Positions 1-64,000 of a DNA stretch of 64,000 nt are shown here, piece after piece. Position 1 is the first letter of the stretch. Every line of letters starts with the position of its first letter. Source of the DNA: Promethearchaeota archaeon (GTDB lineage: Archaea; Asgardarchaeota; Lokiarchaeia; Sigyniarchaeales; SOKP01); NCBI GenBank assembly GCA_016839765.1, contig JAEOTP010000012.1, positions 128,251 to 192,250 on the forward strand. Reading direction: 5' to 3'. Both the position numbers and the translations under genes were made by a program. The notes beneath the pieces were generated by a model. The model saw nothing but the letters and a program-made list of their open reading frames with translations. It was not told the origin of the DNA and searched no databases.

Positions 1-1141
1 GAGTTGTTAAATAGGCTCCTAACATACCAAAAATTGTCCCAAAGTTACATATTAATAATCCTTGGACAAGGACTATCGATAAATTATATTTTTTTGTAGC
101 ACCAAGCGTTCTAAAAACCCCAAATTCCCTTATTCTTTCTTCTACTGAGGTTTTTAATATGCCATTGATTAATACTCCAGAAATTAACATTGATATCATC
201 GATACGAAAACAAAAATGATTGTTATTCCAACACTTAACAGTTCTGAGAATCCGAGAATCTCGAGTTTTGGTACTTCCACATTATATTGATTTATTCCAA
301 TCATTAGGCGAATATCTCCGGCTATTTTTCTTACCCGATCCTTAGATCCACTTAAATCTCTAGCGTCATAAAATTCATTACCATTTTTGAATGTTAAAAT
401 CAATTCGTTAGATCTACCTTGAAAAGTTGCATTCCCAAAAATTTCATAAAGTGTTTCAACATCTACTATAATTAAAGGCCTATTTGTATATGAATATGGA
501 AATTTCAACTGAAAATCAAATATTTTATCAATAGTAAAATTTTGTATTCTATAATAACTCACATTCCCGTGGTATAATCTCATTCTAATTTCTATTGTAT
601 CATTAACAGCATACTTAATAATATCATTAAATTTATAGTAAATTGCGCAATGATACAAGGGCAAAGATGGTAATTCAAGTAATTGGGTCGTTTCTGGCTT
701 AACAAACGCCCCAAAATTTATTTCATTTTCTAATGTGAAGTTAATTCCTGAAATGAACACAGTTGTTCTCTGGTTAGTAAGAAGAGATGACTCAAAACCC
801 TCAGAAATATTTATATTTCCCCATAAATCCATACGTGGTACGAAATTTCCAATTTCATCAAAATTTGATCTAATAGAATCGATTAATGGGTTAAATTCAA
901 AATAATTTGATCGATCTTCAGGCTCATTATGGTAATGCCTAACACTTATTTTCATATCGGCATTTCCAGCATCAATCGCCATATAATCGATGTATGTAAC
1001 GGCTATAGAATCAGATAAAAATAGGACTATCGCTAATAATCCCACAGAAATCATTACACCAAAGATTCCGACTATAGTTCGTACTTTTTGCTTTCCTAAG
1101 TCCTTAAAAGCATATTTAAATACTAATTTGATATTTGACAT
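1..1141 (-). CDS. ABC transporter permease, FtsX/MacB family (runs off the left edge)
   Basis: Translated manually, not in the ORF track. ATG at 1141 gives MSNIKLVFKYAFKDLGKQKVRTIVGIFGVMISVGLL..., and later the FtsX motif SVEERIRELGVFRTLGA. Directly downstream of a LolD-type ATPase. Confidence 0.85.
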   Translation of the reverse strand, partial: MSNIKLVFKYAFKDLGKQKVRTIVGIFGVMISVGLLAIVLFLSDSIAVTYIDYMAIDAGNADMKISVRHYHNEPEDRSNYFEFNPLIDSIRSNFDEIGNFVPRMDLWGNINISEGFESSLLTNQRTTVFISGINFTLENEINFGAFVKPETTQLLELPSLPLYHCAIYYKFNDIIKYAVNDTIEIRMRLYHGNVSYYRIQNFTIDKIFDFQLKFPYSYTNRPLIIVDVETLYEIFGNATFQGRSNELILTFKNGNEFYDARDLSGSKDRVRKIAGDIRLMIGINQYNVEVPKLEILGFSELLSVGITIIFVFVSMISMLISGVLINGILKTSVEERIREFGVFRTLGATKKYNLSIVLVQGLLICNFGTIFGMLGAYLTT

Positions 1142-1177
1142 TTATCACAAAAGTTTATAAATTAAAATTATACAAAT

Positions 1178-2356
1178 TTACTGGAGGATGAGTAAATCTC
1201 CTTCTACTTTTCCATTAATATTATTTTCTTTTAATAATTCTCTTAAAATATCATCAAAATGCTCTGGTAAATTCATAATAATCGGAGTTGGAACACTAGT
1301 CTTAATATCATTTACATTTATTTCCGTTTTACCTTGATTAGCAAATAAATATCTAAAAATCATACCCTTACATTTTTCTTTATTTATTTCAGCTTCCTGT
1401 TTCCTTTTTAATTCCATTACAGCTGTTTCTTTCAAACCACCCACCTTTCCTTCATGTGTTAACTTTCCATCTCTCATATGAAAAACTCTCGTGGCGAACT
1501 CTGAAACCGCCGCATCATGGCTCACAGCTATAAATGTTGCACCTCTTCTATTTAAATCTCTAAGAAGATTTAAAATCATAACTCCCGTTTTGCTATCAAG
1601 GTCTCCTGTAGGTTCATCCAATATTACAATAGCAGGATCGTTTGCAAAAGCTCTTGCTATAGCCACTCTTTGTTGCTCTCCACCTGATAGTTCTGATGGA
1701 GTATGATGAGCTCTTTCTTCAAGTTCAACAAGCCTTAATAAATCAAGTGCTTTTTTCCTTTTACCTCTCCTACTTAATTTACCGGAAAAATGCAAAGGGA
1801 CCATCACATTTTCTTGAGCAGTCATTTGAGGTAAAAGATTATAAAATTGGAAAACAAAACCGATACTTTCTTTTCGAATATCTGCTAAATCATTGTCATT
1901 AAGCATTGAGATATTTTTACCCTCCAAAAAGATTTTTCCTCTTGTTGGAGTGTCCAAGCCACCAATTAAATTAAGTAATGTTGTTTTTCCACTTCCGCTC
2001 GGACCCATTATATCTATAAAATCTCTTTTATCAATAGTTAAGTCAACACCTCGGAGTGCGGCTACGGCTGTTGTTCCTAATAAGTAAGTTTTATGTAGGT
2101 TCTCAGCAACTATTAAATGAGCATAATCTTTTCCTATATCTCTTCCATGTTTAATATCTTCTTTAAGTTGCTTTCTCTCTTCGCGAGAAATGCTGAGCAT
2201 TTCCAATTTTTGTTTTTTAATCTCGTCTTTTTGCTTTCTATTTTGCCATTTTTTAAAATCATTGCTTACTTTTCCTTTCCAAATTGCCAATTTTCCTGTT
2301 TCTTGTTCATATTCTTCCATTTCCGGGCTTTTTTTCATATTAGAATCTTCAGACAT
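1178..2356 (-). CDS. ABC transporter ATP-binding protein (LolD/MacB type) with N- and C-terminal extensions
   Basis: Walker A GPSGSGKT, Q-loop FVFQFYNL, signature LSGGEQQRVAIARA, Walker B ILDEPTG, H-loop VSHD. Confidence 0.92.
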   Translation of the reverse strand: MSEDSNMKKSPEMEEYEQETGKLAIWKGKVSNDFKKWQNRKQKDEIKKQKLEMLSISREERKQLKEDIKHGRDIGKDYAHLIVAENLHKTYLLGTTAVAALRGVDLTIDKRDFIDIMGPSGSGKTTLLNLIGGLDTPTRGKIFLEGKNISMLNDNDLADIRKESIGFVFQFYNLLPQMTAQENVMVPLHFSGKLSRRGKRKKALDLLRLVELEERAHHTPSELSGGEQQRVAIARAFANDPAIVILDEPTGDLDSKTGVMILNLLRDLNRRGATFIAVSHDAAVSEFATRVFHMRDGKLTHEGKVGGLKETAVMELKRKQEAEINKEKCKGMIFRYLFANQGKTEINVNDIKTSVPTPIIMNLPEHFDDILRELLKENNINGKVEGDLLILQ

Positions 2357-2564
2357 GGTTTTTTACCTAAATAGATTAATTTAAAGTGAGATCAGTAATT
2401 GTTAAAGTTATTATAATTTAATAATGAAATTATCTTAATTTCTTTTTTTATATTCTTAGGTTTAAGTGAATACTTTTAATTTTTTAAACCTTCAGATTCT
2501 AATAAAATAGAACTATAGAGCCATTTCTTTAATTAATCCATAAAACAAGTCTAATATAAAATTT

Positions 2565-3308
2565 TTAAACTTTTTCAAATAGATTACTATTTTCTTTTAA
2601 ATACCTAAGAATAATTTCGCTTAATTCTTTTTCAGCATCCTTTTTCGTGTTAAATTGGCTAGATTCTAAATTTAATGGAATCTTTAATATCTCCTTTTCA
2701 TTCTGATCTAATAATTTTGGATTTTTGGCAATCCATCGAAGATTATGTTGGGGCCCTAATTTCTCATATTCATATCTAATATTAGGAGTTAATTTTAACT
2801 TATTTTGTAAAAATTCTAATAATTCATTTTTAGAAAAATTAGATGATTCTTCAATAAAGAGATCCCAATTTTCTATGAAACGATCTATGATTTTTTGTTC
2901 CACTAATTTTAAATTATAATTAGAATCGATATAAAGGGCCCCGCAAATGGCTTCAAAAACATCTGCAAGGATAGAAGTGCCTTCTACACTTTGTTTTTTA
3001 GAGGAAAAAATATAGTTAATTAACCTCATATTTGAGGCGATTTTCGAAAATGTGCGATTATTTTCTAAACATTGTTTAGTTTTAGTTAATTTTCCGGGAT
3101 CATTTTCTCCTTCATTATAAATTTTAAGACTAAAAATCAATTTAATAATCGAATCTCCTAGGGTTTCTAGAATCTCATAATGTGGTAAATCGTTTTCGTT
3201 TCCATATTGTGGAGTTGTTAATGCTTGAAGCAGAATTTCAGAATTATTAAATTTATAATCAATGAATTTTTGAAACTCTATTAATTTAAGCTCAATTTGC
3301 TTATTCAT
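2565..3308 (-). CDS. rnc: Ribonuclease III family protein with a degenerate dsRBD
   Basis: QALT, signature EILETLGD (canonical ERLEFLGD), ADVFEAICGALYID, and a C-terminal dsRBD-like region KNELLEFLQ...GPQH...KKDAE. Confidence 0.85.
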   Translation of the reverse strand: MNKQIELKLIEFQKFIDYKFNNSEILLQALTTPQYGNENDLPHYEILETLGDSIIKLIFSLKIYNEGENDPGKLTKTKQCLENNRTFSKIASNMRLINYIFSSKKQSVEGTSILADVFEAICGALYIDSNYNLKLVEQKIIDRFIENWDLFIEESSNFSKNELLEFLQNKLKLTPNIRYEYEKLGPQHNLRWIAKNPKLLDQNEKEILKIPLNLESSQFNTKKDAEKELSEIILRYLKENSNLFEKV

Positions 3309-3368
3309 AATCCTAACTATAAATATATTAAGAAAAATTTAAAAACTTAAACAAAACTAATTTATTAT

Positions 3369-3794
3369 ATGGAAAAAGATAAGCTTGATGAAACCCTCTC
3401 AACTATTAAATCTATTGATAAAAAAAAAATAGAAATGGAAAAAAATCTATCTGAATTACCTATTTTATCCAGAAAGGAAATGCTTATAGAAATAACAAAC
3501 GATATTATAAAGCAACATAAGATTTTACATGAGGAGGGTTTCTCGAAAGAGAGTGCTTTTATATCTGAGCCTAGTGAGGCAGACTCTATTTCAGTTATTC
3601 TTGATGATTTAATTTCAAATATTAAAAAAACCCCTTCGAAGAAGATAATATACCTACGATTATTTTTAGATAGATTTCATGAAATTTCTGAACAAGATAA
3701 AAATGTAATAATTCAATCTATAAAGGATGAGCATCCAGAAAAATTAAAAGAAAAAATACTCCCTTTAATTAGTGTATTTAAATTAGAAACTTAG
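3369..3794 (+). CDS. Hypothetical helical protein
   Basis: 141-aa ORF with ATG filling the gap between flanking genes; no motif recognised. Confidence 0.6.
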   Translation: MEKDKLDETLSTIKSIDKKKIEMEKNLSELPILSRKEMLIEITNDIIKQHKILHEEGFSKESAFISEPSEADSISVILDDLISNIKKTPSKKIIYLRLFLDRFHEISEQDKNVIIQSIKDEHPEKLKEKILPLISVFKLET

Positions 3795-3830
3795 AATTTT
3801 AAATAATAAGGAAATTTGGAATTGATACTT

Positions 3831-4226
3831 TTAATATTCAAACAATTTAAGTAAAACCAATACGTTTTTAATTCCTCTTATTTTCATTCTTCCTGTAAGG
3901 ATTTTTCCAACTATACTCCCCATTGAAATGTCTTCTCCTCCTAATAAATCTACAAATATTTGAGTTTTCGCTTGTAATAATCCATCCCAACCAACTACTT
4001 TCTTTTTTATATTTTCTTTTGGTTTGTTTTCGATACCCTCAATATAGACACTTCCTTTATCAATTACCAATAAAGCCGCATATTTGCCATCTTTTGCATT
4101 TAACAGAATTTTGAGTTCAGTATCCTTAAAGTCCTCTTTGAATTTTTCGATGCTATTTAGCGGCTCTACTTGCTTTGCTACTACTCCTGCAAATCCTTTT
4201 AATCTTTTCTTCTTTTCCTCACTCAT
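3831..4226 (-). CDS. SCP2 sterol-carrier-like protein
   Basis: 131 aa with C-terminal FVDLLGG...ILTGRMKIRG, typical of the SCP2 fold. Confidence 0.6.
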   Translation of the reverse strand: MSEEKKKRLKGFAGVVAKQVEPLNSIEKFKEDFKDTELKILLNAKDGKYAALLVIDKGSVYIEGIENKPKENIKKKVVGWDGLLQAKTQIFVDLLGGEDISMGSIVGKILTGRMKIRGIKNVLVLLKLFEY

Positions 4227-4379
4227 TAATATCCGCTCATTCTATTTTTTTTCTATTTAGTAATTAATTAAATCTAATATGATTTAAAGCTTTAAAAATT
4301 ACAAAACTTTTAAATATTCTAGGTCAAAAGAAAGAACATGTAATGAACTAATTAAGCACAGATCCCCTAATTACCTGCG

Positions 4380-4634
4380 CTAATAACCATCAGCTTCTGA
4401 GATGTCAAAGAGATCCTCATAAGCCTTACGGTCTTCACCAGAAATCCTCTCTCCTCTCAATCCTTCTTTAATAATAATTGGAGCGGACTCTTTTTCATCA
4501 TGTTTAATTGTTTTGACTAATTTGTAATCGTCTGGAGAATTTTTATCTAGTTCAAATTCTTGGTCACACGCTTTACAAAACAGTTTCTTTTTTTTCGGGA
4601 TTAAGATATTGTCACAATTCGGGCAAAATCTCAT
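4380..4634 (-). CDS. TFS/RPB9/RPA12/RPC11-like protein, N-terminal Zn ribbon only
   Basis: MRFCPNCDNILIP...FCKAC matches the TFS/RpoM N-ribbon. No C-terminal ribbon. GGTGAT RBS upstream. Confidence 0.7.
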   Translation of the reverse strand: MRFCPNCDNILIPKKKKLFCKACDQEFELDKNSPDDYKLVKTIKHDEKESAPIIIKEGLRGERISGEDRKAYEDLFDISEADGY

Positions 4635-4934
4635 CTTTCCGTGATCACCTTTTTAATGCTATAAATACTTTTCTATTCAGTTCATTTTTTTAAATTCAGA
4701 AATAATAAAAACGTATAATACTTATAAATTTAATTGAAACCGATAATAATGTGACTCATTCAAATATATAAATTTTTCTTTCACATCAAAGTTGTATTAT
4801 TATATCTTTGATAATTCTATAATCTCAAAAATTAAGTTCGACGGTTCTATTTTTACATAGATAAGTAATTAAGTAAAACTATTTAAAAATTTGAAGGTTT
4901 TAAATCATATGTTCATTATGTATTTTGATTATAT

Positions 4935-5654
4935 ATGAAAGTTGACAAATCTAAAATCTTAATTATTGGACATAAAGGAGCAAGTAAAAGTGAACCTGAA
5001 AACACATTAAGATCCTTTAGAAAAGCAATTGAGCTTCAAGCAGATTATATTGAATTAGACGTTCAAGTATCAAAGGATGGAGAAATAGTCGTAATCCATG
5101 ACTATGAAATTTCAAAATTAACTGGTCATAGTGGCAATGTTAAAGAAATGACTCTTGATGAATTAAAACAATTAAACATTGGAGAAGGTGAGAAAATTCC
5201 AACTTTACAAGAAGTAATTATGCTAGCACAAGGGGAAATTGGATTACAAATTGAGATAAAGGTCGAGAAAATTGGAAAAAAAATTATTGAAATGTTAAGA
5301 GATGCAAGTCTTATCGAGTCCACTATTATTAGTTCATTTATACATCACGAATTAGTAAAAATTAAAAAGTTAGAGCCCGAGATTAAATTAGGTGCGCTAA
5401 TTTCTGAAAGAATTTCAGAGCCAAGAGATTTAACAAACGCCACAAAGAGAGTTATAAAGAAAAAACTTTTTGCGATTCATCCCTATTTTGCTGGAGTTAA
5501 TAGAGAATTGATAGAATTCGCACATAATAATAACTTAAAGGTTAATGTGTGGACATTAAATGATAAACCAGATATGGAAAGATTAATAAAACTTGGAGTC
5601 GATGGTATAATCACTAACGACATAGCCTTAGCAAAAGAATTGCTGGGCCGTTGA
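4935..5654 (+). CDS. Glycerophosphodiester phosphodiesterase
   Basis: GHKGA...PENTL, IELDV, VIHD, WTLN, GVDGIITN. Confidence 0.93.
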   Translation: MKVDKSKILIIGHKGASKSEPENTLRSFRKAIELQADYIELDVQVSKDGEIVVIHDYEISKLTGHSGNVKEMTLDELKQLNIGEGEKIPTLQEVIMLAQGEIGLQIEIKVEKIGKKIIEMLRDASLIESTIISSFIHHELVKIKKLEPEIKLGALISERISEPRDLTNATKRVIKKKLFAIHPYFAGVNRELIEFAHNNNLKVNVWTLNDKPDMERLIKLGVDGIITNDIALAKELLGR

Positions 5655-5771
5655 TCTTAATATCAATTTACATATTCTCCTCTTAATTCCATTGCTTTAA
5701 AAAATTATTTTAGCAAAAGATTATTATATCAATTAATTTTTACTTAAAAAAAAAATCTCTTATTTTTTACA

Positions 5772-7268
5772 ATGTTAGAAACTAAACAGCTAATTATAAA
5801 GAGGTTTGAAAGATTATTCTATCCCAGAGCGATAGGAATCGTCGGAGCATCTTATAATCCAGCAGGTGGCGGTTATTTCGTTGAAATAATGAAAGATCGA
5901 TTCAGAAAACCTATTTATATTTTTAATCCCCGTTTAAAGGGGCAAAAACTTTATGGATTGGAGGTTCATGGATCGATCTTAGAAATTCCAGAGGATAAAC
6001 CAATTGATTATGTAATAATTGGAGTCCCTGCAAAAATAGTCCCAAAAATTTTAAACGAAATAGGTCAAAAGAAAGTCCCTTTTGTAACTATTTTCGCTTC
6101 TGGTTATAGTGAAATTGGTAATGAGAGTCTTGAAAAAGAAGTTTTAGATATAGCAAAGAAATATAATATTCGAATTATTGGACCCAATTGTTTAGGAGTA
6201 TATAATCCTGAAGCAGGATTATATATTGGGAGAGCTCAGTCAAAGAAAGCCGGAAACTTTGGAGCTGTGCTACAATCTGGAGGATTAGCAGTGAATGTTG
6301 CTCAGTTGGCTGATGCCTATGGTGTTGAAGTATCAAAAATGATTTCTGTTGGAAATGCAATTGATTTAGCGCACCCAGATTTTTTAGAATATTTTTTACA
6401 TGATACTCGAACAGCTTTTATTGGATTATACCTTGAAAATCTTAAAACACTACAAAATGGGCGACGCTTCATGAAAGCAGCAAAAGAATGCAATCTAAAC
6501 AGAAAACCAGTGATATTATGGAGAGCTGGCTATGGAGAAGCAACAAAAAAAGCAATTATGTCTCATACAGGAGGATTAGCAGGAAATAATAAGATATGGG
6601 AAGCTGTTGCTAAACAAACTGGTTGTTCACTTGTTAATAATTCCGTAGAACTTGCTACCTTAGCATCTGCGTTTAAGTTAATCCACTTACCTTCATCAAG
6701 AAATATTGGATTAATAGGGATTGGTGGTGGATCAACGATTGAGGCAGGAGATACTTTAGAAAAGTATGGTTTGAAAATTCCTAAATTAACAGAGAAAACC
6801 AGTGACAAAATGAGTCGATTTTTAAATGATGTAAATACTAATTTCGCTAACCCAATCGACTTAGGGGCTCAAGGGGCATTACCACACATATATTATCGTA
6901 CAATATTGACTTTAGATAAGGATCCAAATATTTCTGCCATAATCTTTGTTAAAGACCCTGAAAGGTTTAAGAACTTAGAGGATTCTCTGGTTGGAAAATT
7001 AGGTTTTGAAAAAGGTACGGATTTGAATAAATCTTTTATAAAATATATTGGAAAAGCTAAAAGAATATGTAAAAAACCTATGATCTGTGTTATGCTAAAA
7101 ATTTCAGAAGGTTTTGAAGAATATAAAAGCCGCTATAAATTTAAGCTTAGATTATTAAATAGAAACGTTCCTGTGTTCGAAAGCTTTGATCTTGCTGGAA
7201 AAGTGCTTGATAGTATGAATAAATATAGGGAATTTCTACAAAAGCATGGAAAGTATCCACGAAATTAA
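5772..7268 (+). CDS. ADP-forming acyl-CoA synthetase alpha-subunit family (CoA-binding)
   Basis: IVGAS, IIGPNCLG, QSGG, SHTGGLAG (phospho-His), NPIDL. Confidence 0.88.
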   Translation: MLETKQLIIKRFERLFYPRAIGIVGASYNPAGGGYFVEIMKDRFRKPIYIFNPRLKGQKLYGLEVHGSILEIPEDKPIDYVIIGVPAKIVPKILNEIGQKKVPFVTIFASGYSEIGNESLEKEVLDIAKKYNIRIIGPNCLGVYNPEAGLYIGRAQSKKAGNFGAVLQSGGLAVNVAQLADAYGVEVSKMISVGNAIDLAHPDFLEYFLHDTRTAFIGLYLENLKTLQNGRRFMKAAKECNLNRKPVILWRAGYGEATKKAIMSHTGGLAGNNKIWEAVAKQTGCSLVNNSVELATLASAFKLIHLPSSRNIGLIGIGGGSTIEAGDTLEKYGLKIPKLTEKTSDKMSRFLNDVNTNFANPIDLGAQGALPHIYYRTILTLDKDPNISAIIFVKDPERFKNLEDSLVGKLGFEKGTDLNKSFIKYIGKAKRICKKPMICVMLKISEGFEEYKSRYKFKLRLLNRNVPVFESFDLAGKVLDSMNKYREFLQKHGKYPRN

Positions 7269-8081
7269 TTAAGAAGGCTCATTCTTTATATGCTTTATTT
7301 CTATAGGACGTCCAGGACTTCCTTGATAATAAAATTTTCCAGGTTTACCTCTCCAATTTTTATGTAATACTGTGTTTGGAAAAATTACATTATCATCAGT
7401 GGTTAACGCATTTGGACCAGTTATATCACCTGGATAAAACGTGGTATTTCTACCTATTTTTACTTCTATCATTGTTATCTTTCCGAATATCGTATTAACT
7501 GCATGTGAAGATAAACCAGCTGTAGGATAAAAGAACACATTATCTCCTAAATCAGTGAATTCTAATCCAACATATCCATCGCAATAAATAACGTTCTTAC
7601 CTATCTTATTATGGCCTATTCTCTTTAGAGTACGATTTACAAGCCAAGGAAAAGGTGATTTTGAGGTTAGCCACATAGGAAATTTTATAATAAATCCTCT
7701 TTTGTGATAATACTTCATCATTTTTCCTTCTGGACTATCTACATCATCAAGAACGCGAGAAAATACTCCTTGCTGTGGTGGGGATTTTTTATTCCATCGT
7801 CTTACCCATAAAGCGGCAAATTCTACCAGTAGGATAAGATAGATATAATATAATAAAAATAGAACTACTGGAAGCATTATGAAATGAAAAATTGAGTCAA
7901 ATGAAAAGAAAATATTAATGATTCCATACTCAAAAAGAAGAAAAAACCCCAAGCATATATATAAAGGAACTAAAAAACTAATAAAATTTATCTTAAAGAA
8001 ATCTAGAGCAGGAAGTTCAACAGTTTTCTTTTCTTGTGTCTCATTTAAATTTTCCTGATTTAAAGTCGTATTTTCATCCAT
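7269..8081 (-). CDS. Membrane protein with a left-handed beta-helix (acyltransferase-like) domain
   Basis: Two N-terminal hydrophobic segments, hexapeptide-like repeats KIGKNV, DLGDNV, KIGRNT, and terminal YQGSPG. Confidence 0.6.
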   Translation of the reverse strand: MDENTTLNQENLNETQEKKTVELPALDFFKINFISFLVPLYICLGFFLLFEYGIINIFFSFDSIFHFIMLPVVLFLLYYIYLILLVEFAALWVRRWNKKSPPQQGVFSRVLDDVDSPEGKMMKYYHKRGFIIKFPMWLTSKSPFPWLVNRTLKRIGHNKIGKNVIYCDGYVGLEFTDLGDNVFFYPTAGLSSHAVNTIFGKITMIEVKIGRNTTFYPGDITGPNALTTDDNVIFPNTVLHKNWRGKPGKFYYQGSPGRPIEIKHIKNEPS

Positions 8082-8142
8082 AATATATCTATTGATATTT
8101 CATTATAAAAAATTAATTACAATTGAATATTTAACATTGTAT

Positions 8143-9087
8143 ATGGTTGATATATTAACTACAATTCTTGGGATATTTATTTCAATTATTGCTTCTTTTT
8201 GTTTTAATTTTGGTATTGTCCTCCAGAAGAAAGGTTTAAAAGAGGGTTCTGAGATAAAAATTGAAGAAGGAGTGAGAAATTTATATAATACTTTTAAGGA
8301 GTTTAGCAAAAATAAAAGTTGGCTTTCAGGCACTCTATTGGGATTGATTGGAATGATACCTTATGCTATTGCGATGGGACTGGTTGGAATAGTTGTTGTA
8401 CAACCATTAATGAGCATAGGGCTACTTTTCTTTGTAATATCTGCGGTTAAAATGCTGAATGAAAAGATTACTTATTATGAAATCATTGCCATAGGAATTT
8501 TAATAGTATCTCCAATATTAATAGCACTTGCAGGAATTACAAATATTTTTATTGATTTATATCAATTTGTTATTCCTTTTATTATATTTTTGAGTCCACT
8601 ATTCGTACTTGGTATTGGATTTTATTTCCTGTCAAAACAAAAACGAGGTACTCAGTTTGAAGGAATGTTTTTAATGTTTATAGGAGCGATTTTATATTCA
8701 ATCGGAGCCATTTTTACCAATATTTTAGCACAAGCTTTTACTGAAGCCAATATTTTTCCACTGTTTTTCTGGGAGATTTTATTTGGAATTTTTTGGTTTG
8801 ATTATTTACATTTATGGATGTTTATAAGTTCTTGGGGAATGCTAGTATTCTACATTTCAAGTGTTATTTTTTTACAATCAGCTCTTCAAAAAAGTAAAGC
8901 TTTAACAATTGTCCCAATCCAAAATACAATAATGCTAATAATACCCATAATCGCAGGTTTATTTGTTTTTAATCAAACTTTTCAAAACCTCATTTTATTT
9001 TTGGTTGCACTTGTTTTGATATTAATTTCAACAATCTCACTCAGTAGATTTCAAGTAAAAATAGAATTAATTCAAACTGATGGATAA
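8143..9087 (+). CDS. DMT-superfamily (NIPA-like) membrane transporter
   Basis: Multi-pass protein with FNFGIVLQKKG and VVVQPL motifs. ATG at 8143 preferred over the track start at 8092. Confidence 0.7.
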   Translation: MVDILTTILGIFISIIASFCFNFGIVLQKKGLKEGSEIKIEEGVRNLYNTFKEFSKNKSWLSGTLLGLIGMIPYAIAMGLVGIVVVQPLMSIGLLFFVISAVKMLNEKITYYEIIAIGILIVSPILIALAGITNIFIDLYQFVIPFIIFLSPLFVLGIGFYFLSKQKRGTQFEGMFLMFIGAILYSIGAIFTNILAQAFTEANIFPLFFWEILFGIFWFDYLHLWMFISSWGMLVFYISSVIFLQSALQKSKALTIVPIQNTIMLIIPIIAGLFVFNQTFQNLILFLVALVLILISTISLSRFQVKIELIQTDG

Positions 9088-9112
9088 GTAGTAATTAAAA
9101 AGATTTAATAAT

Positions 9113-11869
9113 ATGTCAGAAATTACCTGGGATAAATACAGCTTAAAAATAAATGAAAAGAGAATCTTCCTTTTAGGTGGTGAATTTCATTATTGGAGGT
9201 TGCCTGATAGAGAACGTTGGAAAGATATACTAAAAATGTATAAAATTGCCGGTTTAAATAGTGTCAGAATCTATTTTCATTGGGGATATCATAATCCTAA
9301 GGAAGGAAAATATTATTTTGAAGGTAATAGAGATGTAAAATATTTATTAGAATTATGTGAAGAATTAGGTTTATATGTATTTATTGCTCAAGGGCCTTAT
9401 ATTTGTGCTGAAACAACAGCTGGAGGATACCCTTTATGGCTTTTAGGAAGGAGAGATATAAGAATTAAACACTTGGAAAATATAGGTAAATCAGTTTACG
9501 ATCCTCATTACATGAAATATTGTAAACAATGGTATGAAAACTTTATAAGTTTAATTAAAAAACACCAAATTACGAAAAATCCACGAGGTAAAATAATTGC
9601 TTTCCAGATAGAGAATGAATATATTGAACATGAATCAATACTTAGGAGATATATGCAAGATCTTATCTCTTATGCTGAAAAATTTGGTATCACGGTTCCC
9701 AATTTTCATAATGATGTAGAAGAATTAGGATCTTGGAATGGATTGGTTGACCTATATGGTTTTGATAAATATCCTATTTTGGCAGATAAAACCCCAGAAA
9801 GTTTACCACTTACTAATTGGAGATTTGTTTCATTCCGTAAAAAAGTTGATCGCCTTGAAGAAAAGGTGAGATCTTTAGGAGCAGCCGCTGCTAATTCTCC
9901 ACTTTTTATTCCGGAACTTCAAGGAGGGTGGTATAATCATTGGGGTATAATTTATGGTTATGATACTTTATTTAATTTTTATGGAGAAACGCATCAGAAA
10001 ATGCTACTTCAGAGCTTAGCAGCTCAAGGAGTTACAATGATGTTATTTTATATGTTCTATGGTGGAACTACATGGGGCTCACTTCCTAATCCTGAGGTTT
10101 ATACCAGTTATGATTATTCAGCAAGTATAAGAGAATATGGATTCCAATCATCTAGAATGAGACATTTAAGATTATTATCGTTATTCATTCAAAGTTTTAA
10201 AGATAGTTTTTTTGAGACAGATTTAGTAGATCCCCCTGAAATTATATGCGATCAAAAAAACATATTTAATAGGCAACGGTTAGGAAATGACGGAACTAAT
10301 TTCTATTTCTTCAGAAATTTCAATAAGAATAGTATCGAGGAATTTAATATAGTTCTCTCAGAAAATTTACAAATACCTAAAGAGAAAAACCAGTATTTAC
10401 GATCTCGTGATTCTTTCATAGCAATTGGAAATCATCAAATGGGAGATTTCCATATAAGATTTTGTTCATTGAATATAATTCTAAAGGGATCTTATGCTAA
10501 TGGACATCTTATTGTTGTAATCAATAACGGTGGTGAATTATTACTTGAAGGAACCGATTTTGAAATACGTGGAAAAATAAAATCCTTTTTTGAAGACCAT
10601 TTTACTAGAATATCATTTGATTCCCAAGGATCTGGCCTTATAACTAATAAAAATGAAAAGAAGTTGTATATCATTTGTTTATCTGAGGAAATGGCACTTA
10701 CTTTAAATGCAGATTTTAATGAATCTGATATACGACTAGCATGGGGGGCGTATTCATTGTTTTTTTCTAAGAATAATAATATAGAAACTGAGATTCTAGA
10801 ATCCCAAACTGTTTGGATTTTAGATTCTAAAAATACAGCTGATGACTTTGAAAAAGTGGAGGATTCAATTATTCCTGGATTAATGAAAAAGAGATATTCA
10901 CCCAAAATTGAATTACCTGAGTTATCATTTGGTACATGGTACAAGCTTAAAACGAATTGGGCTAATCAGGATGATTCTAATATCTGGAAAGAGATCAATT
11001 TCGAAATTGATAAAGATCCTATAGATCATAATTATGTGTGTGGGCATGTATTATATAAATGTGAGTTCTATACTTCTAACTTACAAAATATTACTATTAA
11101 GATTAATTCAAGACATAAAACTGTAGTTTGGCTTAATAATCAATTCATTGGGGGGCATAATACCTACAGCATAAATTCTATGCAACCTGGAGCCATGATG
11201 GGTATAGATCCTTCAGATAAAGGCGGGGAAATTTACGATTTAACTAAATATACTAAAAATAATAAAAATATTTTATTCATTTTAACAGAAAATTTAGGTC
11301 AAAATAAAAATTTCTTTGTTGCAAATGATCTTAGAAATCCTAGAGGAATTTTATCTGTGGATTTTTCTAGACCACTTACTTCAGAAAGTTGGTATATCTC
11401 TGGAATTGATGTAACTAAATTAAAGCAATCATATAATACTTCCGGACTTCCAGGAGAAAAATTTGGTTTTCAACATGGTGAAGGTAAGGAATGGATAGAA
11501 ATCAATCATCAACTAACCGTAACACCAAATGACCAAATAATCTGGTATAAAACTATTTTTAATTGGAAAATAGAAGAAAAAGTAAGAATACCCCTGAGAT
11601 TACATATTGAAGGTAAACATAATGTGCATATATTCTTAAATGGACTTTACATTGGAAATTATTGGGGTGCTTATGGTCCACAACATGATTTTTACATAAT
11701 GGATAAATTATTAAAAAAAGAAAATGTGTTAGTTTTGGCATGTTGGACAACAGAGAAAGATGATTTAAAAATATCAATTAAACCATATAAAATAAAAACT
11801 GATAGCGGTAATATTGATGAAGAGGGAATAGTTTTTGCCACTCAAAAACATACAATAAAAGTAGATTAA
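9113..11869 (+). CDS. Beta-galactosidase, glycoside hydrolase family 35
   Basis: GGEFHYWR, GPYICAE, FQIENEY (acid/base), PELQGGW (nucleophile), YMFYGGT, TSYDY. Confidence 0.93.
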   Translation: MSEITWDKYSLKINEKRIFLLGGEFHYWRLPDRERWKDILKMYKIAGLNSVRIYFHWGYHNPKEGKYYFEGNRDVKYLLELCEELGLYVFIAQGPYICAETTAGGYPLWLLGRRDIRIKHLENIGKSVYDPHYMKYCKQWYENFISLIKKHQITKNPRGKIIAFQIENEYIEHESILRRYMQDLISYAEKFGITVPNFHNDVEELGSWNGLVDLYGFDKYPILADKTPESLPLTNWRFVSFRKKVDRLEEKVRSLGAAAANSPLFIPELQGGWYNHWGIIYGYDTLFNFYGETHQKMLLQSLAAQGVTMMLFYMFYGGTTWGSLPNPEVYTSYDYSASIREYGFQSSRMRHLRLLSLFIQSFKDSFFETDLVDPPEIICDQKNIFNRQRLGNDGTNFYFFRNFNKNSIEEFNIVLSENLQIPKEKNQYLRSRDSFIAIGNHQMGDFHIRFCSLNIILKGSYANGHLIVVINNGGELLLEGTDFEIRGKIKSFFEDHFTRISFDSQGSGLITNKNEKKLYIICLSEEMALTLNADFNESDIRLAWGAYSLFFSKNNNIETEILESQTVWILDSKNTADDFEKVEDSIIPGLMKKRYSPKIELPELSFGTWYKLKTNWANQDDSNIWKEINFEIDKDPIDHNYVCGHVLYKCEFYTSNLQNITIKINSRHKTVVWLNNQFIGGHNTYSINSMQPGAMMGIDPSDKGGEIYDLTKYTKNNKNILFILTENLGQNKNFFVANDLRNPRGILSVDFSRPLTSESWYISGIDVTKLKQSYNTSGLPGEKFGFQHGEGKEWIEINHQLTVTPNDQIIWYKTIFNWKIEEKVRIPLRLHIEGKHNVHIFLNGLYIGNYWGAYGPQHDFYIMDKLLKKENVLVLACWTTEKDDLKISIKPYKIKTDSGNIDEEGIVFATQKHTIKVD

Positions 11870-11984
11870 AATCTTTATTCTTAAATTTTTATAATCAAAA
11901 ATCTTTTAGATTAAAATCAATTTTATTTAATATTCTATGTATTCACCTTAGAAAATATTATCTACAAATTTTGGATTAAGGCAT

Positions 11985-13235
11985 ATGATTGAAAAAACTC
12001 CAAATAGCAATAAATCATCAAATAATAGAAAAATTTTCAAATACCGAATGCTAACTCCACTTTGGATTGCTGTATTTATTGATATCATTGGTTTTTCCAT
12101 GATTTTACCGATGGCACCTTCTATTGCTGAAGATTTCGATATAGAAATATTTCTAATGGGGATAGCTCTTTCTGTAAATGCTATGTTTTCATTCATTTTT
12201 GGACCATTATTAGGAAAGCTAAGTGATAGATATGGAAGAAAACCTTTACTTTTAATTTCGCAAGTAGGTACTTGTGCAGGATTTTTATTGCTAGCTTTTT
12301 CTAATTCAATTTGGATGTTAATTATATCACGTATAGTTGATGGAGTTTTTGGTGGTAATTTTCCGATTGCAAAAGCAATTATTGGTGATGAGGTGCCACC
12401 TAAAGACAGAAGTATTCAAATGGCAAATATAGGTGTAGCTCATGTATTAGCCTCTCTTATTGGACCAGGTTTAGGGGGTATACTCTATGAAATTGGAATA
12501 CTCTATAATATTGGTGGAATTCTTCTTCCTGGTTTATTTGCTGCCGGATTATCTGTCTTTACTATAATAATAACGATTTTTATATTAGAAGAAACTTGGC
12601 CTAAATCGAGACGTCAAGATTATCATGAAATGAAAACAAAAGTTATAATTAAAATTAGAAAAAATAAAGGTGCTATGTTTTATTTAACTGTTTATGGTTT
12701 TCATACTGCTTCATTCATGATTGCAATGGCATCATTAGCATTTTTTGCTAAAATTATGTTTGGGATGGGACCTCCTGAAATTGGGATCTTATTAATGATC
12801 TCTGGCATTTTTCGAGCTACAATAAGATTTACTCTATTTAAACCTGTTATCACTAAATTAGGAGAAAACAATGCTATTTTAGTTGGTTTAGGTATATTTC
12901 TAGTCTCATTTTTGATTGTGGGTTTTTCTATTTCTGTTATTATGTTTTTTATCTTAATATTATTTATTAGTTTTGCCGCCTCATTGACACGAGGACCATT
13001 GAATAGTAAAATTAGTCAATCAGTATCGCCAAGAGAGCAAGGTAAAATTAATGGTTATTCATCTGGATTAGATAGTTTTGCTCAGATTATAGGACCTTTA
13101 ATTGGCACATTTGTGCTTGGCTATTTTGCTCCTTACTTCTTAAGTTTTGTAATTGGTTCAATAGCCTTAGTTCCTTTTCTAATGGGTTTTAAAAAAGTAG
13201 AATTGAAAGAGCATAAATCAATTAAACTTAGTTAA
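11985..13235 (+). CDS. MFS transporter (TetA/DHA1-like)
   Basis: Motif A GKLSDRYGRKP, about 12 transmembrane segments, GPGLGG. Confidence 0.9.
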   Translation: MIEKTPNSNKSSNNRKIFKYRMLTPLWIAVFIDIIGFSMILPMAPSIAEDFDIEIFLMGIALSVNAMFSFIFGPLLGKLSDRYGRKPLLLISQVGTCAGFLLLAFSNSIWMLIISRIVDGVFGGNFPIAKAIIGDEVPPKDRSIQMANIGVAHVLASLIGPGLGGILYEIGILYNIGGILLPGLFAAGLSVFTIIITIFILEETWPKSRRQDYHEMKTKVIIKIRKNKGAMFYLTVYGFHTASFMIAMASLAFFAKIMFGMGPPEIGILLMISGIFRATIRFTLFKPVITKLGENNAILVGLGIFLVSFLIVGFSISVIMFFILILFISFAASLTRGPLNSKISQSVSPREQGKINGYSSGLDSFAQIIGPLIGTFVLGYFAPYFLSFVIGSIALVPFLMGFKKVELKEHKSIKLS

Positions 13236-14064
13236 TTAAAAAGTCTATAATATACTTATTGACTTCTGGAGCATTTTCTAACGGAAAATAATGACCTCCA
13301 TCAAATACAATAAGTTTACTTCTCTTTAACTTATTATTTAACTCTATACTTACACTTTTTGGAGATATTCTATCCTTTTCCGCAGCAAGTACTAGAACCT
13401 CATTCTGTATTTCATGGATTTGATCAATTGTGTTTAATCCTGCTATTGCATTGATTCTATTTTCAATATCATAAGGTTGTGAAGAATCTTTAAACACAAG
13501 GTCCATTAAATCACTTGTAGTAAAGATCCCATGAAATTTTTCCTCTGGTTCTTGAACCAGCTGTTTATAAAACTTTCGAGAAAATCTTTGTTTCATTTTT
13601 TTGAAAAATGCATTTTCAGGATCCTTCAGTTTCTCTTTATAAAATGCCAATTGACTATTCTTAAACATTTCAAGTCCAGATTTATCTACGGGGAGTTTTG
13701 TAAGAGCTGCGATGAGCACAAGTTTATTTACACGCAGAGGATACTGTATTACTAAATATTGGGCAATCATTGCTCCAGTCGCCCATCCAATTATATGGGC
13801 TTTTTGAATACCCAGTGCATCCAAAAGACATTTGACATCATCAGCAAGAGTTTCTAATTTATAGGGCTCTTTTGGGTGATCTGATTTTCCAGATCCCCTA
13901 TTATCTAAAGAAATCACCTTAAAATGTTTCGCTAATTCTGATATTTGTGCTATCCAAAATTCTTTATGCAAACCAAAACCATGAATTAGAACAACTGGAT
14001 ATCCTTCTCCATGGATTTCGTAGCACATTTTTATTCCATTAACAGTTGCATAAGATTCTGTCAA
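13228..14064 (-). CDS. Alpha/beta hydrolase paralog with Ala at the nucleophile position
   Basis: LIHGFG, DNRGSGKS, elbow GWATG, Asp in EKD, His in GGH. Confidence 0.85.
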   Translation of the reverse strand: MTESYATVNGIKMCYEIHGEGYPVVLIHGFGLHKEFWIAQISELAKHFKVISLDNRGSGKSDHPKEPYKLETLADDVKCLLDALGIQKAHIIGWATGAMIAQYLVIQYPLRVNKLVLIAALTKLPVDKSGLEMFKNSQLAFYKEKLKDPENAFFKKMKQRFSRKFYKQLVQEPEEKFHGIFTTSDLMDLVFKDSSQPYDIENRINAIAGLNTIDQIHEIQNEVLVLAAEKDRISPKSVSIELNNKLKRSKLIVFDGGHYFPLENAPEVNKYIIDFLIN

Positions 14065-14077
14065 ATTTATCGCTTTT

Positions 14078-14947
14078 CTAACTTTTTAAAAATTCAATTA
14101 TCAATTTGTTAACTTCTGGAGCTTTTTCTAAAATAGACTGATGAGCTGCTTTTTCAATTATTATTAATTTACTATTTGGGATAAGTTCATGAGTTTTTTC
14201 GTTCATAGTCGTGGTACAAGTTTTATCTTTTTCTGCTGCCAGAATAAGTACTTTATTTCTTATTGAAGGTAATCTTTCATAAACATTGTGCGTTTTAAGA
14301 GCTTCTACTTGATTATTTATATCTTTTACTGTAGTAGGATTATTCAGTTTTTCTTGTACTAAGTCCTCAACCGACCATATTCCATGAAAATTTTTTTTGG
14401 GATTCTCCACCATTAATTTCCAAAATGAGCGAGAATAACTTCTTTTCGCGCCTTCTAAAAATTTATTAATTGGATCTTGCTTCAGTTCTTTAAGACTAGT
14501 TATAGCGTTTTTTCTGTACATTTCTATCCCTTTTTCATTAGGGACTCCTGGAAGGGTTATTCCTGAGAGAGTATTTATTAAGATTACCTTATTAGTCCTA
14601 TGCGGATATTTAAGAATAAAGTTCTGTACTATCATACCTCCTAATGAATGTCCTATAATATGAGCTTTTTCAATCTCCAAATAATCCATTAAAGCATTAA
14701 TATCGTCCGCATAAAGTTCCATTGAATAGGGCCCATCAGGTCTTTCTGATTTTCCTGCGCCTCGGTTATCAAATCTAATTACTTTAAAATAATTAGACAA
14801 ATCCTCAACCTGAGCACGCCAGTGTTCTTTTTTATTACCAAAACCATGCACTAAAATAATTGGATATCCTTTGCCATGGATTTCATAGCAAATATTTATA
14901 CCATTAACTTCTGCAAATTCTTCGCTCATAATGATTAAATAAATCAA
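14078..14947 (-). CDS. Alpha/beta hydrolase
   Basis: VHGFG, DNRGAGKS, GHSLGG, EKD, AAH. The start may be the ATG at 14929. Confidence 0.9.
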   Translation of the reverse strand: MIYLIIMSEEFAEVNGINICYEIHGKGYPIILVHGFGNKKEHWRAQVEDLSNYFKVIRFDNRGAGKSERPDGPYSMELYADDINALMDYLEIEKAHIIGHSLGGMIVQNFILKYPHRTNKVILINTLSGITLPGVPNEKGIEMYRKNAITSLKELKQDPINKFLEGAKRSYSRSFWKLMVENPKKNFHGIWSVEDLVQEKLNNPTTVKDINNQVEALKTHNVYERLPSIRNKVLILAAEKDKTCTTTMNEKTHELIPNSKLIIIEKAAHQSILEKAPEVNKLIIEFLKS

Positions 14948-14987
14948 TGAATTTATTAAGAGTTTTCACTCGCTATTTATAAAATTT

Positions 14988-16040
14988 TCACATTTTGCAT
15001 ATAGAAGATCTACAATACTTACAATTTCCATGAATATCCAAATATAACTCATTAACTCCTAAACCTGATCTCTCAATAACTAATTTTGAACACTTATTAC
15101 AATAAGTATTTTCATATTTTGAATAAGGTAAATTTCCTAAGTAAACAAATTTTAATCCAACTTCTTTTGCAATCTCATAAGATTGAGTCAAAAGTTTTTT
15201 TGGGGTAGGATTAAAAAGATCATACTTATTTGATTTATGATGCGGAAAAAACCGTGTTAAATGAAGAGGAGTATTATCACCTAAATCATTTAAAATTCTC
15301 TGTGCGATCCGCTTTATTATCTCTTGATTTGCATTCAAGTTCTCAATCAATAATGTTGTAATTTCGATATGAACACCAGATTCTTTTGCTATTTTTGCAT
15401 TTCTCCACACTTTCTCTACATCAGCTCCACAATATCTTTTAACCATATCTGCTTCTCCCTTAATATCAATATTCATTGCGTTTAAACCATTTTTGATTAA
15501 CTCCTTCAATACTCCTTCGGTCATATATCCATTAGTAACATAAGTGTTGTAAAGCCCTTCCTTTTTAGCTAATTTAAAGACCTCTAATGAGTATTCAAAG
15601 AGCAAAGTGGGTTCATTAAAAGAAATTGAAGTGCCTTGGCAATTATTCTTTATTGCTATTTTAATTATTTCTTCTGGTGTTAAGTAATCTTTTGAATTTT
15701 TGACTATATTGCGAATATCTTCCTTAGGATGTGAAATGTGATGATTTTGACACCAAAAACAGCTAAAATTACAGCCATAGGTTCCAATTGTAATTGCAAC
15801 ACTTCCAGGATAAAAATGATATAAAGGCTTCTTCTCTATGGGATTAAAAGATAACGCAGGAATTAATCCATAAACAATACTGAAAATTTCTCCATTAAGA
15901 TTGATACGAGTTTGACAAAAACCTGAATCTCCATTGGAAATTTTACATCTACGTTCACAGGTTAAACATTGAGAAATGTTTTCATCAATTCTTTCTTGAT
16001 ATTTGGCTTTTTTTAAATACTGTGGATTAGTAAAATCCAT
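14988..16040 (-). CDS. amrS: AmmeMemoRadiSam-system radical SAM enzyme
   Basis: N-terminal CLTCERRC...FC, PIEKKPLYHF, GCNFSCFWCQN, RFFP, VYLGN, C-terminal CxxC pairs. Confidence 0.9.
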   Translation of the reverse strand: MDFTNPQYLKKAKYQERIDENISQCLTCERRCKISNGDSGFCQTRINLNGEIFSIVYGLIPALSFNPIEKKPLYHFYPGSVAITIGTYGCNFSCFWCQNHHISHPKEDIRNIVKNSKDYLTPEEIIKIAIKNNCQGTSISFNEPTLLFEYSLEVFKLAKKEGLYNTYVTNGYMTEGVLKELIKNGLNAMNIDIKGEADMVKRYCGADVEKVWRNAKIAKESGVHIEITTLLIENLNANQEIIKRIAQRILNDLGDNTPLHLTRFFPHHKSNKYDLFNPTPKKLLTQSYEIAKEVGLKFVYLGNLPYSKYENTYCNKCSKLVIERSGLGVNELYLDIHGNCKYCRSSICKM

Positions 16041-16051
16041 ACATTCTCATT

Positions 16052-16333
16052 TTAAACTTTAAATAGATGATAAACTTCGGGTGGTTTTTCTTCCCAATCT
16101 TCAAAGGGGTCACCTTTAACTGCTTCACTCATGGCGGATCTTGCAGCAAGCCAATCTTCTTTTGAATTCCAGATAGCAAGACCAATAAGACGACCTCTAT
16201 CTTCATCCTTGGTCGTATGAGCCGCAATAAGCCCTTCTTTTCCTTCCATAGCTTTTCCAAAGCGATGCATAGAATCGATAAGTAGCTGTTCTTTTTCTGG
16301 TTTGGGATAATGAATCGACATATGAACAAACAT
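16052..16333 (-). CDS. Antibiotic biosynthesis monooxygenase (ABM)-like protein
   Basis: 93 aa with the dimeric alpha/beta-barrel pattern GLI...IGLAIWNSKEDW. Confidence 0.65.
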   Translation of the reverse strand: MFVHMSIHYPKPEKEQLLIDSMHRFGKAMEGKEGLIAAHTTKDEDRGRLIGLAIWNSKEDWLAARSAMSEAVKGDPFEDWEEKPPEVYHLFKV

Positions 16334-16353
16334 TGGTTTTCACTCTTGTTAAT

Positions 16354-17724
16354 TTATTTAGATTTTAATAATAAACGTAACAAATGAAAAACTTTAGCGA
16401 ATAAATTTTTCATTAAAGGAAAATCCATTACATATCTTATGGTTTTTAATAACCTATATTTCTTTGGTTTAAATGTGCTTAAATCCTTGTCATACGTGAT
16501 TTGTTGTATATAAAAGTTTTTATTAAAAAAGGATAAAATCAGAGAATAAGTCATAATTGCTATAATATCCCATGCCCTACTAATATGATCTCTGGGATAA
16601 TTCATCTTTTCTCCTAAGGCCATCCTCACAATCTCAATAACATGAAAAATCTCTATTTTACTTCTTAAAAGCTCTTTAGTGGCCCATAATAAATAAATGC
16701 AGCCACCACAATAAGATATTAAGGCTTTTGCTCCTGTTTCTTCTGCTTCTTTAAACTTTTTCATCCCTTCAGTGATAATATCAAAAATTATCGATATATT
16801 TTTAACCCAAGATGCTCCAGAGCCAAATCCGCAACACAACGAATCTTGTTTATTATGTTTCATTTCAATTATCCTGCATCCGCACTTTTTTATTATTTTT
16901 CTAGGATTCTCCCAATAAGGACCTTCTAAAGCCTTTGAATAGCAATTATCATGAATAGTAACACTCAAATTTAACTGCTTCTTTAAGTTTAACTCTCCAG
17001 AATTTATTTTATCTAAAACCCATTGATTAAAATTGATAAAATTTTGAGAGTGATTTACTCCCATCTCCTTAGGATGGACTTCTTTAAATATAAATTCTAC
17101 CGCATCCAAGCACGTGACAATATTTTTAATGCCCCAAGAATCAAAATCATTCTTCGTTCTTTGAGCGATCCTTTGAACAATATCTAAGTAACCCCCTTGA
17201 TATAAGTAGGCTCCTCCCTCCCATTGGTCAATTCTATCAATAGGCTTGAAATAATCCAATAATTGGCTTCCCCCAATTATAAATGGAAATAAATGGGTAT
17301 AATTTCCAATTAATAAAGGTGTGTCATTTGGTTTTGGGACATAATGCATCCATTTATAAATCCATCTTCTTTCTTGATTTGAAAGAAATACATTGAGAAG
17401 CTGCCAAATATTGGATTCCATAGTAGGACACACAAATCGATACAATGGAGGAGCACCTCGCTCTTTATACAGGTCATTCCATCTTTCAAGAATTAGTTGG
17501 TAAGGATTCGCACGTTCAGGACAATACAGATTACATGAAAGGCAAGTAGTGCATTTATATAGAGCATATTCAGACTCTTTTCCTTCAATTAAATTCTTAA
17601 CTTCTTTTTTTGCTACTTCAATTGGCAATTTTAAAACAGGACATAAATTTAGGCAATCCCCGCATAAGTTGCATAGATCCTTCCTGAAACCTGGAATTCT
17701 TTTTACTTTACTCATTTTTACCAA
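16354..17724 (-). CDS. Fe-S oxidoreductase, HdrD/GlpC-like (2x4Fe-4S + CCG domains), first CCG degenerate
   Basis: CNLCGDCLNLCP, CTTCLSCNLYCP, HDNCY, CCGFG, YCGGC. Confidence 0.85.
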   Translation of the reverse strand: MVKMSKVKRIPGFRKDLCNLCGDCLNLCPVLKLPIEVAKKEVKNLIEGKESEYALYKCTTCLSCNLYCPERANPYQLILERWNDLYKERGAPPLYRFVCPTMESNIWQLLNVFLSNQERRWIYKWMHYVPKPNDTPLLIGNYTHLFPFIIGGSQLLDYFKPIDRIDQWEGGAYLYQGGYLDIVQRIAQRTKNDFDSWGIKNIVTCLDAVEFIFKEVHPKEMGVNHSQNFINFNQWVLDKINSGELNLKKQLNLSVTIHDNCYSKALEGPYWENPRKIIKKCGCRIIEMKHNKQDSLCCGFGSGASWVKNISIIFDIITEGMKKFKEAEETGAKALISYCGGCIYLLWATKELLRSKIEIFHVIEIVRMALGEKMNYPRDHISRAWDIIAIMTYSLILSFFNKNFYIQQITYDKDLSTFKPKKYRLLKTIRYVMDFPLMKNLFAKVFHLLRLLLKSK

Positions 17725-18989
17725 GCCTCACCATATTTTGGAGGATCCTCAGATATTTTTGCTAATCGAAATGTTTTTTTTGAGGGAATTTTAGGAACTT
17801 GTTTCCACATAGTACCCCAAAAGAAATGTTTTGCGCGCTTTTTCTTTGCTTTTTTTGTTAAAGAAGGTTTTTCTCCAATTGCCATTTGAAGTAATTCAAT
17901 AATATGATAAACCTTAAGCTTTCTGAAATATAATTTTTTATTTGCTGTAAATGTTGCAAGGCAACCCGCACAATATATACACAGAGCATCAGCTTTAGTC
18001 TTTTTAAAATCTCTAAAGTTTCTAAGAGTTGATGATCTGATTTTAAATGGGTGATAGGCAGAATTTACTGAAAAGCCAGCTCCTATTCCACAGCATCGCA
18101 TATGTGTTCTAGAGGAATCAGTCTCAATAACTTTAATCCCTATAGCATCTAAGATTTTACGTGGTAAGTCCATGTAATCATCACCAAACATCTTGGAATA
18201 GCAAGAATCTTGAATTGTAACTGTCATGTTTAATTTATTTTTAATTTTTATTTCCGAATTTTCAATTTTTTCCCATAAATATTGAATATATGATTCTATT
18301 TTATCAAATTTATAAGTTAAGCCATATTGAGGAAGTATATTTTTGAATACATTTGTACCTGCGGTACATAATACAAGTAGATTTTTTGGCTTTAATATAT
18401 TAAACCACTTATCTAATCTTTTGGTGACTTGAAAAAGCTCGTCTTTATATCCAGTTCGAAATAAAGTTTCACCACAACAATATTCCAAACGCCCTCTAAT
18501 ATCAAGTCCTTTAAATAAACTTGTTTGAGTAAGTTCAGCAAATGTTATAATATTGCATCCAGGGTACGTTAAAGTGTCACCTTTTAAAGGTTTTAATGAA
18601 GCCCATTGTTTAACAAGTTCTTTTGCCTGTATTGGTAGATGTTCCATAACATAAGAACGAAAATTTGGATAATGAGGATATAGTGTCATATAATATTTTC
18701 CTCTTTTCTTTAAACCTTCTTTCTTATATTGTTCATTCCAGCGCTGTAAAATAAGACTTGTTGGATGGGCATTTTTAGGGCAGTAAAAATTACATGAAAA
18801 ACAACTTTGACACTTAGTTAGAACTTGCGAAGTTTCAACTCCAGCAATTAATTTTTTCATTTCTTCGACAGCTAAATCAATAGGAAGCTGCATTACAGGG
18901 CATATATGAAAACATATACCACATAAACTGCATGCATCTTCTTTAAAACCAGAAAAAAAATCAATATCAACAGGTTCAATTTTAGACAT
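17718..18989 (-). CDS. Fe-S oxidoreductase, HdrD/GlpC-like (2x4Fe-4S + 2 CCG domains)
   Basis: CSLCGICFHICP, CQSCFSCNFYCP, YPGC, YCCG, QDSCY, RCCG, YCAGC. Confidence 0.87.
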   Translation of the reverse strand: MSKIEPVDIDFFSGFKEDACSLCGICFHICPVMQLPIDLAVEEMKKLIAGVETSQVLTKCQSCFSCNFYCPKNAHPTSLILQRWNEQYKKEGLKKRGKYYMTLYPHYPNFRSYVMEHLPIQAKELVKQWASLKPLKGDTLTYPGCNIITFAELTQTSLFKGLDIRGRLEYCCGETLFRTGYKDELFQVTKRLDKWFNILKPKNLLVLCTAGTNVFKNILPQYGLTYKFDKIESYIQYLWEKIENSEIKIKNKLNMTVTIQDSCYSKMFGDDYMDLPRKILDAIGIKVIETDSSRTHMRCCGIGAGFSVNSAYHPFKIRSSTLRNFRDFKKTKADALCIYCAGCLATFTANKKLYFRKLKVYHIIELLQMAIGEKPSLTKKAKKKRAKHFFWGTMWKQVPKIPSKKTFRLAKISEDPPKYGEAW

Positions 18990-19102
18990 CTTAACTACAG
19001 CCCAATAATAATTATTATTTTATAAGAATCAATATCCCTTTATTTACTACTAGCAAGAATTAATATAAATTTTTAAATCTAAATGAAAATTATGGTTTAT
19101 CT

Positions 19103-19918
19103 TTATGAGGCAATGATTAGAATTATAATGTAAACAAATATCAAATTGCCCAAAATAATTCCCGTATCTTTTAATGAAGTTTTTCCTAATAAATCTTTTC
19201 TAGGTTTCCTGAAAATATACATAACTCCAATTGGGAATATTACAATTGGTAGAAAAATCAAATAATTAGTAATTATTAATGATGCTATAGACACTGTTAA
19301 TGCAATTAACGAAGAGATCCACATAACAATTTGAGAAGATCTCGATTTTAACCGAGCAAGGGCGTCTCCATCAATCATTTCATGTAGCATTTGCCCTACA
19401 AAACCAGCGGAAGTTACTGAGACTACAATAAGCCACTCAGCTAATGTCAAATTTGGAAAGTAATTCAAGATAGTGTCTCCTGCGTTAATTTTTATCATAA
19501 AATAAGGTAAAAAAATGTGAGAAATTCCTAATATAACATGGTTTATTATCACCAATTTTTTAAATAGACAGTAGAAAACTACCATAATTACGATTAATAC
19601 TAAATAAATAGCTAATAAGGGTTTAATTATAATATCATTCAAGAAACACATGGTACCTATGGTAAAACTTGAAATTGAAAGAACAGCTATTTCTTTACGC
19701 CCATATCCCTTAACTCGCTCAAGAGTTTCTTTTTCATTAGGATCCTTCATATCAATTACATCATTAAGAGTATTTCCTGTAATGGCGTAAAAACTAAAAC
19801 CAGCTAAAATCCAAATGTGAGAAACTACATCATAATTATTCAAATATATGCATAATAAACATGGGATTAATACAGAAAAGAGATACTCTACTCGAAGAAG
19901 TCTAAATCCCTTACTCAT
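19103..19918 (-). CDS. UbiA-family prenyltransferase
   Basis: Multi-pass protein with Asp-rich motifs NDVIDMKD and HEMIDGD. Confidence 0.75.
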   Translation of the reverse strand: MSKGFRLLRVEYLFSVLIPCLLCIYLNNYDVVSHIWILAGFSFYAITGNTLNDVIDMKDPNEKETLERVKGYGRKEIAVLSISSFTIGTMCFLNDIIIKPLLAIYLVLIVIMVVFYCLFKKLVIINHVILGISHIFLPYFMIKINAGDTILNYFPNLTLAEWLIVVSVTSAGFVGQMLHEMIDGDALARLKSRSSQIVMWISSLIALTVSIASLIITNYLIFLPIVIFPIGVMYIFRKPRKDLLGKTSLKDTGIILGNLIFVYIIILIIAS

Positions 19919-20003
19919 GAATCCAAAACACTTTAAAATTTTTCATTCAAAACTAATTCTTTATTATCTTTAAAATGATTTAAAGCTTTAGAGGGAATTT
20001 TTA

Positions 20004-23000
20004 CTATCTTGTACTTTGAATAAAACCTTTTTCTTTTCTTTGCCTCTCTTCCCATTTTTTACGTTCCGACCGAAGTCTAAAAAGATCTACATCTTTATAT
20101 ATCAGACCCTCTTCTTTTGCTGGAATGTTTCTTTCAATACGATCTTTTTCTGGCGTGTAGATGAGTGATTCACCAAATTCAGCTACATTAGCAAAAAAAC
20201 TATAGGCATAAATCGATCTACGTGCGTCAAAATGAGCCGCTTTAAAGTCAGCAGTAACAGGTGTAAATGCCGGATTTAATACAATGTCTACAGCAGGCTC
20301 AAAATTCTTTAATTCAACTCTTAAATCCATATCAAGGAAGTCTCGACATATCGCGATAGCAATTCTTCCGTATTCAGTATTACAGACCAAAATTTTACGA
20401 GGTATTGAGCTGGTTTCTATTGCTTCTTTGAACTTTTTATCTTTAAAGTGAATTATGGCAGGAATATGCTTTTCTTGTTTCCATAGAACTCTTTCAGGAG
20501 AGATAACCATACTTATATTTTGTTTTGTTTCTTGATCGTGATAAGAACCTGGAATGATATACATATTATATTTCTTGGCGAGATTTGATATCTCTTCTAA
20601 AAGTTCTATATAGTTTAAATCTATAGTCATTTCTGGAAAAATTAGAATATTAATTTTATGGCTACTAGCATTATCAACCATTTCTTTAACTTTACTTATC
20701 AAGGTTTTTATTTTTTCCTTTTTAAATCCCAATAGACCAGAGGATTTCTCTTCAAAAAAATCAGTTATAATATCGCCGGTTTTTGATAAGCCAATTTGAG
20801 CAATTCCTATTCTAAATTGACTTTTTTGGGTATTTAAGTCTTGTTTAAGAAAATCTGTATAAATAATTTTATACTTTTTCTTTTCAATTTTTTCTTCTAC
20901 ATATCTTCTTATTATATTTTCTGTGATTTGATGGACTTCACTCAATCTAGGAGATTGACTAATTTCTATAGGGCAAGCTGGAGCAATAATACCAGTTGTA
21001 CTTCCAGAGATCTCAGGCTTTTTAATTGAATTTAAAGCAGAAAATAAAATCTTTTCCTCCTTTTCAATCAATTCAATACGATTTAACACTTCATTTTGTT
21101 TATCTTCATAACCTGCTTTACCGAAAAGTTCTGCTGTCGATTTTAAAATTTGTTCTCCTAATTTTAGAAGTCTTTCTTTCTCTTTTAGGTCCATCTCTTC
21201 ATCTGCTTTAATTATATGCCATACACCATCAAAATAAGTAGAAGTAGCTATAGCCCAATCTGCACCATTTTTAAAACCTCCCTTCTCATAAGAATTTGCA
21301 GCTCCTCTTAACATTGCTTTAATGTTTGGGTACAATTTCCCTTTAGTTTCTGAGTCATAAGACTCATCAAATTTACATCCTAATTTTAAGGCATTACAGA
21401 AGGCAGAATTTCCTGATGCTAATAATTTCATTTTACTATCTTGAAAGAGTTGACTTGCCATCAAGAAAAGATCTGCGGCCTCTGCATATCTTTCAGGCTC
21501 CAAATAATTTTCAGCAAGTTCCATATTTTCCCAAGCTCTACAAAGATAATATATTGCTTCAAGATCTTTTTTTTCCTTTTCTATTTTATATCGTGTACAT
21601 ACATTCCTAAATTGAGAAGCAGCTTTTCCAAAATGTTCAGAAGCTTTAAAATGCTCACCCTGTTTTCCTAAAATCCTTCCTTCCTCCAGATTTATCTTTG
21701 CAGAGCAATAACTTATTCTTAATTTAGCCACTTTCTCAAGGTTCTCTATTCTCTCTTTAACTTCTCTTAATTTCGAAGATTTTGATTTTTCAGCTAGGAT
21801 ATCTACAATGTTTTCAAAGGCATTTTGACTTTCTTTATATTTATTAATTGTCTCCCTTTGCTTTTCTTGCTTGCTGAAATGTTCCGCTTCTTCCAATAAT
21901 GCCCATGCTTCATAGTAGTGGGATTCAAAATTGAACTTTGGAATATTATTTTGGATTTCACTTGCTTTTTGATAACTTTCTTTTGCCATTAGATGTTCTT
22001 CATTCCTATGGAATGACTTAGCCTTCTCTACTAAATTCCAGGCTGTTGTATATTCAACTTTTTCTATAATATTTTTTCTTAGAGGTTTTTGCTCTACAGT
22101 ATCAAGTAAATTCTGATAAATTTCTTGTGCTTTTTCATAATAATTTGCAGAGTCAGAATAATTTCCAATTCGGTCTTCTATATGCGCAAGATATTCATAA
22201 GCAGTGGCAGTATAATAAAAGAATTTCCTCTTCTTACTTTCCTGTTCAACCAATAGAAATGCATCTTTAGCTCGTTCAAATGTTTCAGATTGCTGAGTTA
22301 GAATGCCGAGTTCTTGGTATAATAATCCTAAGCGTATTTGCGCTGCGATTATTCCTGTCGGAGATTCAACTTCATTTCCAAGATAATTCTTGTGAGCTTC
22401 AATTGATAATTTAAGCAATTCTATTTTATTTACAACTTTTTTTGATAAATCTGCCTGAGTTTTATAAGATTTAAATAAAGAAGAGTATCCTGCTGCTATA
22501 GAAAATCCTCCTCTATAATTTTTAGCTAGATTTTCTGCCTCCATGGCATAACTCATCATTTTATCTATATATTTATTTTGCTCATCCTGTACATTTGTAA
22601 GATATGCTAATTTTGAATAACACCATGTTAATGATTGGTATGACCAAGTTAACATAGGTACGAAAGAAAAAACTTCTAAAGATTCTTTGGCGTATTGAAT
22701 AGCTAACTTAGCATACTTTTTTTGTTGGTCAGGTTTAATAAAACTTCGTTGAGAAAGATTAGTATAATAAAAAGCAGGGAAAATGGTTCTAAGGAAATAA
22801 GGCTCAATTAATAATCCTTTATACACTTCCCCCAATTCTAAAAGAGTATGCACGTCTTGCCATATTCTCTTTTGTACATAATTAAATCTTCTTAAAGAAG
22901 TTGCTAAATAATTTAAATAAAATATAGCGATTATCATGTATCTTTTATCTTTGGTTTTTTTCAAATCTTCTAATCCAAGCCCCACCAATGCAATACCCTT

Positions 23001-23834
23001 ATCTCCATATTCTTTTTGTTTGATTGCGTCTTTTATAAACTGAATAGCAACTCCCGTATAAAATACTCCTGTATATATATTGACCTTAGCTATTATATGT
23101 GGATCTTTACATTCTTGAATAAGCTTTAAGCTAATATCTCCTATTGATTTAACTTTTTCAAAAAGCTTCTTACCATCATAGCCCAATTTAAAAGGCATTA
23201 TGAAGCTATATAAAAAGATTAGTGACCCGAAACCATACAAAGATTCAGCAATGATATCATAAAATTTTTCTTCATTCGCAATACTCCAAGCTTCTTCACC
23301 TATTTGTAAACCTTTTTTAATATAATTTTCGATTTCCTCTTGCTCAACACTACAAGTTGCTAGGTAATAAAGAGACTGTGAAGCACTACCTAAACTCCTT
23401 GCTGTACTTTTTTGATCATCATCATTTCTATAAATCTCACTTGATTTTACAAATAACTCGTAAGATTTTTTAAAGTTTACTTTTCCCTCCATTACAGAAT
23501 TACCAAGTACTCCTTTGATGCTCAATATTACCGCTTCACATTCTAAACCCTCTGGAATCTTTTTAATCTGATTAAATAAATTTAAGGCATTTTCATACGC
23601 TTTAATTGCTAGGTTGCTTATACCATTAAATTCATCTGATGTATCAGTAGTATGAGATGCCTTTGCATAAGCATAACCTACCTTCATGTAATATTTAGCA
23701 GCTTTTTCCAATAAATTTTTATCTAGAAATGCCTTTGCTACTTGATCATATAAGGATGCCGCATTCTGCCAATTATAATTCTTTTCCTCTGCTTTTGCTT
23801 CATTTATTAATTTATTTTGAATGATTCTTATCAT
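20004..23834 (-). CDS. TPR/alpha-solenoid protein with C-terminal carbon-nitrogen hydrolase domain (copy 1)
   Basis: About 950 aa of A/Y/K/E-rich helical repeats, then RIGIAQI, IFPEMT (E), QEKHIPA (K), ICRDF (C), NPAFT, ANVA. Confidence 0.8.
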   Translation of the reverse strand: MIRIIQNKLINEAKAEEKNYNWQNAASLYDQVAKAFLDKNLLEKAAKYYMKVGYAYAKASHTTDTSDEFNGISNLAIKAYENALNLFNQIKKIPEGLECEAVILSIKGVLGNSVMEGKVNFKKSYELFVKSSEIYRNDDDQKSTARSLGSASQSLYYLATCSVEQEEIENYIKKGLQIGEEAWSIANEEKFYDIIAESLYGFGSLIFLYSFIMPFKLGYDGKKLFEKVKSIGDISLKLIQECKDPHIIAKVNIYTGVFYTGVAIQFIKDAIKQKEYGDKGIALVGLGLEDLKKTKDKRYMIIAIFYLNYLATSLRRFNYVQKRIWQDVHTLLELGEVYKGLLIEPYFLRTIFPAFYYTNLSQRSFIKPDQQKKYAKLAIQYAKESLEVFSFVPMLTWSYQSLTWCYSKLAYLTNVQDEQNKYIDKMMSYAMEAENLAKNYRGGFSIAAGYSSLFKSYKTQADLSKKVVNKIELLKLSIEAHKNYLGNEVESPTGIIAAQIRLGLLYQELGILTQQSETFERAKDAFLLVEQESKKRKFFYYTATAYEYLAHIEDRIGNYSDSANYYEKAQEIYQNLLDTVEQKPLRKNIIEKVEYTTAWNLVEKAKSFHRNEEHLMAKESYQKASEIQNNIPKFNFESHYYEAWALLEEAEHFSKQEKQRETINKYKESQNAFENIVDILAEKSKSSKLREVKERIENLEKVAKLRISYCSAKINLEEGRILGKQGEHFKASEHFGKAASQFRNVCTRYKIEKEKKDLEAIYYLCRAWENMELAENYLEPERYAEAADLFLMASQLFQDSKMKLLASGNSAFCNALKLGCKFDESYDSETKGKLYPNIKAMLRGAANSYEKGGFKNGADWAIATSTYFDGVWHIIKADEEMDLKEKERLLKLGEQILKSTAELFGKAGYEDKQNEVLNRIELIEKEEKILFSALNSIKKPEISGSTTGIIAPACPIEISQSPRLSEVHQITENIIRRYVEEKIEKKKYKIIYTDFLKQDLNTQKSQFRIGIAQIGLSKTGDIITDFFEEKSSGLLGFKKEKIKTLISKVKEMVDNASSHKINILIFPEMTIDLNYIELLEEISNLAKKYNMYIIPGSYHDQETKQNISMVISPERVLWKQEKHIPAIIHFKDKKFKEAIETSSIPRKILVCNTEYGRIAIAICRDFLDMDLRVELKNFEPAVDIVLNPAFTPVTADFKAAHFDARRSIYAYSFFANVAEFGESLIYTPEKDRIERNIPAKEEGLIYKDVDLFRLRSERKKWEERQRKEKGFIQSTR

Positions 23835-23884
23835 CCCTAATTGTTCATTAATACTAAATTCGAGATATTGGTTTTCTGATTATA

Positions 23885-23935
23885 AATTTCTTAGCTTTAA
23901 GAATAATTAATAATAGATGTTTCAATTTAAAACAT
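23885..23935. repeat. Duplicated intergenic element (copy A) with an ATGTT-N9-AACAT inverted repeat
   Basis: 23885-23921 is identical over 37 bp to 27847-27883. Palindrome arms at 23917-23921 and 23931-23935. Confidence 0.8.
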
Positions 23936-23974
23936 TTTACATAAATTATTCCAGAAATTAGAATAGGGAAAAAG

Positions 23975-26900
23975 TTACGATCTTGTACTTTGGATAAATT
24001 GTCTTTCTTTTTTCTGCTCTTTTTCCCATTTTTTACGTTCCGATCGAAGTCTAAAGAGATCTACATCTTTAAAAATTAAGCCTTCTTTACCTGGAGGGAC
24101 ATTTCTTTCAACTCGTTCCTTTTCTGGTGTATATATAAGAGAATTCCCATAATCGGCGATATTAGCAAAGAAAGTATAAGCATAAATTGATCTACGAGCA
24201 TCAAAATGAACTGCTTTGAAATCAGCTGTAACGGGCGTAAAAGCTGGGTTTAAAACAATATCCACTGGGGGCTCGAAATTTTTTAACTCAACCCTTAGAT
24301 CCATATCAAGAAAATCTCGGCATGTTGCAATAGCTATTCTTCCATATTCTGTATTACACACTATTGTTTTATGCGGTAAAGTAGTTGTATCTATTCCTTC
24401 TTTAAATCTACTTCTCTCTAGGCTAATTATTGCAGGTATATGTTTTTTTTGTTGCCAGAGAATTCCTTCAGGACCTATAACTAAACTAACATTACTTTTT
24501 ACTTCAATGTTGTGATAAGATCCAGGGATAATATACATTTCATATATCTTAGCAAGATTTGATATATCCTCCAGAAATTGCTTATATTTGAGATCTACTG
24601 TCATTTCTGGAAAAAGTAAAATATCTACGCTTTCTTGATGAGCCTTTTCAATCATTTCCTTAACTTTTGATTCAACATCATTAACTTTCTCTTCTTTAAG
24701 TGTGAGAAGCCCCTTAGGTTTTTCTTCGTAAAACTCATTCATGATATCACCGGAATTAGAAATACCGATTTGAGCAATACCAACTCTACACTGGTTCCTT
24801 GGGGATTTGGGATGATCTTTTAACAAATCCTTATATTCTATTTTATATTTTTTTATTTTACTGTCGATTTCTAAGAATTTACTCACTTCTTCAGAGTATT
24901 GTTGAATTTCACCTATCCGTGGTGATTGGCTTGTTTCTATTGGACATGATGGTGTAATTATCCCTTCAATACTTCTTGAAACAGAGGGCTTATTAATTGT
25001 GTTTAAGGCGGAAACAAGTATTTTTTCCTCTTTAATTACTCTATCTAATCTTTCTAAAACTTCTCTCTCTTTGTCTTTATAACCGGCTTTATGAAAGAGT
25101 TCTGCTGCTGACTTCAAATAATTTGATCCAAAATTTAAAAATTCTTGTTTTTTATTTACATCTAATTCATCATCGGCTTGAATTAAGTACCATGCTGCAT
25201 CGAAATAAATTGATGTTGCAAGTGCCCAGTCTGCACCATTTTTAAAACCACCCTTTTCATATAAATCTGCTGCTTTTCTAAGAATTGATTTAACGTTTGG
25301 ATACAATGTTGTTTTAATTTCTATATCATGGGATTGATCAAATTTACATCCCTCTTCTAGAGCTAAACAAAAATTTGAATTAGCCTGAGCTAGGAATTTC
25401 AATTTACTTTGTGTAAAGAAATCACTAGCTTCTATGAATAATTTTGCTGCTTCTGCGAATTTTTCTGGATCCTCATAGTTTTCAGCTAATTCCATGCTTT
25501 CCCAAGCTCTACAGAGATAATATATTGCTTCTAATTCTGCTCGCTCTCTTTTAATTTTATATAATACACAAATATCTCTGAATTGAGATGCTGCATTGTT
25601 AAATTTTTCAGCAGCTGCAAGGTGATCTCCCTTTTTTCCTAAAATTCTTGCCTCATCAAGATTTATTCTGGCAGAACAATGATTCATCCTTATTTTAGCT
25701 ACTTTCTCAAGTTTTTTTAATTCTTTTAACCTTCTAACATTTTTCCTTATAAATCTAATACTAAAGACAGCATTCTCAAAATGTTCTCTAGTTTTCTCAT
25801 AGCTCCTTATAGCTTGATCATGTTTTTCCTGCTTACTAAGATCTTCAGCTTCTTCTAAAGCTATCCAGGCTCCATAATAAACTGCTTCATAATTAAAACT
25901 AGGTAATGTTTTTAAGATCTCAGATGCTTCTCCATAACATTCTTTAGCATATAAATGCTGTTCCCTTTTATGATACGCCTTAGCTTTTTCAATCAAATTC
26001 CAAGCCTTAGCATAATTTATCTTCTCATTAACCCTGTCTTTTAATGGTTTATATTCAATTGCTAGTAATGATTTATCATGAGCATCACGCGCTTTTTCAT
26101 AGTATTCTGCAGAAATCATGTGATTTCCTAGACGATCTTCTAAACGGGCAATAAACTCATAACAAGCCGCAGAGTAATATGCATAACCTTTTTCCAAACT
26201 ATCTTCAATTACACGGAGGAATAGCTCTCTTGCTTCCATTAAGGGTTTTTCTTCAGTTGTTAGAATTCCTAAATCCTCATAAAGCTGCCCTAAACGTATT
26301 TGAGAGGCTAAGTATAGTCTATAAGATTCTATTGAATATTTAATATTTTTCTTTGCAGCCTCTATTGCAGTTAATAGATTTAGTTTTTTTTCTTTTTTAT
26401 CTTTAGTAATATCAGCTATAGTTTTATATGCTCTATAAATGGAAGTTAAGCCGGCCGATCTAACATTTCCTCCTTTATAGTCTTTAGCGATATTTTCTGC
26501 TACTTTTGCGTAATCTAACATCTTTTGAATATATTCCTCTCGAGGATCACCTTCTATGGCAAGATTGACTAACTGAGAGTATAAAAGAGTTAAAATTTGA
26601 TAGGCAAAGATTATATAAGGTCCAAACGCGAGTCTCTTTAAAGTTTCATTAGCGTATTGAATCCCTATTTTTGCATATGATTTCCTTGTATCCGCCCTTA
26701 AAAAACTTCTACTTGTAAAAGTGTTATAATAACTTATAGGTATAAAATCCATTAAACAATAAAGCCCAGTATAGAGATTATCGAAAATTTTATCTAATTT
26801 TAGAACGTCATGCACATCCTTTAAAATTCTTTTCTGTAAATATTCATATCTGCCAAAAACAGCAGCTTGATAATCTAAACCATATCGGCTGGTTATAGCT

Positions 26901-27796
26901 CCAAGAACATTTCTAGATTTTCTAAAGAATGTGATACCTTTTTCTAATGACTCAAAACCTTTTTCAGCAAGCTTTACTCGCTCCTTCTTTTCTTCAACAA
27001 GTAATCCTCCGAGTATACAATTTTGAAAACCAAATGTACCATAAATACCTCCAAGAATATTATAATCATCACAATTCTCAGCTAACTGTAATGTTTCTTC
27101 ACATCTTTTTAAAAATCTTTTTAGGATCTCTTCATGTTTTTTATCTCCATAAGTAAGTTCCGCCCACCGATTATAATTAATTACCATATTTTCACCCCAC
27201 AATAACCTTTCTCTAATTTTGATTGTATCATTTTCTTTTAAAAGAATCCAAGACTTTTCTATTAAATTACGAGCCATCTGGCTATAAAAGGCTAATTCAG
27301 AAGGATCTTTACATAGTACCATAGAAGAAATTATGGATTCTATTGTCAGGATTGATAATTTTGCACAGTTTTTCTTATCATTTGCTTTTGAATATTTTTC
27401 TTTAAGTTCTAAAAAAATATTAATTGATTTTTCTAAATTTTTTCTCGCTTCTTCGACTGAAGTAATCACATAACTCATAGCATTAAGAGCTTTAGCTTTA
27501 CATTCCATATTTAATAGTTTATTATTGATTTGTTCAAAAAGACGCTCTGCTCTACGAAAAGCCTTAACAGAATGCTTATTCCAATTCAAATAATCTTCTT
27601 TAGTTTCTGATGCCAAAACGGCCCGATGGCAAATGTCTCCAAGCTTATTGTAAATATTGGCGGCATTTTTTAACCTATTTTGATCTAACATTGCTTTAGC
27701 AGCTTGTTCATATAACCCTGCTGCTTTCTCCCAATTATAATTCTTTTCTTCTGTTTCTGCTTTACTTAGTAATTCACCTTGAATGATTCCTACCAT
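23975..27796 (-). CDS. TPR/alpha-solenoid protein with C-terminal carbon-nitrogen hydrolase domain (copy 2)
   Basis: Collinear paralog with LFPEMT, QKKHIPA, TCRDF. The ATG at 27796 (MVGIIQ) aligns with MIRIIQ of copy 1. Confidence 0.8.
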   Translation of the reverse strand: MVGIIQGELLSKAETEEKNYNWEKAAGLYEQAAKAMLDQNRLKNAANIYNKLGDICHRAVLASETKEDYLNWNKHSVKAFRRAERLFEQINNKLLNMECKAKALNAMSYVITSVEEARKNLEKSINIFLELKEKYSKANDKKNCAKLSILTIESIISSMVLCKDPSELAFYSQMARNLIEKSWILLKENDTIKIRERLLWGENMVINYNRWAELTYGDKKHEEILKRFLKRCEETLQLAENCDDYNILGGIYGTFGFQNCILGGLLVEEKKERVKLAEKGFESLEKGITFFRKSRNVLGAITSRYGLDYQAAVFGRYEYLQKRILKDVHDVLKLDKIFDNLYTGLYCLMDFIPISYYNTFTSRSFLRADTRKSYAKIGIQYANETLKRLAFGPYIIFAYQILTLLYSQLVNLAIEGDPREEYIQKMLDYAKVAENIAKDYKGGNVRSAGLTSIYRAYKTIADITKDKKEKKLNLLTAIEAAKKNIKYSIESYRLYLASQIRLGQLYEDLGILTTEEKPLMEARELFLRVIEDSLEKGYAYYSAACYEFIARLEDRLGNHMISAEYYEKARDAHDKSLLAIEYKPLKDRVNEKINYAKAWNLIEKAKAYHKREQHLYAKECYGEASEILKTLPSFNYEAVYYGAWIALEEAEDLSKQEKHDQAIRSYEKTREHFENAVFSIRFIRKNVRRLKELKKLEKVAKIRMNHCSARINLDEARILGKKGDHLAAAEKFNNAASQFRDICVLYKIKRERAELEAIYYLCRAWESMELAENYEDPEKFAEAAKLFIEASDFFTQSKLKFLAQANSNFCLALEEGCKFDQSHDIEIKTTLYPNVKSILRKAADLYEKGGFKNGADWALATSIYFDAAWYLIQADDELDVNKKQEFLNFGSNYLKSAAELFHKAGYKDKEREVLERLDRVIKEEKILVSALNTINKPSVSRSIEGIITPSCPIETSQSPRIGEIQQYSEEVSKFLEIDSKIKKYKIEYKDLLKDHPKSPRNQCRVGIAQIGISNSGDIMNEFYEEKPKGLLTLKEEKVNDVESKVKEMIEKAHQESVDILLFPEMTVDLKYKQFLEDISNLAKIYEMYIIPGSYHNIEVKSNVSLVIGPEGILWQQKKHIPAIISLERSRFKEGIDTTTLPHKTIVCNTEYGRIAIATCRDFLDMDLRVELKNFEPPVDIVLNPAFTPVTADFKAVHFDARRSIYAYTFFANIADYGNSLIYTPEKERVERNVPPGKEGLIFKDVDLFRLRSERKKWEKEQKKERQFIQSTRS

Positions 27797-27846
27797 CCTC
27801 AACTATTTATTAATATTAAATTAGCTATATTGGTTTCTTGGTTTTC

Positions 27847-27897
27847 AATTTCTTAGCTTTAAGAATAATTAATAATAGATGTTCCAGTTTAAAACAT
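27847..27897. repeat. Duplicated intergenic element (copy B) with an ATGTT-N9-AACAT inverted repeat
   Basis: 37-bp identity with 23885-23921. Palindrome arms at 27879-27883 and 27893-27897. Confidence 0.8.
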
Positions 27898-27936
27898 TTT
27901 ACATGAAATAATCATAAAATTAGATTTGGAAAAAAG

Positions 27937-30900
27937 TTATGATCTTGTACTTTGAATAAAATGAACTTCCTTATTTTGTTGTTTTTCCCATTTTTTACGT
28001 TCTGAACGCAATTTAAATAAATTAACATCTTTATATATCAAACCTTCTTCTTTTGTGGGTATTATTCTCTCAGTACGATCTTTTTCAGGAGTGTAGATGA
28101 GGGATTCACCAAATTCAGCAACATTAGCAAAAAAACAATAGGCATAAATCGATCTACGTGCGTCAAAATGAGCCGCTTTAAAATCAGCTGTGACTGGAGT
28201 AAAGGCTGGGTTAATGATTATGTCTACTGCTGGTTCGAAATTTTTTAATTCGACTCGTAAATCCATATCAAGGAAATCCCGGCAAATGATAACTGCAATT
28301 CTTCCATATTCTGTGTTACAAACAATTACATTTCGGGGAAGATCTCCAACCTCTATACCCTCTCTAAATTCTGTTCCTTTAAGTCTAATTGTGGCTGGAA
28401 TATGTTTCTCTTGTTTCCAGAGGATGCCCTCTGGTCCAAATACCATAGCTATATTTCTCTTTGTCTCTTGATCGTGAAATGAGCCGGGAATTATGTACAT
28501 TTCATATAATTTAGCAAAATCTGAAATAACTTCTAAAATATCGCCGTAATTGAGATCAACTGTCATTTCTGGGAAGATTAATAAGTTGATGCCCTCTTTC
28601 TGTGCATTTTCGATCATGTTTTTAACTTTAGATCTTAAATATTCAACTTTAACTTCTCGAAGGCTCAAAAGGCCCGAATTCCTCATCTCATAGAATTCAC
28701 TTAAAAGATCTCCAGTTTCAGATATACCAATTTGAGCAATACCAACCCTGCATTCTCTTTTCTGAACTCTAGGATACTCTTTCAATAAATCTCTATATGT
28801 AATTCGATATTTCTTTTTAGTTATTTTTTCTCCTATAACTCTCCTCTCTTCTTCAGTGAACTGATACACTTCACCCAATCGAGGTGATTGACTAGTTTCT
28901 AAAGAACAAGCAGGAGCAATTATGCCCGTTGTACTACTAGAAATCGCAGGTTTTTTAATAGTATTTAGAGCCGAAACTAATATCTTTTCTTCTTGTTCCA
29001 ATCTTTCCAAACGACCCAATACCTCATTTTCCTTGTCTTTATAACCAGCTTTACTAAAAAGTTCTGCTGCAGATTTTAGATAATTAGCCCCAATATCTAA
29101 AAGATTTTTTTTATTGCTAATTTCTAACTCTTCATCCGCTCTTATTAAGTGCCATACTGCATCGAAATATGTCGATGTAGCTAACGCCCAATCACCGCCA
29201 TTTTTAAAACCTCCTTTCTCATAAGAGGAAGCTGCTGTTCTTAACATTGATTTGATTTTGGGATACAATTGAGCCTTTATTTCCGCTTCATAAGTTTCAT
29301 CAAATTCACATCCAAGTTTTAAAGCTTGACAGAAAGAAGAATTACCTGATGCTAGTAATTTCAACTTACTATCTGTGAAAAGATTACTTGCTTTTATAAA
29401 TAAATCAGCAGATTCTGAAAATCTATCATGATCCTCATATTTTTCGGCAAGCTCCATGCTTTCCCAAGCTCTACATAGATAATATACCGCCTCTAATTCA
29501 ATTCGTTCTTTTTCAGTTTTAAAGAGATTGCAAACATATCTAAACTGTGAAGCTGCTGAAGCAAATAGTTCTGCAGCGGTTACATGTTCACCTTGTTTTC
29601 CTATAATTCTTGCCTTTTCAACGTTTATTCTAGCAGAACAATATGATGTCCTTAATCTGGCTACTTTCATGAGTTTATCAATTCTATCGATTTCCATTTT
29701 GTCTTTAGATTTATCTAAGTATTGTTCTAATGATTTTATAGCTTTTTCAAATGTTTCTATGGTGTTATTATATTGCTCTATAGCTTCTTCGTGTTTTTCT
29801 TGTTTACTGAGTTGTTCTGCAATTTCTTGGGATGCCCATGCAGAGTAATAATTTGCTTCATAATTGAAACTTGGTAGATTTTTTAGAATTTCACATGCAC
29901 TAATATAGCTCTCCTTAGCTTTTTGATGGTTTTCACTTTTATGATTAACTTTCGCAATTTCAATTAAGGACCAAGCCTTAACATAATTCAATTTCTCATT
30001 AATTCTCTTTATTAATGGTTTATACTCAACATTTTTTAATGATTCTGCATGTGCTTTCTGTGCCATCTCATAATAATTTGCAGAAGCTGTATGATTACCC
30101 AAGCGATCCTCTATACGTGCTAAGTATTCAAATGTAGCTGCTGTATATGATTGGTAGCCTCTTTTTTCGCTTTCTTTAGCTACTTGGAGGAATAAATCTT
30201 TTGTCTTTATAAGTATATCATTCTGTTTAGTTAAAATGCCAAAATCTTCATAAAGAAGTCCTAAGCGTATTTGAGCAGTAATGATACCTGTTCGAGATTC
30301 ATTTGAATGCTCCACATATTTCTCGGAAGCATCTATAGCAGCTGCTAAAAATTCAATTTTGTTTTCTTCATCCTGAGTAATATCAGCGAGAGTTTTATAA
30401 GCTCTATAGAGAGAATTATAGCCATAAGCTCGAACATATCCTCCTTCATATTTCTCTGCAACTTTCTCGGCTTGTTTGGCGTATTCAAGCATCTTTTGTG
30501 CATATTCCTTTTGCTTATCTTTTGAACCAGCTAGAATGGATAATTGTGAATACGAATATGTTAATGCTACATATGAATCTGATAAAAAAGGTAAAATTAA
30601 TATTGTCAAATTCTTCTTTGCATATTCAATTGCTTTTTCTGCATATGATTTCCTCTTATCTGAGGTAAAATAACTCCTCTGAGCATTGTTAGCATAGTAA
30701 GCCCCCAATAATGTATATGCTCGGGAACGCCATAGAGTATATGTATCTTTTATTATTTCTTTTATCTCGATAAACTTTTCAAGATCGATAGAAATTCTCC
30801 TCTGCGCATATTTTACTCTACCTCCAAGCATAGCCCACATAATGAGCCAATAAATTGATTCATTTATTAAGGATATATTCTTTAATTTTCTGGCAAGAGT

Positions 30901-31770
30901 AGAAGATTTTTCTAGTAATCTCAATCCCCTATCAAGATATTCTCTTTGCTCAGTTTCATCTTCAATAAGATTAATGGCAAGGTGACTATTTACGTTGCCT
31001 AAAATCATACAAGTCATTGCAAAAGCTTCCAAATTATCATATTTCTCAACAAATTCTAAGATTTTATTGCATCTTAATAAAAAATCTTTAAAATATTCTC
31101 TATAACGCTCGTCCCATCTAAATGGTTGCAAATAATTTCTGCCAATGTTCATATAATACTCACAATATATTGATTCAGCGAGAGATTGAACATTTTTGAA
31201 TTTCTTTGCAAGATTTTGAGCTTTCAGAGCTAAACCTATATTTTTTTCGAATAAATCTGCGACTTCTATAAAATCACTAAAAAAATATCCTCCTGCTACA
31301 GAAACATAAAGGGCACGACTTAATATCCTAACGAAATGTTCTTGTTCACCTTTCTTAGAATATTCTTCACTTGATTCAATGAAAAGATCATAAGAATTTA
31401 CATAGCTCTCTTTTGCTTCTTCGATGGAACTTGCAATAATCCCACTGAAATATTTAACTTCTGCTTTGCATTCTAATTTCTTAGGTATATTTCCAATTTG
31501 TTCAAAGATATTCGCTGCATCTGTATAAGCTTTTATAGTTTGTCTAATATATTCTACTAACTTTTCAGATGTTTTTACAGTGAACGCCGCGTGTGAAAAT
31601 GCATATCCAAGTTTACTATAAGTTTCAGCAACTTTTTCCAGTAGATTTTTTTTCAAATAACTATTAGCAACTTGCTTGTAAAATTTAGCTGCTTCTAACC
31701 AATTGTAAGATTTTTCTTCTGCTAGTGCCTTCTCCAATAAATCCTCTTCTTCTTGTTTTATTCCAGTCAT
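27937..31770 (-). CDS. TPR/alpha-solenoid protein with C-terminal carbon-nitrogen hydrolase domain (copy 3)
   Basis: Collinear paralog with IFPEMT, QEKHIPA, ICRDF and the shared terminus FIQSTR(S). Confidence 0.8.
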   Translation of the reverse strand: MTGIKQEEEDLLEKALAEEKSYNWLEAAKFYKQVANSYLKKNLLEKVAETYSKLGYAFSHAAFTVKTSEKLVEYIRQTIKAYTDAANIFEQIGNIPKKLECKAEVKYFSGIIASSIEEAKESYVNSYDLFIESSEEYSKKGEQEHFVRILSRALYVSVAGGYFFSDFIEVADLFEKNIGLALKAQNLAKKFKNVQSLAESIYCEYYMNIGRNYLQPFRWDERYREYFKDFLLRCNKILEFVEKYDNLEAFAMTCMILGNVNSHLAINLIEDETEQREYLDRGLRLLEKSSTLARKLKNISLINESIYWLIMWAMLGGRVKYAQRRISIDLEKFIEIKEIIKDTYTLWRSRAYTLLGAYYANNAQRSYFTSDKRKSYAEKAIEYAKKNLTILILPFLSDSYVALTYSYSQLSILAGSKDKQKEYAQKMLEYAKQAEKVAEKYEGGYVRAYGYNSLYRAYKTLADITQDEENKIEFLAAAIDASEKYVEHSNESRTGIITAQIRLGLLYEDFGILTKQNDILIKTKDLFLQVAKESEKRGYQSYTAATFEYLARIEDRLGNHTASANYYEMAQKAHAESLKNVEYKPLIKRINEKLNYVKAWSLIEIAKVNHKSENHQKAKESYISACEILKNLPSFNYEANYYSAWASQEIAEQLSKQEKHEEAIEQYNNTIETFEKAIKSLEQYLDKSKDKMEIDRIDKLMKVARLRTSYCSARINVEKARIIGKQGEHVTAAELFASAASQFRYVCNLFKTEKERIELEAVYYLCRAWESMELAEKYEDHDRFSESADLFIKASNLFTDSKLKLLASGNSSFCQALKLGCEFDETYEAEIKAQLYPKIKSMLRTAASSYEKGGFKNGGDWALATSTYFDAVWHLIRADEELEISNKKNLLDIGANYLKSAAELFSKAGYKDKENEVLGRLERLEQEEKILVSALNTIKKPAISSSTTGIIAPACSLETSQSPRLGEVYQFTEEERRVIGEKITKKKYRITYRDLLKEYPRVQKRECRVGIAQIGISETGDLLSEFYEMRNSGLLSLREVKVEYLRSKVKNMIENAQKEGINLLIFPEMTVDLNYGDILEVISDFAKLYEMYIIPGSFHDQETKRNIAMVFGPEGILWKQEKHIPATIRLKGTEFREGIEVGDLPRNVIVCNTEYGRIAVIICRDFLDMDLRVELKNFEPAVDIIINPAFTPVTADFKAAHFDARRSIYAYCFFANVAEFGESLIYTPEKDRTERIIPTKEEGLIYKDVNLFKLRSERKKWEKQQNKEVHFIQSTRS

Positions 31771-31794
31771 ATGAGAAGTTAATTATAATTTATA

Positions 31795-31875
31795 TTAGCT
31801 AGGGCTTTTTAAGACAATTACTTTCGGATTGCCCAAAACCTTTAATGTCACTTCATTCTCATGTTGAGATTCCAT
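31795..31875 (-). CDS. Possible 26-aa small ORF upstream of the TPR-nitrilase array
   Basis: MESQHENEVTLKVLGNPKVIVLKSPS*, preceded by GGGTGA. Short, so it could be a chance ORF. Confidence 0.3.
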   Translation of the reverse strand: MESQHENEVTLKVLGNPKVIVLKSPS

Positions 31876-31999
31876 TATTTTCACCCTATTAATGTTAAAA
31901 ATATTTAAATTTAAGATAATTCTATTTTCCCGATTTATAATCTTTACTCTTCAAGATTATGTTTGAAATAAAAATGTATGTTGTATTATAACTTATTTT

Positions 32000-32149
32000 T
32001 TATCCAAGATGCTTTTTATTATCTTTACTTAGATTATAATAAATTATTTTATCATTAGGTGGTTTTTGCTCAGGAATTTCTTTCACTTCAACATCTAAGA
32101 TTTCTGGTTGATGATTTTTGCGGTTAATTTTATCTTTTTTCTCGTTCAC
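32000..32149 (-). CDS. 49-aa small ORF or gene remnant
   Basis: GTG start after GTGATT; (M)NEKKDKINRKNHQPEILDVEVKEIPEQKPPNDKIIYYNLSKDNKKHLG*. Confidence 0.4.
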   Translation of the reverse strand: MNEKKDKINRKNHQPEILDVEVKEIPEQKPPNDKIIYYNLSKDNKKHLG

Positions 32150-32376
32150 TTATTTAATCACAATAGAAATTTTATTTTAATTTATTATTTATTTCAAGTC
32201 TTGTCACAAACACTTTAATTAATTCTAATATCATTTATTAAATTAATTACAAATGTGTAGATAGAGAAATATAAAATTTTTTTTGACAAGATAGAAATTA
32301 TAAATATTATTGAAGAGATATTAATGGTTTCAATTTTAGATAATAATAATGGTTAATAGAAATTAGGGCAGGAATT

Positions 32377-32868
32377 ATGGCTATTAATAAGGATTATGTA
32401 TACCCAGTATATATCTATCTAAACGTTTTAAATGATATTAAAGATCTCTGTAAAAATTATGAAAATGAAATATTTGGTTATCTAATTGGATTGATATTCA
32501 AATGGAAAGAACAAATCTATATTGTTATAGAAGATAAAATATTTATTGAAGGAACATTCCATAGCCATAAGATGTCAACCGCTCAAATTGAAGGAACAGC
32601 AGGAGAATATGATAAAGAATTTCAAAGATTAAAAAAAAATGAAAAAAACAAGAATTTGAGGGTTGTTGGCTGGTGGCATTCTCATCCCGATTTAGGTTGT
32701 TTTTTGTCCCCAACTGATTTGCGTACTCAACAACACTTTTTTCCTGAAAGTTATCAAGTTGCATTAGTTATAGATCCTATCAGAGACACCTACGACTTTT
32801 TCACATTAGATATATCTTCTAATAAAAAATACAAAACTATTAGCAGTGCAGTTATATCTAAAATTTAA
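32377..32868 (+). CDS. JAB/MPN+ (JAMM) metallo-isopeptidase, Rpn11-like
   Basis: EIFGYLIG, VVGWWHSHPDLGCFLSPTD (complete JAMM motif), VALVIDP. Confidence 0.93.
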   Translation: MAINKDYVYPVYIYLNVLNDIKDLCKNYENEIFGYLIGLIFKWKEQIYIVIEDKIFIEGTFHSHKMSTAQIEGTAGEYDKEFQRLKKNEKNKNLRVVGWWHSHPDLGCFLSPTDLRTQQHFFPESYQVALVIDPIRDTYDFFTLDISSNKKYKTISSAVISKI

Positions 32869-32900
32869 ATGATATAAATTGAAAATGTTAGAGAAAAAGT

Positions 32901-33776
32901 ATGAATAAGAAAAAGGAAGAGCAAGAGATTAAAATCATAGGGAAAGATTCCATCGATTCAGATAAATATGATCGCCAGAAACGAATTAAAGGTTGGGATC
33001 AAGATAAGATTTCTAATGCTAGGATAATGGTAATTGGTGCTGGAGCTACAGGGAATGAACTTGTAAAAAATTTAGTTTTAACAGGGATAGGTAAAATCTA
33101 CCTGATTGATTATGATTTTATAGACACATCTAATTTAAATCGTTGTATTTTTTTTAATGAAAAAACTGCGAAAAAGAAAGAATACAAAGTTGATATTATT
33201 AAACAAGCTTCTCAGATTCTAAATCCGGATGTTGAAATTTTAGCCATCAAAAAAGAATTGAATAAAATAGATAAGAGCCTTTATAAGCAATGTGATGTTA
33301 TCTGCTCTTGTTTGGATAACATTGAAGCTCGAATTGAGGCAAACAATTATGCTTACTATTATAATACTCCATTTATTGACTCTGGAATTGATGGTCATTT
33401 TGGAACTATCCAAGCAGTCTACTCTGAAGTAAAAGAAGCTGCTTGTCTACAGTGTGGAATTTCTAACAGCGATTTAGATTTAATGTGGAAAAAATTTTCC
33501 TGTACAGGGCAAGAAATTGATTCTGAAAATGGTGAAACAACAAGAAAAATAGCTACTGTTATTACAACAACATCAATAATTGGAGGGATTCAATCCCAGC
33601 AAGTCATAAAATTTATACTTGGTACCGATTACTTTAATAAGAAAAATACTTGGGACAAAAAAATAGGTGAACCTTTAATTGGGAAACAATTAACTTATAA
33701 TGGTCTTACAAATAAATTTAATATTATTGAGAAAATAAAAGATCCTAATTGTTGGATATGTTCATATAAAAAATAA
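32901..33776 (+). CDS. Ubiquitin-activating E1-like enzyme (ThiF/UBA)
   Basis: YDRQ, IGAGATG, DYDFIDTSNLNR, CLDN, CLQC, putative catalytic FSCT, terminal CWIC. Confidence 0.92.
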   Translation: MNKKKEEQEIKIIGKDSIDSDKYDRQKRIKGWDQDKISNARIMVIGAGATGNELVKNLVLTGIGKIYLIDYDFIDTSNLNRCIFFNEKTAKKKEYKVDIIKQASQILNPDVEILAIKKELNKIDKSLYKQCDVICSCLDNIEARIEANNYAYYYNTPFIDSGIDGHFGTIQAVYSEVKEAACLQCGISNSDLDLMWKKFSCTGQEIDSENGETTRKIATVITTTSIIGGIQSQQVIKFILGTDYFNKKNTWDKKIGEPLIGKQLTYNGLTNKFNIIEKIKDPNCWICSYKK

Positions 33777-33826
33777 AATAAATTCCTACAAATTTAAATA
33801 AATTAAAGTTGTGATTATGATTAAAT

Positions 33827-34387
33827 ATGCCTGAATTACCACTCGAAATTTGGAAGGATCGAATAAATAACGAGATAAAAAGTTTAGAAAGACTCAAGAT
33901 TATTGAAAAAGATTCAATAATTTGGCAAGAAAATAATGTAGAGTTCTTAATTATACTAAATGCATTAGGATTTATTCGAGAAATAGAAAACCCTCAAAAT
34001 CTATTACCTAAAACATCCCATCGAATCCTTTTCAAACTAAATCGGTCTTTTCCCTATCCTGGCGGTATAGATTTTGCTTGGTATTCTAATATTTTTCATC
34101 CTAATATTCATCCTGTTGAATTACCCAATTCTATAGATCCAGGCACAGGTTATATTTGTTTAAATATTTTAAAACAATGGTCGAGATTGTCTGATCTAGA
34201 AACTACTGTGAAAGCATTAGAAAAATTATTAGAAGATCCAAATCCAGATGACCCTCTGAACTATAATTCATGCTTAGAAGCAGCAGAATTTTTTAAAAAA
34301 GTAGATCTTGAAACTTTAAAAAGCCAATATCATAATAGAGAATTGAAGGATGAAGACGATAAAGATATAATCATAATTGATGATTAA
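33827..34387 (+). CDS. Ubiquitin-conjugating E2 (UBC fold)
   Basis: RINNEI, FPYP, IFHPNI, GYICLNILKQWS (catalytic Cys), LLEDPNPDDPLN. Confidence 0.92.
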   Translation: MPELPLEIWKDRINNEIKSLERLKIIEKDSIIWQENNVEFLIILNALGFIREIENPQNLLPKTSHRILFKLNRSFPYPGGIDFAWYSNIFHPNIHPVELPNSIDPGTGYICLNILKQWSRLSDLETTVKALEKLLEDPNPDDPLNYNSCLEAAEFFKKVDLETLKSQYHNRELKDEDDKDIIIIDD

Positions 34388-34389
34388 AT

Positions 34390-34653
34390 CTAATAAGAAT
34401 ATCCACCAATAACTCTAGCCCACAAAGCTAATTTATCACTTTCTTTTAGTCCAAACTTATGGATAGCTTCTTCAATCGTTATGGCATTTGGTAATTCTTT
34501 ATCATGAAGCACTAAGATATATGACCGTTGCTCCACACTAATAATACCCATATGCTTTATAACAATATCGATAATACGTTCAATTTGGTGATGCTCTTTA
34601 ACATCAAGTTTTATTAATTTACCTGTTCTAGTATCTTCTACTGATAACCTCAT
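34390..34653 (-). CDS. Ubiquitin-like modifier precursor (GG followed by YSY)
   Basis: 87 aa with a beta-grasp pattern, ending GLKESDKLALWARVIGG-YSY. Its stop lies 2 bp from the E2 stop. Confidence 0.85.
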   Translation of the reverse strand: MRLSVEDTRTGKLIKLDVKEHHQIERIIDIVIKHMGIISVEQRSYILVLHDKELPNAITIEEAIHKFGLKESDKLALWARVIGGYSY

Positions 34654-34760
34654 GGAATTTTTACCTACTTATCTAAGTTTTTAATAACTAACTGAATTTC
34701 AATAGTTTTATATTAATAATTTAGACACTTTGCCTATTTAATATTGTTTTGAAAATCTTA

Positions 34761-35042
34761 TTAACTCGGAGGACTCGTTTTTGGAAATAGCTTTTTATAT
34801 TGCTCCTTCAAATCTTTCTTAAATGGTTTAATTGGTTTTGATTCATCTAAAGGTTTACTACATACTCAACATCTATTCTCTAAATTACTTAATTCTTCAG
34901 AACATTTTAAACAATATAGTGCACCACATTTGGGGCATATATGATTAATTTTTGACACTTTATATTTACATACTAAACAGATTCTTTGTTCTCGAAAAAA
35001 AGTCACTTCTTCCTCAGTAATACTTTGATAATATACGTACAA
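34761..35042 (-). pseudogene. Cys8 RING-like zinc-finger frame interrupted by an in-frame TGA (34866-34868)
   Basis: Manual translation: LYVYYQSITEEEVTFFREQRICLVCKYKVSKINHICPKCGALYCLKCSEELSNLENRC*VCSKPLDESKPIKPFKKDLKEQYKKLFPKTSPPS*. Confidence 0.75.
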
Positions 35043-35217
35043 TTTTGTATATAAATATGATCACAAAAAAACGATGAAATACGATCATACCAAAAATAAA
35101 GCTAATTCATCATAAATATTCTTAAAAGATAAATCAAACAAAAAAATCAAAAATTAAATTATAAAAAAGTTATTAAATTAGTAAGTACATAATCTAAAAT
35201 TTTAGTTGTTTCAGTCC

Positions 35218-35610
35218 ATGCCCGATTCCGACGAAAATAAACTCATTGTTAAGTTAGTTAAATGTTCTCGTTGCGGGAATCCCTATATGATTAAAAAAGG
35301 AGGGAAAGAATCGGGAAAATTGATCTGTGAAAACTGTATTAAATTAGAGCAAAGAAAAAAGCAACTTGCCAATTCAGTTATAGGGTCTCAAAAGAAAATA
35401 GAAATCTCTATTGAAAAAATTAAAAATGAATTGAAACTAGCAAAATCACAATATAGAAAGGATTTATATAAGGAAAAGATTAAGAAACGATCAGAAACTT
35501 TAACGAAATCTGTTGAACTTTTACAAAAAATTAGAGACACTGAAGATGAAAAATATATTGATGAATACAAAAAATTATTTGAAAAATTGAAGCAAAATTC
35601 TTATGATTAA
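35218..35610 (+). CDS. Zn-ribbon plus coiled-coil protein
   Basis: CSRC...CENC followed by a K/E-rich coiled coil. ATG at 35218. Confidence 0.7.
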   Translation: MPDSDENKLIVKLVKCSRCGNPYMIKKGGKESGKLICENCIKLEQRKKQLANSVIGSQKKIEISIEKIKNELKLAKSQYRKDLYKEKIKKRSETLTKSVELLQKIRDTEDEKYIDEYKKLFEKLKQNSYD

Positions 35611-35705
35611 GCTTATAGTTTTTTAAATTTGAAAGCAGTATTCAATATTCTTTTTTTGGTTCTTCTTCTAACTCACATAAAAAGCTTTAGATTTCATATT
35701 TAACT

Positions 35706-36443
35706 TTAAATTTTGCGTAAATGATAACTAAAAATGGGTATAAACAAGAAATATTTTTCTGAATCGATACTATTCCTCATTAAATTTATATCAAATTGTT
35801 TTGGATTTAAATTTTCTTCATAGAAATCAATTTTTTTATGTAAATTTACTCTATCTATATTAGGAATCCAAGGGAGACTAGTACAATAATGCTCTATTAC
35901 TTTAAACTGATTTGTGAAATATTGGTTTAATTTTCTTCCTATAGCAGGGTCTCCACCCAGATTTTTAATATTATACATTATTTCTTTTTTCAGATTAGTA
36001 TCAGGGTATTCAATTAATCCCCCAAAGTCTGGTTCTCCTAAAATCAAGAATATGCCATCATTGGTTAAAAGTCTATGAATTTCTGATATGGATTTTTTCA
36101 AATCCCTTATCCATAGGAAGGTAAAATAGGAAATGATAACATCAAACATCTCATCCTCAAAAGAATTATTTGATATATCCATCACCATTAATTTTGCATT
36201 AACCATATTCTTTTCAAGGTTTACTCTTGCATATTCAATTTTTATTGCATCATTATCTATACCATATAATTTTAAGTCATACATGACTCCAATTTCTTTA
36301 AGTAGTTCACCAGTAACGCACCCTACTTCTAATAAATTCTTCTTCTGAGCAAGATTTGCCTTGCTATATAAATTATCGCGCAACTCAGCTGTCCATCTTA
36401 ACCTTTCATCGAACTCAAACTCCCATTTCATCACTAAAACCAC
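35706..36443 (-). CDS. Class I SAM-dependent methyltransferase
   Basis: Motif I LLEVGCVTG (G to V variant), GID, FDVI, EIHRLL, EPD. Confidence 0.82.
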   Translation of the reverse strand: MVLVMKWEFEFDERLRWTAELRDNLYSKANLAQKKNLLEVGCVTGELLKEIGVMYDLKLYGIDNDAIKIEYARVNLEKNMVNAKLMVMDISNNSFEDEMFDVIISYFTFLWIRDLKKSISEIHRLLTNDGIFLILGEPDFGGLIEYPDTNLKKEIMYNIKNLGGDPAIGRKLNQYFTNQFKVIEHYCTSLPWIPNIDRVNLHKKIDFYEENLNPKQFDINLMRNSIDSEKYFLFIPIFSYHLRKI

Positions 36444-36678
36444 ATTTTTCGTACAATTAATTAGTTAATACAATTTTATCAAGAATTTTTAGATCGTAAA
36501 AATTTCCTTACATTTCACTTCGCTTTATTAATTTGAAGAAAAATAACCTTAAAAAATTAAGTAGTACACGGTTTAAAATTCAAATACGAATTATTTTAGT
36601 ATTATTTTTAAACAATCTATATTTCTAATTTAATTAAGTTGAATGTATTAATTATAATTATTTTCTAATTCTAAAACT

Positions 36679-37092
36679 ATGTCGATAAATCAGATTTCAG
36701 TTTTTCTTCCTAATAAACCGGGAGAGCTTGCCGAATTTTTTGAGGTATTAATGGATAATAAAATTTATATTAGATCTCTTACAGTGGCAGAAACAGAAGA
36801 TTATGGTCTATTATTACTTCTAGTTGATCAATTTGAAGAATGTATTAAAATTTTAGAAGAAAGAAAACTCCTATATTCAGTTACTGAGGTGGTAGCTGTT
36901 AGACTTTCTGATAATATTGCAGCATTATATAAAATTGCTAAACTCTTTGGTTCAAATAATGTAAATATTGAATATCTTTATACGAGTATAATTGATGACC
37001 AACCATTAATAATATTCAGACTAGATGACAATGAAAATGGAATCGAAGTCCTTAAACAAAATGGTTATCAAGTGGTTAAGGAATTATCATAA
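36679..37092 (+). CDS. Tandem ACT-domain protein
   Basis: QISVFLPNKPGEL, ETEDYG, NVNIEYLY. Confidence 0.85.
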   Translation: MSINQISVFLPNKPGELAEFFEVLMDNKIYIRSLTVAETEDYGLLLLLVDQFEECIKILEERKLLYSVTEVVAVRLSDNIAALYKIAKLFGSNNVNIEYLYTSIIDDQPLIIFRLDDNENGIEVLKQNGYQVVKELS

Positions 37093-37115
37093 TTATCGTT
37101 CAATAAAAATTAAAA

Positions 37116-39650
37116 TTAAAAAAGATCATCGTCTACATCTTGATTATCCTCTGGAAATCTTCCAAATTCTAGCATAAATTGTTGAAGCAGCTCACTTTCT
37201 CTTTTTGTATACATTGGATCCTCATCATAATTAAAGAAACAAGCCTTTGAGTTTGTATTTAATTGTTCTTCCAAAATTTTGCGCAAATTAGGTGTTCCTT
37301 TTATGAAAATAATTTTTTGCTTCTCATTTAAAACTTGAATGGCACCTTCAGTTTCTGGCACGGTTTGTATATTTTCAATCGTCAATTCTAACCAATTTTG
37401 AGGCGGAAGTATCACAGTAGATATTTCAAAACGTAAATCACATTTTAAACATCGATTAGCTTCCTCCATAGCTATAGTTTCATTAAAGCCTAGTTCAATT
37501 TCGTTAAAACTACTTTGACGTTCTTCTAGTGATAAAAGTGGCATTTGAGCTCGTGTTTTATCATAAAATTTTTCATCACGTCCCAACCACGGATTAGATA
37601 CATCGGATTCGACGAAATTATCGTTAATTTCACCATTACCTTCTAAATACTTATCAATTGAAGAAGCAGCTTTTCGCCCCATTTCAATTGCATCTACTAC
37701 CGAACCGGGGTTACTTATAACTTCACCACCTGCAAATATTCCGGGGATATTCGTCTTAAAAGTTTCTTCTTTAATTTGAATTAACCCTTCTGTGGAGATT
37801 TTAATTTTACTTTCACTTCCCAAAACAGATAAATCTGGGATTTGTCCTATAGCCATTATTACCATATCGGTTTCAATAGATTTTATATTGGTTTCGTCAA
37901 AGATAGGATTAAATAAGTCATTGTCATCAAATACCGAATCACAATGGATAAGCTCAACCTTAGATACTTCACCATTTGTATCAGTAATTTTTTTTGGCCC
38001 CCATGAGCAATTTAATGTTATACCTTCATCTATCGCTTTTTGAATTTCCCACTCATGAGCAGGCATCTCTTCTCTACATTCTAGACACGTTAATTGAACA
38101 TTTTTAGCCCCTAATCGTTGAGTTGTTAAAGCTACGTCTATAGCTACATTTCCTCCACCAATAACAATAACATTGTCTGTTACTTTAACTTCTTCACCAA
38201 GATTGACTTTTTTCAAAAAATCAAGACCCCAGAGAATGTTTGGCAAATTAGACCCTTCTATATTAAGTTTTTTAGTATTTTGAGCGCCAATGGCTAAAAA
38301 AATAGCATTAAAGCCCTGTTCTTTCAAATCTTTAAGTGATAAATGTTCACCTATAACTTTATCAGTTTGAATATCAATTCCTATGCTTAATATATGTTCA
38401 AGATCTTTTTCAAGAACGGCTTGTGGTAATCGATATTCTGGAATTCCTACTCTTAACATGCCACCTACATAAGAATTAGCTTCAAAAACTGTGACAGAAT
38501 GTCCAAGCCTTTTTAAATAATAAGCTGTTGTGAGTCCTGAAGGACCAGAGCCTACCACTGCTATTTTTTTCCCGGTTGGGGGGCTGATATTTATTTTTGA
38601 ATTCCATAAATCACTATCATGGTCCATTGCAAATCGTTTTAAAGCACATATAGCAATGGGATCATTAATTTGGCTTCGACGACATGCAATTTCACAATCA
38701 TGGAAGCATACCCTTCCAAGAACCGAAGGAAAAGGCGTTTTTTCTCTTACGACTGCTGCTGCTTCAGCAAATTTTTTCTCTGAAATTAATCGAATATATC
38801 GTGGCACATCAATTCCTAATGGACAAGTATCTCTACAAGGGACAAGCAATTTTTCACGTTCAGCCCAAAGGATATCTTTATCCGTGAGTGCTCCTGTAGG
38901 ACAAACCTCAACACAGGCTCCACAAAATTTACAACCGGATTCTTTGAGAGAAGGCGCAATACTTCCAACTATAGTTTCTCCATTAGAATAAACAAACCCT
39001 AAGGCTTCAATGCCACGAATATCGCGACATACCCTCACGCATCTCGTACATCCAATACATAATTCATAATTTCGGATAAATAATGGTTCATTTTCTATAA
39101 TATCACGTTCTTGGGGCTTGTATCGTGGAGTGTCTTCTCGAATTCCGATATATTCAGCTACTTTTTGTAATTCACATCGCCCTAATATTGGGCAACAACG
39201 TTCATCCACCGGAACATTAGGTGAACATGGTTCACGACTACAACCCTCACGTTGGGCACACATTAAGCATGCATGGGGATGTTTCGAAAGAATTACTTTT
39301 AATTTCTCTAAGCGTAGAGCTTGAATTTCTGATGTATCAGTTGAGATTATCATACCTTCTTCTACAATGGTACTACAGGACGTTTGTAAGCTCTCAATTC
39401 CTTCTATTTTTACAACACAAAGTTGGCACCCTTGATGTCCTTGAGTTGAATTGGTTGAATTTTGATTTTTAAATCTAGTATTCCCTTGGAAAATATATTC
39501 ATTTGGCTTTAAACCTACTAGAGGTGGCAAATCAGGATGGGCACAAAGACTGGGAATATAGATTCCAGCATTTTGTGAAGCTTCTAAAATAGTAATTGCT
39601 TTCTTGACATCAATTTTTGTTCCATTAATAGTTATTGAGATTGTATCCAT
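37116..39650 (-). CDS. bzdV: BzdV-like NAD(P)H:ferredoxin oxidoreductase (2Fe-2S, 4Fe-4S and GltD-like FAD domains)
   Basis: IPSLC...CQLCVV...TSC, HPHACLMC, CIGCTRCVRVC, CKFCGACVEVCP, GSGPSG, GGGNVA, EANRCLKC, and a C-terminal KRESELLQQF domain. Last gene of the bzd operon. Confidence 0.72.
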   Translation of the reverse strand: MDTISITINGTKIDVKKAITILEASQNAGIYIPSLCAHPDLPPLVGLKPNEYIFQGNTRFKNQNSTNSTQGHQGCQLCVVKIEGIESLQTSCSTIVEEGMIISTDTSEIQALRLEKLKVILSKHPHACLMCAQREGCSREPCSPNVPVDERCCPILGRCELQKVAEYIGIREDTPRYKPQERDIIENEPLFIRNYELCIGCTRCVRVCRDIRGIEALGFVYSNGETIVGSIAPSLKESGCKFCGACVEVCPTGALTDKDILWAEREKLLVPCRDTCPLGIDVPRYIRLISEKKFAEAAAVVREKTPFPSVLGRVCFHDCEIACRRSQINDPIAICALKRFAMDHDSDLWNSKINISPPTGKKIAVVGSGPSGLTTAYYLKRLGHSVTVFEANSYVGGMLRVGIPEYRLPQAVLEKDLEHILSIGIDIQTDKVIGEHLSLKDLKEQGFNAIFLAIGAQNTKKLNIEGSNLPNILWGLDFLKKVNLGEEVKVTDNVIVIGGGNVAIDVALTTQRLGAKNVQLTCLECREEMPAHEWEIQKAIDEGITLNCSWGPKKITDTNGEVSKVELIHCDSVFDDNDLFNPIFDETNIKSIETDMVIMAIGQIPDLSVLGSESKIKISTEGLIQIKEETFKTNIPGIFAGGEVISNPGSVVDAIEMGRKAASSIDKYLEGNGEINDNFVESDVSNPWLGRDEKFYDKTRAQMPLLSLEERQSSFNEIELGFNETIAMEEANRCLKCDLRFEISTVILPPQNWLELTIENIQTVPETEGAIQVLNEKQKIIFIKGTPNLRKILEEQLNTNSKACFFNYDEDPMYTKRESELLQQFMLEFGRFPEDNQDVDDDLF

Positions 39651-39758
39651 AATTAACACTCTTTAGTTATAATTAATTAAAGAATTAATTACTTTTTAAT
39701 TGAAATACTGAGTTTAATAGTTTTAATTTCGAACTTTTTAATTTAACATATAATTTTC

Positions 39759-40049
39759 TTACCAAGAATGAGATATTGCTTCCGGTTTACAGGCTTTTAC
39801 ACAAGGTAGTTCTTTTGTTTCACCACTAGGTTTACAAGGAGCGCATGAGTATTTAATTTTCTTACGATGATTTTCTGAAACAGTTGCTACTATCTCATCG
39901 CTTAATGGATCTAGTTCATTTTCGCCCATCTCTATAACATTGGCAGGGCATACTTCTACACACTTACCACATGAGTTGCACAAATCAGTATCTATAGTTA
40001 TAAAATACTCGCCACTTCCATCTTTATAACCATAATTTGCCTTCGTCAT
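39759..40049 (-). CDS. bzdM: Benzoyl-CoA reductase-associated ferredoxin
   Basis: MTKANYGYKDGSGEYFITIDTDLCNSCGKCVEVCP...CAPCKP...CVKAC. True start at 40049; the track ORF over-extends into bzdQ. Confidence 0.82.
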   Translation of the reverse strand: MTKANYGYKDGSGEYFITIDTDLCNSCGKCVEVCPANVIEMGENELDPLSDEIVATVSENHRKKIKYSCAPCKPSGETKELPCVKACKPEAISHSW

Positions 40050-40098
40050 TTTTCTAGGAATATAATTTATTATAAATTTATTATTAATTATAATTAAA

Positions 40099-40986
40099 TT
40101 AAGCTTTCTTGCGTTCTTTTTCGATAAGAGCTTTAGCAAATAAGGCAGCACCAATAGCTCCTGCAAGTTGTGGATCAATACTAGGCTCAGGAGCTTTAAG
40201 TTTTAATTCATCTTCTAATCGTTTTACAACTCCAATATTTTTAGCGATACCACCAGTAATAGCAAATTTTTCTTCTATTCCAAGCCGTAATAATAGAGTT
40301 ACCACACGATGTGCCATAGCTGAGCAATATGCGGCTAATACTTTTTCTTTTGGCCAACCTTTTCTGAGTAATCCAACTGCTTCTGATTTTGCAAATACCA
40401 CACAGGTACTACTAACTGGTTCGGGTTCTTCATCAACTTCTAAAGACATTTTTCCTACGTCATTAATATGCACTTGAAGTAAATCTGCAAAAACTTCCAT
40501 TCCTCTTCCAGTTCCCGCTGCACATTTATCATTCATGAGGAAAGCAGTTACTTTACCACGTTGATCACAGCGTATTGCTTTACAATCTTGACCACCCATA
40601 TCTAAAACTGTTCTTATCTCAGGGCCATAAATAAAGTTAGCACCTCGTGCATGGCACGCGATTTCTGTGATTGCTCGTTTTGCGAATGAAACGTTAACAC
40701 GTCCATATCCTGTTCCTACTATATATTGAATCTTATCTAGTGATAATCCAGTACCCTCAAGTGCCCAATCCATAGCATTATTTGCGCTGTCTGGACTATT
40801 ACTACCAGTTCTCATACTACTATAACAATAAATTTCACCATCTACCATTATTACAGCTTGAGTGCTGACTGATCCAACATCTACTCCTGCTGAGATGATA
40901 TTACCATCTTCCCATTTTAAGTCAGGGTTGGTATAACGAGATTCGGTCCATCTCCAATATTCTTTTTCTGATTGTGTATCTGACAT
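40099..40986 (-). CDS. bzdQ: Benzoyl-CoA reductase ATPase subunit Q (BcrA-like)
   Basis: EYWRW N-terminus, GVDVGSVST, TGYGR, TEIACHARG, DMGGQD, MNDKCAAGTG, STCVVFA. Confidence 0.88.
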   Translation of the reverse strand: MSDTQSEKEYWRWTESRYTNPDLKWEDGNIISAGVDVGSVSTQAVIMVDGEIYCYSSMRTGSNSPDSANNAMDWALEGTGLSLDKIQYIVGTGYGRVNVSFAKRAITEIACHARGANFIYGPEIRTVLDMGGQDCKAIRCDQRGKVTAFLMNDKCAAGTGRGMEVFADLLQVHINDVGKMSLEVDEEPEPVSSTCVVFAKSEAVGLLRKGWPKEKVLAAYCSAMAHRVVTLLLRLGIEEKFAITGGIAKNIGVVKRLEDELKLKAPEPSIDPQLAGAIGAALFAKALIEKERKKA

Positions 40987-40990
40987 GATT

Positions 40991-41776
40991 TTAACCTCCA
41001 ATTTTATCTTGAGCTATAAGCGCTGCGCCTAATGCGCTAATATATTCTGGGGCTACAATATCTTTTGGTACTAAGAGTTCAAAGCCTAAGTTCTTATTCA
41101 TTGCATCTACAAAACCAATATTATTAGCAACACCACCTATCAATGCTACATCTTGCTCAATACCTATTTGACGTACCATACTTGTATTTCTATCCGCAAT
41201 AGCGTCATGTACAGCTCGAATTATATCTTCTTTAGAAGTTTTTTGGTGAATCAATGAAACAACTTCAGATTCAGCAAAAATTGTACATTGCGCATTCATA
41301 GGTATTTGTTTTGTTGATTTTAAAGAAAGTTCTCCCATAGTTTCGATATCTACTTCTAATGCTCTTGACATAGCTTCAATAAACGCACCAGCTCCAGCAG
41401 CACATTTCTCATTTATTCCAAAATCTTTGACTTTTCCCTTATCATCGATTTTTACCACCAATCCTTCTTCTGCTCCGATATCGATAATAGTACGAACTGA
41501 AGGGAAAAGAAAAAATGTTCCACGACCGTCACAAGTTATAGTTGTAACATTATCATTTGCAAAAGAAATAGCTTCCATTCCGGCTCCAGTCGCCGTAATA
41601 TGTTTAATATCTTCACGTTTAATTCCTGCATTTTCAATAGCACTATCTAATGCTTGTTGTGCGGATTCCTCTTGATCAAATCCACTTAATATTGATGCTG
41701 TTGACAATATGTTATTTTCTTTTAAAATAACTACCTTAGTATTTTTACTACCACAATCAATCCCAGCTGTTATCAT
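40991..41776 (-). CDS. bzdP: Benzoyl-CoA reductase ATPase subunit P (BcrD-like)
   Basis: MITAGIDCGSKNTK, DIGAEE, INEKCAAGAG, MNAQCTIFAESE. Confidence 0.85.
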   Translation of the reverse strand: MITAGIDCGSKNTKVVILKENNILSTASILSGFDQEESAQQALDSAIENAGIKREDIKHITATGAGMEAISFANDNVTTITCDGRGTFFLFPSVRTIIDIGAEEGLVVKIDDKGKVKDFGINEKCAAGAGAFIEAMSRALEVDIETMGELSLKSTKQIPMNAQCTIFAESEVVSLIHQKTSKEDIIRAVHDAIADRNTSMVRQIGIEQDVALIGGVANNIGFVDAMNKNLGFELLVPKDIVAPEYISALGAALIAQDKIGG

Positions 41777-42276
41777 ATTAAACCACTTTCTATATTTTCT
41801 TTAAAATTTTTATTGTTATAGATTTTATTATTAGTTTTAATAAGACCCAATCGACTTGCTGAAAAAACTATAATTAAATCAAAAATCATCAAAAATGGGA
41901 TAGGAAAGATAATGACAAACAAATTATCTCCTTGTGAATTCCGAATAAATATTCTAGGTATAGATAATACTAAAATAATTAATTCACTAAAAGCACCGCT
42001 CAAAATAAACCATTTTTTGTTATAATTATACTTTCCAACAATAATTAGAAAAACATATATCACAAAGATAAGCCTAAAAACACAAAATTCAAAATAAAAC
42101 TGAAACGCACTAAAAAATCTTATTGAATACCATGCAGGGTTAAGAGGAACTTCCCATATCATTGAAACAATACTGTTTGGTCCTTGTGGAGCAAGATCTA
42201 TCATGATACCAAAAGGAAGGAAAAAAACTACTAAAATAGTTAAAATACCAATTATAATTGATATATTTCGTTTCAT
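41773..42276 (-). CDS. Hypothetical 4-TM membrane protein inserted between bzdO and bzdP
   Basis: Four hydrophobic segments. Its stop overlaps the bzdP start (ATGA). Confidence 0.65.
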   Translation of the reverse strand: MKRNISIIIGILTILVVFFLPFGIMIDLAPQGPNSIVSMIWEVPLNPAWYSIRFFSAFQFYFEFCVFRLIFVIYVFLIIVGKYNYNKKWFILSGAFSELIILVLSIPRIFIRNSQGDNLFVIIFPIPFLMIFDLIIVFSASRLGLIKTNNKIYNNKNFKENIESGLI

Positions 42277-42330
42277 GAGTTTATCTTCCAATGTTTTTAA
42301 TAATGTATTTTTCAGATTAAATTGTCTATT

Positions 42331-43647
42331 TTATTTTATATTTACTTTTTCTATTCCTAATGATTCCATGAAGGCATCTACACGCTTCATAGTTCTCTCA
42401 AGATCAAATTCTCTCTCATCTCCCATATTTCCTTCAAATGGCATTGTTGGAATCCCAGCTTTTTGAATGGCTAAACGATTTTCCGCAATTCCAAGGCTTA
42501 ATCCCTCACATCCTCTATTATAATGAAGAAAAACTCCGTCTAATTTCCATTCACGAGCTATTCGAATCATCATTTCGGATTTGAGTTTTGGATGATAAAA
42601 ATGTTGCCATTCTGGTTTACTTAAATTCCAATCGGTAAGAGCTCGTAATGCTTCATCCCTATTAGTTATTTCAATATCAGGAATGGATTTTGCTCCCCAT
42701 GTTCCATCTTCTTTCACTTCCCATAACCCAATAAGGCCGAATGTGTAAAGGCTTCCGACTGAAACACAACCATAGTGCTCTAAATAACGAAATATTCTTA
42801 AAAATGCCCATGGTGGTTGAGTATCTGTCATAATACGGCATTTCTCATTCCCTACAGCAGCTATACCTCGTGCCACCCTATCTTTTACTTCTGGATACAG
42901 TTCTTTTTCATAAAAATCTGCCGTCCATTGAGCTGATTTTCTTAATGTCCCAAGAACATATAAGCTATACATTGATTTTTCATCTAAAGGAGCGGGGATT
43001 GCTTTATTTAGCTCACAAATCGCAGACCAATAATGACAAGAACGAAATTCATTTTTAACCGCTTTGATTAATAATTCATCATCATAATCTCTCCCTGTTA
43101 CTTTTTCAAGCCATTTGATTCCATCATGCATCTGTCCAACAATATAATTAATTTTATGATCAGTCCGTTCTTCATATGGTCCCACTGAAACGTCAATTGA
43201 AAACATAGGAATTCCTCCTTCAAGTTCACTTGCTACTTGATACCATTTTGAATGGGAACAACATATATGATCTTGCCATATAAAATCTGCTTTTGGGAAT
43301 TCTTTAGAAAATTGAGGCCATGCATATTTGTTGATGAGGATAGATCCCCAATAATTACGCATATAAGAACAGAGATCTCGTGCAAATCCCTCAGCTTCAG
43401 TTGCTTCTTGACATTCTAAAGCAAATTTATCGTTAAATGCAACAGTTGCACCATAAGGCTCTCCAGTTAGGGAATATATATCCTCTCCTAAACCAGCAGG
43501 AATAGCATCAAAAGACCATGCTCCTCCTGCCCATCTTAGTCCGCCTTTTTCATGAGCCTCAGCAAAATCTCTATAATAATTCTCTCTAAGAATTTTAGCT
43601 TTATTCCAACATTTCAATGGTTCTGTTGGATATTTAGTTTTTAACAT
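42331..43647 (-). CDS. bzdO: Benzoyl-CoA reductase subunit O (BcrB-like)
   Basis: [44 protein letters not shown]. Confidence 0.9.
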
Positions 43648-43659
43648 TTTTTATACCTC

Positions 43660-44790
43660 CTAAAAAAGATCCTCCTCTCTTATAATTTCAAGAAACGCCT
43701 CAACACGTGTTTTAAATTGGCCAATTGGTACAGTAACATCAAACTCAAGGAATAAAGTCTGAATATTAAGATTTTTTTCTAAAGCTTTCTTGATTGCAAC
43801 TGTATCCAGTTCATGTGGATCGCAAAACTTCATCTGCATAATGATAGCTCCTTTTACATCATATTCTTTAGCTAATTTGAGAATATAGTCAAGTCTTATT
43901 CGTTGAGGCCAATCTTTACTGGGACATGGTATACGTTTTATATACCTTTCTGCTATTGAAGCTAATAAATCTTCATTTACATCTACTTCCGTATTAAAAT
44001 ATCGAGTACCAGTGCAGTGCTCATCAATAACGAATCTTGCCCCTAAATCTTCAACCATTGCTACAAATTCTGTATCATCATCTTCAGACCCTAATATCAT
44101 TAATCTTTCGCCTGGATTATCCAAATTCCTCGAGGGAAGTTTCTGTAAAAGTTCTTCTAATGCTTTGTTATGTTCTCGTTTATCAGTCATTTGTGAAGAT
44201 ACCACCATATACATTGCTTCAAGGCCTGTCAGTGGTGGATTAGGATTTTTTCTTAGTTCATAAACTTGCTGTAATAATTGTCTATTAGAATTCATTATCT
44301 CAATTCCTCGTTTGAGATCATCATTTGTAATTTGCTTTCCTGTCCATTCTTCAACTGCTTTCTTGAATGTTTTTAGTTCTTCTGTTAAATATGGGACAGC
44401 GTGTGGGCTTTGAAGATGCATCGGATGTGGTAAATAATATTTAAAATCTACTGGAATATGGAGATCCCAGCTGGTATAGGCTTGTCTAATATGGAGACAA
44501 CTTTGAGCGATCATAATTCCATCAAGATAATCATATCTCCCTTTCAGACCTTGAGCTAAGCAGTCACGACAGAAAGGACAAAACATCGCGAAGATGTGTG
44601 GTTCTGAGACATCTTGAGGTTCATGACTACCTAATATCCTTACAGGCAAAATATTAGCCGCATAGAGTATCTCTTCTGGCACATATGTACAGAAATATCC
44701 TATTACTTTACCACCAGTACGTTCTTTCCATTCTTTCGCATATTCATGTCGGTTTTTATACCAATCATTAAACTGTTGAAACATTTTCAT
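43660..44790 (-). CDS. bzdN: Benzoyl-CoA reductase subunit N (BcrC-like)
   Basis: GYFCTYVPEE, MFCPFCRDCLAQG, DEHCTGTRY, KFCDPH, TRVEAFLE. Confidence 0.9.
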   Translation of the reverse strand: MKMFQQFNDWYKNRHEYAKEWKERTGGKVIGYFCTYVPEEILYAANILPVRILGSHEPQDVSEPHIFAMFCPFCRDCLAQGLKGRYDYLDGIMIAQSCLHIRQAYTSWDLHIPVDFKYYLPHPMHLQSPHAVPYLTEELKTFKKAVEEWTGKQITNDDLKRGIEIMNSNRQLLQQVYELRKNPNPPLTGLEAMYMVVSSQMTDKREHNKALEELLQKLPSRNLDNPGERLMILGSEDDDTEFVAMVEDLGARFVIDEHCTGTRYFNTEVDVNEDLLASIAERYIKRIPCPSKDWPQRIRLDYILKLAKEYDVKGAIIMQMKFCDPHELDTVAIKKALEKNLNIQTLFLEFDVTVPIGQFKTRVEAFLEIIREEDLF

Positions 44791-44896
44791 TGTCTCTATT
44801 TCTAATAATATTTAAATAAATCAATTTAATTCAAATATCCCTTAATTCATTCAATTTTGATATTTGAATTAATTAATTAAAAACTTTGTTAAACTT

Positions 44897-45943
44897 TTAT
44901 TTTTGACATAAGATGATAATTCGAATTCCTTCACCTTGACGCATAACATCAAAAGCTTCATTAATTTCTGAAAGTGGAAACTTATGTGTAATTAATGGTT
45001 TTACTTGGAGTGAACCATGTTTAACTAACTCAATAATATGTGGATAATCCACGGGACGGCAACCTAAGCTTCCCATTACTTCCATTTCCCGAAACATCAC
45101 ACGTCCAATATCAAATCCATCCCACCGTTTTGGTGAGTATCCCACGGCAATCAAACGACCCCCTGTCCGTAAGCTATTAAATGCTTGCTTCATCGTTGCA
45201 GGGTTTCCAATTGCTTCAAACGCAATATCTGCTCCTCCTCCAGTTAATTTTCGAATCATCCCAACAATTTCTCTCTCATCCTTATCTTTTGCTAAAATAG
45301 TTTCTACAGCTCCTAGCTGTTTAGCAACCTCCAACTTTTGTGGTACAATATCAATAGCAATAGCCAATCCACCCGCTGCTTTTACATTTTGAACCACATT
45401 TAAACCAATTCCACCACAACCAATAACCACCACCCAATCTCCAGGTCTTACTTGACCTCGATTTTTAACTGCATGATATGGTGTTGAAATTGCATCTGAT
45501 ATAATACAACTTTCTTCCAAAGATAATTCGGGTGGAAGATGAACTACATCTTTTATAGGAACTTTAATTTGTTCTGCAAATCCTCCATCAATGTGATTAC
45601 CAAGCATTATTTGATTACTACAAATATTTTCTCGACCAGTTCTACAATTAACGCAGTATCCACAGGAAAGCACTGCGGGAATAATAACATGATCACCTTC
45701 TTTGAAGGTAATAACGTCTTCATTTACCTTTTTAATACGTCCTGATATTTCATGACCTAAAATAAGAGGTGGTTGTTTAACTGTTGGTACACCATGTTCT
45801 AAATAACCAAAATCAGTATGACAGACGCCACATGCTTCTATTTCGATTATAGCATGACCTAACTCACTGGAAATATTTGGATTAGGATAATTATCATCTA
45901 ATTTTAAAGGCTCCTTAACCTTTTCGAAAATTGCTGCTTTCAT
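44897..45943 (-). CDS. had: 6-hydroxycyclohex-1-ene-1-carbonyl-CoA dehydrogenase (Zn-dependent MDR)
   Basis: CGVCHTD, LGHE, CGYCVNC...C, GCGGIG, GSLGC. Operon context. GGAGG precedes the ATG at 45943. Confidence 0.8.
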   Translation of the reverse strand: MKAAIFEKVKEPLKLDDNYPNPNISSELGHAIIEIEACGVCHTDFGYLEHGVPTVKQPPLILGHEISGRIKKVNEDVITFKEGDHVIIPAVLSCGYCVNCRTGRENICSNQIMLGNHIDGGFAEQIKVPIKDVVHLPPELSLEESCIISDAISTPYHAVKNRGQVRPGDWVVVIGCGGIGLNVVQNVKAAGGLAIAIDIVPQKLEVAKQLGAVETILAKDKDEREIVGMIRKLTGGGADIAFEAIGNPATMKQAFNSLRTGGRLIAVGYSPKRWDGFDIGRVMFREMEVMGSLGCRPVDYPHIIELVKHGSLQVKPLITHKFPLSEINEAFDVMRQGEGIRIIILCQK

Positions 45944-46010
45944 CTCAAAATCCTCCAATTTTTATTATTTTTATTATAATTTAAACTAATTCTTATTAAA
46001 TTTAAGAAAA

Positions 46011-46781
46011 CTAGCGATTTTGCCAATTGGGTGATCGTTTCTCTAAGAATGCTTGTAAACCTTCATTCGCATCATGTGTAGCCATTAATTCTTTAAGATA
46101 AAATTCTTCGATTTCATCTAATTGGGTTGCAAAATCAATTCCTAAAGCTTTGTTGAATGCCTTTTTTGTGTATTGTAAAATTATAGTACTTATATCATTA
46201 AATGAATCTATAAATTTAGTAAACTCTTGTTTATATGATTCATGTGGGAAAACATGATTGGAAATCCCAATTTTTTGAGCTTCATTAGCATCGATTATTT
46301 CACCTAACATAATAAGTTCAAAAGCTTTTTTATTTCCGATGATTTGAGGAAAGGCTAATACAGCAATAGGCGGAAATACGCCTACCTTTATTTCGGGTTG
46401 TCCAAATTTTGCTTTAGTTGACGTAAGTACAATATCACAGAAAATAGCAATTTCACACCCTCCACCAAGCGCAGCTCCTTTAATGCTTGCAATAGTGGGA
46501 CATTTTAACTTATTGAGCTTTCTAAAAATACCATGAAATTCCTTAATCATTTTGGGAGCTTTATCCCCCATATGATCACCAACATCAACTCCTGCTGAAA
46601 AGGCTTTTCCATTATGATCGAAAATGACTGCTTTTAAAGATTTATCTTCGAGAAAACCTTCAAGAGCTTCATTGATTTGCTCCATCATTTGTATTGTTAA
46701 TATATTCAATGAACCATTGTTGAAGATTATTTTTCCTATATTATTGGCTTTTTCTACTATAATTATATCGTTTTTCAACAT
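46011..46781 (-). CDS. dch: Cyclohexa-1,5-diene-1-carbonyl-CoA hydratase (crotonase family)
   Basis: FSAGVDV, ALGGGCE, GQPEIKVGVFPP. GGTGA precedes the ATG at 46781. Confidence 0.8.
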   Translation of the reverse strand: MLKNDIIIVEKANNIGKIIFNNGSLNILTIQMMEQINEALEGFLEDKSLKAVIFDHNGKAFSAGVDVGDHMGDKAPKMIKEFHGIFRKLNKLKCPTIASIKGAALGGGCEIAIFCDIVLTSTKAKFGQPEIKVGVFPPIAVLAFPQIIGNKKAFELIMLGEIIDANEAQKIGISNHVFPHESYKQEFTKFIDSFNDISTIILQYTKKAFNKALGIDFATQLDEIEEFYLKELMATHDANEGLQAFLEKRSPNWQNR

Positions 46782-46810
46782 AATTTCACCCAAGCTGACT
46801 ATATTTAATT

Positions 46811-47776
46811 TTAAACTTCTTTTCCACACACACCACAATACTTAAAGTCAGAAGGAATGTTTTTAGCTTGACATGAAGGGCATGTTTTAGAAGGTGGTCC
46901 CCATAAAAATTCTGGATGAGGGCTTTCTCGTACACCTCTATAATTTGGAGGGCGTTTTTCTACAAATGCCGACATCCCTTCAAGTGGTTCCCAAGAAGCA
47001 TAGTGAATTGATAACCAATCTTTTGCATGTCCAATAGTTTGATGCCAAACAAAGTCCTTCCAGAAATTAACCTGTTGTTTCGTATATCTCATGCATTCTG
47101 GAAATTTATCAATAAGTTTCTGAGACATTTTATCTATTGCATCATCTATTTCAGCATAGGGTACTACTTCATTTACTAAACCCCATTCTAATGCTTTTTG
47201 TGCTGAGATAGGCTCACATAAGTATAAAATTTCCCTTGCTCTACGATCCCCAACTATAATAGGTAACCATTGAGTAGCACCTCCACATGCCACGGAACCT
47301 ACTCTCGTCCCTACTTGTTGGATTGTTGCGTGTTCTGCTGCTATTGCTAGATCACATGCCATTTGCCATTCATTACCTCCACCTGCGACAATTCCGTTAA
47401 TTCTTGCGATCGTCGGTTTTCCAATATTGCGGAATACATCGTGAGCTTCTTGAAAGATCGACATCCATTTCCAATATTCAGCAGGTTGAATGATAAATCT
47501 TTCTCTATACTCTTTTACATCCCCGCCCGTACAAAATGCTTTGTCACCAGCACCAGTTAAGATTATCACTGCGACATTGTTATCCCAGGCAGCATCATGA
47601 AATGCTTCAATCATTTCCATTAATGTGAGAGTTGAATATGCATTATAAACTTCAGGTCTGTTAATCGTAACTTTTGCTTTCCAATCTTTCTTTTCATAAA
47701 TTATTTCCTTAAAATCAAATTCTTTTGGATCCTTTGGAGTAAAATTTGGTTCTTTTGTATAAGTCATTACTATCAC
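46811..47776 (-). CDS. oah: 6-oxocyclohex-1-ene-1-carbonyl-CoA hydrolase (ring-opening crotonase) with a C-terminal Zn ribbon
   Basis: AFCTGGDVKEY, GGGNE, GSVACGGATQWL, KFPEC, terminal CPSC...CGVCG. Confidence 0.8.
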   Translation of the reverse strand: MIVMTYTKEPNFTPKDPKEFDFKEIIYEKKDWKAKVTINRPEVYNAYSTLTLMEMIEAFHDAAWDNNVAVIILTGAGDKAFCTGGDVKEYRERFIIQPAEYWKWMSIFQEAHDVFRNIGKPTIARINGIVAGGGNEWQMACDLAIAAEHATIQQVGTRVGSVACGGATQWLPIIVGDRRAREILYLCEPISAQKALEWGLVNEVVPYAEIDDAIDKMSQKLIDKFPECMRYTKQQVNFWKDFVWHQTIGHAKDWLSIHYASWEPLEGMSAFVEKRPPNYRGVRESPHPEFLWGPPSKTCPSCQAKNIPSDFKYCGVCGKEV

Positions 47777-47871
47777 ATCTATACTTGATTTATTTGATTT
47801 CTTTTATTTTCATTATTATTCTTAGATAATTTTACAAATTAATTTAAAATTTGTTAATAGAAAAACGTTTG

Positions 47872-47889
47872 GTGGGAATAAAATACCAC
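47872..47889. promoter_or_regulatory. Putative palindromic operator GTGGGAATAAAATACCAC
   Basis: Lies in the divergent region upstream of oah. Nearly matches 60108-60125. Confidence 0.5.
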
Positions 47890-47984
47890 TAAAAGCACAA
47901 TAAAAAGAGTAATATTTAAACTGAACATTATCATAATTTCTAATGTAGATTCGAGAAAGAAAAAAGAAATGGAACTGAATAACA

Positions 47985-48266
47985 GTGGTGCCAGATAAAG
48001 AAAATGGAAAAGATGAAAAAAAAATAGATATTCCAATCAGAGGAAAAGAGTGGGAAAAAGGATTTACAGTTGAAGAAAATAGAGTAAATGAATATGTAGA
48101 ATTGTATGAATCGATTGGGTATGAAGTACGTGTTGAACCTGCTACTCCTGATGAAATGGAGGATTGTCAAGAATGTTTTAAAGCTGATTTTGATAATTTA
48201 CGAACAATCTATATCAAGCGAACAAAAAATAAAGAAAATGAAATGGATTTAGATGATTTAATGTAA
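47985..48266 (+). CDS. Small acidic hypothetical protein with CxxC
   Basis: WEKGF...RVNEYVELYESIGYEVRVEP...CQEC; divergent from the bzd operon. Confidence 0.65.
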   Translation: MVPDKENGKDEKKIDIPIRGKEWEKGFTVEENRVNEYVELYESIGYEVRVEPATPDEMEDCQECFKADFDNLRTIYIKRTKNKENEMDLDDLM

Positions 48267-48278
48267 TTTTAATTCAAT

Positions 48279-48350
48279 TTATACCTTAAGAGCCAATTCT
48301 CCCTTTCGCATAATTGGTTCAGCCGTTCCATCTTCTAAAATTCTGTCAAC
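48279..48350 (-). pseudogene. Possible remnant of an M29 aminopeptidase C-terminus
   Basis: VDRILEDGTAEPIMRKGELALKV* resembles AmpS/AmpT termini (from recall). The frame is closed shortly upstream. Confidence 0.35.
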
Positions 48351-48406
48351 TAAAAATTGTAAATTTTTAGTCAAAATTTTAATCTATTTTTTCATTAACT
48401 TAATCT

Positions 48407-48847
48407 ATGTCGACACTAAAAATCGTTAAATTTGAAGATTTTAATGTAGGAGATTCTGCTTCATTTGCAAAAACTATAACTGAGGCAGATGTAACACTAT
48501 TTGCAGGGATATCAGGAGATTTCAATCCTTTACATATTAATGAACAATTTGCAAAAACTCAAATGTTTGGTAAACGGGTTGTTCATGGTGCTTTTAGTTC
48601 TGCTTTAATTTCAGCAGTACTTGGTGCTCATCTATTTGGTCCAGGGGCGCTTTACGCTTCTCAAAGAGTTGTATTCAAAAAACCTGTCTATATCGGCGAT
48701 ACAGCAACAGCGGTGGCAACAATTACTAAGAAATATACTAAAGAAGGTAAAAGTGGAACATTACAATTTCTTGATGTGGAAACCAAGGTTTACAATCAAA
48801 AGGATGAAGTAGTTACTGATGGAGAAGCCCAAGTAATAGTGATGTAA
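48407..48847 (+). CDS. MaoC/PhaJ-type (R)-enoyl-CoA hydratase
   Basis: FAGISGDFNPLH, VVHG, PG, FKKPVYIGD. Confidence 0.9.
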   Translation: MSTLKIVKFEDFNVGDSASFAKTITEADVTLFAGISGDFNPLHINEQFAKTQMFGKRVVHGAFSSALISAVLGAHLFGPGALYASQRVVFKKPVYIGDTATAVATITKKYTKEGKSGTLQFLDVETKVYNQKDEVVTDGEAQVIVM

Positions 48848-48898
48848 TTCTATTTTTTTATATTCTTTATTTTCTTAAGTCTTTTTGCCTCCATAAAA

Positions 48899-50176
48899 TC
48901 AGGTTTGCGGAAAAAACAAAACTGTTGGAACTAAATTTCCTTTAAGTGATAATCTCTCATTTTTTGCAAGGTTTACTAGTTTCGATGCTAAATAGTTTAT
49001 CGATTGTTCGACAGAATCAAGATTGAATAGTTTTCTATATTTAGTATCATCTGGATTTGATAACACTGTTTTTTGCCATTTTAAACCAAAAGCATTTGCC
49101 TGTAATTGTAACCCTGCTAATGCCATCCCTGCTTCAATTTCAGCCCAATATTTTACATTCATAACTCTATGCATAGGTCCGGCACATGGCTTCTTTCTAT
49201 CAATACATAGTAGAATAGCATAATTAGATAAATTAGTACTAAATTCCTTTTCAATTTCTACCTTAGAACTATCTGAAGTAAAATGCTGAAGAAAATGATC
49301 ATATGTTATTTTATCATTCACTTTAATCCATCTATTTAACGCCGAATATCCAATTGGATTATATATGTAAGATCCCTTTGGTAGGTTAGCAAGCTCTTCC
49401 ACAATAACTATTGGATAAACAGCATATCCTGCGCATCCAGAAGCATGGACTCTGCCATACCCGTTTTTCTCTAAAGAATCTCTGTTTCCATGAGTAGCAT
49501 GATCATTTTCCCCTTGGCAAGCCCATAATAATTGAGAGATCTCATTTAAAGTCGCATGATTCGGAATCTTTTTTTCCGTCTGATTAAATATGGCAGTATC
49601 TAATGGTAACCCCTCATATTGATTCTTATAGATTGCGCGATCTTTATAGCATGCTGGAGTGTCGAGTAATACAGTTCCACTTTCAACTTCTTTTTGAAGA
49701 GGTTCTAATGTATCTTCAACTAAAGCCCCTCGATCTCTTTCTCGAACTGCTACTGAATATAAAAAGATATGGTTTTGATTGAGTTCATTATTAATGAGTT
49801 TATTAAATTTTTTCGGAGCTCTTGCGCGTTGTGACACTCCAAGTCCCATACTTTCCACTTTTAATGAGAGATATTGCCAAACAAGCCCTACATGGATTAA
49901 CTCATCTAACTCGATTGATTCTTTCCAAATTAATTCTGGATAGAGCTCCATTGAATATTGGGTTTTTCCTTTATCTGTAATTAATGTCAACTCGCTATTT
50001 TTATACAAATAAGTTCCACCCGAATAATCCTTTCCTTCAGGTAACACTACAAATAAAGACTTTGAGGGTGCCGCTTGGTTGGCCGATTTACAAATATCTA
50101 AGATCTCTCTCATTGATAAAGTTTTACCCGCCCCGGAGCAGTCTTTACGACTTGCTAAACATCCTTGTAAACTCAT
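48899..50176 (-). CDS. Nitroreductase/SagB-like flavoprotein, apparently with a duplicated domain
   Basis: EISQLLWACQG...RVHAS...YP, EAGMALAGLQLQANAFGL. A similar N-terminal half contains AAPS and GLVWQYLSLKVESMGLG. Confidence 0.6.
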   Translation of the reverse strand: MSLQGCLASRKDCSGAGKTLSMREILDICKSANQAAPSKSLFVVLPEGKDYSGGTYLYKNSELTLITDKGKTQYSMELYPELIWKESIELDELIHVGLVWQYLSLKVESMGLGVSQRARAPKKFNKLINNELNQNHIFLYSVAVRERDRGALVEDTLEPLQKEVESGTVLLDTPACYKDRAIYKNQYEGLPLDTAIFNQTEKKIPNHATLNEISQLLWACQGENDHATHGNRDSLEKNGYGRVHASGCAGYAVYPIVIVEELANLPKGSYIYNPIGYSALNRWIKVNDKITYDHFLQHFTSDSSKVEIEKEFSTNLSNYAILLCIDRKKPCAGPMHRVMNVKYWAEIEAGMALAGLQLQANAFGLKWQKTVLSNPDDTKYRKLFNLDSVEQSINYLASKLVNLAKNERLSLKGNLVPTVLFFPQT

Positions 50177-50406
50177 TTTTAAATCATTTGTATTATTTAT
50201 TTAACTGTAATTAGATATTTATTTCAGATTAAATTTATGATATACGATTTCCAGAGAAAAATCCCATAAATGTGGGAAAAGGTAAAATTTTTTATATAAT
50301 TTAGATGTTTAAAATAAGATTAAAATATTTTTGAAATCGTTCTGAGTCATTAAAACAGAGAAATTATTTATTCAAATGAATATATTTAAGAAAAGAGGAT
50401 AGTTGT

Positions 50407-51984
50407 ATGACATGGCTTAATATTGGTGAAATAATTAATGTTAATGCAAATAAATATCCAGACAAACTTGCTTTAAAAGATGCAAGACGACAATTAACAT
50501 TTAAACAATTAAATGAAAGATCTAACAAACTTGCCAATGGAATTCTAAAAAGTGGGATAAAAAAAGGTGATAAATTAGCTGTTTTATCTAATAATTGCAT
50601 TGAATTTATGGAAATTTATGTAGCTGCTACTAAAGGGGGATTTATAATCGTTCCCTTAAATTTTCGCTTACACCCAGATGAAATTTCATTTGTAATTAAT
50701 AACTCAGATGCAAAATGGTTATTTGTAGAATCTCGATTCTATGAGGCTACTGAGAAAATATGGCAAAGAGCTAAGGAATTAGGTTTTGAAAATGTAGAAC
50801 GTGTATTAATAGCCGATCAACCAGCAGAGGGTTGGAAATATTTTGAAGATATTGTAAAAATAGGAGAGAATACGTATCCCTCTGTGAGAGTTAAGCCAGA
50901 AGATACATGGGTTATTCTCTATACATCAGGTACCACTGGGAGACCAAAGGGAGTAGTACGCTCCCACCGATCTTACATTGCATTTTTTCTAATTAATGAA
51001 GCAGAATTCTCATTCACACCTCAAGATTATGGAATGATTCTGATGCCATTGTCCCATGTAAATTCCACATTCTACTCATTTGTTTTTACTTACCTAGGAG
51101 CCTCAGTTTATATCCATATTGAGTATAAATTTGATCCCGAAGAGGTTTTAAAGATAATTGATCAAGAGAAAATAACGTTCACTTCGATGATCCCTACTCA
51201 TTATAATCTAATATTAAGCCTTCCGGAAGAAGTAAAACAAAACTATGATCTTAGCCATGTACGGGCATTATTAACTTCTTCGGCTCCTGCAACTAAACAA
51301 ATGAAATTAGATGTAATGCAACTTTTTAATAAGACGAAGTTATTTGAAGCTTACGGTTCAACAGAAGCAGGACTTGTAACACTCCTCAGACCTGAAGACC
51401 AGATGAATAAATTAGGTTCCATTGGGAAAGAGTGCATTGGAACAGATTGTATAAAACTTTTAGATGAAGAAGGGAATCCAGTATCTGTAGGAGAAATTGG
51501 TGAATTATATTCCCGTGGGCCACAAATGTTTGATGAGTACTACAAATTACCAGAAAAGACTAAGGAATCTTTTAAAGGAGAGTTTTTTAGTGCTGGTGAT
51601 ATGGGTAAAAAAGATGAAGATGGTTATTATACACTTGTAGATAGAAAAGCTAATATGATAATATCTGGCGGAGAACACGTTTATCCTTCTGAAGTTGAAA
51701 AAGTTATTGTAACACATCCTTCAGTTGTAGAATGTGCTGTAATTGGATTGCAAGATTATAAATGGGGCGAAAGTGTAACAGCTGTTTGCATTTTAAATAA
51801 AGAAGTATCTTCTGATGAATTTACTAAAGATATACGTCAATATTGCGAAAATAAATTAGCAAGATTTAAGATTCCAAAACAGTTTTTAATCATTAGTTCA
51901 AACAAGATGCCTAGGACCGGTTCTGGCAAAGTAATACACCGACTATTACGAGAACGATTTAATAAACAAATTAATAATAAATAA
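50407..51984 (+). CDS. AMP-forming acyl/aryl-CoA ligase
   Basis: YTSGTTGRPKG, YGSTE, SAGD, DRKANMIISGG, PRTGSGK. Confidence 0.92.
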   Translation: MTWLNIGEIINVNANKYPDKLALKDARRQLTFKQLNERSNKLANGILKSGIKKGDKLAVLSNNCIEFMEIYVAATKGGFIIVPLNFRLHPDEISFVINNSDAKWLFVESRFYEATEKIWQRAKELGFENVERVLIADQPAEGWKYFEDIVKIGENTYPSVRVKPEDTWVILYTSGTTGRPKGVVRSHRSYIAFFLINEAEFSFTPQDYGMILMPLSHVNSTFYSFVFTYLGASVYIHIEYKFDPEEVLKIIDQEKITFTSMIPTHYNLILSLPEEVKQNYDLSHVRALLTSSAPATKQMKLDVMQLFNKTKLFEAYGSTEAGLVTLLRPEDQMNKLGSIGKECIGTDCIKLLDEEGNPVSVGEIGELYSRGPQMFDEYYKLPEKTKESFKGEFFSAGDMGKKDEDGYYTLVDRKANMIISGGEHVYPSEVEKVIVTHPSVVECAVIGLQDYKWGESVTAVCILNKEVSSDEFTKDIRQYCENKLARFKIPKQFLIISSNKMPRTGSGKVIHRLLRERFNKQINNK

Positions 51985-52022
51985 GTAATTTTTAAGAAAT
52001 TAATTGAAAGGAGATAAAACTA

Positions 52023-53231
52023 ATGTCATTTAAAAATGCTTATATACCGTATGGCCAGTATTGGAGTACACCTTTTAGTAGGTGGCAAATGAGTTTCCAA
52101 AATCTTCATGCTATAAAATTTGCGGCAGAAATTACGACTAGATTTTTAAAAAATAGAGAAATTTCTCCTAATGAATTTGATGAAGTCATATTAGGTATTA
52201 CTATTCCACAATTATATTGCTTCTATGGAGGTCCTTGGTTAGCGAGCTTAATTGGAGCTGAACATGTTACTGGACCTATGATTAGCCAAGCATGTGCTAC
52301 AGGAACTAATTGTATTTCGATGGCTGCGCAGAATATAGAAACGGGAGTAAATAAAAATGTACTTGTAGTAACCGCAGATCGATGTTCCAATGGACCTCAT
52401 CTTGTCTATCCGAACTCTCAAGCACCTGGGAGCACGCCAGATGCAGAAAATTGGGTATGGGATAATTTTGGGAGAGATCCTTTTGCTAAAAATGCAATGA
52501 TCGAAACAGCTGAAAATGTAGTTAAAGAAGTTGGGATCACAAGAAAAGAACAAGATGAAGTTACGATTTTACGTTATAATCAATATCAAGATGCTTTAAT
52601 GGATAATAGAGCTTTCCAAAAAAAATATATGTTAGAACCAATTGAAGTTAAAGATCGCTCTGGTCGAAAGATACTAGCAACTGTAGAAGGAGATGAGGGA
52701 ATATATCCAACAACTATGGAGGGTTTATCGAAGCTTAGACCAGCGCTTCCAGAAGGTACAGTTACTTATGGAACTCAAACACATCCAGCAGATGCTAATT
52801 GTGGTATTATTGTTGCTACAAAAGAAAAAGCAGATCAGTTAAAGAAAAGAGAAGATGTTAAGATAAGAATCGTATCGTATGGAGAATATAAAACAAAGAA
52901 AGGATATATGGCTATGGCTATTATTCCTGCTGCAAAAAGAGCTTTAGAAAATGCGGATATTTCTATAAGTGATGTATCAGTAATTAAAACACATAATCCC
53001 TTTGCTGTTAATGATGTATATTTTTGTAAGGAGATGGATATTAATTGGAAGGATATGAATAATTACGGAAGCTCACTTATATATGGTCATCCTCAAGCAC
53101 CTACAATGATGAGAATTATAATAGAATTAATTGAAGAACTGGTGTTGAAAGGAGGAGGTTACGGGTTAGCAGATGGTTGTGCTGCTGGAGATACAGCAGC
53201 ATCTATGGTCTTGGAAGTATCAGTTGATTGA
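52023..53231 (+). CDS. Thiolase-family protein
   Basis: QACATG, HNPFA, YGHP, GCAAGD. Confidence 0.87.
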   Translation: MSFKNAYIPYGQYWSTPFSRWQMSFQNLHAIKFAAEITTRFLKNREISPNEFDEVILGITIPQLYCFYGGPWLASLIGAEHVTGPMISQACATGTNCISMAAQNIETGVNKNVLVVTADRCSNGPHLVYPNSQAPGSTPDAENWVWDNFGRDPFAKNAMIETAENVVKEVGITRKEQDEVTILRYNQYQDALMDNRAFQKKYMLEPIEVKDRSGRKILATVEGDEGIYPTTMEGLSKLRPALPEGTVTYGTQTHPADANCGIIVATKEKADQLKKREDVKIRIVSYGEYKTKKGYMAMAIIPAAKRALENADISISDVSVIKTHNPFAVNDVYFCKEMDINWKDMNNYGSSLIYGHPQAPTMMRIIIELIEELVLKGGGYGLADGCAAGDTAASMVLEVSVD

Positions 53232-54496
53232 AAAAAATATACACATTAACCATATTTAAGGCGTGTGATTTGTATAGGAAAGAAATAGCAGCTACTAAGG
53301 AATTAAAACAATTAATGGCTGATTATTATCATAAATTAGATCATTTCTCTAAAAGTAATGATAAAAAAGTTGCTTGGTGCTCGAGTGTTGGTCCCGCAGA
53401 AATTTTAAGAAGTCTAGGATTTGAAGTATATTTCCCAGAAAACCATAGTGCTCTATTAGGATCCTCTAGAACGGCAACAGATCTAATTCCATATGCTAAC
53501 GCGATAGGATATTCACCTGAGATTTGTTCTTATCTTACTGCAGATATAGGTGCCTATTTAAAAAAATTTACACCATTAACACGAATTTACCCTACAATTA
53601 AGAGTGTTCCAAGACCTGATGTATTGGTATTTAACACAAATCAATGTAGAGAGGTACAAGATTGGTTTGGTTGGTATGCGAACGAATTTAAAGCCCCTTT
53701 AGTTGGTATTTCTACACCTAGAAATGTGGGAGAGGTTACTAATACGCAAATTACATTCATTGCTAAACAGATGGAGGAGTTTATTGAAATCTTAGAAAAG
53801 ATTTCAACCATTAAATTCGAAATGGATGAGCTTAAAAAGATAGTCTCTCTCTCACGTGAATGTTCTGATCTTTGGAAAAAAGTTCTGGACACTGCGGCCA
53901 CTATCCCTTCACCCCTTACTTTCTTTGACGGAACTATTCAGATGGGACCTGCAGTTGTTTTGAGAGGAACACAACAAGCTGTAGATTACTATAAGATACT
54001 ATTAGCAGAACTACAAGAGAGAGTGGAAAATCATATAGGAGCTATAGATGATGAGCATTTTAGGCTTTATTGGGAAGGAATGCCAATTTGGGGAAGGTTA
54101 AAACACTATTCAGAGTTATTTGCAAGTCTTAAAGTATGTGTAGTCGCTTCAACTTATTGTAATAGTTGGATATTTTCTGCTTTTAATGAAAAAGATCCAT
54201 TCAAAAGCATGGCAAAAGCATATAGTGAAATCTTTATATCACGTTCAGATGAATATAAAGAGATATATCTTAAGAAAATGATAAATTACTTTAAAATCGA
54301 TGGTATTCTCTTTCATGATGCAAAAACATGCCCACATAATACCAATAGTCGCTATGGAATGCCTCAAAGACTTGAAGGTGAGATTGAGATTCCTACATTG
54401 ATTTTAAATGGAGATTTAAATGACTTAAGATGCCTCTCTGATGAACAATCAAGAACAAGCATAGAAGCATTTATAGAACAACTAGAAGATCGTTAA
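53228..54496 (+). CDS. 2-hydroxyacyl-CoA dehydratase/BcrB-BcrC family subunit
   Basis: FPENH, EICSY, NQC, HDAKTC, SIEAFIE. Confidence 0.85.
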   Translation: MKKIYTLTIFKACDLYRKEIAATKELKQLMADYYHKLDHFSKSNDKKVAWCSSVGPAEILRSLGFEVYFPENHSALLGSSRTATDLIPYANAIGYSPEICSYLTADIGAYLKKFTPLTRIYPTIKSVPRPDVLVFNTNQCREVQDWFGWYANEFKAPLVGISTPRNVGEVTNTQITFIAKQMEEFIEILEKISTIKFEMDELKKIVSLSRECSDLWKKVLDTAATIPSPLTFFDGTIQMGPAVVLRGTQQAVDYYKILLAELQERVENHIGAIDDEHFRLYWEGMPIWGRLKHYSELFASLKVCVVASTYCNSWIFSAFNEKDPFKSMAKAYSEIFISRSDEYKEIYLKKMINYFKIDGILFHDAKTCPHNTNSRYGMPQRLEGEIEIPTLILNGDLNDLRCLSDEQSRTSIEAFIEQLEDR

Positions 54497-54570
54497 AGAT
54501 CAGAATTAAACTAAAACATTTTTAAGTGATAATTTAATAGAATGATTTGAAAATAAGAGCGAAATGAAAA

Positions 54571-55038
54571 ATGGTAAACATAAAAGCTATTGAAATAAAA
54601 AACTATATTGGTAAGAAATTCGTTACAAAATGGTATCAAGTTTCTCAAGAAGCAATAAATAAATTTGCTGATCTCACAAAAGATCATCAATATATCCACA
54701 TTAATCCTGAAAGAGCAGAACAATCAATTTATGGCAAAACCGTCGCCCACGGTTTTTTTGTTTTATCTATGTTGGGGTTCTTTACTTTACAAGATGGTGA
54801 AAGGGATTTAATGCAATTTTATATAACAGATGCAAAAGCAATAATTAATTATGGATTCGATAAAATTAGGTTTATATCTGCTGTTCCAGTAGGCTCTTTT
54901 ATTCGAGATGTATCATATATCTCTAAGGTTGAGCTGGTTGGAAAAGGTATGAAATTCACATCACATCATACTATTGAAATTAAAGCGCAAGAGAAACCGG
55001 CTCTAATTGCGGAATGGATCAACCTACTTGTTCTGTAA
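54571..55038 (+). CDS. MaoC (NodN-like) dehydratase
   Basis: FADLTKDHQYIH, TVAHG, INYGFDKIRF. Confidence 0.88.
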   Translation: MVNIKAIEIKNYIGKKFVTKWYQVSQEAINKFADLTKDHQYIHINPERAEQSIYGKTVAHGFFVLSMLGFFTLQDGERDLMQFYITDAKAIINYGFDKIRFISAVPVGSFIRDVSYISKVELVGKGMKFTSHHTIEIKAQEKPALIAEWINLLVL

Positions 55039-55314
55039 AACACTTGTATCATTTTCAAGGTGGAGAAAAAATTATAAAAGAATTGAAAGAAATGCAATTT
55101 CAATATAATCTAATAACACTTCTTTAGATAAATTAAATCTTGCCTTATTTATTTATAACCAATTAAAATGATAAGAGATGAATTAATAATCTAATATATT
55201 TCATAGTAGTGTTTAAGTAATATTATAAAAAAATAATACTCCAAATCTATATATAGAATATTTGCTTAAGAATCCTATAGTTCTAAAATTGAAAGAAAAA
55301 CTTAGCAAATTTAC

Positions 55315-57489
55315 ATGAAACCTACTCGGGTCTATTTATTATTATTTATTTTAATTTTGAATTTTAGTTTTCTATTACAAGGAAATAATATTATTAGTTC
55401 CGAACAAGAGAATAAGGATAAAAGGAATGTATATCTCCCTCTAACTTCAAGTTCTTCACTTGTTTGTGTATGGAATCGCACGTGGGGTGGAACTAGTACT
55501 GATTATGGTTATAGCGTGGGGTTGGATTCTATAGGTAATATATATCTTGCGGGATATACATGGAGTTTCGGGGTGGGAGATTGGGATTTGATTCTGGTGA
55601 AATATGATCAGTACGGTGTACAACAATGGAATCGCACGTGGGGAGGATTTAGTGCTGAATATGGCTATGGAGTGACAGTAGATTCTTTAAATAATGTGTA
55701 CCTTGTGGGATATACATGGAGTTTCGGGGTGGGAGATTATGATATGGTTCTGGTAAAATATGATGAAGACGGCAATCAGCAATGGAATCGCACGTGGGGA
55801 GGATTTAGTGCTGAATATGGCTATGGAGTGACAGTAGATTCTTTAAATAATCTGTACCTTGTGGGATATACAGGGAGTTTTGGAGTGGGATCTCGTGATA
55901 TAGTTCTGGTAAAATATGATGAAAACGGTGATCAGCAATGGAATCGTACTTGGGGAGGAACTGGTTGGGATGTTGGCCGTGCAGTAACAGTAGACTCTTT
56001 AGGTAACGTGTATCTGACGGGATACACTGAAAGTTTTGGAGAAGGATTATATGATATAGTTCTTGTAAAATACAATGAAAATGGAGTGCAGCAATGGAAT
56101 CACACATGGGGAGGAACTGATTGGGATCTGGGCTATGGTGTAGTGGTAGATTCGTCAAGTAATGTGTATCTTACGGGATATACAGATTTTTTTGGAGCGG
56201 GATTGAGAGATATAGTTCTGGTAAAATATGATACAAATGGTGTGCAACAATGGAATCGTACATGGGGTGGAACTAGCAATGAGATTGGCTATCAAATAAT
56301 GGGAGATTCATTAAGTAATGTTTATCTTGTGGGAAAAACTGAAAGTTTTGGAGCGGGATATTATGATATGGTTCTGATAAAGTATGACAGTAACGGAGTT
56401 CAGCAATGGAATCGTACATGGGGCGGAAGTAATATTGATTCTGGCCAGGGAATAGCATTAAATTCATCAGATAATATATATCTTGCGGGATATACAAGCA
56501 GTTTTGGAGGAGGCGATTCTGATTTGATTTTAGTAAAATACAGTCCAGATATTTTTAACCCAGTAATTACCATAAACAGTCCGTCCCAAAATGAGATATT
56601 TGGAGTTAAACCTCCACAATTCAATATTTCCATTAAAGAACCGAATTTAAATAATACTTGGTACACAATAGATAATGGTACTACTAATATTACATTTAAT
56701 GGTTTTACTGGAACAATTAATCAAACAGAATGGGATAAAAAAGGAAATGGTGAAGTAATTATTATATTCTATGCAAACGATTCTTTAGCAAATATTGACT
56801 CGAAAAGTGTTACAGTTTGGAAGGATTTAATAAATCCTGCAATTAAAATAAACTCACCAATACCAAATCAATTATGTGGAATTATAGCTCCTACATTTTC
56901 ACTTACTTTAGATGAACCCCATCTTCATAAAAAATGGTATTCACTAAATGGAGGGCAAAATATTACTTTTATCACAGAAAATCAGATATATCAAGCAGAA
57001 TGGGATAAGTATGGAAACGGTACAATTCTTATCAGATTTGGTGCTAATGATACTGCAGGTAATATTAATTATACCGAGGTCTTGGTAAGAAAAGATGCCT
57101 GTGAACCAGAAATTACGATCGACTCTCCTCTTTCTAATCAGACCTTTGGATTAAATGCGCCTAGTTTCAATATTTCAATAGATGAGGAAACATCAGTCTA
57201 TTGCTGGTTTACGATAGAAGGTGTTGCAGGAGAATTTCCTTTGACCGAATTAAATGGAACAATCAATCAAGAAGCGTGGGATGACGCACTTGACGGGCAA
57301 ATTACACTTACATTCTATGCACGAGATGAAGCAGGGAATATAGGATCAAATTATGTTATTGTGAGAAAGCAATTACCAGAAGAACTAGCAATTCCTGGAT
57401 GTAATATTATCATAATTATAGCTATATCGTGGTTTTCGGTAATTATTTCAGTTTATCATATCAAGAATAAAATTAAATACTATAACTAA
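55315..57489 (+). CDS. Secreted/surface SBBP beta-propeller protein with Ig-like domains and a C-terminal membrane anchor
   Basis: Signal peptide, seven 52-aa WN(R/H)TWGG repeats, three PxIxIxSP...A(N/R)DxxxN Ig-like repeats, then IPG, a hydrophobic stretch and a basic tail. Confidence 0.85.
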   Translation: MKPTRVYLLLFILILNFSFLLQGNNIISSEQENKDKRNVYLPLTSSSSLVCVWNRTWGGTSTDYGYSVGLDSIGNIYLAGYTWSFGVGDWDLILVKYDQYGVQQWNRTWGGFSAEYGYGVTVDSLNNVYLVGYTWSFGVGDYDMVLVKYDEDGNQQWNRTWGGFSAEYGYGVTVDSLNNLYLVGYTGSFGVGSRDIVLVKYDENGDQQWNRTWGGTGWDVGRAVTVDSLGNVYLTGYTESFGEGLYDIVLVKYNENGVQQWNHTWGGTDWDLGYGVVVDSSSNVYLTGYTDFFGAGLRDIVLVKYDTNGVQQWNRTWGGTSNEIGYQIMGDSLSNVYLVGKTESFGAGYYDMVLIKYDSNGVQQWNRTWGGSNIDSGQGIALNSSDNIYLAGYTSSFGGGDSDLILVKYSPDIFNPVITINSPSQNEIFGVKPPQFNISIKEPNLNNTWYTIDNGTTNITFNGFTGTINQTEWDKKGNGEVIIIFYANDSLANIDSKSVTVWKDLINPAIKINSPIPNQLCGIIAPTFSLTLDEPHLHKKWYSLNGGQNITFITENQIYQAEWDKYGNGTILIRFGANDTAGNINYTEVLVRKDACEPEITIDSPLSNQTFGLNAPSFNISIDEETSVYCWFTIEGVAGEFPLTELNGTINQEAWDDALDGQITLTFYARDEAGNIGSNYVIVRKQLPEELAIPGCNIIIIIAISWFSVIISVYHIKNKIKYYN
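55471..56545 (+). repeat. Intragenic tandem repeat, 156-bp period, 7 units
   Basis: 55624-55695 and 55780-55851 are identical over 72 bp. Confidence 0.85.
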
Positions 57490-57632
57490 AGTAAGTTTCT
57501 ATGATGAACTTTTCTAAAGGTGGGAACAAAATGAAATAAAGGCTACTTACTATTTTTTCACCTTTTTTTCCTCTTTATTTTTTTATTATAAAAAACGAAA
57601 AAATGAACATATAACTATAAACCAAATAAACT

Positions 57633-57914
57633 TTATCCTCCCACTAAGGGAGGAGAAATAACTATTTGGTCTCCATCCTTTAATTTTGTGTTTAATTCTT
57701 CCAAAAATAGATAATTTCTTCCATTTATTAGAATGACTATATGTGTCTCTAAATTTCCTTGGGCATCAATAAAGCTTTTCCTTAATTTCTTACCATACTT
57801 ACTCATAAATTGATCGATTACATCGCCTAGTGTATTAACATCTGAGTAGTTAATCTGTGTTAATCCAACATCTGTGGAAAATATTGCCATCAATTTTAAT
57901 ACGACATTTACCAT
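57633..57914 (-). CDS. MoaD/SAMP-type sulfur carrier
   Basis: VILINGRN...LKDGDQIVISPPLVGG with a free C-terminal GG; near the AOR. Confidence 0.88.
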   Translation of the reverse strand: MVNVVLKLMAIFSTDVGLTQINYSDVNTLGDVIDQFMSKYGKKLRKSFIDAQGNLETHIVILINGRNYLFLEELNTKLKDGDQIVISPPLVGG

Positions 57915-58087
57915 TACACTCTAAATAATAAAATGTTTGTTAAAAATTTTTTCCAAAAGAGTTTTAGAAGTTAATCAAAAGATTAAAAATTTTTACTAAT
58001 CTTATCTAATCAATACCCAAATTATCAATTAATTTCATAAATAAATTAACTTAATTGCTGCAAAATTCTCATATCAAGTGAAGTTGG

Positions 58088-59638
58088 ATGAAATCTAAAA
58101 ATGAATTCATTAAACAATTAAAAGGGATATTAAATGAAAATCAGATATTGACAGACTTTGAAGATCTTTATGTATATTCTTTTGAAAAAACTTTTTTAGA
58201 CCAAATCTATCCCAAACTTGATATTGTAGTCAAAATATCCTCTCTAAAAGAAGAACAAAAAATCTTGGAATTGGCTATAAAGAATGATATAGTAGTAATT
58301 AAAAGAGGGGAAGAATATCCATCTCGTTTTAATAAAGATACAGTTCTTCTGTTAGATGATGTAGAAATTCCCAACTTGGAAGACTGTATTGAGGAAATAG
58401 AAGATAAAGATAAATTTATTAAAAAAATTTATGAAACGTATAGAAATGGGTATAGTACCTATAGGAATCTTGCTTTAGCAGTTCAAAACCTATTATTCGG
58501 AAAGACTTTAAATAAGTGCCAACTATGTATCACGTGTTCTGGTTATTGCACAGTATCTCCTTCTTTTAACGGGATTGAGACTTGGAACTCTAAAGGAAAA
58601 ATGCTTATATCCAGAGGAGTAATGAAAGGAGAACTTGCCTTTTCGAATAAAGTAATTGACACTCTCTATTCATGTACTAAATGTGGACTTTGCTTTGCTC
58701 AATGTTATCAAGATCTGGAGTTTCATGAAGCAATACTTTATTTAAGAAGAAAAATTGCAGAAAACAATTTGGTTCCACAAGTTTTTTATACAGCAGCCAA
58801 TAATATTTCTGAACATGGAGATCCTAGCGCAACCACTGTTGATCGAAGGTTCTCACGAATAAAAAATATGTCTAATTTAATTTTACCAGAAACAGCAGAA
58901 ACTCTCTGTTTTTTAGGCTGTACTACAGCAACCAGAACACCCAAAACAACTGAAGCTTTTATCAACATTTTAACACGATTAAACCTTGATTTCACAATAT
59001 TAGGGAAAAGAGAAGGTTGTTGTGGCTACATCTTACTATCAACGGGATTATGGGAACAAGCTAAAAAAGTTGCGAATGAACTCATTAAAAAGATTGAAAA
59101 AACAAAAGCAAAAACTATTGTTACCCCCTGTTCAGGGTGTTATTACACCTTTACAAGGCTTTATCCTGAAATACTTGATCTTAATATACCATGTAAAATC
59201 CTTCATACGTCCCAATTTCTTGAAAAAATGATTAAAGAAAAAGAAATTAGGCTTAAACCATTGAATTTAAAAGTGACCTATCACGACCCATGCTCACTTG
59301 GAAGACATAGTAAGGTTTACGACCCACCTCGTAATTTATTGAAAGCAATACCAAATCTTGAGCTGATTGAAATGCCACTGAATAGAAAATGTGCACGATG
59401 TTGCGGAGGCGGAGCTGGACTTTGGACATTTAATAACAAGGTAAGTTTAGAAACAACACAAATAAGGCTTAAAGACCTAATTCCAACAAATGTTAACATT
59501 TTAACAACAGCTTGTCCACAATGTCAATTAAATTTTCGGTTTGCTTCTCGAATGAATTCTTTAACCAATAATTCAATAAAAATCTATGATATTACAGAAA
59601 TGGTTGAAGCAGCTATGAAAAATGAAAAACTTAATTGA
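58088..59638 (+). CDS. Fe-S/CCG-domain oxidoreductase with a short GlcD-like N-terminal segment
   Basis: CTKCGLCFAQC, FLGC, CCG, TPCSGC, YHDPC, CCGGG, ACPQC. The N-terminus EDLYVYSFE...DIVV...IKRG resembles the start of FAD-linked oxidases. Confidence 0.82.
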   Translation: MKSKNEFIKQLKGILNENQILTDFEDLYVYSFEKTFLDQIYPKLDIVVKISSLKEEQKILELAIKNDIVVIKRGEEYPSRFNKDTVLLLDDVEIPNLEDCIEEIEDKDKFIKKIYETYRNGYSTYRNLALAVQNLLFGKTLNKCQLCITCSGYCTVSPSFNGIETWNSKGKMLISRGVMKGELAFSNKVIDTLYSCTKCGLCFAQCYQDLEFHEAILYLRRKIAENNLVPQVFYTAANNISEHGDPSATTVDRRFSRIKNMSNLILPETAETLCFLGCTTATRTPKTTEAFINILTRLNLDFTILGKREGCCGYILLSTGLWEQAKKVANELIKKIEKTKAKTIVTPCSGCYYTFTRLYPEILDLNIPCKILHTSQFLEKMIKEKEIRLKPLNLKVTYHDPCSLGRHSKVYDPPRNLLKAIPNLELIEMPLNRKCARCCGGGAGLWTFNNKVSLETTQIRLKDLIPTNVNILTTACPQCQLNFRFASRMNSLTNNSIKIYDITEMVEAAMKNEKLN

Positions 59639-59702
59639 ATATTTTAAATCGATAATTATAGCTTATTCTGCTTTCTCTCACTTTTATTGATTTTCCAATC
59701 TT

Positions 59703-59858
59703 TTATTTTGCTAATCCTCGAATCTTAGGTTGATCGGGCCATGGCCAAGAAATTCTATATTTAATATTACAGTGAGGACATGTGGCTTCTTTAACATTAG
59801 ATTGAATTGGAAATCGTTTTAAACAATTCAAACATCTGCATTTCAAATCTTCGCTCAT
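59703..59858 (-). CDS. 51-aa Zn-ribbon protein (not in the ORF track)
   Basis: MSEDLKCRCLNCLKRFPIQSNVKEATCPHCNIKYRISWPWPDQPKIRGLAK*, with GTGA upstream. Confidence 0.75.
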   Translation of the reverse strand: MSEDLKCRCLNCLKRFPIQSNVKEATCPHCNIKYRISWPWPDQPKIRGLAK

Positions 59859-60107
59859 ATATAAGTCACATCTTTTTTCTAAATGTTTAGTTTAATTAGT
59901 TATGAGTTGAGACGTTAATATATTATGTTAATTACTATTTTATTATAAAACGGTTTCCATTACAAAACTTTAATTATTGTATTAATTACTAGTTTTTCTT
60001 CGATTTATTTAAATCTAATGGAAACTTTAAATAAAAAGTTAATTTATTTAATTTTTGAAGTGAATACAACTTAAAATTTACCTTCTCGATTTATTTCTGT
60101 TGAAGAT

Positions 60108-60125
60108 GTGGGCACAAATTCCCAC
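60108..60125. promoter_or_regulatory. Putative palindromic operator GTGGGCACAAATTCCCAC
   Basis: GTGGG-N8-CCCAC about 60 bp upstream of the AOR. Matches 47872-47889. Confidence 0.5.
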
Positions 60126-60185
60126 TCCACTAAAAATATTAAAGATTAGTGGTTTAGCGAGATTAGGAGGTAGAGGTGGTATATT

Positions 60186-62075
60186 ATAGTTTGGAATAAA
60201 AAAATTGCCTATATTGATTTATCTAGTGGAGAAATTACTAAAAAAACAATTCCAAAATCAATCCGAGAGCAATTTTTAGGTGGTAGAGGTATAGATATGT
60301 ATCTTTTATATAATCATCTATTACCTGGAATTGATCCATTAAGTCCTGAAAATGTTTTACTTATAGGTGCTGGATTGCTTACTGGAATTCCCGCACTAGG
60401 GAGTGGAAGATGCGATATCGCCTCGAAATCACCATTAACTGGTGCAGTTGGCGATTCTAATATTGGAGGCTTCTTTGCACCTGAAATGAGAATGGCTGGT
60501 TTCGATCACTTAGTAATAAAAGGAAAAGCTGAGAAACCTGTGTATATTTGGATACATGATGGAGAAATTGAAATAATAGAGGCAAGACATCTTTGGGGAA
60601 AAGATACTTTTAAAACACAATCACTAATACGTTCAGATCTTGGAGATGAAGAAATTAAATCCTTAGTAATAGGTAAAGCGGGTGAAAATCTTATCCGATT
60701 CGCTAATGTAAGAACTGGTATGAAAAATTCTGCTGGACGTACCGGAATGGGTTGTGTTATGGGTTCAAAAAATCTAAAGGCAATAGCTGCTCGTGGAACA
60801 ATGGATATAGAATTTATTCATCCAGAACAATTATTAGACTATTGTAAAGAAATGATTGATATGGTTATGAAAAATCGTTATTCAAGGGCAGCATCAAAAT
60901 GGGGGACACTTGTAATTTATAGCACCACCAATACCACAGGATTGATTCGAACTAGAAATTTTCAGCTAAATCAGTTAGATCAGGGTTGGGATATTGAACC
61001 TGAAGAAATGGATAAATATACAATCGGAATGTCGGGCTGCTATGGATGTCCTGTTAGCTGTCGTCACCGATATGTATTAAAAGAAGGTCCTTTTTCACCT
61101 ATTTTCGCGGAAGGCCCAGAATATACTTCGCTAGGAGCATTCGGTACTATGATAGATTGCAAAAAAATGGAAACAATTTTAGTAGCAAATCATCTTGTTA
61201 ATAAATATGGGTTAGACACGTTAGAAACTGGAGGACTTATTGCTTGGGCAATGGAACTCTATGAAAAGGGAATTATTACTGAAAAAGTGACAGATGGACT
61301 AAAACTTGAATGGGGGAATGAAAAAGTACTTTATGAACTTATCCAAAAAATTACTCAAAGGGAAGGTTTTGGAAGTATACTTGCTGATGGATTTAAACCA
61401 GCTATCGCTAAGATAGGAAAAGAGTCTGAATATTATGCGATCAAAGTAAAAGGTATGAGTAATTTACATTCAGACGAGCGTCCTACACCAAGTTTAGCCT
61501 TAGGTATTGTTACCTCAACAAGGGGAGCTGATCATTTAAGAGGCCGACCTGCTATAGATTTATATGGATTACCAGAAGATTTTTTGGAAGAGATATATGG
61601 AGGTTCAATGTCATCGGATTATAGATCTTATAAAGGAAAAAGCCGTATGGTTTGGTGGCAAGAACTTCTATACGCAGTAACCGATTCACTTGGTACATGT
61701 AAGTTTCAAACAGTTTTCCTGGCTGTTCACGCTCCAAAGTGGGATGAATTTTCAAAATTGATCCATTTAGCTTCTGGTATGCAGTATTCAAGATCTCAAC
61801 TTATGGATATTGGTGAAAGAATCTATACCATTGAAAGAATGTTTAATATTAGAGAAGGCTTTTCAAGAAAAGATGATATTCTACCAGAACGCTACTTTAA
61901 AGAAGCTACTCCTATAGGACTTCCAAGGGTGAAAGGAATAAAAATTGATAGAGAAAAATTTGAGGAAATGTTAGATGAATATTATACCCTACATGGATGG
62001 GATAAAAATGGAGTTCCTACTGAACAAACCCTCCAGAAACTTGGAATTCAAAGGGAAAAATCATCAATAATTTAA
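60186..62075 (+). CDS. aor: Aldehyde:ferredoxin oxidoreductase family (tungsten-type)
   Basis: KSPLTG, AGFD, IGKAGEN, GRTGMGCVMGSKNLKA, CYGCPVSC, EGPEY, RGADH, YYTLHGWD. The conserved N-terminus (KIAYIDLSSG...FLGGRG) lies in frame upstream of the track ATG at 60297. Confidence 0.88.
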   Translation: MVWNKKIAYIDLSSGEITKKTIPKSIREQFLGGRGIDMYLLYNHLLPGIDPLSPENVLLIGAGLLTGIPALGSGRCDIASKSPLTGAVGDSNIGGFFAPEMRMAGFDHLVIKGKAEKPVYIWIHDGEIEIIEARHLWGKDTFKTQSLIRSDLGDEEIKSLVIGKAGENLIRFANVRTGMKNSAGRTGMGCVMGSKNLKAIAARGTMDIEFIHPEQLLDYCKEMIDMVMKNRYSRAASKWGTLVIYSTTNTTGLIRTRNFQLNQLDQGWDIEPEEMDKYTIGMSGCYGCPVSCRHRYVLKEGPFSPIFAEGPEYTSLGAFGTMIDCKKMETILVANHLVNKYGLDTLETGGLIAWAMELYEKGIITEKVTDGLKLEWGNEKVLYELIQKITQREGFGSILADGFKPAIAKIGKESEYYAIKVKGMSNLHSDERPTPSLALGIVTSTRGADHLRGRPAIDLYGLPEDFLEEIYGGSMSSDYRSYKGKSRMVWWQELLYAVTDSLGTCKFQTVFLAVHAPKWDEFSKLIHLASGMQYSRSQLMDIGERIYTIERMFNIREGFSRKDDILPERYFKEATPIGLPRVKGIKIDREKFEEMLDEYYTLHGWDKNGVPTEQTLQKLGIQREKSSII

Positions 62076-62091
62076 AATTGAGGTAGATAGA

Positions 62092-62580
62092 ATGCAAAAA
62101 ATTTTGTTTGTTGATCCAGAAAAATGTACGGGATGTAGACTCTGTGAGAATGTATGTTCTATCTTTCATGAAAAAGTTAGCAATCCTTCTCGGGCTAGAA
62201 TCCATATTGTAAAATGGGAAAATGCTGGACTTTATATCCCGATGGTTTGTCAACAATGTGATAATCCTATTTGTGAAACTGTTTGTCCTATGGGTGCTTT
62301 GAGCAGAGATGAAAAGACGGGGGCATTATTAATTAATGATGAATTATGTGTAGGGTGCAAACTGTGTGTAATGTTTTGTCCACTTGGAGGAATAGGAATA
62401 GACAAGAATAGGAAAATTTTAAAGTGTGACCTTTGTAGCGGTGATCCACTATGCGTGAAATTTTGTATCCCTGGTGCACTCCAATTTATAGATGCAAATG
62501 CTATAAATCTAAGAAAAAGAAGACAAGCTGCAGGAAAATTATCAGATTTAATGAAAAAATTACTAGATATATCAATATAA
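62092..62580 (+). CDS. 4x[4Fe-4S] electron-transfer subunit (AOR partner)
   Basis: CTGCRLCENVC, CQQC...CETVCP, CVGCKLCVMFCP, KCDLC...CVKFC. Confidence 0.9.
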   Translation: MQKILFVDPEKCTGCRLCENVCSIFHEKVSNPSRARIHIVKWENAGLYIPMVCQQCDNPICETVCPMGALSRDEKTGALLINDELCVGCKLCVMFCPLGGIGIDKNRKILKCDLCSGDPLCVKFCIPGALQFIDANAINLRKRRQAAGKLSDLMKKLLDISI

Positions 62581-62613
62581 TTATTTTATATGAGTGTTTA
62601 AAAGGGTTAAAAT

Positions 62614-63558
62614 ATGGAAAAGTATAAATTTGGCATTATAGGCATAGGACCGACTGGCGGGATCATGGCAGCCCATCTTGCCCATGCAGGACATGAATTA
62701 GTTCTTATTGATAAAATTAAAAGTCATATAGACGAGATAAAAAAGAATGGATTAACGATAACAAACTTTAAAGAATTAAATGTTGATTTTTCACCAGAAA
62801 ATCTATGCTATTCAATAGAGGAACTTCAAAATAAAGAAGTAAATACATTATTTATTGCTGTTAAAGCCTCTTATCTTGAAAAAATTTTACCACAAATTAA
62901 AAAGGTAGTGAAACCAGGCACCACTTTAATTAGTTTACAGAATGGTTTTGATACAGAAGAACTCATTGCTGAATTTTTTGGATTTGAGAATTCTTTGCGT
63001 ATGATAGTAAATTATGCTGGAAATATGATAGCTAATGGAACAATAAGAATGTCATTCTTTAACCCTCCCAATTATTTAGGTGTTTTAACAGTTAAAGCTG
63101 AAGAAAAAGCTAAAAAATTAGCAGAAATAATCACTAAAGCAGGGTTAGAGACTTTATTTACTTCAGATATTAAAAAATATGAATGGAAAAAATGCATACT
63201 CAACACAATAAGTCCCATTTGTGTTATTACACGAACAACAATGAAACAAACAATGGCATTCAAAGATACAAGAAAGCTTGCAAGAGAAATCTTACGTGAG
63301 GGGATTGAAGTAGCCAGAGCACGAGGTATTGACTTTAAGCCAGATTTTATAGAATCCTGTATGAATTATTTAGATAAAGCAGGGCACCATCGAGTTTCAA
63401 TGGAAGCAGATATAAAGTCAGGAAATCCATCGGAGATAGAATTTCTTAATGGAAAAATAATTGAGTATGGAAAAATTGAAGGAATCCCAACACCCTATAA
63501 TAATATATTTGTATCCTTAATTAGGGGCTGCGAGCTTCCTCGGCTTGATAAACTCTAA
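62614..63558 (+). CDS. panE: Ketopantoate reductase family protein
   Basis: GIGPTG, AVKA, SLQNG, WKK, SM..D...SEIEFLNG. Confidence 0.82.
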   Translation: MEKYKFGIIGIGPTGGIMAAHLAHAGHELVLIDKIKSHIDEIKKNGLTITNFKELNVDFSPENLCYSIEELQNKEVNTLFIAVKASYLEKILPQIKKVVKPGTTLISLQNGFDTEELIAEFFGFENSLRMIVNYAGNMIANGTIRMSFFNPPNYLGVLTVKAEEKAKKLAEIITKAGLETLFTSDIKKYEWKKCILNTISPICVITRTTMKQTMAFKDTRKLAREILREGIEVARARGIDFKPDFIESCMNYLDKAGHHRVSMEADIKSGNPSEIEFLNGKIIEYGKIEGIPTPYNNIFVSLIRGCELPRLDKL

Positions 63559-63604
63559 TATAAGAGTAATATATCTACGAATTTTGTGTTCATAAGGTGA
63601 ATTG

Positions 63605-64000
63605 ATGTCAGATGATAGATATTTTGTAGGGATCGATGTTGGAACGTCATATGTCAAATCTGTGCTTATAGATGACGGTAAAGACGTTGTAACCTCCTAT
63701 ATTAAACGAACTGGGACATCTATAGAAGAATCAACTAAGACTGCATTTGAAAAAGTAATTTCAGACGCATTATTATCTAGGTCTGCAATTAAGCATATTA
63801 CAGCAACAGGATACGGAAAAAATAAAGTTTCTTTCGCTAATACTTATAGAACTGAAATCAGTTGTCACGCAAAGGGTGCTTATCACTATTTTCCCAAAAA
63901 AATAACCGTTATCGATATAGGAGGGCAGGATACTAAGATTATTATACTTGATGACAAAGGAAAGATTATTAGGTTTAAAATGAATAGAAAATGTGCAGCA
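63605..64000 (+). CDS. Acyl-CoA dehydratase activase (HgdC-like), runs off the right edge
   Basis: Manual translation: MSDDRYFVGIDVGTSYVK...TGYG...TEISCHAKGA...DIGGQD...MNRKCAA. Confidence 0.88.
   Translation, partial: MSDDRYFVGIDVGTSYVKSVLIDDGKDVVTSYIKRTGTSIEESTKTAFEKVISDALLSRSAIKHITATGYGKNKVSFANTYRTEISCHAKGAYHYFPKKITVIDIGGQDTKIIILDDKGKIIRFKMNRKCAA

Follow-up and report, generated by a model that had tools for sequence, protein, structure and literature searches.

Solenoid-nitrilase genes beside an accessory ubiquitin-like cassette in an Asgard archaeon

Among the closest described systems, the eukaryote-like ubiquitin (Ub) operons of Caldiarchaeum and Asgard archaea encode ubiquitin, an E1, an E2, a small RING protein and an Rpn11-like JAB protease (PMC5654768). 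The nitrilase of DRT1 needs to oligomerize to act as an effector and has a lid at its C-terminus (PMC13275509). We analyzed a stretch of 64,000 nucleotides from a Promethearchaeota archaeon (hereafter the window) in which genes akin to both lie side by side. The solenoid-nitrilase family found there is evolutionarily linked to an accessory ubiquitin-like (Ubl) system, and we infer a functional link as well. Our preferred reading, to which we give about an even chance, is that the window encodes three sensor-effector proteins of the conflict or immunity type that are coupled to this system.

The triplet and the cassette in the window

The preliminary description reported three solenoid and C-N hydrolase genes pointing away from a JAB-E1-E2 operon, and this arrangement was confirmed (Table 1). 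All three paralogs are intact, with a helical solenoid followed by a C-terminal CN-hydrolase domain; P0002 starts at TTG, with an ATG two codons downstream. Overall identity within the triplet is 49-52% (P0002 49% and P0003 52% to P0001) and climbs from the N- to the C-terminus: about 30% over the first 330 aa, 42-49% over the next 290 aa, 57-62% across residues 620-1000 and 69-72% in the nitrilase. Variation is thus greatest in the N-termini, as expected of the variable sensors that the solenoids had been proposed to be. In P0001, TPR_12 scored 31 bits (Pfam cut-off 30.1), and residues 600-930 form 13 consecutive helices in the AF2 model (pLDDT about 88); the predicted architecture is that of stacked helical hairpin repeats of the TPR/alpha-solenoid type.

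Table 1. Positions of the features in the window and the evidence for each.
Feature	Position	Strand	Basis or remark
Solenoid-nitrilase paralog 1 (P0001)	20004..23834	-	1276 aa; ORF and translation
P0001 CN-hydrolase domain	about 20007-20837		aa 1000-1276
P0001 conserved TPR block (solC)	about 20838-21977		aa 620-1000
P0001 variable N-terminal helical repeats	about 22845-23834
Solenoid-nitrilase paralog 2 (P0002)	23975..27802	-	1275 aa; ORF and translation
Solenoid-nitrilase paralog 3 (P0003)	27937..31770	-	1277 aa; ORF and translation
Divergent spacer	31771..32376		606 bp, between triplet and JAB
Retained upstream DNA in spacer	about 31993-32268		blastn
Deletion scar in spacer	about 32269-32294		blastn
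JAB/MPN metalloprotease	32377..32868	+	Pfam JAB 47.9 bits, Prok-JAB 34.6 bits
E1-like ThiF/MoeB-type adenylating enzyme	32901..33776	+	291 aa; Pfam ThiF 162 bits
Divergent E2	33827..34387	+	Pfam UQ_con 41.6 bits
Pro-ubiquitin-like modifier	34390..34653	-	87 aa; translation
RING-like finger pseudogene	34761..35042	-	read-through translation against intact orthologs
Zn-ribbon/coiled-coil gene	35206..35610	+	syntenic flank

The CN_hydrolase model (PF00795) scored 37.2 bits in P0001 and 34.9 in P0003, above the Pfam cut-off of 23.2. P0002 fell slightly short (22.1 bits), with its catalytic columns still invariant in the alignment. The Glu-Lys-Cys triad (E1068, K1122 and C1163 in P0001 numbering) is invariant across 39 homologs and again in a separate alignment of 38 nitrilase sequences, and the domain ends in an invariant FIQSTR tail. 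The domain may be akin to the nitrilases of defense-associated reverse transcriptases (RTs), which the preliminary description had brought up: the best-scoring HMM was PADLOC RTasNitrilase (PDLC03804; E 9e-14 for P0001, against 3e-9 for the generic Pfam model, and 8e-12 for P0003). However, a profile search of PDB sequences ranked Nit2 (3e-5) above DRT1 (2e-3) and also matched beta-ureidopropionase; the match to DRT1 (9yfd) spans the segment from the Cys to the C-terminus. The top Foldseek matches were Nit2 (2w1v, E 3e-6), cyanide dihydratases and amidases, obtained with an AF2 model of P0001 whose nitrilase domain has a pLDDT of only 50-70 and is predicted to adopt the alpha-beta-beta-alpha sandwich fold. 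No RT domain was matched in any of the three paralogs (Pfam, PADLOC), and an RVT domain is likewise missing from all 62 of the closest relatives outside the family. Elsewhere, the same nitrilase clade is fused to LRR, HEAT, nSTAND3, beta-helix and AAA_16 domains.

The preliminary description had also proposed N-terminal deamidation or deconjugation in the manner of Nta1, which would make the nitrilase a protein amidase or deconjugase feeding Ubl-dependent degradation. Nta1 does belong to the nitrilase superfamily, and here the domain sits on the same chain as protein-binding repeats and has ties to a Ubl system. However, no Nta1 chain appeared at E <= 10 in the PDB-sequence profile search or within the Foldseek top 50, and the best HMM is that of a DRT-type nitrilase. 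Moreover, the TIR domain that is interchangeable with the nitrilase (see below) is no protein amidase, and deconjugation would already be supplied by JAB. We consider this reading highly improbable.

The ThiF, UQ_con and JAB scores of the cassette all exceed their Pfam cut-offs. The JAB motif H-x-H-x7-S-x2-D is intact in the translation, and the enzyme presumably matures the pro-Ubl at GG-YSY and reverses conjugation. The E1 carries CxxC pairs and matches the NCBIfam models ThiF, MoeB, Ube1 and UbaA, in each case under the equivalog cut-off. The E2, with HPN...C and a long loop insertion, has the lowest UQ_con score of the three such genes in its own genome; the other two (88-90 bits) lie on contigs C17 and C23. 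The pro-Ubl gene described as following the operon is present and ends in VIGG-YSY, but it is encoded on the opposite strand, converges on the E2 and is thus outside the JAB-E1-E2 operon. Its C-terminal GG is invariant across 53 aligned sequences (mean identity 83%), and no Pfam model matched it, ubiquitin included. PADLOC matched the cassette E1 and JAB at the domain level and gave no match for the E2 or the Ubl. No CD-NTase was found among the scanned proteins (Pfam, PADLOC).

Two other genes that had been counted with the cassette do not belong to it as working members. Compared with intact orthologs (L067, L037, L036, L035 and L004), the RING-like frame has lost the Trp codon of its last C-W-x-C to a TGG -> TGA change and is without the N-terminal membrane region that its relatives have; as read from the sequence, the window locus would encode no functional RING-type E3. 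Even an intact relative stays below threshold (zf-RING_16, 22 bits versus 27.4), with a weak Prok-RING_1 match too. The Zn-ribbon/coiled-coil gene accompanies a methyltransferase-ACT flank in genus g1, at varying distance from the cassette, and is missing from the loci of other genera. It is probably outside the system, as part of a conserved ZnR-methyltransferase-ACT flank.

The spacer records a further loss. In blastn comparisons with L035 (G019), L065 (G151), L067 (G149) and L036 (G022), part of it corresponds to what lies upstream of a longin-GTPase gene in close relatives, where, in the closest ones, this gene comes just before JAB. Next to this part is a scar: about 835 bp were cleanly deleted, which took out the longin-GTPase gene and brought the retained DNA straight before JAB. 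No remnant of that gene was found in the window by tblastn. Together with the dead RING, the deleted GTPase could reflect decay instead of function in this genome.

Linkage of solenoids and cassette in related genomes

We surveyed 135 genomes of the same family as the window genome. The cassette is patchy and accessory: the E2 occurs in 70 of these genomes and the Ubl in 72. Nearly without exception, its first gene in the relatives encodes a longin-like/small-GTPase protein, with a predicted fold that joins a longin-like alpha/beta sandwich to an Arf/Arl/Rab/MglA-type small GTPase. The accessory system comprises this protein, JAB, E1 and E2 and, besides these, a convergently oriented Ubl and a RING protein of the membrane; the window genome has two canonical E2s apart from it.

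The conserved TPR block of the solenoids, solC, recurs in this system. It is fused to the GTPase in 15 of the 61 evaluable loci (11 with the nitrilase, 4 with the TPR block alone), and in the 11 loci with the nitrilase the GTPase-solC-nitrilase fusion sits immediately 5' of JAB; in-operon solC fusions occur in two genera. Of the 19 secondary Ubl loci, 17 hold a satellite module (membrane RING, GTPase-solC, Ubl and wHTH) with convergently paired Ubl and GTPase-solC genes. The linkage seen in the window was also recovered by distance. For 27 of 70 E2 loci, a solC, nitrilase or TIR gene lies within +-10 kb, which exceeds the chance expectation of roughly one locus (estimated from about 3 copies and a genome of about 3.7 Mb); the surveyed genomes are related, not independent, so these counts overstate the support, although the gene arrangements differ.

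The long forms of the family share one layout: a fast-diverging N-terminal solenoid, solC, a fixed linker (AP.CP.E.S) and an output module. Three alternative C-terminal modules were found, namely the CN-hydrolase, TIR (TIR_2 in L038 and L058) and a RING-like finger (L135-L142). This finger is homologous to the membrane RING of the cassette (1e-13), and the 10 genomes with the solenoid-RING variant are all E2-positive. Copy number reaches 13 per genome, and Pfam detected no NTPase domain in the long forms, NACHT, NB-ARC and AAA_16 included. Public records label the solenoid family as Asgard (Lokiarchaeia/Promethearchaeota).

The adjacency in the window could nevertheless be incidental, with autonomous long forms, a triplet that expanded at a permissive site, and a solC shared through domain shuffling. 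At least 20 genomes with long forms yielded neither this E2 nor this Ubl, and several of these genomes are 98-100% complete; the coupling is therefore facultative, not obligate. Most long forms, including a five-gene array in G119, are distant from the cassette, and those within 10 kb of it are confined to a single sub-lineage, represented in the genus by the window, G151, G022 and G032. Singleton long forms have metabolic gene neighbors and no obvious defense islands. The triplet insertion is missing at the near-identical syntenic site of a very close relative (G149) and is also absent from that site in G026; the triplet was inserted recently at the edge of the cassette and is variable. Against incidental adjacency, solC takes part in three independent kinds of linkage (operon fusions, satellite pairs and the solenoid-RING variant), and a module fused to the first gene of an operon is classical Rosetta-stone evidence for joint function. 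On balance we judge incidental adjacency rather unlikely. The coupling between solenoids and Ubl suggested in the preliminary description is partly supported by these three kinds of linkage, but as an optional association. The fusion of a repeat and enzyme module into a tagging operon suggests that in archaea, ubiquitin tagging is linked to toxic effectors in a way that is so far undescribed and probably of immune type.

Possible mode of action

A non-immune role would cast the longin-GTPase, the Ras-like GTPase, the membrane RING and the Ubl as a eukaryote-like signaling module for trafficking or proteostasis, with the TPR proteins as adaptors and the enzymes performing ordinary metabolic or regulatory chemistry. 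The longin-like sandwich and small GTPase fold of the first operon gene and the Ras-family gene often found upstream fit this idea; longin-GTPase fusions (bioRxiv 10.1101/2020.10.19.343400) and Ub-ESCRT links (10.1101/2023.07.25.550441) are known Asgard eukaryotic-signature themes. It accords poorly with the patchy accessory distribution, the varying copy number, the swapping of TIR and a DRT-like nitrilase on one scaffold, and the presence of canonical E2s elsewhere in the genome. In addition, the nitrilase clade is found fused to repeat sensors (LRR, HEAT and nSTAND3), and such fusions are hallmarks of conflict systems. We hold a non-immune role to be improbable.

If the proteins are sensor-effectors, as we prefer, the variable solenoid would bind a foreign or aberrant protein, and this binding would license the output module. 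By analogy with DRT1, the nitrilase is probably oligomeric, with the FIQSTR tail as its lid, and might hydrolyze an essential amide-bearing molecule. TIR variants would consume NAD+, and RING variants would direct Ubl conjugation. The Ubl cassette may act on or through solC and so arm, restrain or recycle the effectors. Because the window cassette is without GTPase and RING, both would have to come from copies that act in trans, on contigs C95 and C76.

More tentatively, the solenoids might be archaeal pattern-recognition receptors with three outputs (RING-Ubl conjugation, NAD+ consumption by TIR and a nitrilase toxin), and the accessory operon an Asgard immune ubiquitylation pathway. We think this possible, though doubtful. 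If true, antiviral signaling of the ubiquitin/ISG15 type in eukaryotes would have a forerunner in prokaryotes, one with a genuine E1-E2-RING cascade.

Comparison with known systems

With the Caldiarchaeum and Asgard Ub operons, the cassette shares a GG-ended Ubl, a single-domain ThiF-type E1, a UQ_con E2, a JAB and a RING-like finger. In contrast to them, it starts with a longin-like/small-GTPase gene, its RING forms the C-terminal end of a membrane protein (dead in the window), and its E2 is divergent and additional to two canonical E2s. The operon also carries TPR-nitrilase or TIR fusions and has no ESCRT linkage.

Type II CBASS (Cap2/Cap3) and Bil likewise place accessory E1, E2 and JAB genes, with or without a Ubl, beside toxic effectors such as TIR. 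Here, however, E1 and E2 are separate genes instead of a Cap2 fusion, the CD-NTase of type II CBASS was not found among the scanned proteins, and the cassette system includes a RING-type E3 and a GTPase.

The window proteins resemble DRT1, a UG class 3 RT-nitrilase (9yfd; PMC13275509), in having a putative effector domain of the nitrilase superfamily whose catalytic Cys is intact and whose C-terminal tail is conserved; in both, this domain is joined to a sizeable portion with a regulatory or non-catalytic role. The window proteins differ in being without an RT, in their TPR-like N-terminal solenoid and in their archaeal host. The sequence relation is remote (the PDB profile match cited above).

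Finally, NLR/Avs-type STAND proteins follow the same logic: a repeat sensor is combined with an exchangeable effector (TIR and others), paralogs have expanded, and the sensor end varies. Unlike them, the long forms have no STAND NTPase and carry the effector at the C-terminus, while the short forms bear a small Ras-like GTPase domain instead.

A solenoid-nitrilase triplet beside a reduced cassette

The window belongs to a 3.32-Mb genome in 96 contigs (completeness 95.9%), and the nearest public relatives of its proteins carry Promethearchaeota/Lokiarchaeota-type MAG labels. The preliminary description had three solenoid genes with a C-N hydrolase domain pointing away from a JAB-E1-E2 operon, an arrangement that we confirmed, coordinates included. 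The C-terminal CN-hydrolase domains of the three paralogs (P0001, P0002 and P0003) scored 37.2, 22.1 and 34.9 bits with Pfam (cut-off 23.2). Overall identity among them is 49-52%; by segment it is ~30% over residues 1-330, then 42-49%, 57-62% in the conserved C-terminal TPR block (solC, aa 620-1000) and 69-72% in the nitrilase. The intergenic DNA 5' of paralogs 1 and 2 (23835-23990 and 27803-27960) is nearly identical over ~140 nt, beside N-terminal coding regions that are only ~30% identical; the region upstream of paralog 3 is unlike both. Gene conversion could account for this upstream identity, as could conservation of a promoter or operator.

Features of the window and of two satellite loci elsewhere in its genome
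Feature	Coordinates	Strand	Remark
Solenoid-nitrilase paralog 1 (P0001)	20004-23834	-	1276 aa
Solenoid-nitrilase paralog 2 (P0002)	23975-27802	-	1275 aa
Solenoid-nitrilase paralog 3 (P0003)	27937-31770	-	1277 aa
JAB	32377-32868	+	after 606-bp spacer
E1, ThiF-type	32901-33776	+	
E2, UQ_con	33827-34387	+	
Ubl	34390-34653	-	87 aa, end VIGG-YSY; convergent
RING-like frame	34761-35042	-	pseudogene; stop codon compared with intact orthologs
C95 satellite, longin-GTPase-solC-nitrilase	L004:114-2756	+	
C95 satellite, Ubl	L004:2917-3177	-	
C95 satellite, membrane RING	L004:3304-4251	-	
C76 satellite, GTPase-solC gene	L064:7840-10812		internal stop codons

The spacer carries a deletion scar (31993-32294). 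Its segment 31993-32268 aligns with DNA upstream of the cassette's first gene in four relatives (G149, G019, G151 and G022), and from 32295 onward the window aligns with the last ~60 nt of the longin-GTPase gene and then with JAB. The missing ~835 bp correspond to the entire longin-GTPase coding sequence, cleanly removed, and the DNA once upstream of that gene is kept and now abuts JAB. Scanning the spacer for promoters and terminators gave no enrichment, with bacterial-type models that are not meaningful for an archaeon. The RING-like frame first listed after the Ubl proved to be a pseudogene: a TGA replaces the Trp codon where intact orthologs read ...NLENMCWVCNEP..., and the N-terminal membrane segment is missing. 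The window cassette has lost both GTPase and RING; contig C95 of the same genome retains an intact GTPase-solC-nitrilase fusion and an intact membrane RING. The Zn-ribbon/coiled-coil gene, earlier taken to follow the cassette, was rejected as a part of the system because it tracks the methyltransferase-ACT flank rather than the cassette. An 847-aa Fe-S/flavoprotein gene (37116-39659) is also part of the conserved flank. NCBIfam returned no specific match for the solenoids, E2 or Ubl.

An accessory cassette headed by a longin-GTPase

For every E2 homolog found in 135 genomes from the taxonomic family of the window's genome, we mapped the window proteins within 10 kb on either side. The recurrent order was a protein with longin-like and P-loop parts, JAB, E1, E2 and a convergent Ubl, usually followed by a membrane protein ending in a RING-like finger; a Ras-family GTPase (Pfam Ras, 139 bits) often lies upstream. 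A GTPase-type gene stands directly 5' of JAB in 58 of the 61 evaluable loci, as read from locus maps with tandem GTPase copies allowed for by hand, and the exceptions are the window, L041 and L109. In the AF2 model of the 295-aa longin-GTPase protein (pLDDT 87, pTM 0.82), the N-terminus forms a beta-beta-alpha-beta-beta-beta-alpha-alpha sandwich. The remainder has the fold of a small GTPase, with structural matches to Arl1, Arf1, Rab, MglA and the FeoB G-domain (TM by target 0.65-0.75). Neither the P-loop GxxGVGKT nor an N-x-Q-D motif varies, and no DxxG motif was evident in the sequence.

The cassette is accessory. Its E2 occurs in 70 and its Ubl in 72 of the 135 genomes, which are nearly the same genomes, and within the genus only 15 of 42 searched genomes have the cassette (the window's own counted). 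Two other UQ_con genes of the window's genome score much higher (88-90 bits against 40 for the cassette E2); these (G000:C17:130061-130468 and G000:C23:10059-10484) presumably belong to the main ubiquitin system of the organism.

Links between solenoids and cassette, and their limits

The survey strengthened the proposed linkage through in-operon fusions, satellites and a RING variant, but it also showed that adjacency of the long solenoids (those without a GTPase) is confined to few genomes and that many solC genomes lack the E2. Two genera contribute 11 loci (L042, L043 and L068-L076) whose first operon gene encodes longin-like, GTPase, solC and nitrilase parts in one protein of 868-882 aa and stops 32-68 bp before JAB. 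Four more loci (L044, L045, L081 and L084) have GTPase-solC without nitrilase as first gene, and GTPase-TIR genes adjoin the Ubl in L039 and L041. A non-immune GTPase-ubiquitin regulatory module would suit the longin-like and small-GTPase folds of the first gene; next to these TIR and nitrilase partners, we consider it improbable.

Secondary Ubl genes, away from E1/E2, are convergent with GTPase-solC genes (with or without nitrilase) and flanked by membrane-RING and wHTH genes in 17 of 19 loci. These satellites include two in the window's genome, intact on C95 and with a broken solC on C76, each carrying its own Ubl paralog. In L122 (G124:C70) and L123 (G105:C1), satellites with membrane RING, GTPase-solC, Ubl and wHTH are tandemly duplicated.

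The long solenoids share a linker (AP.CP.E.S...) that is followed by nitrilase, TIR_2 (E 4e-13 and 1e-16) or a RING-like finger. This finger and the membrane RING of the cassette are homologs (BLASTP 1e-13), and genes for such solenoid-RING proteins (about 1070-1085 aa) occur in 10 genomes, all 10 of them E2-positive. The RING-like domain as a whole is found in 108 of the 135 genomes, some of which lack the cassette E2. The maximum is 22 hits in one genome, and the proteins concerned range from about 70 to 1900 aa. With the pattern ITEEEV...C.VC...YICP.C...YC..C...CW.C, the domain has expanded very strongly within this archaeal family. A genome from another family of the same class (G060; L060-L062) has 12 solenoid matches in open frames of about 1110-1155 aa. 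Those inspected (1122-1137 aa; e.g. L060:4820-8188) have a conserved ~150-aa C-terminal domain that is not nitrilase, TIR or RING and has no Pfam match; a fourth type of output module may be present here.

Long forms adjoin the cassette only in the window, G151, G022 and G032. Among the 135 genomes, solC genes occur in 74; solC and E2 are both present in 52, solC only in 22, E2 only in 18 and neither in 43, counts that are not independent because the genomes are related. The 22 also lack the cassette Ubl, and several are 98-100% complete (G002, G148, G065, G101 and G123). At the syntenic site in G149 (flanking proteins 78-99% identical) and in G026, the cassette directly adjoins a 271-aa flank gene, without an intervening solenoid; the number of solenoids there is two in G032 (a TIR and a nitrilase form) and three in the window. 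This variation at one site marks the triplet as a variable insertion or expansion at the edge of the cassette. Where a cassette-less genome has a singleton long form, metabolic genes surround it. One TAA interrupts the sole long solenoid-nitrilase of one such genome (L054:5036-8866, G029:C30), which is likely a pseudogene. No solC-nitrilase relative was found in the viral contigs searched.

Autonomous solenoid-nitrilases, with only incidental adjacency to the cassette, would fit the cassette-less genomes and the solenoid-free sites; set beside the fusions and satellites, we consider this reading rather unlikely. Going beyond the observed gene content, architecture, fusions, satellites, accessory distribution and indel polymorphism, we infer with about even confidence that the solenoids are sensors with toxic or tagging outputs and that the Ubl system would act on or through solC.

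The nitrilase domain and known systems

Much of the nitrilase domain does not vary, the Glu-Lys-Cys triad and the six C-terminal residues (FIQSTR) included. The top HMM was the PADLOC RT-associated nitrilase of DRT systems (E 9e-14; 3e-9 for the generic Pfam model). A profile search of PDB sequences retrieved Nit2 (3e-5), beta-ureidopropionase and the RT-nitrilase defence protein DRT1 (9yfd; 2e-3), the last matching over the segment that starts at the catalytic Cys and reaches the C-terminus, and did better than a single-sequence search, which gave marginal matches only. Foldseek supports the nitrilase fold. Nta1 was absent from this profile search at E <= 10 and from the 50 best Foldseek matches, so the earlier suggestion of an Nta1-type N-terminal amidase was rejected, and a role in an N-degron pathway now seems very improbable. 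DRT1 uses its nitrilase as the effector, which requires oligomerisation and is capped by a conserved C-terminal tail; nitrilases are uncommon in defence systems, according to the same paper (PMC13275509).

An exhaustive profile search gave 52 family clusters at E < 1e-30, followed by a gap to about 1e-19. Partners of the nitrilase within the family also include beta-helix/NosD repeats, alpha/beta-hydrolase and AAA_16. For instance, the metagenomic proteins P0128, P0152, P0154 and P0162 join it to AAA_16 plus alpha/beta-hydrolase, to beta-helix/NosD, or to alpha/beta-hydrolase alone. Of the 62 next-nearest relatives, 7 carry LRR, 6 HEAT and 3 nSTAND3, and none is an RT fusion. By analogy, a repeat sensor joined to a nitrilase, with TIR swapped in, has the look of conflict systems. 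Membership of the solenoid family in STAND/NLR proteins was ruled out because there is no STAND NTPase.

Bacterial antiviral defence has recently been linked to Ubl conjugation (CBASS Cap2/Cap3 and Bil). To our knowledge, the eukaryotic E1-E2-RING cascade has its nearest prokaryotic relatives in Asgard archaea. Neither the cassette operon nor the solenoid-nitrilase/TIR/RING family was found described in the literature that could be searched, and public records name the solenoid-nitrilase proteins only as 'carbon-nitrogen hydrolase family protein'. Asgard ubiquitin clusters in the literature are ESCRT-linked (bioRxiv 10.1101/2020.10.19.343400; 10.1101/2023.07.25.550441). Here, an Asgard E1/E2/JAB/Ubl/RING operon is fused to and paired with TIR, DRT-like nitrilase effectors and a small GTPase. 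Should this coupling prove functional, it would offer a testable route to the substrate of defence nitrilases and to a pre-eukaryote linkage of ubiquitin signalling with innate-immune effector control.
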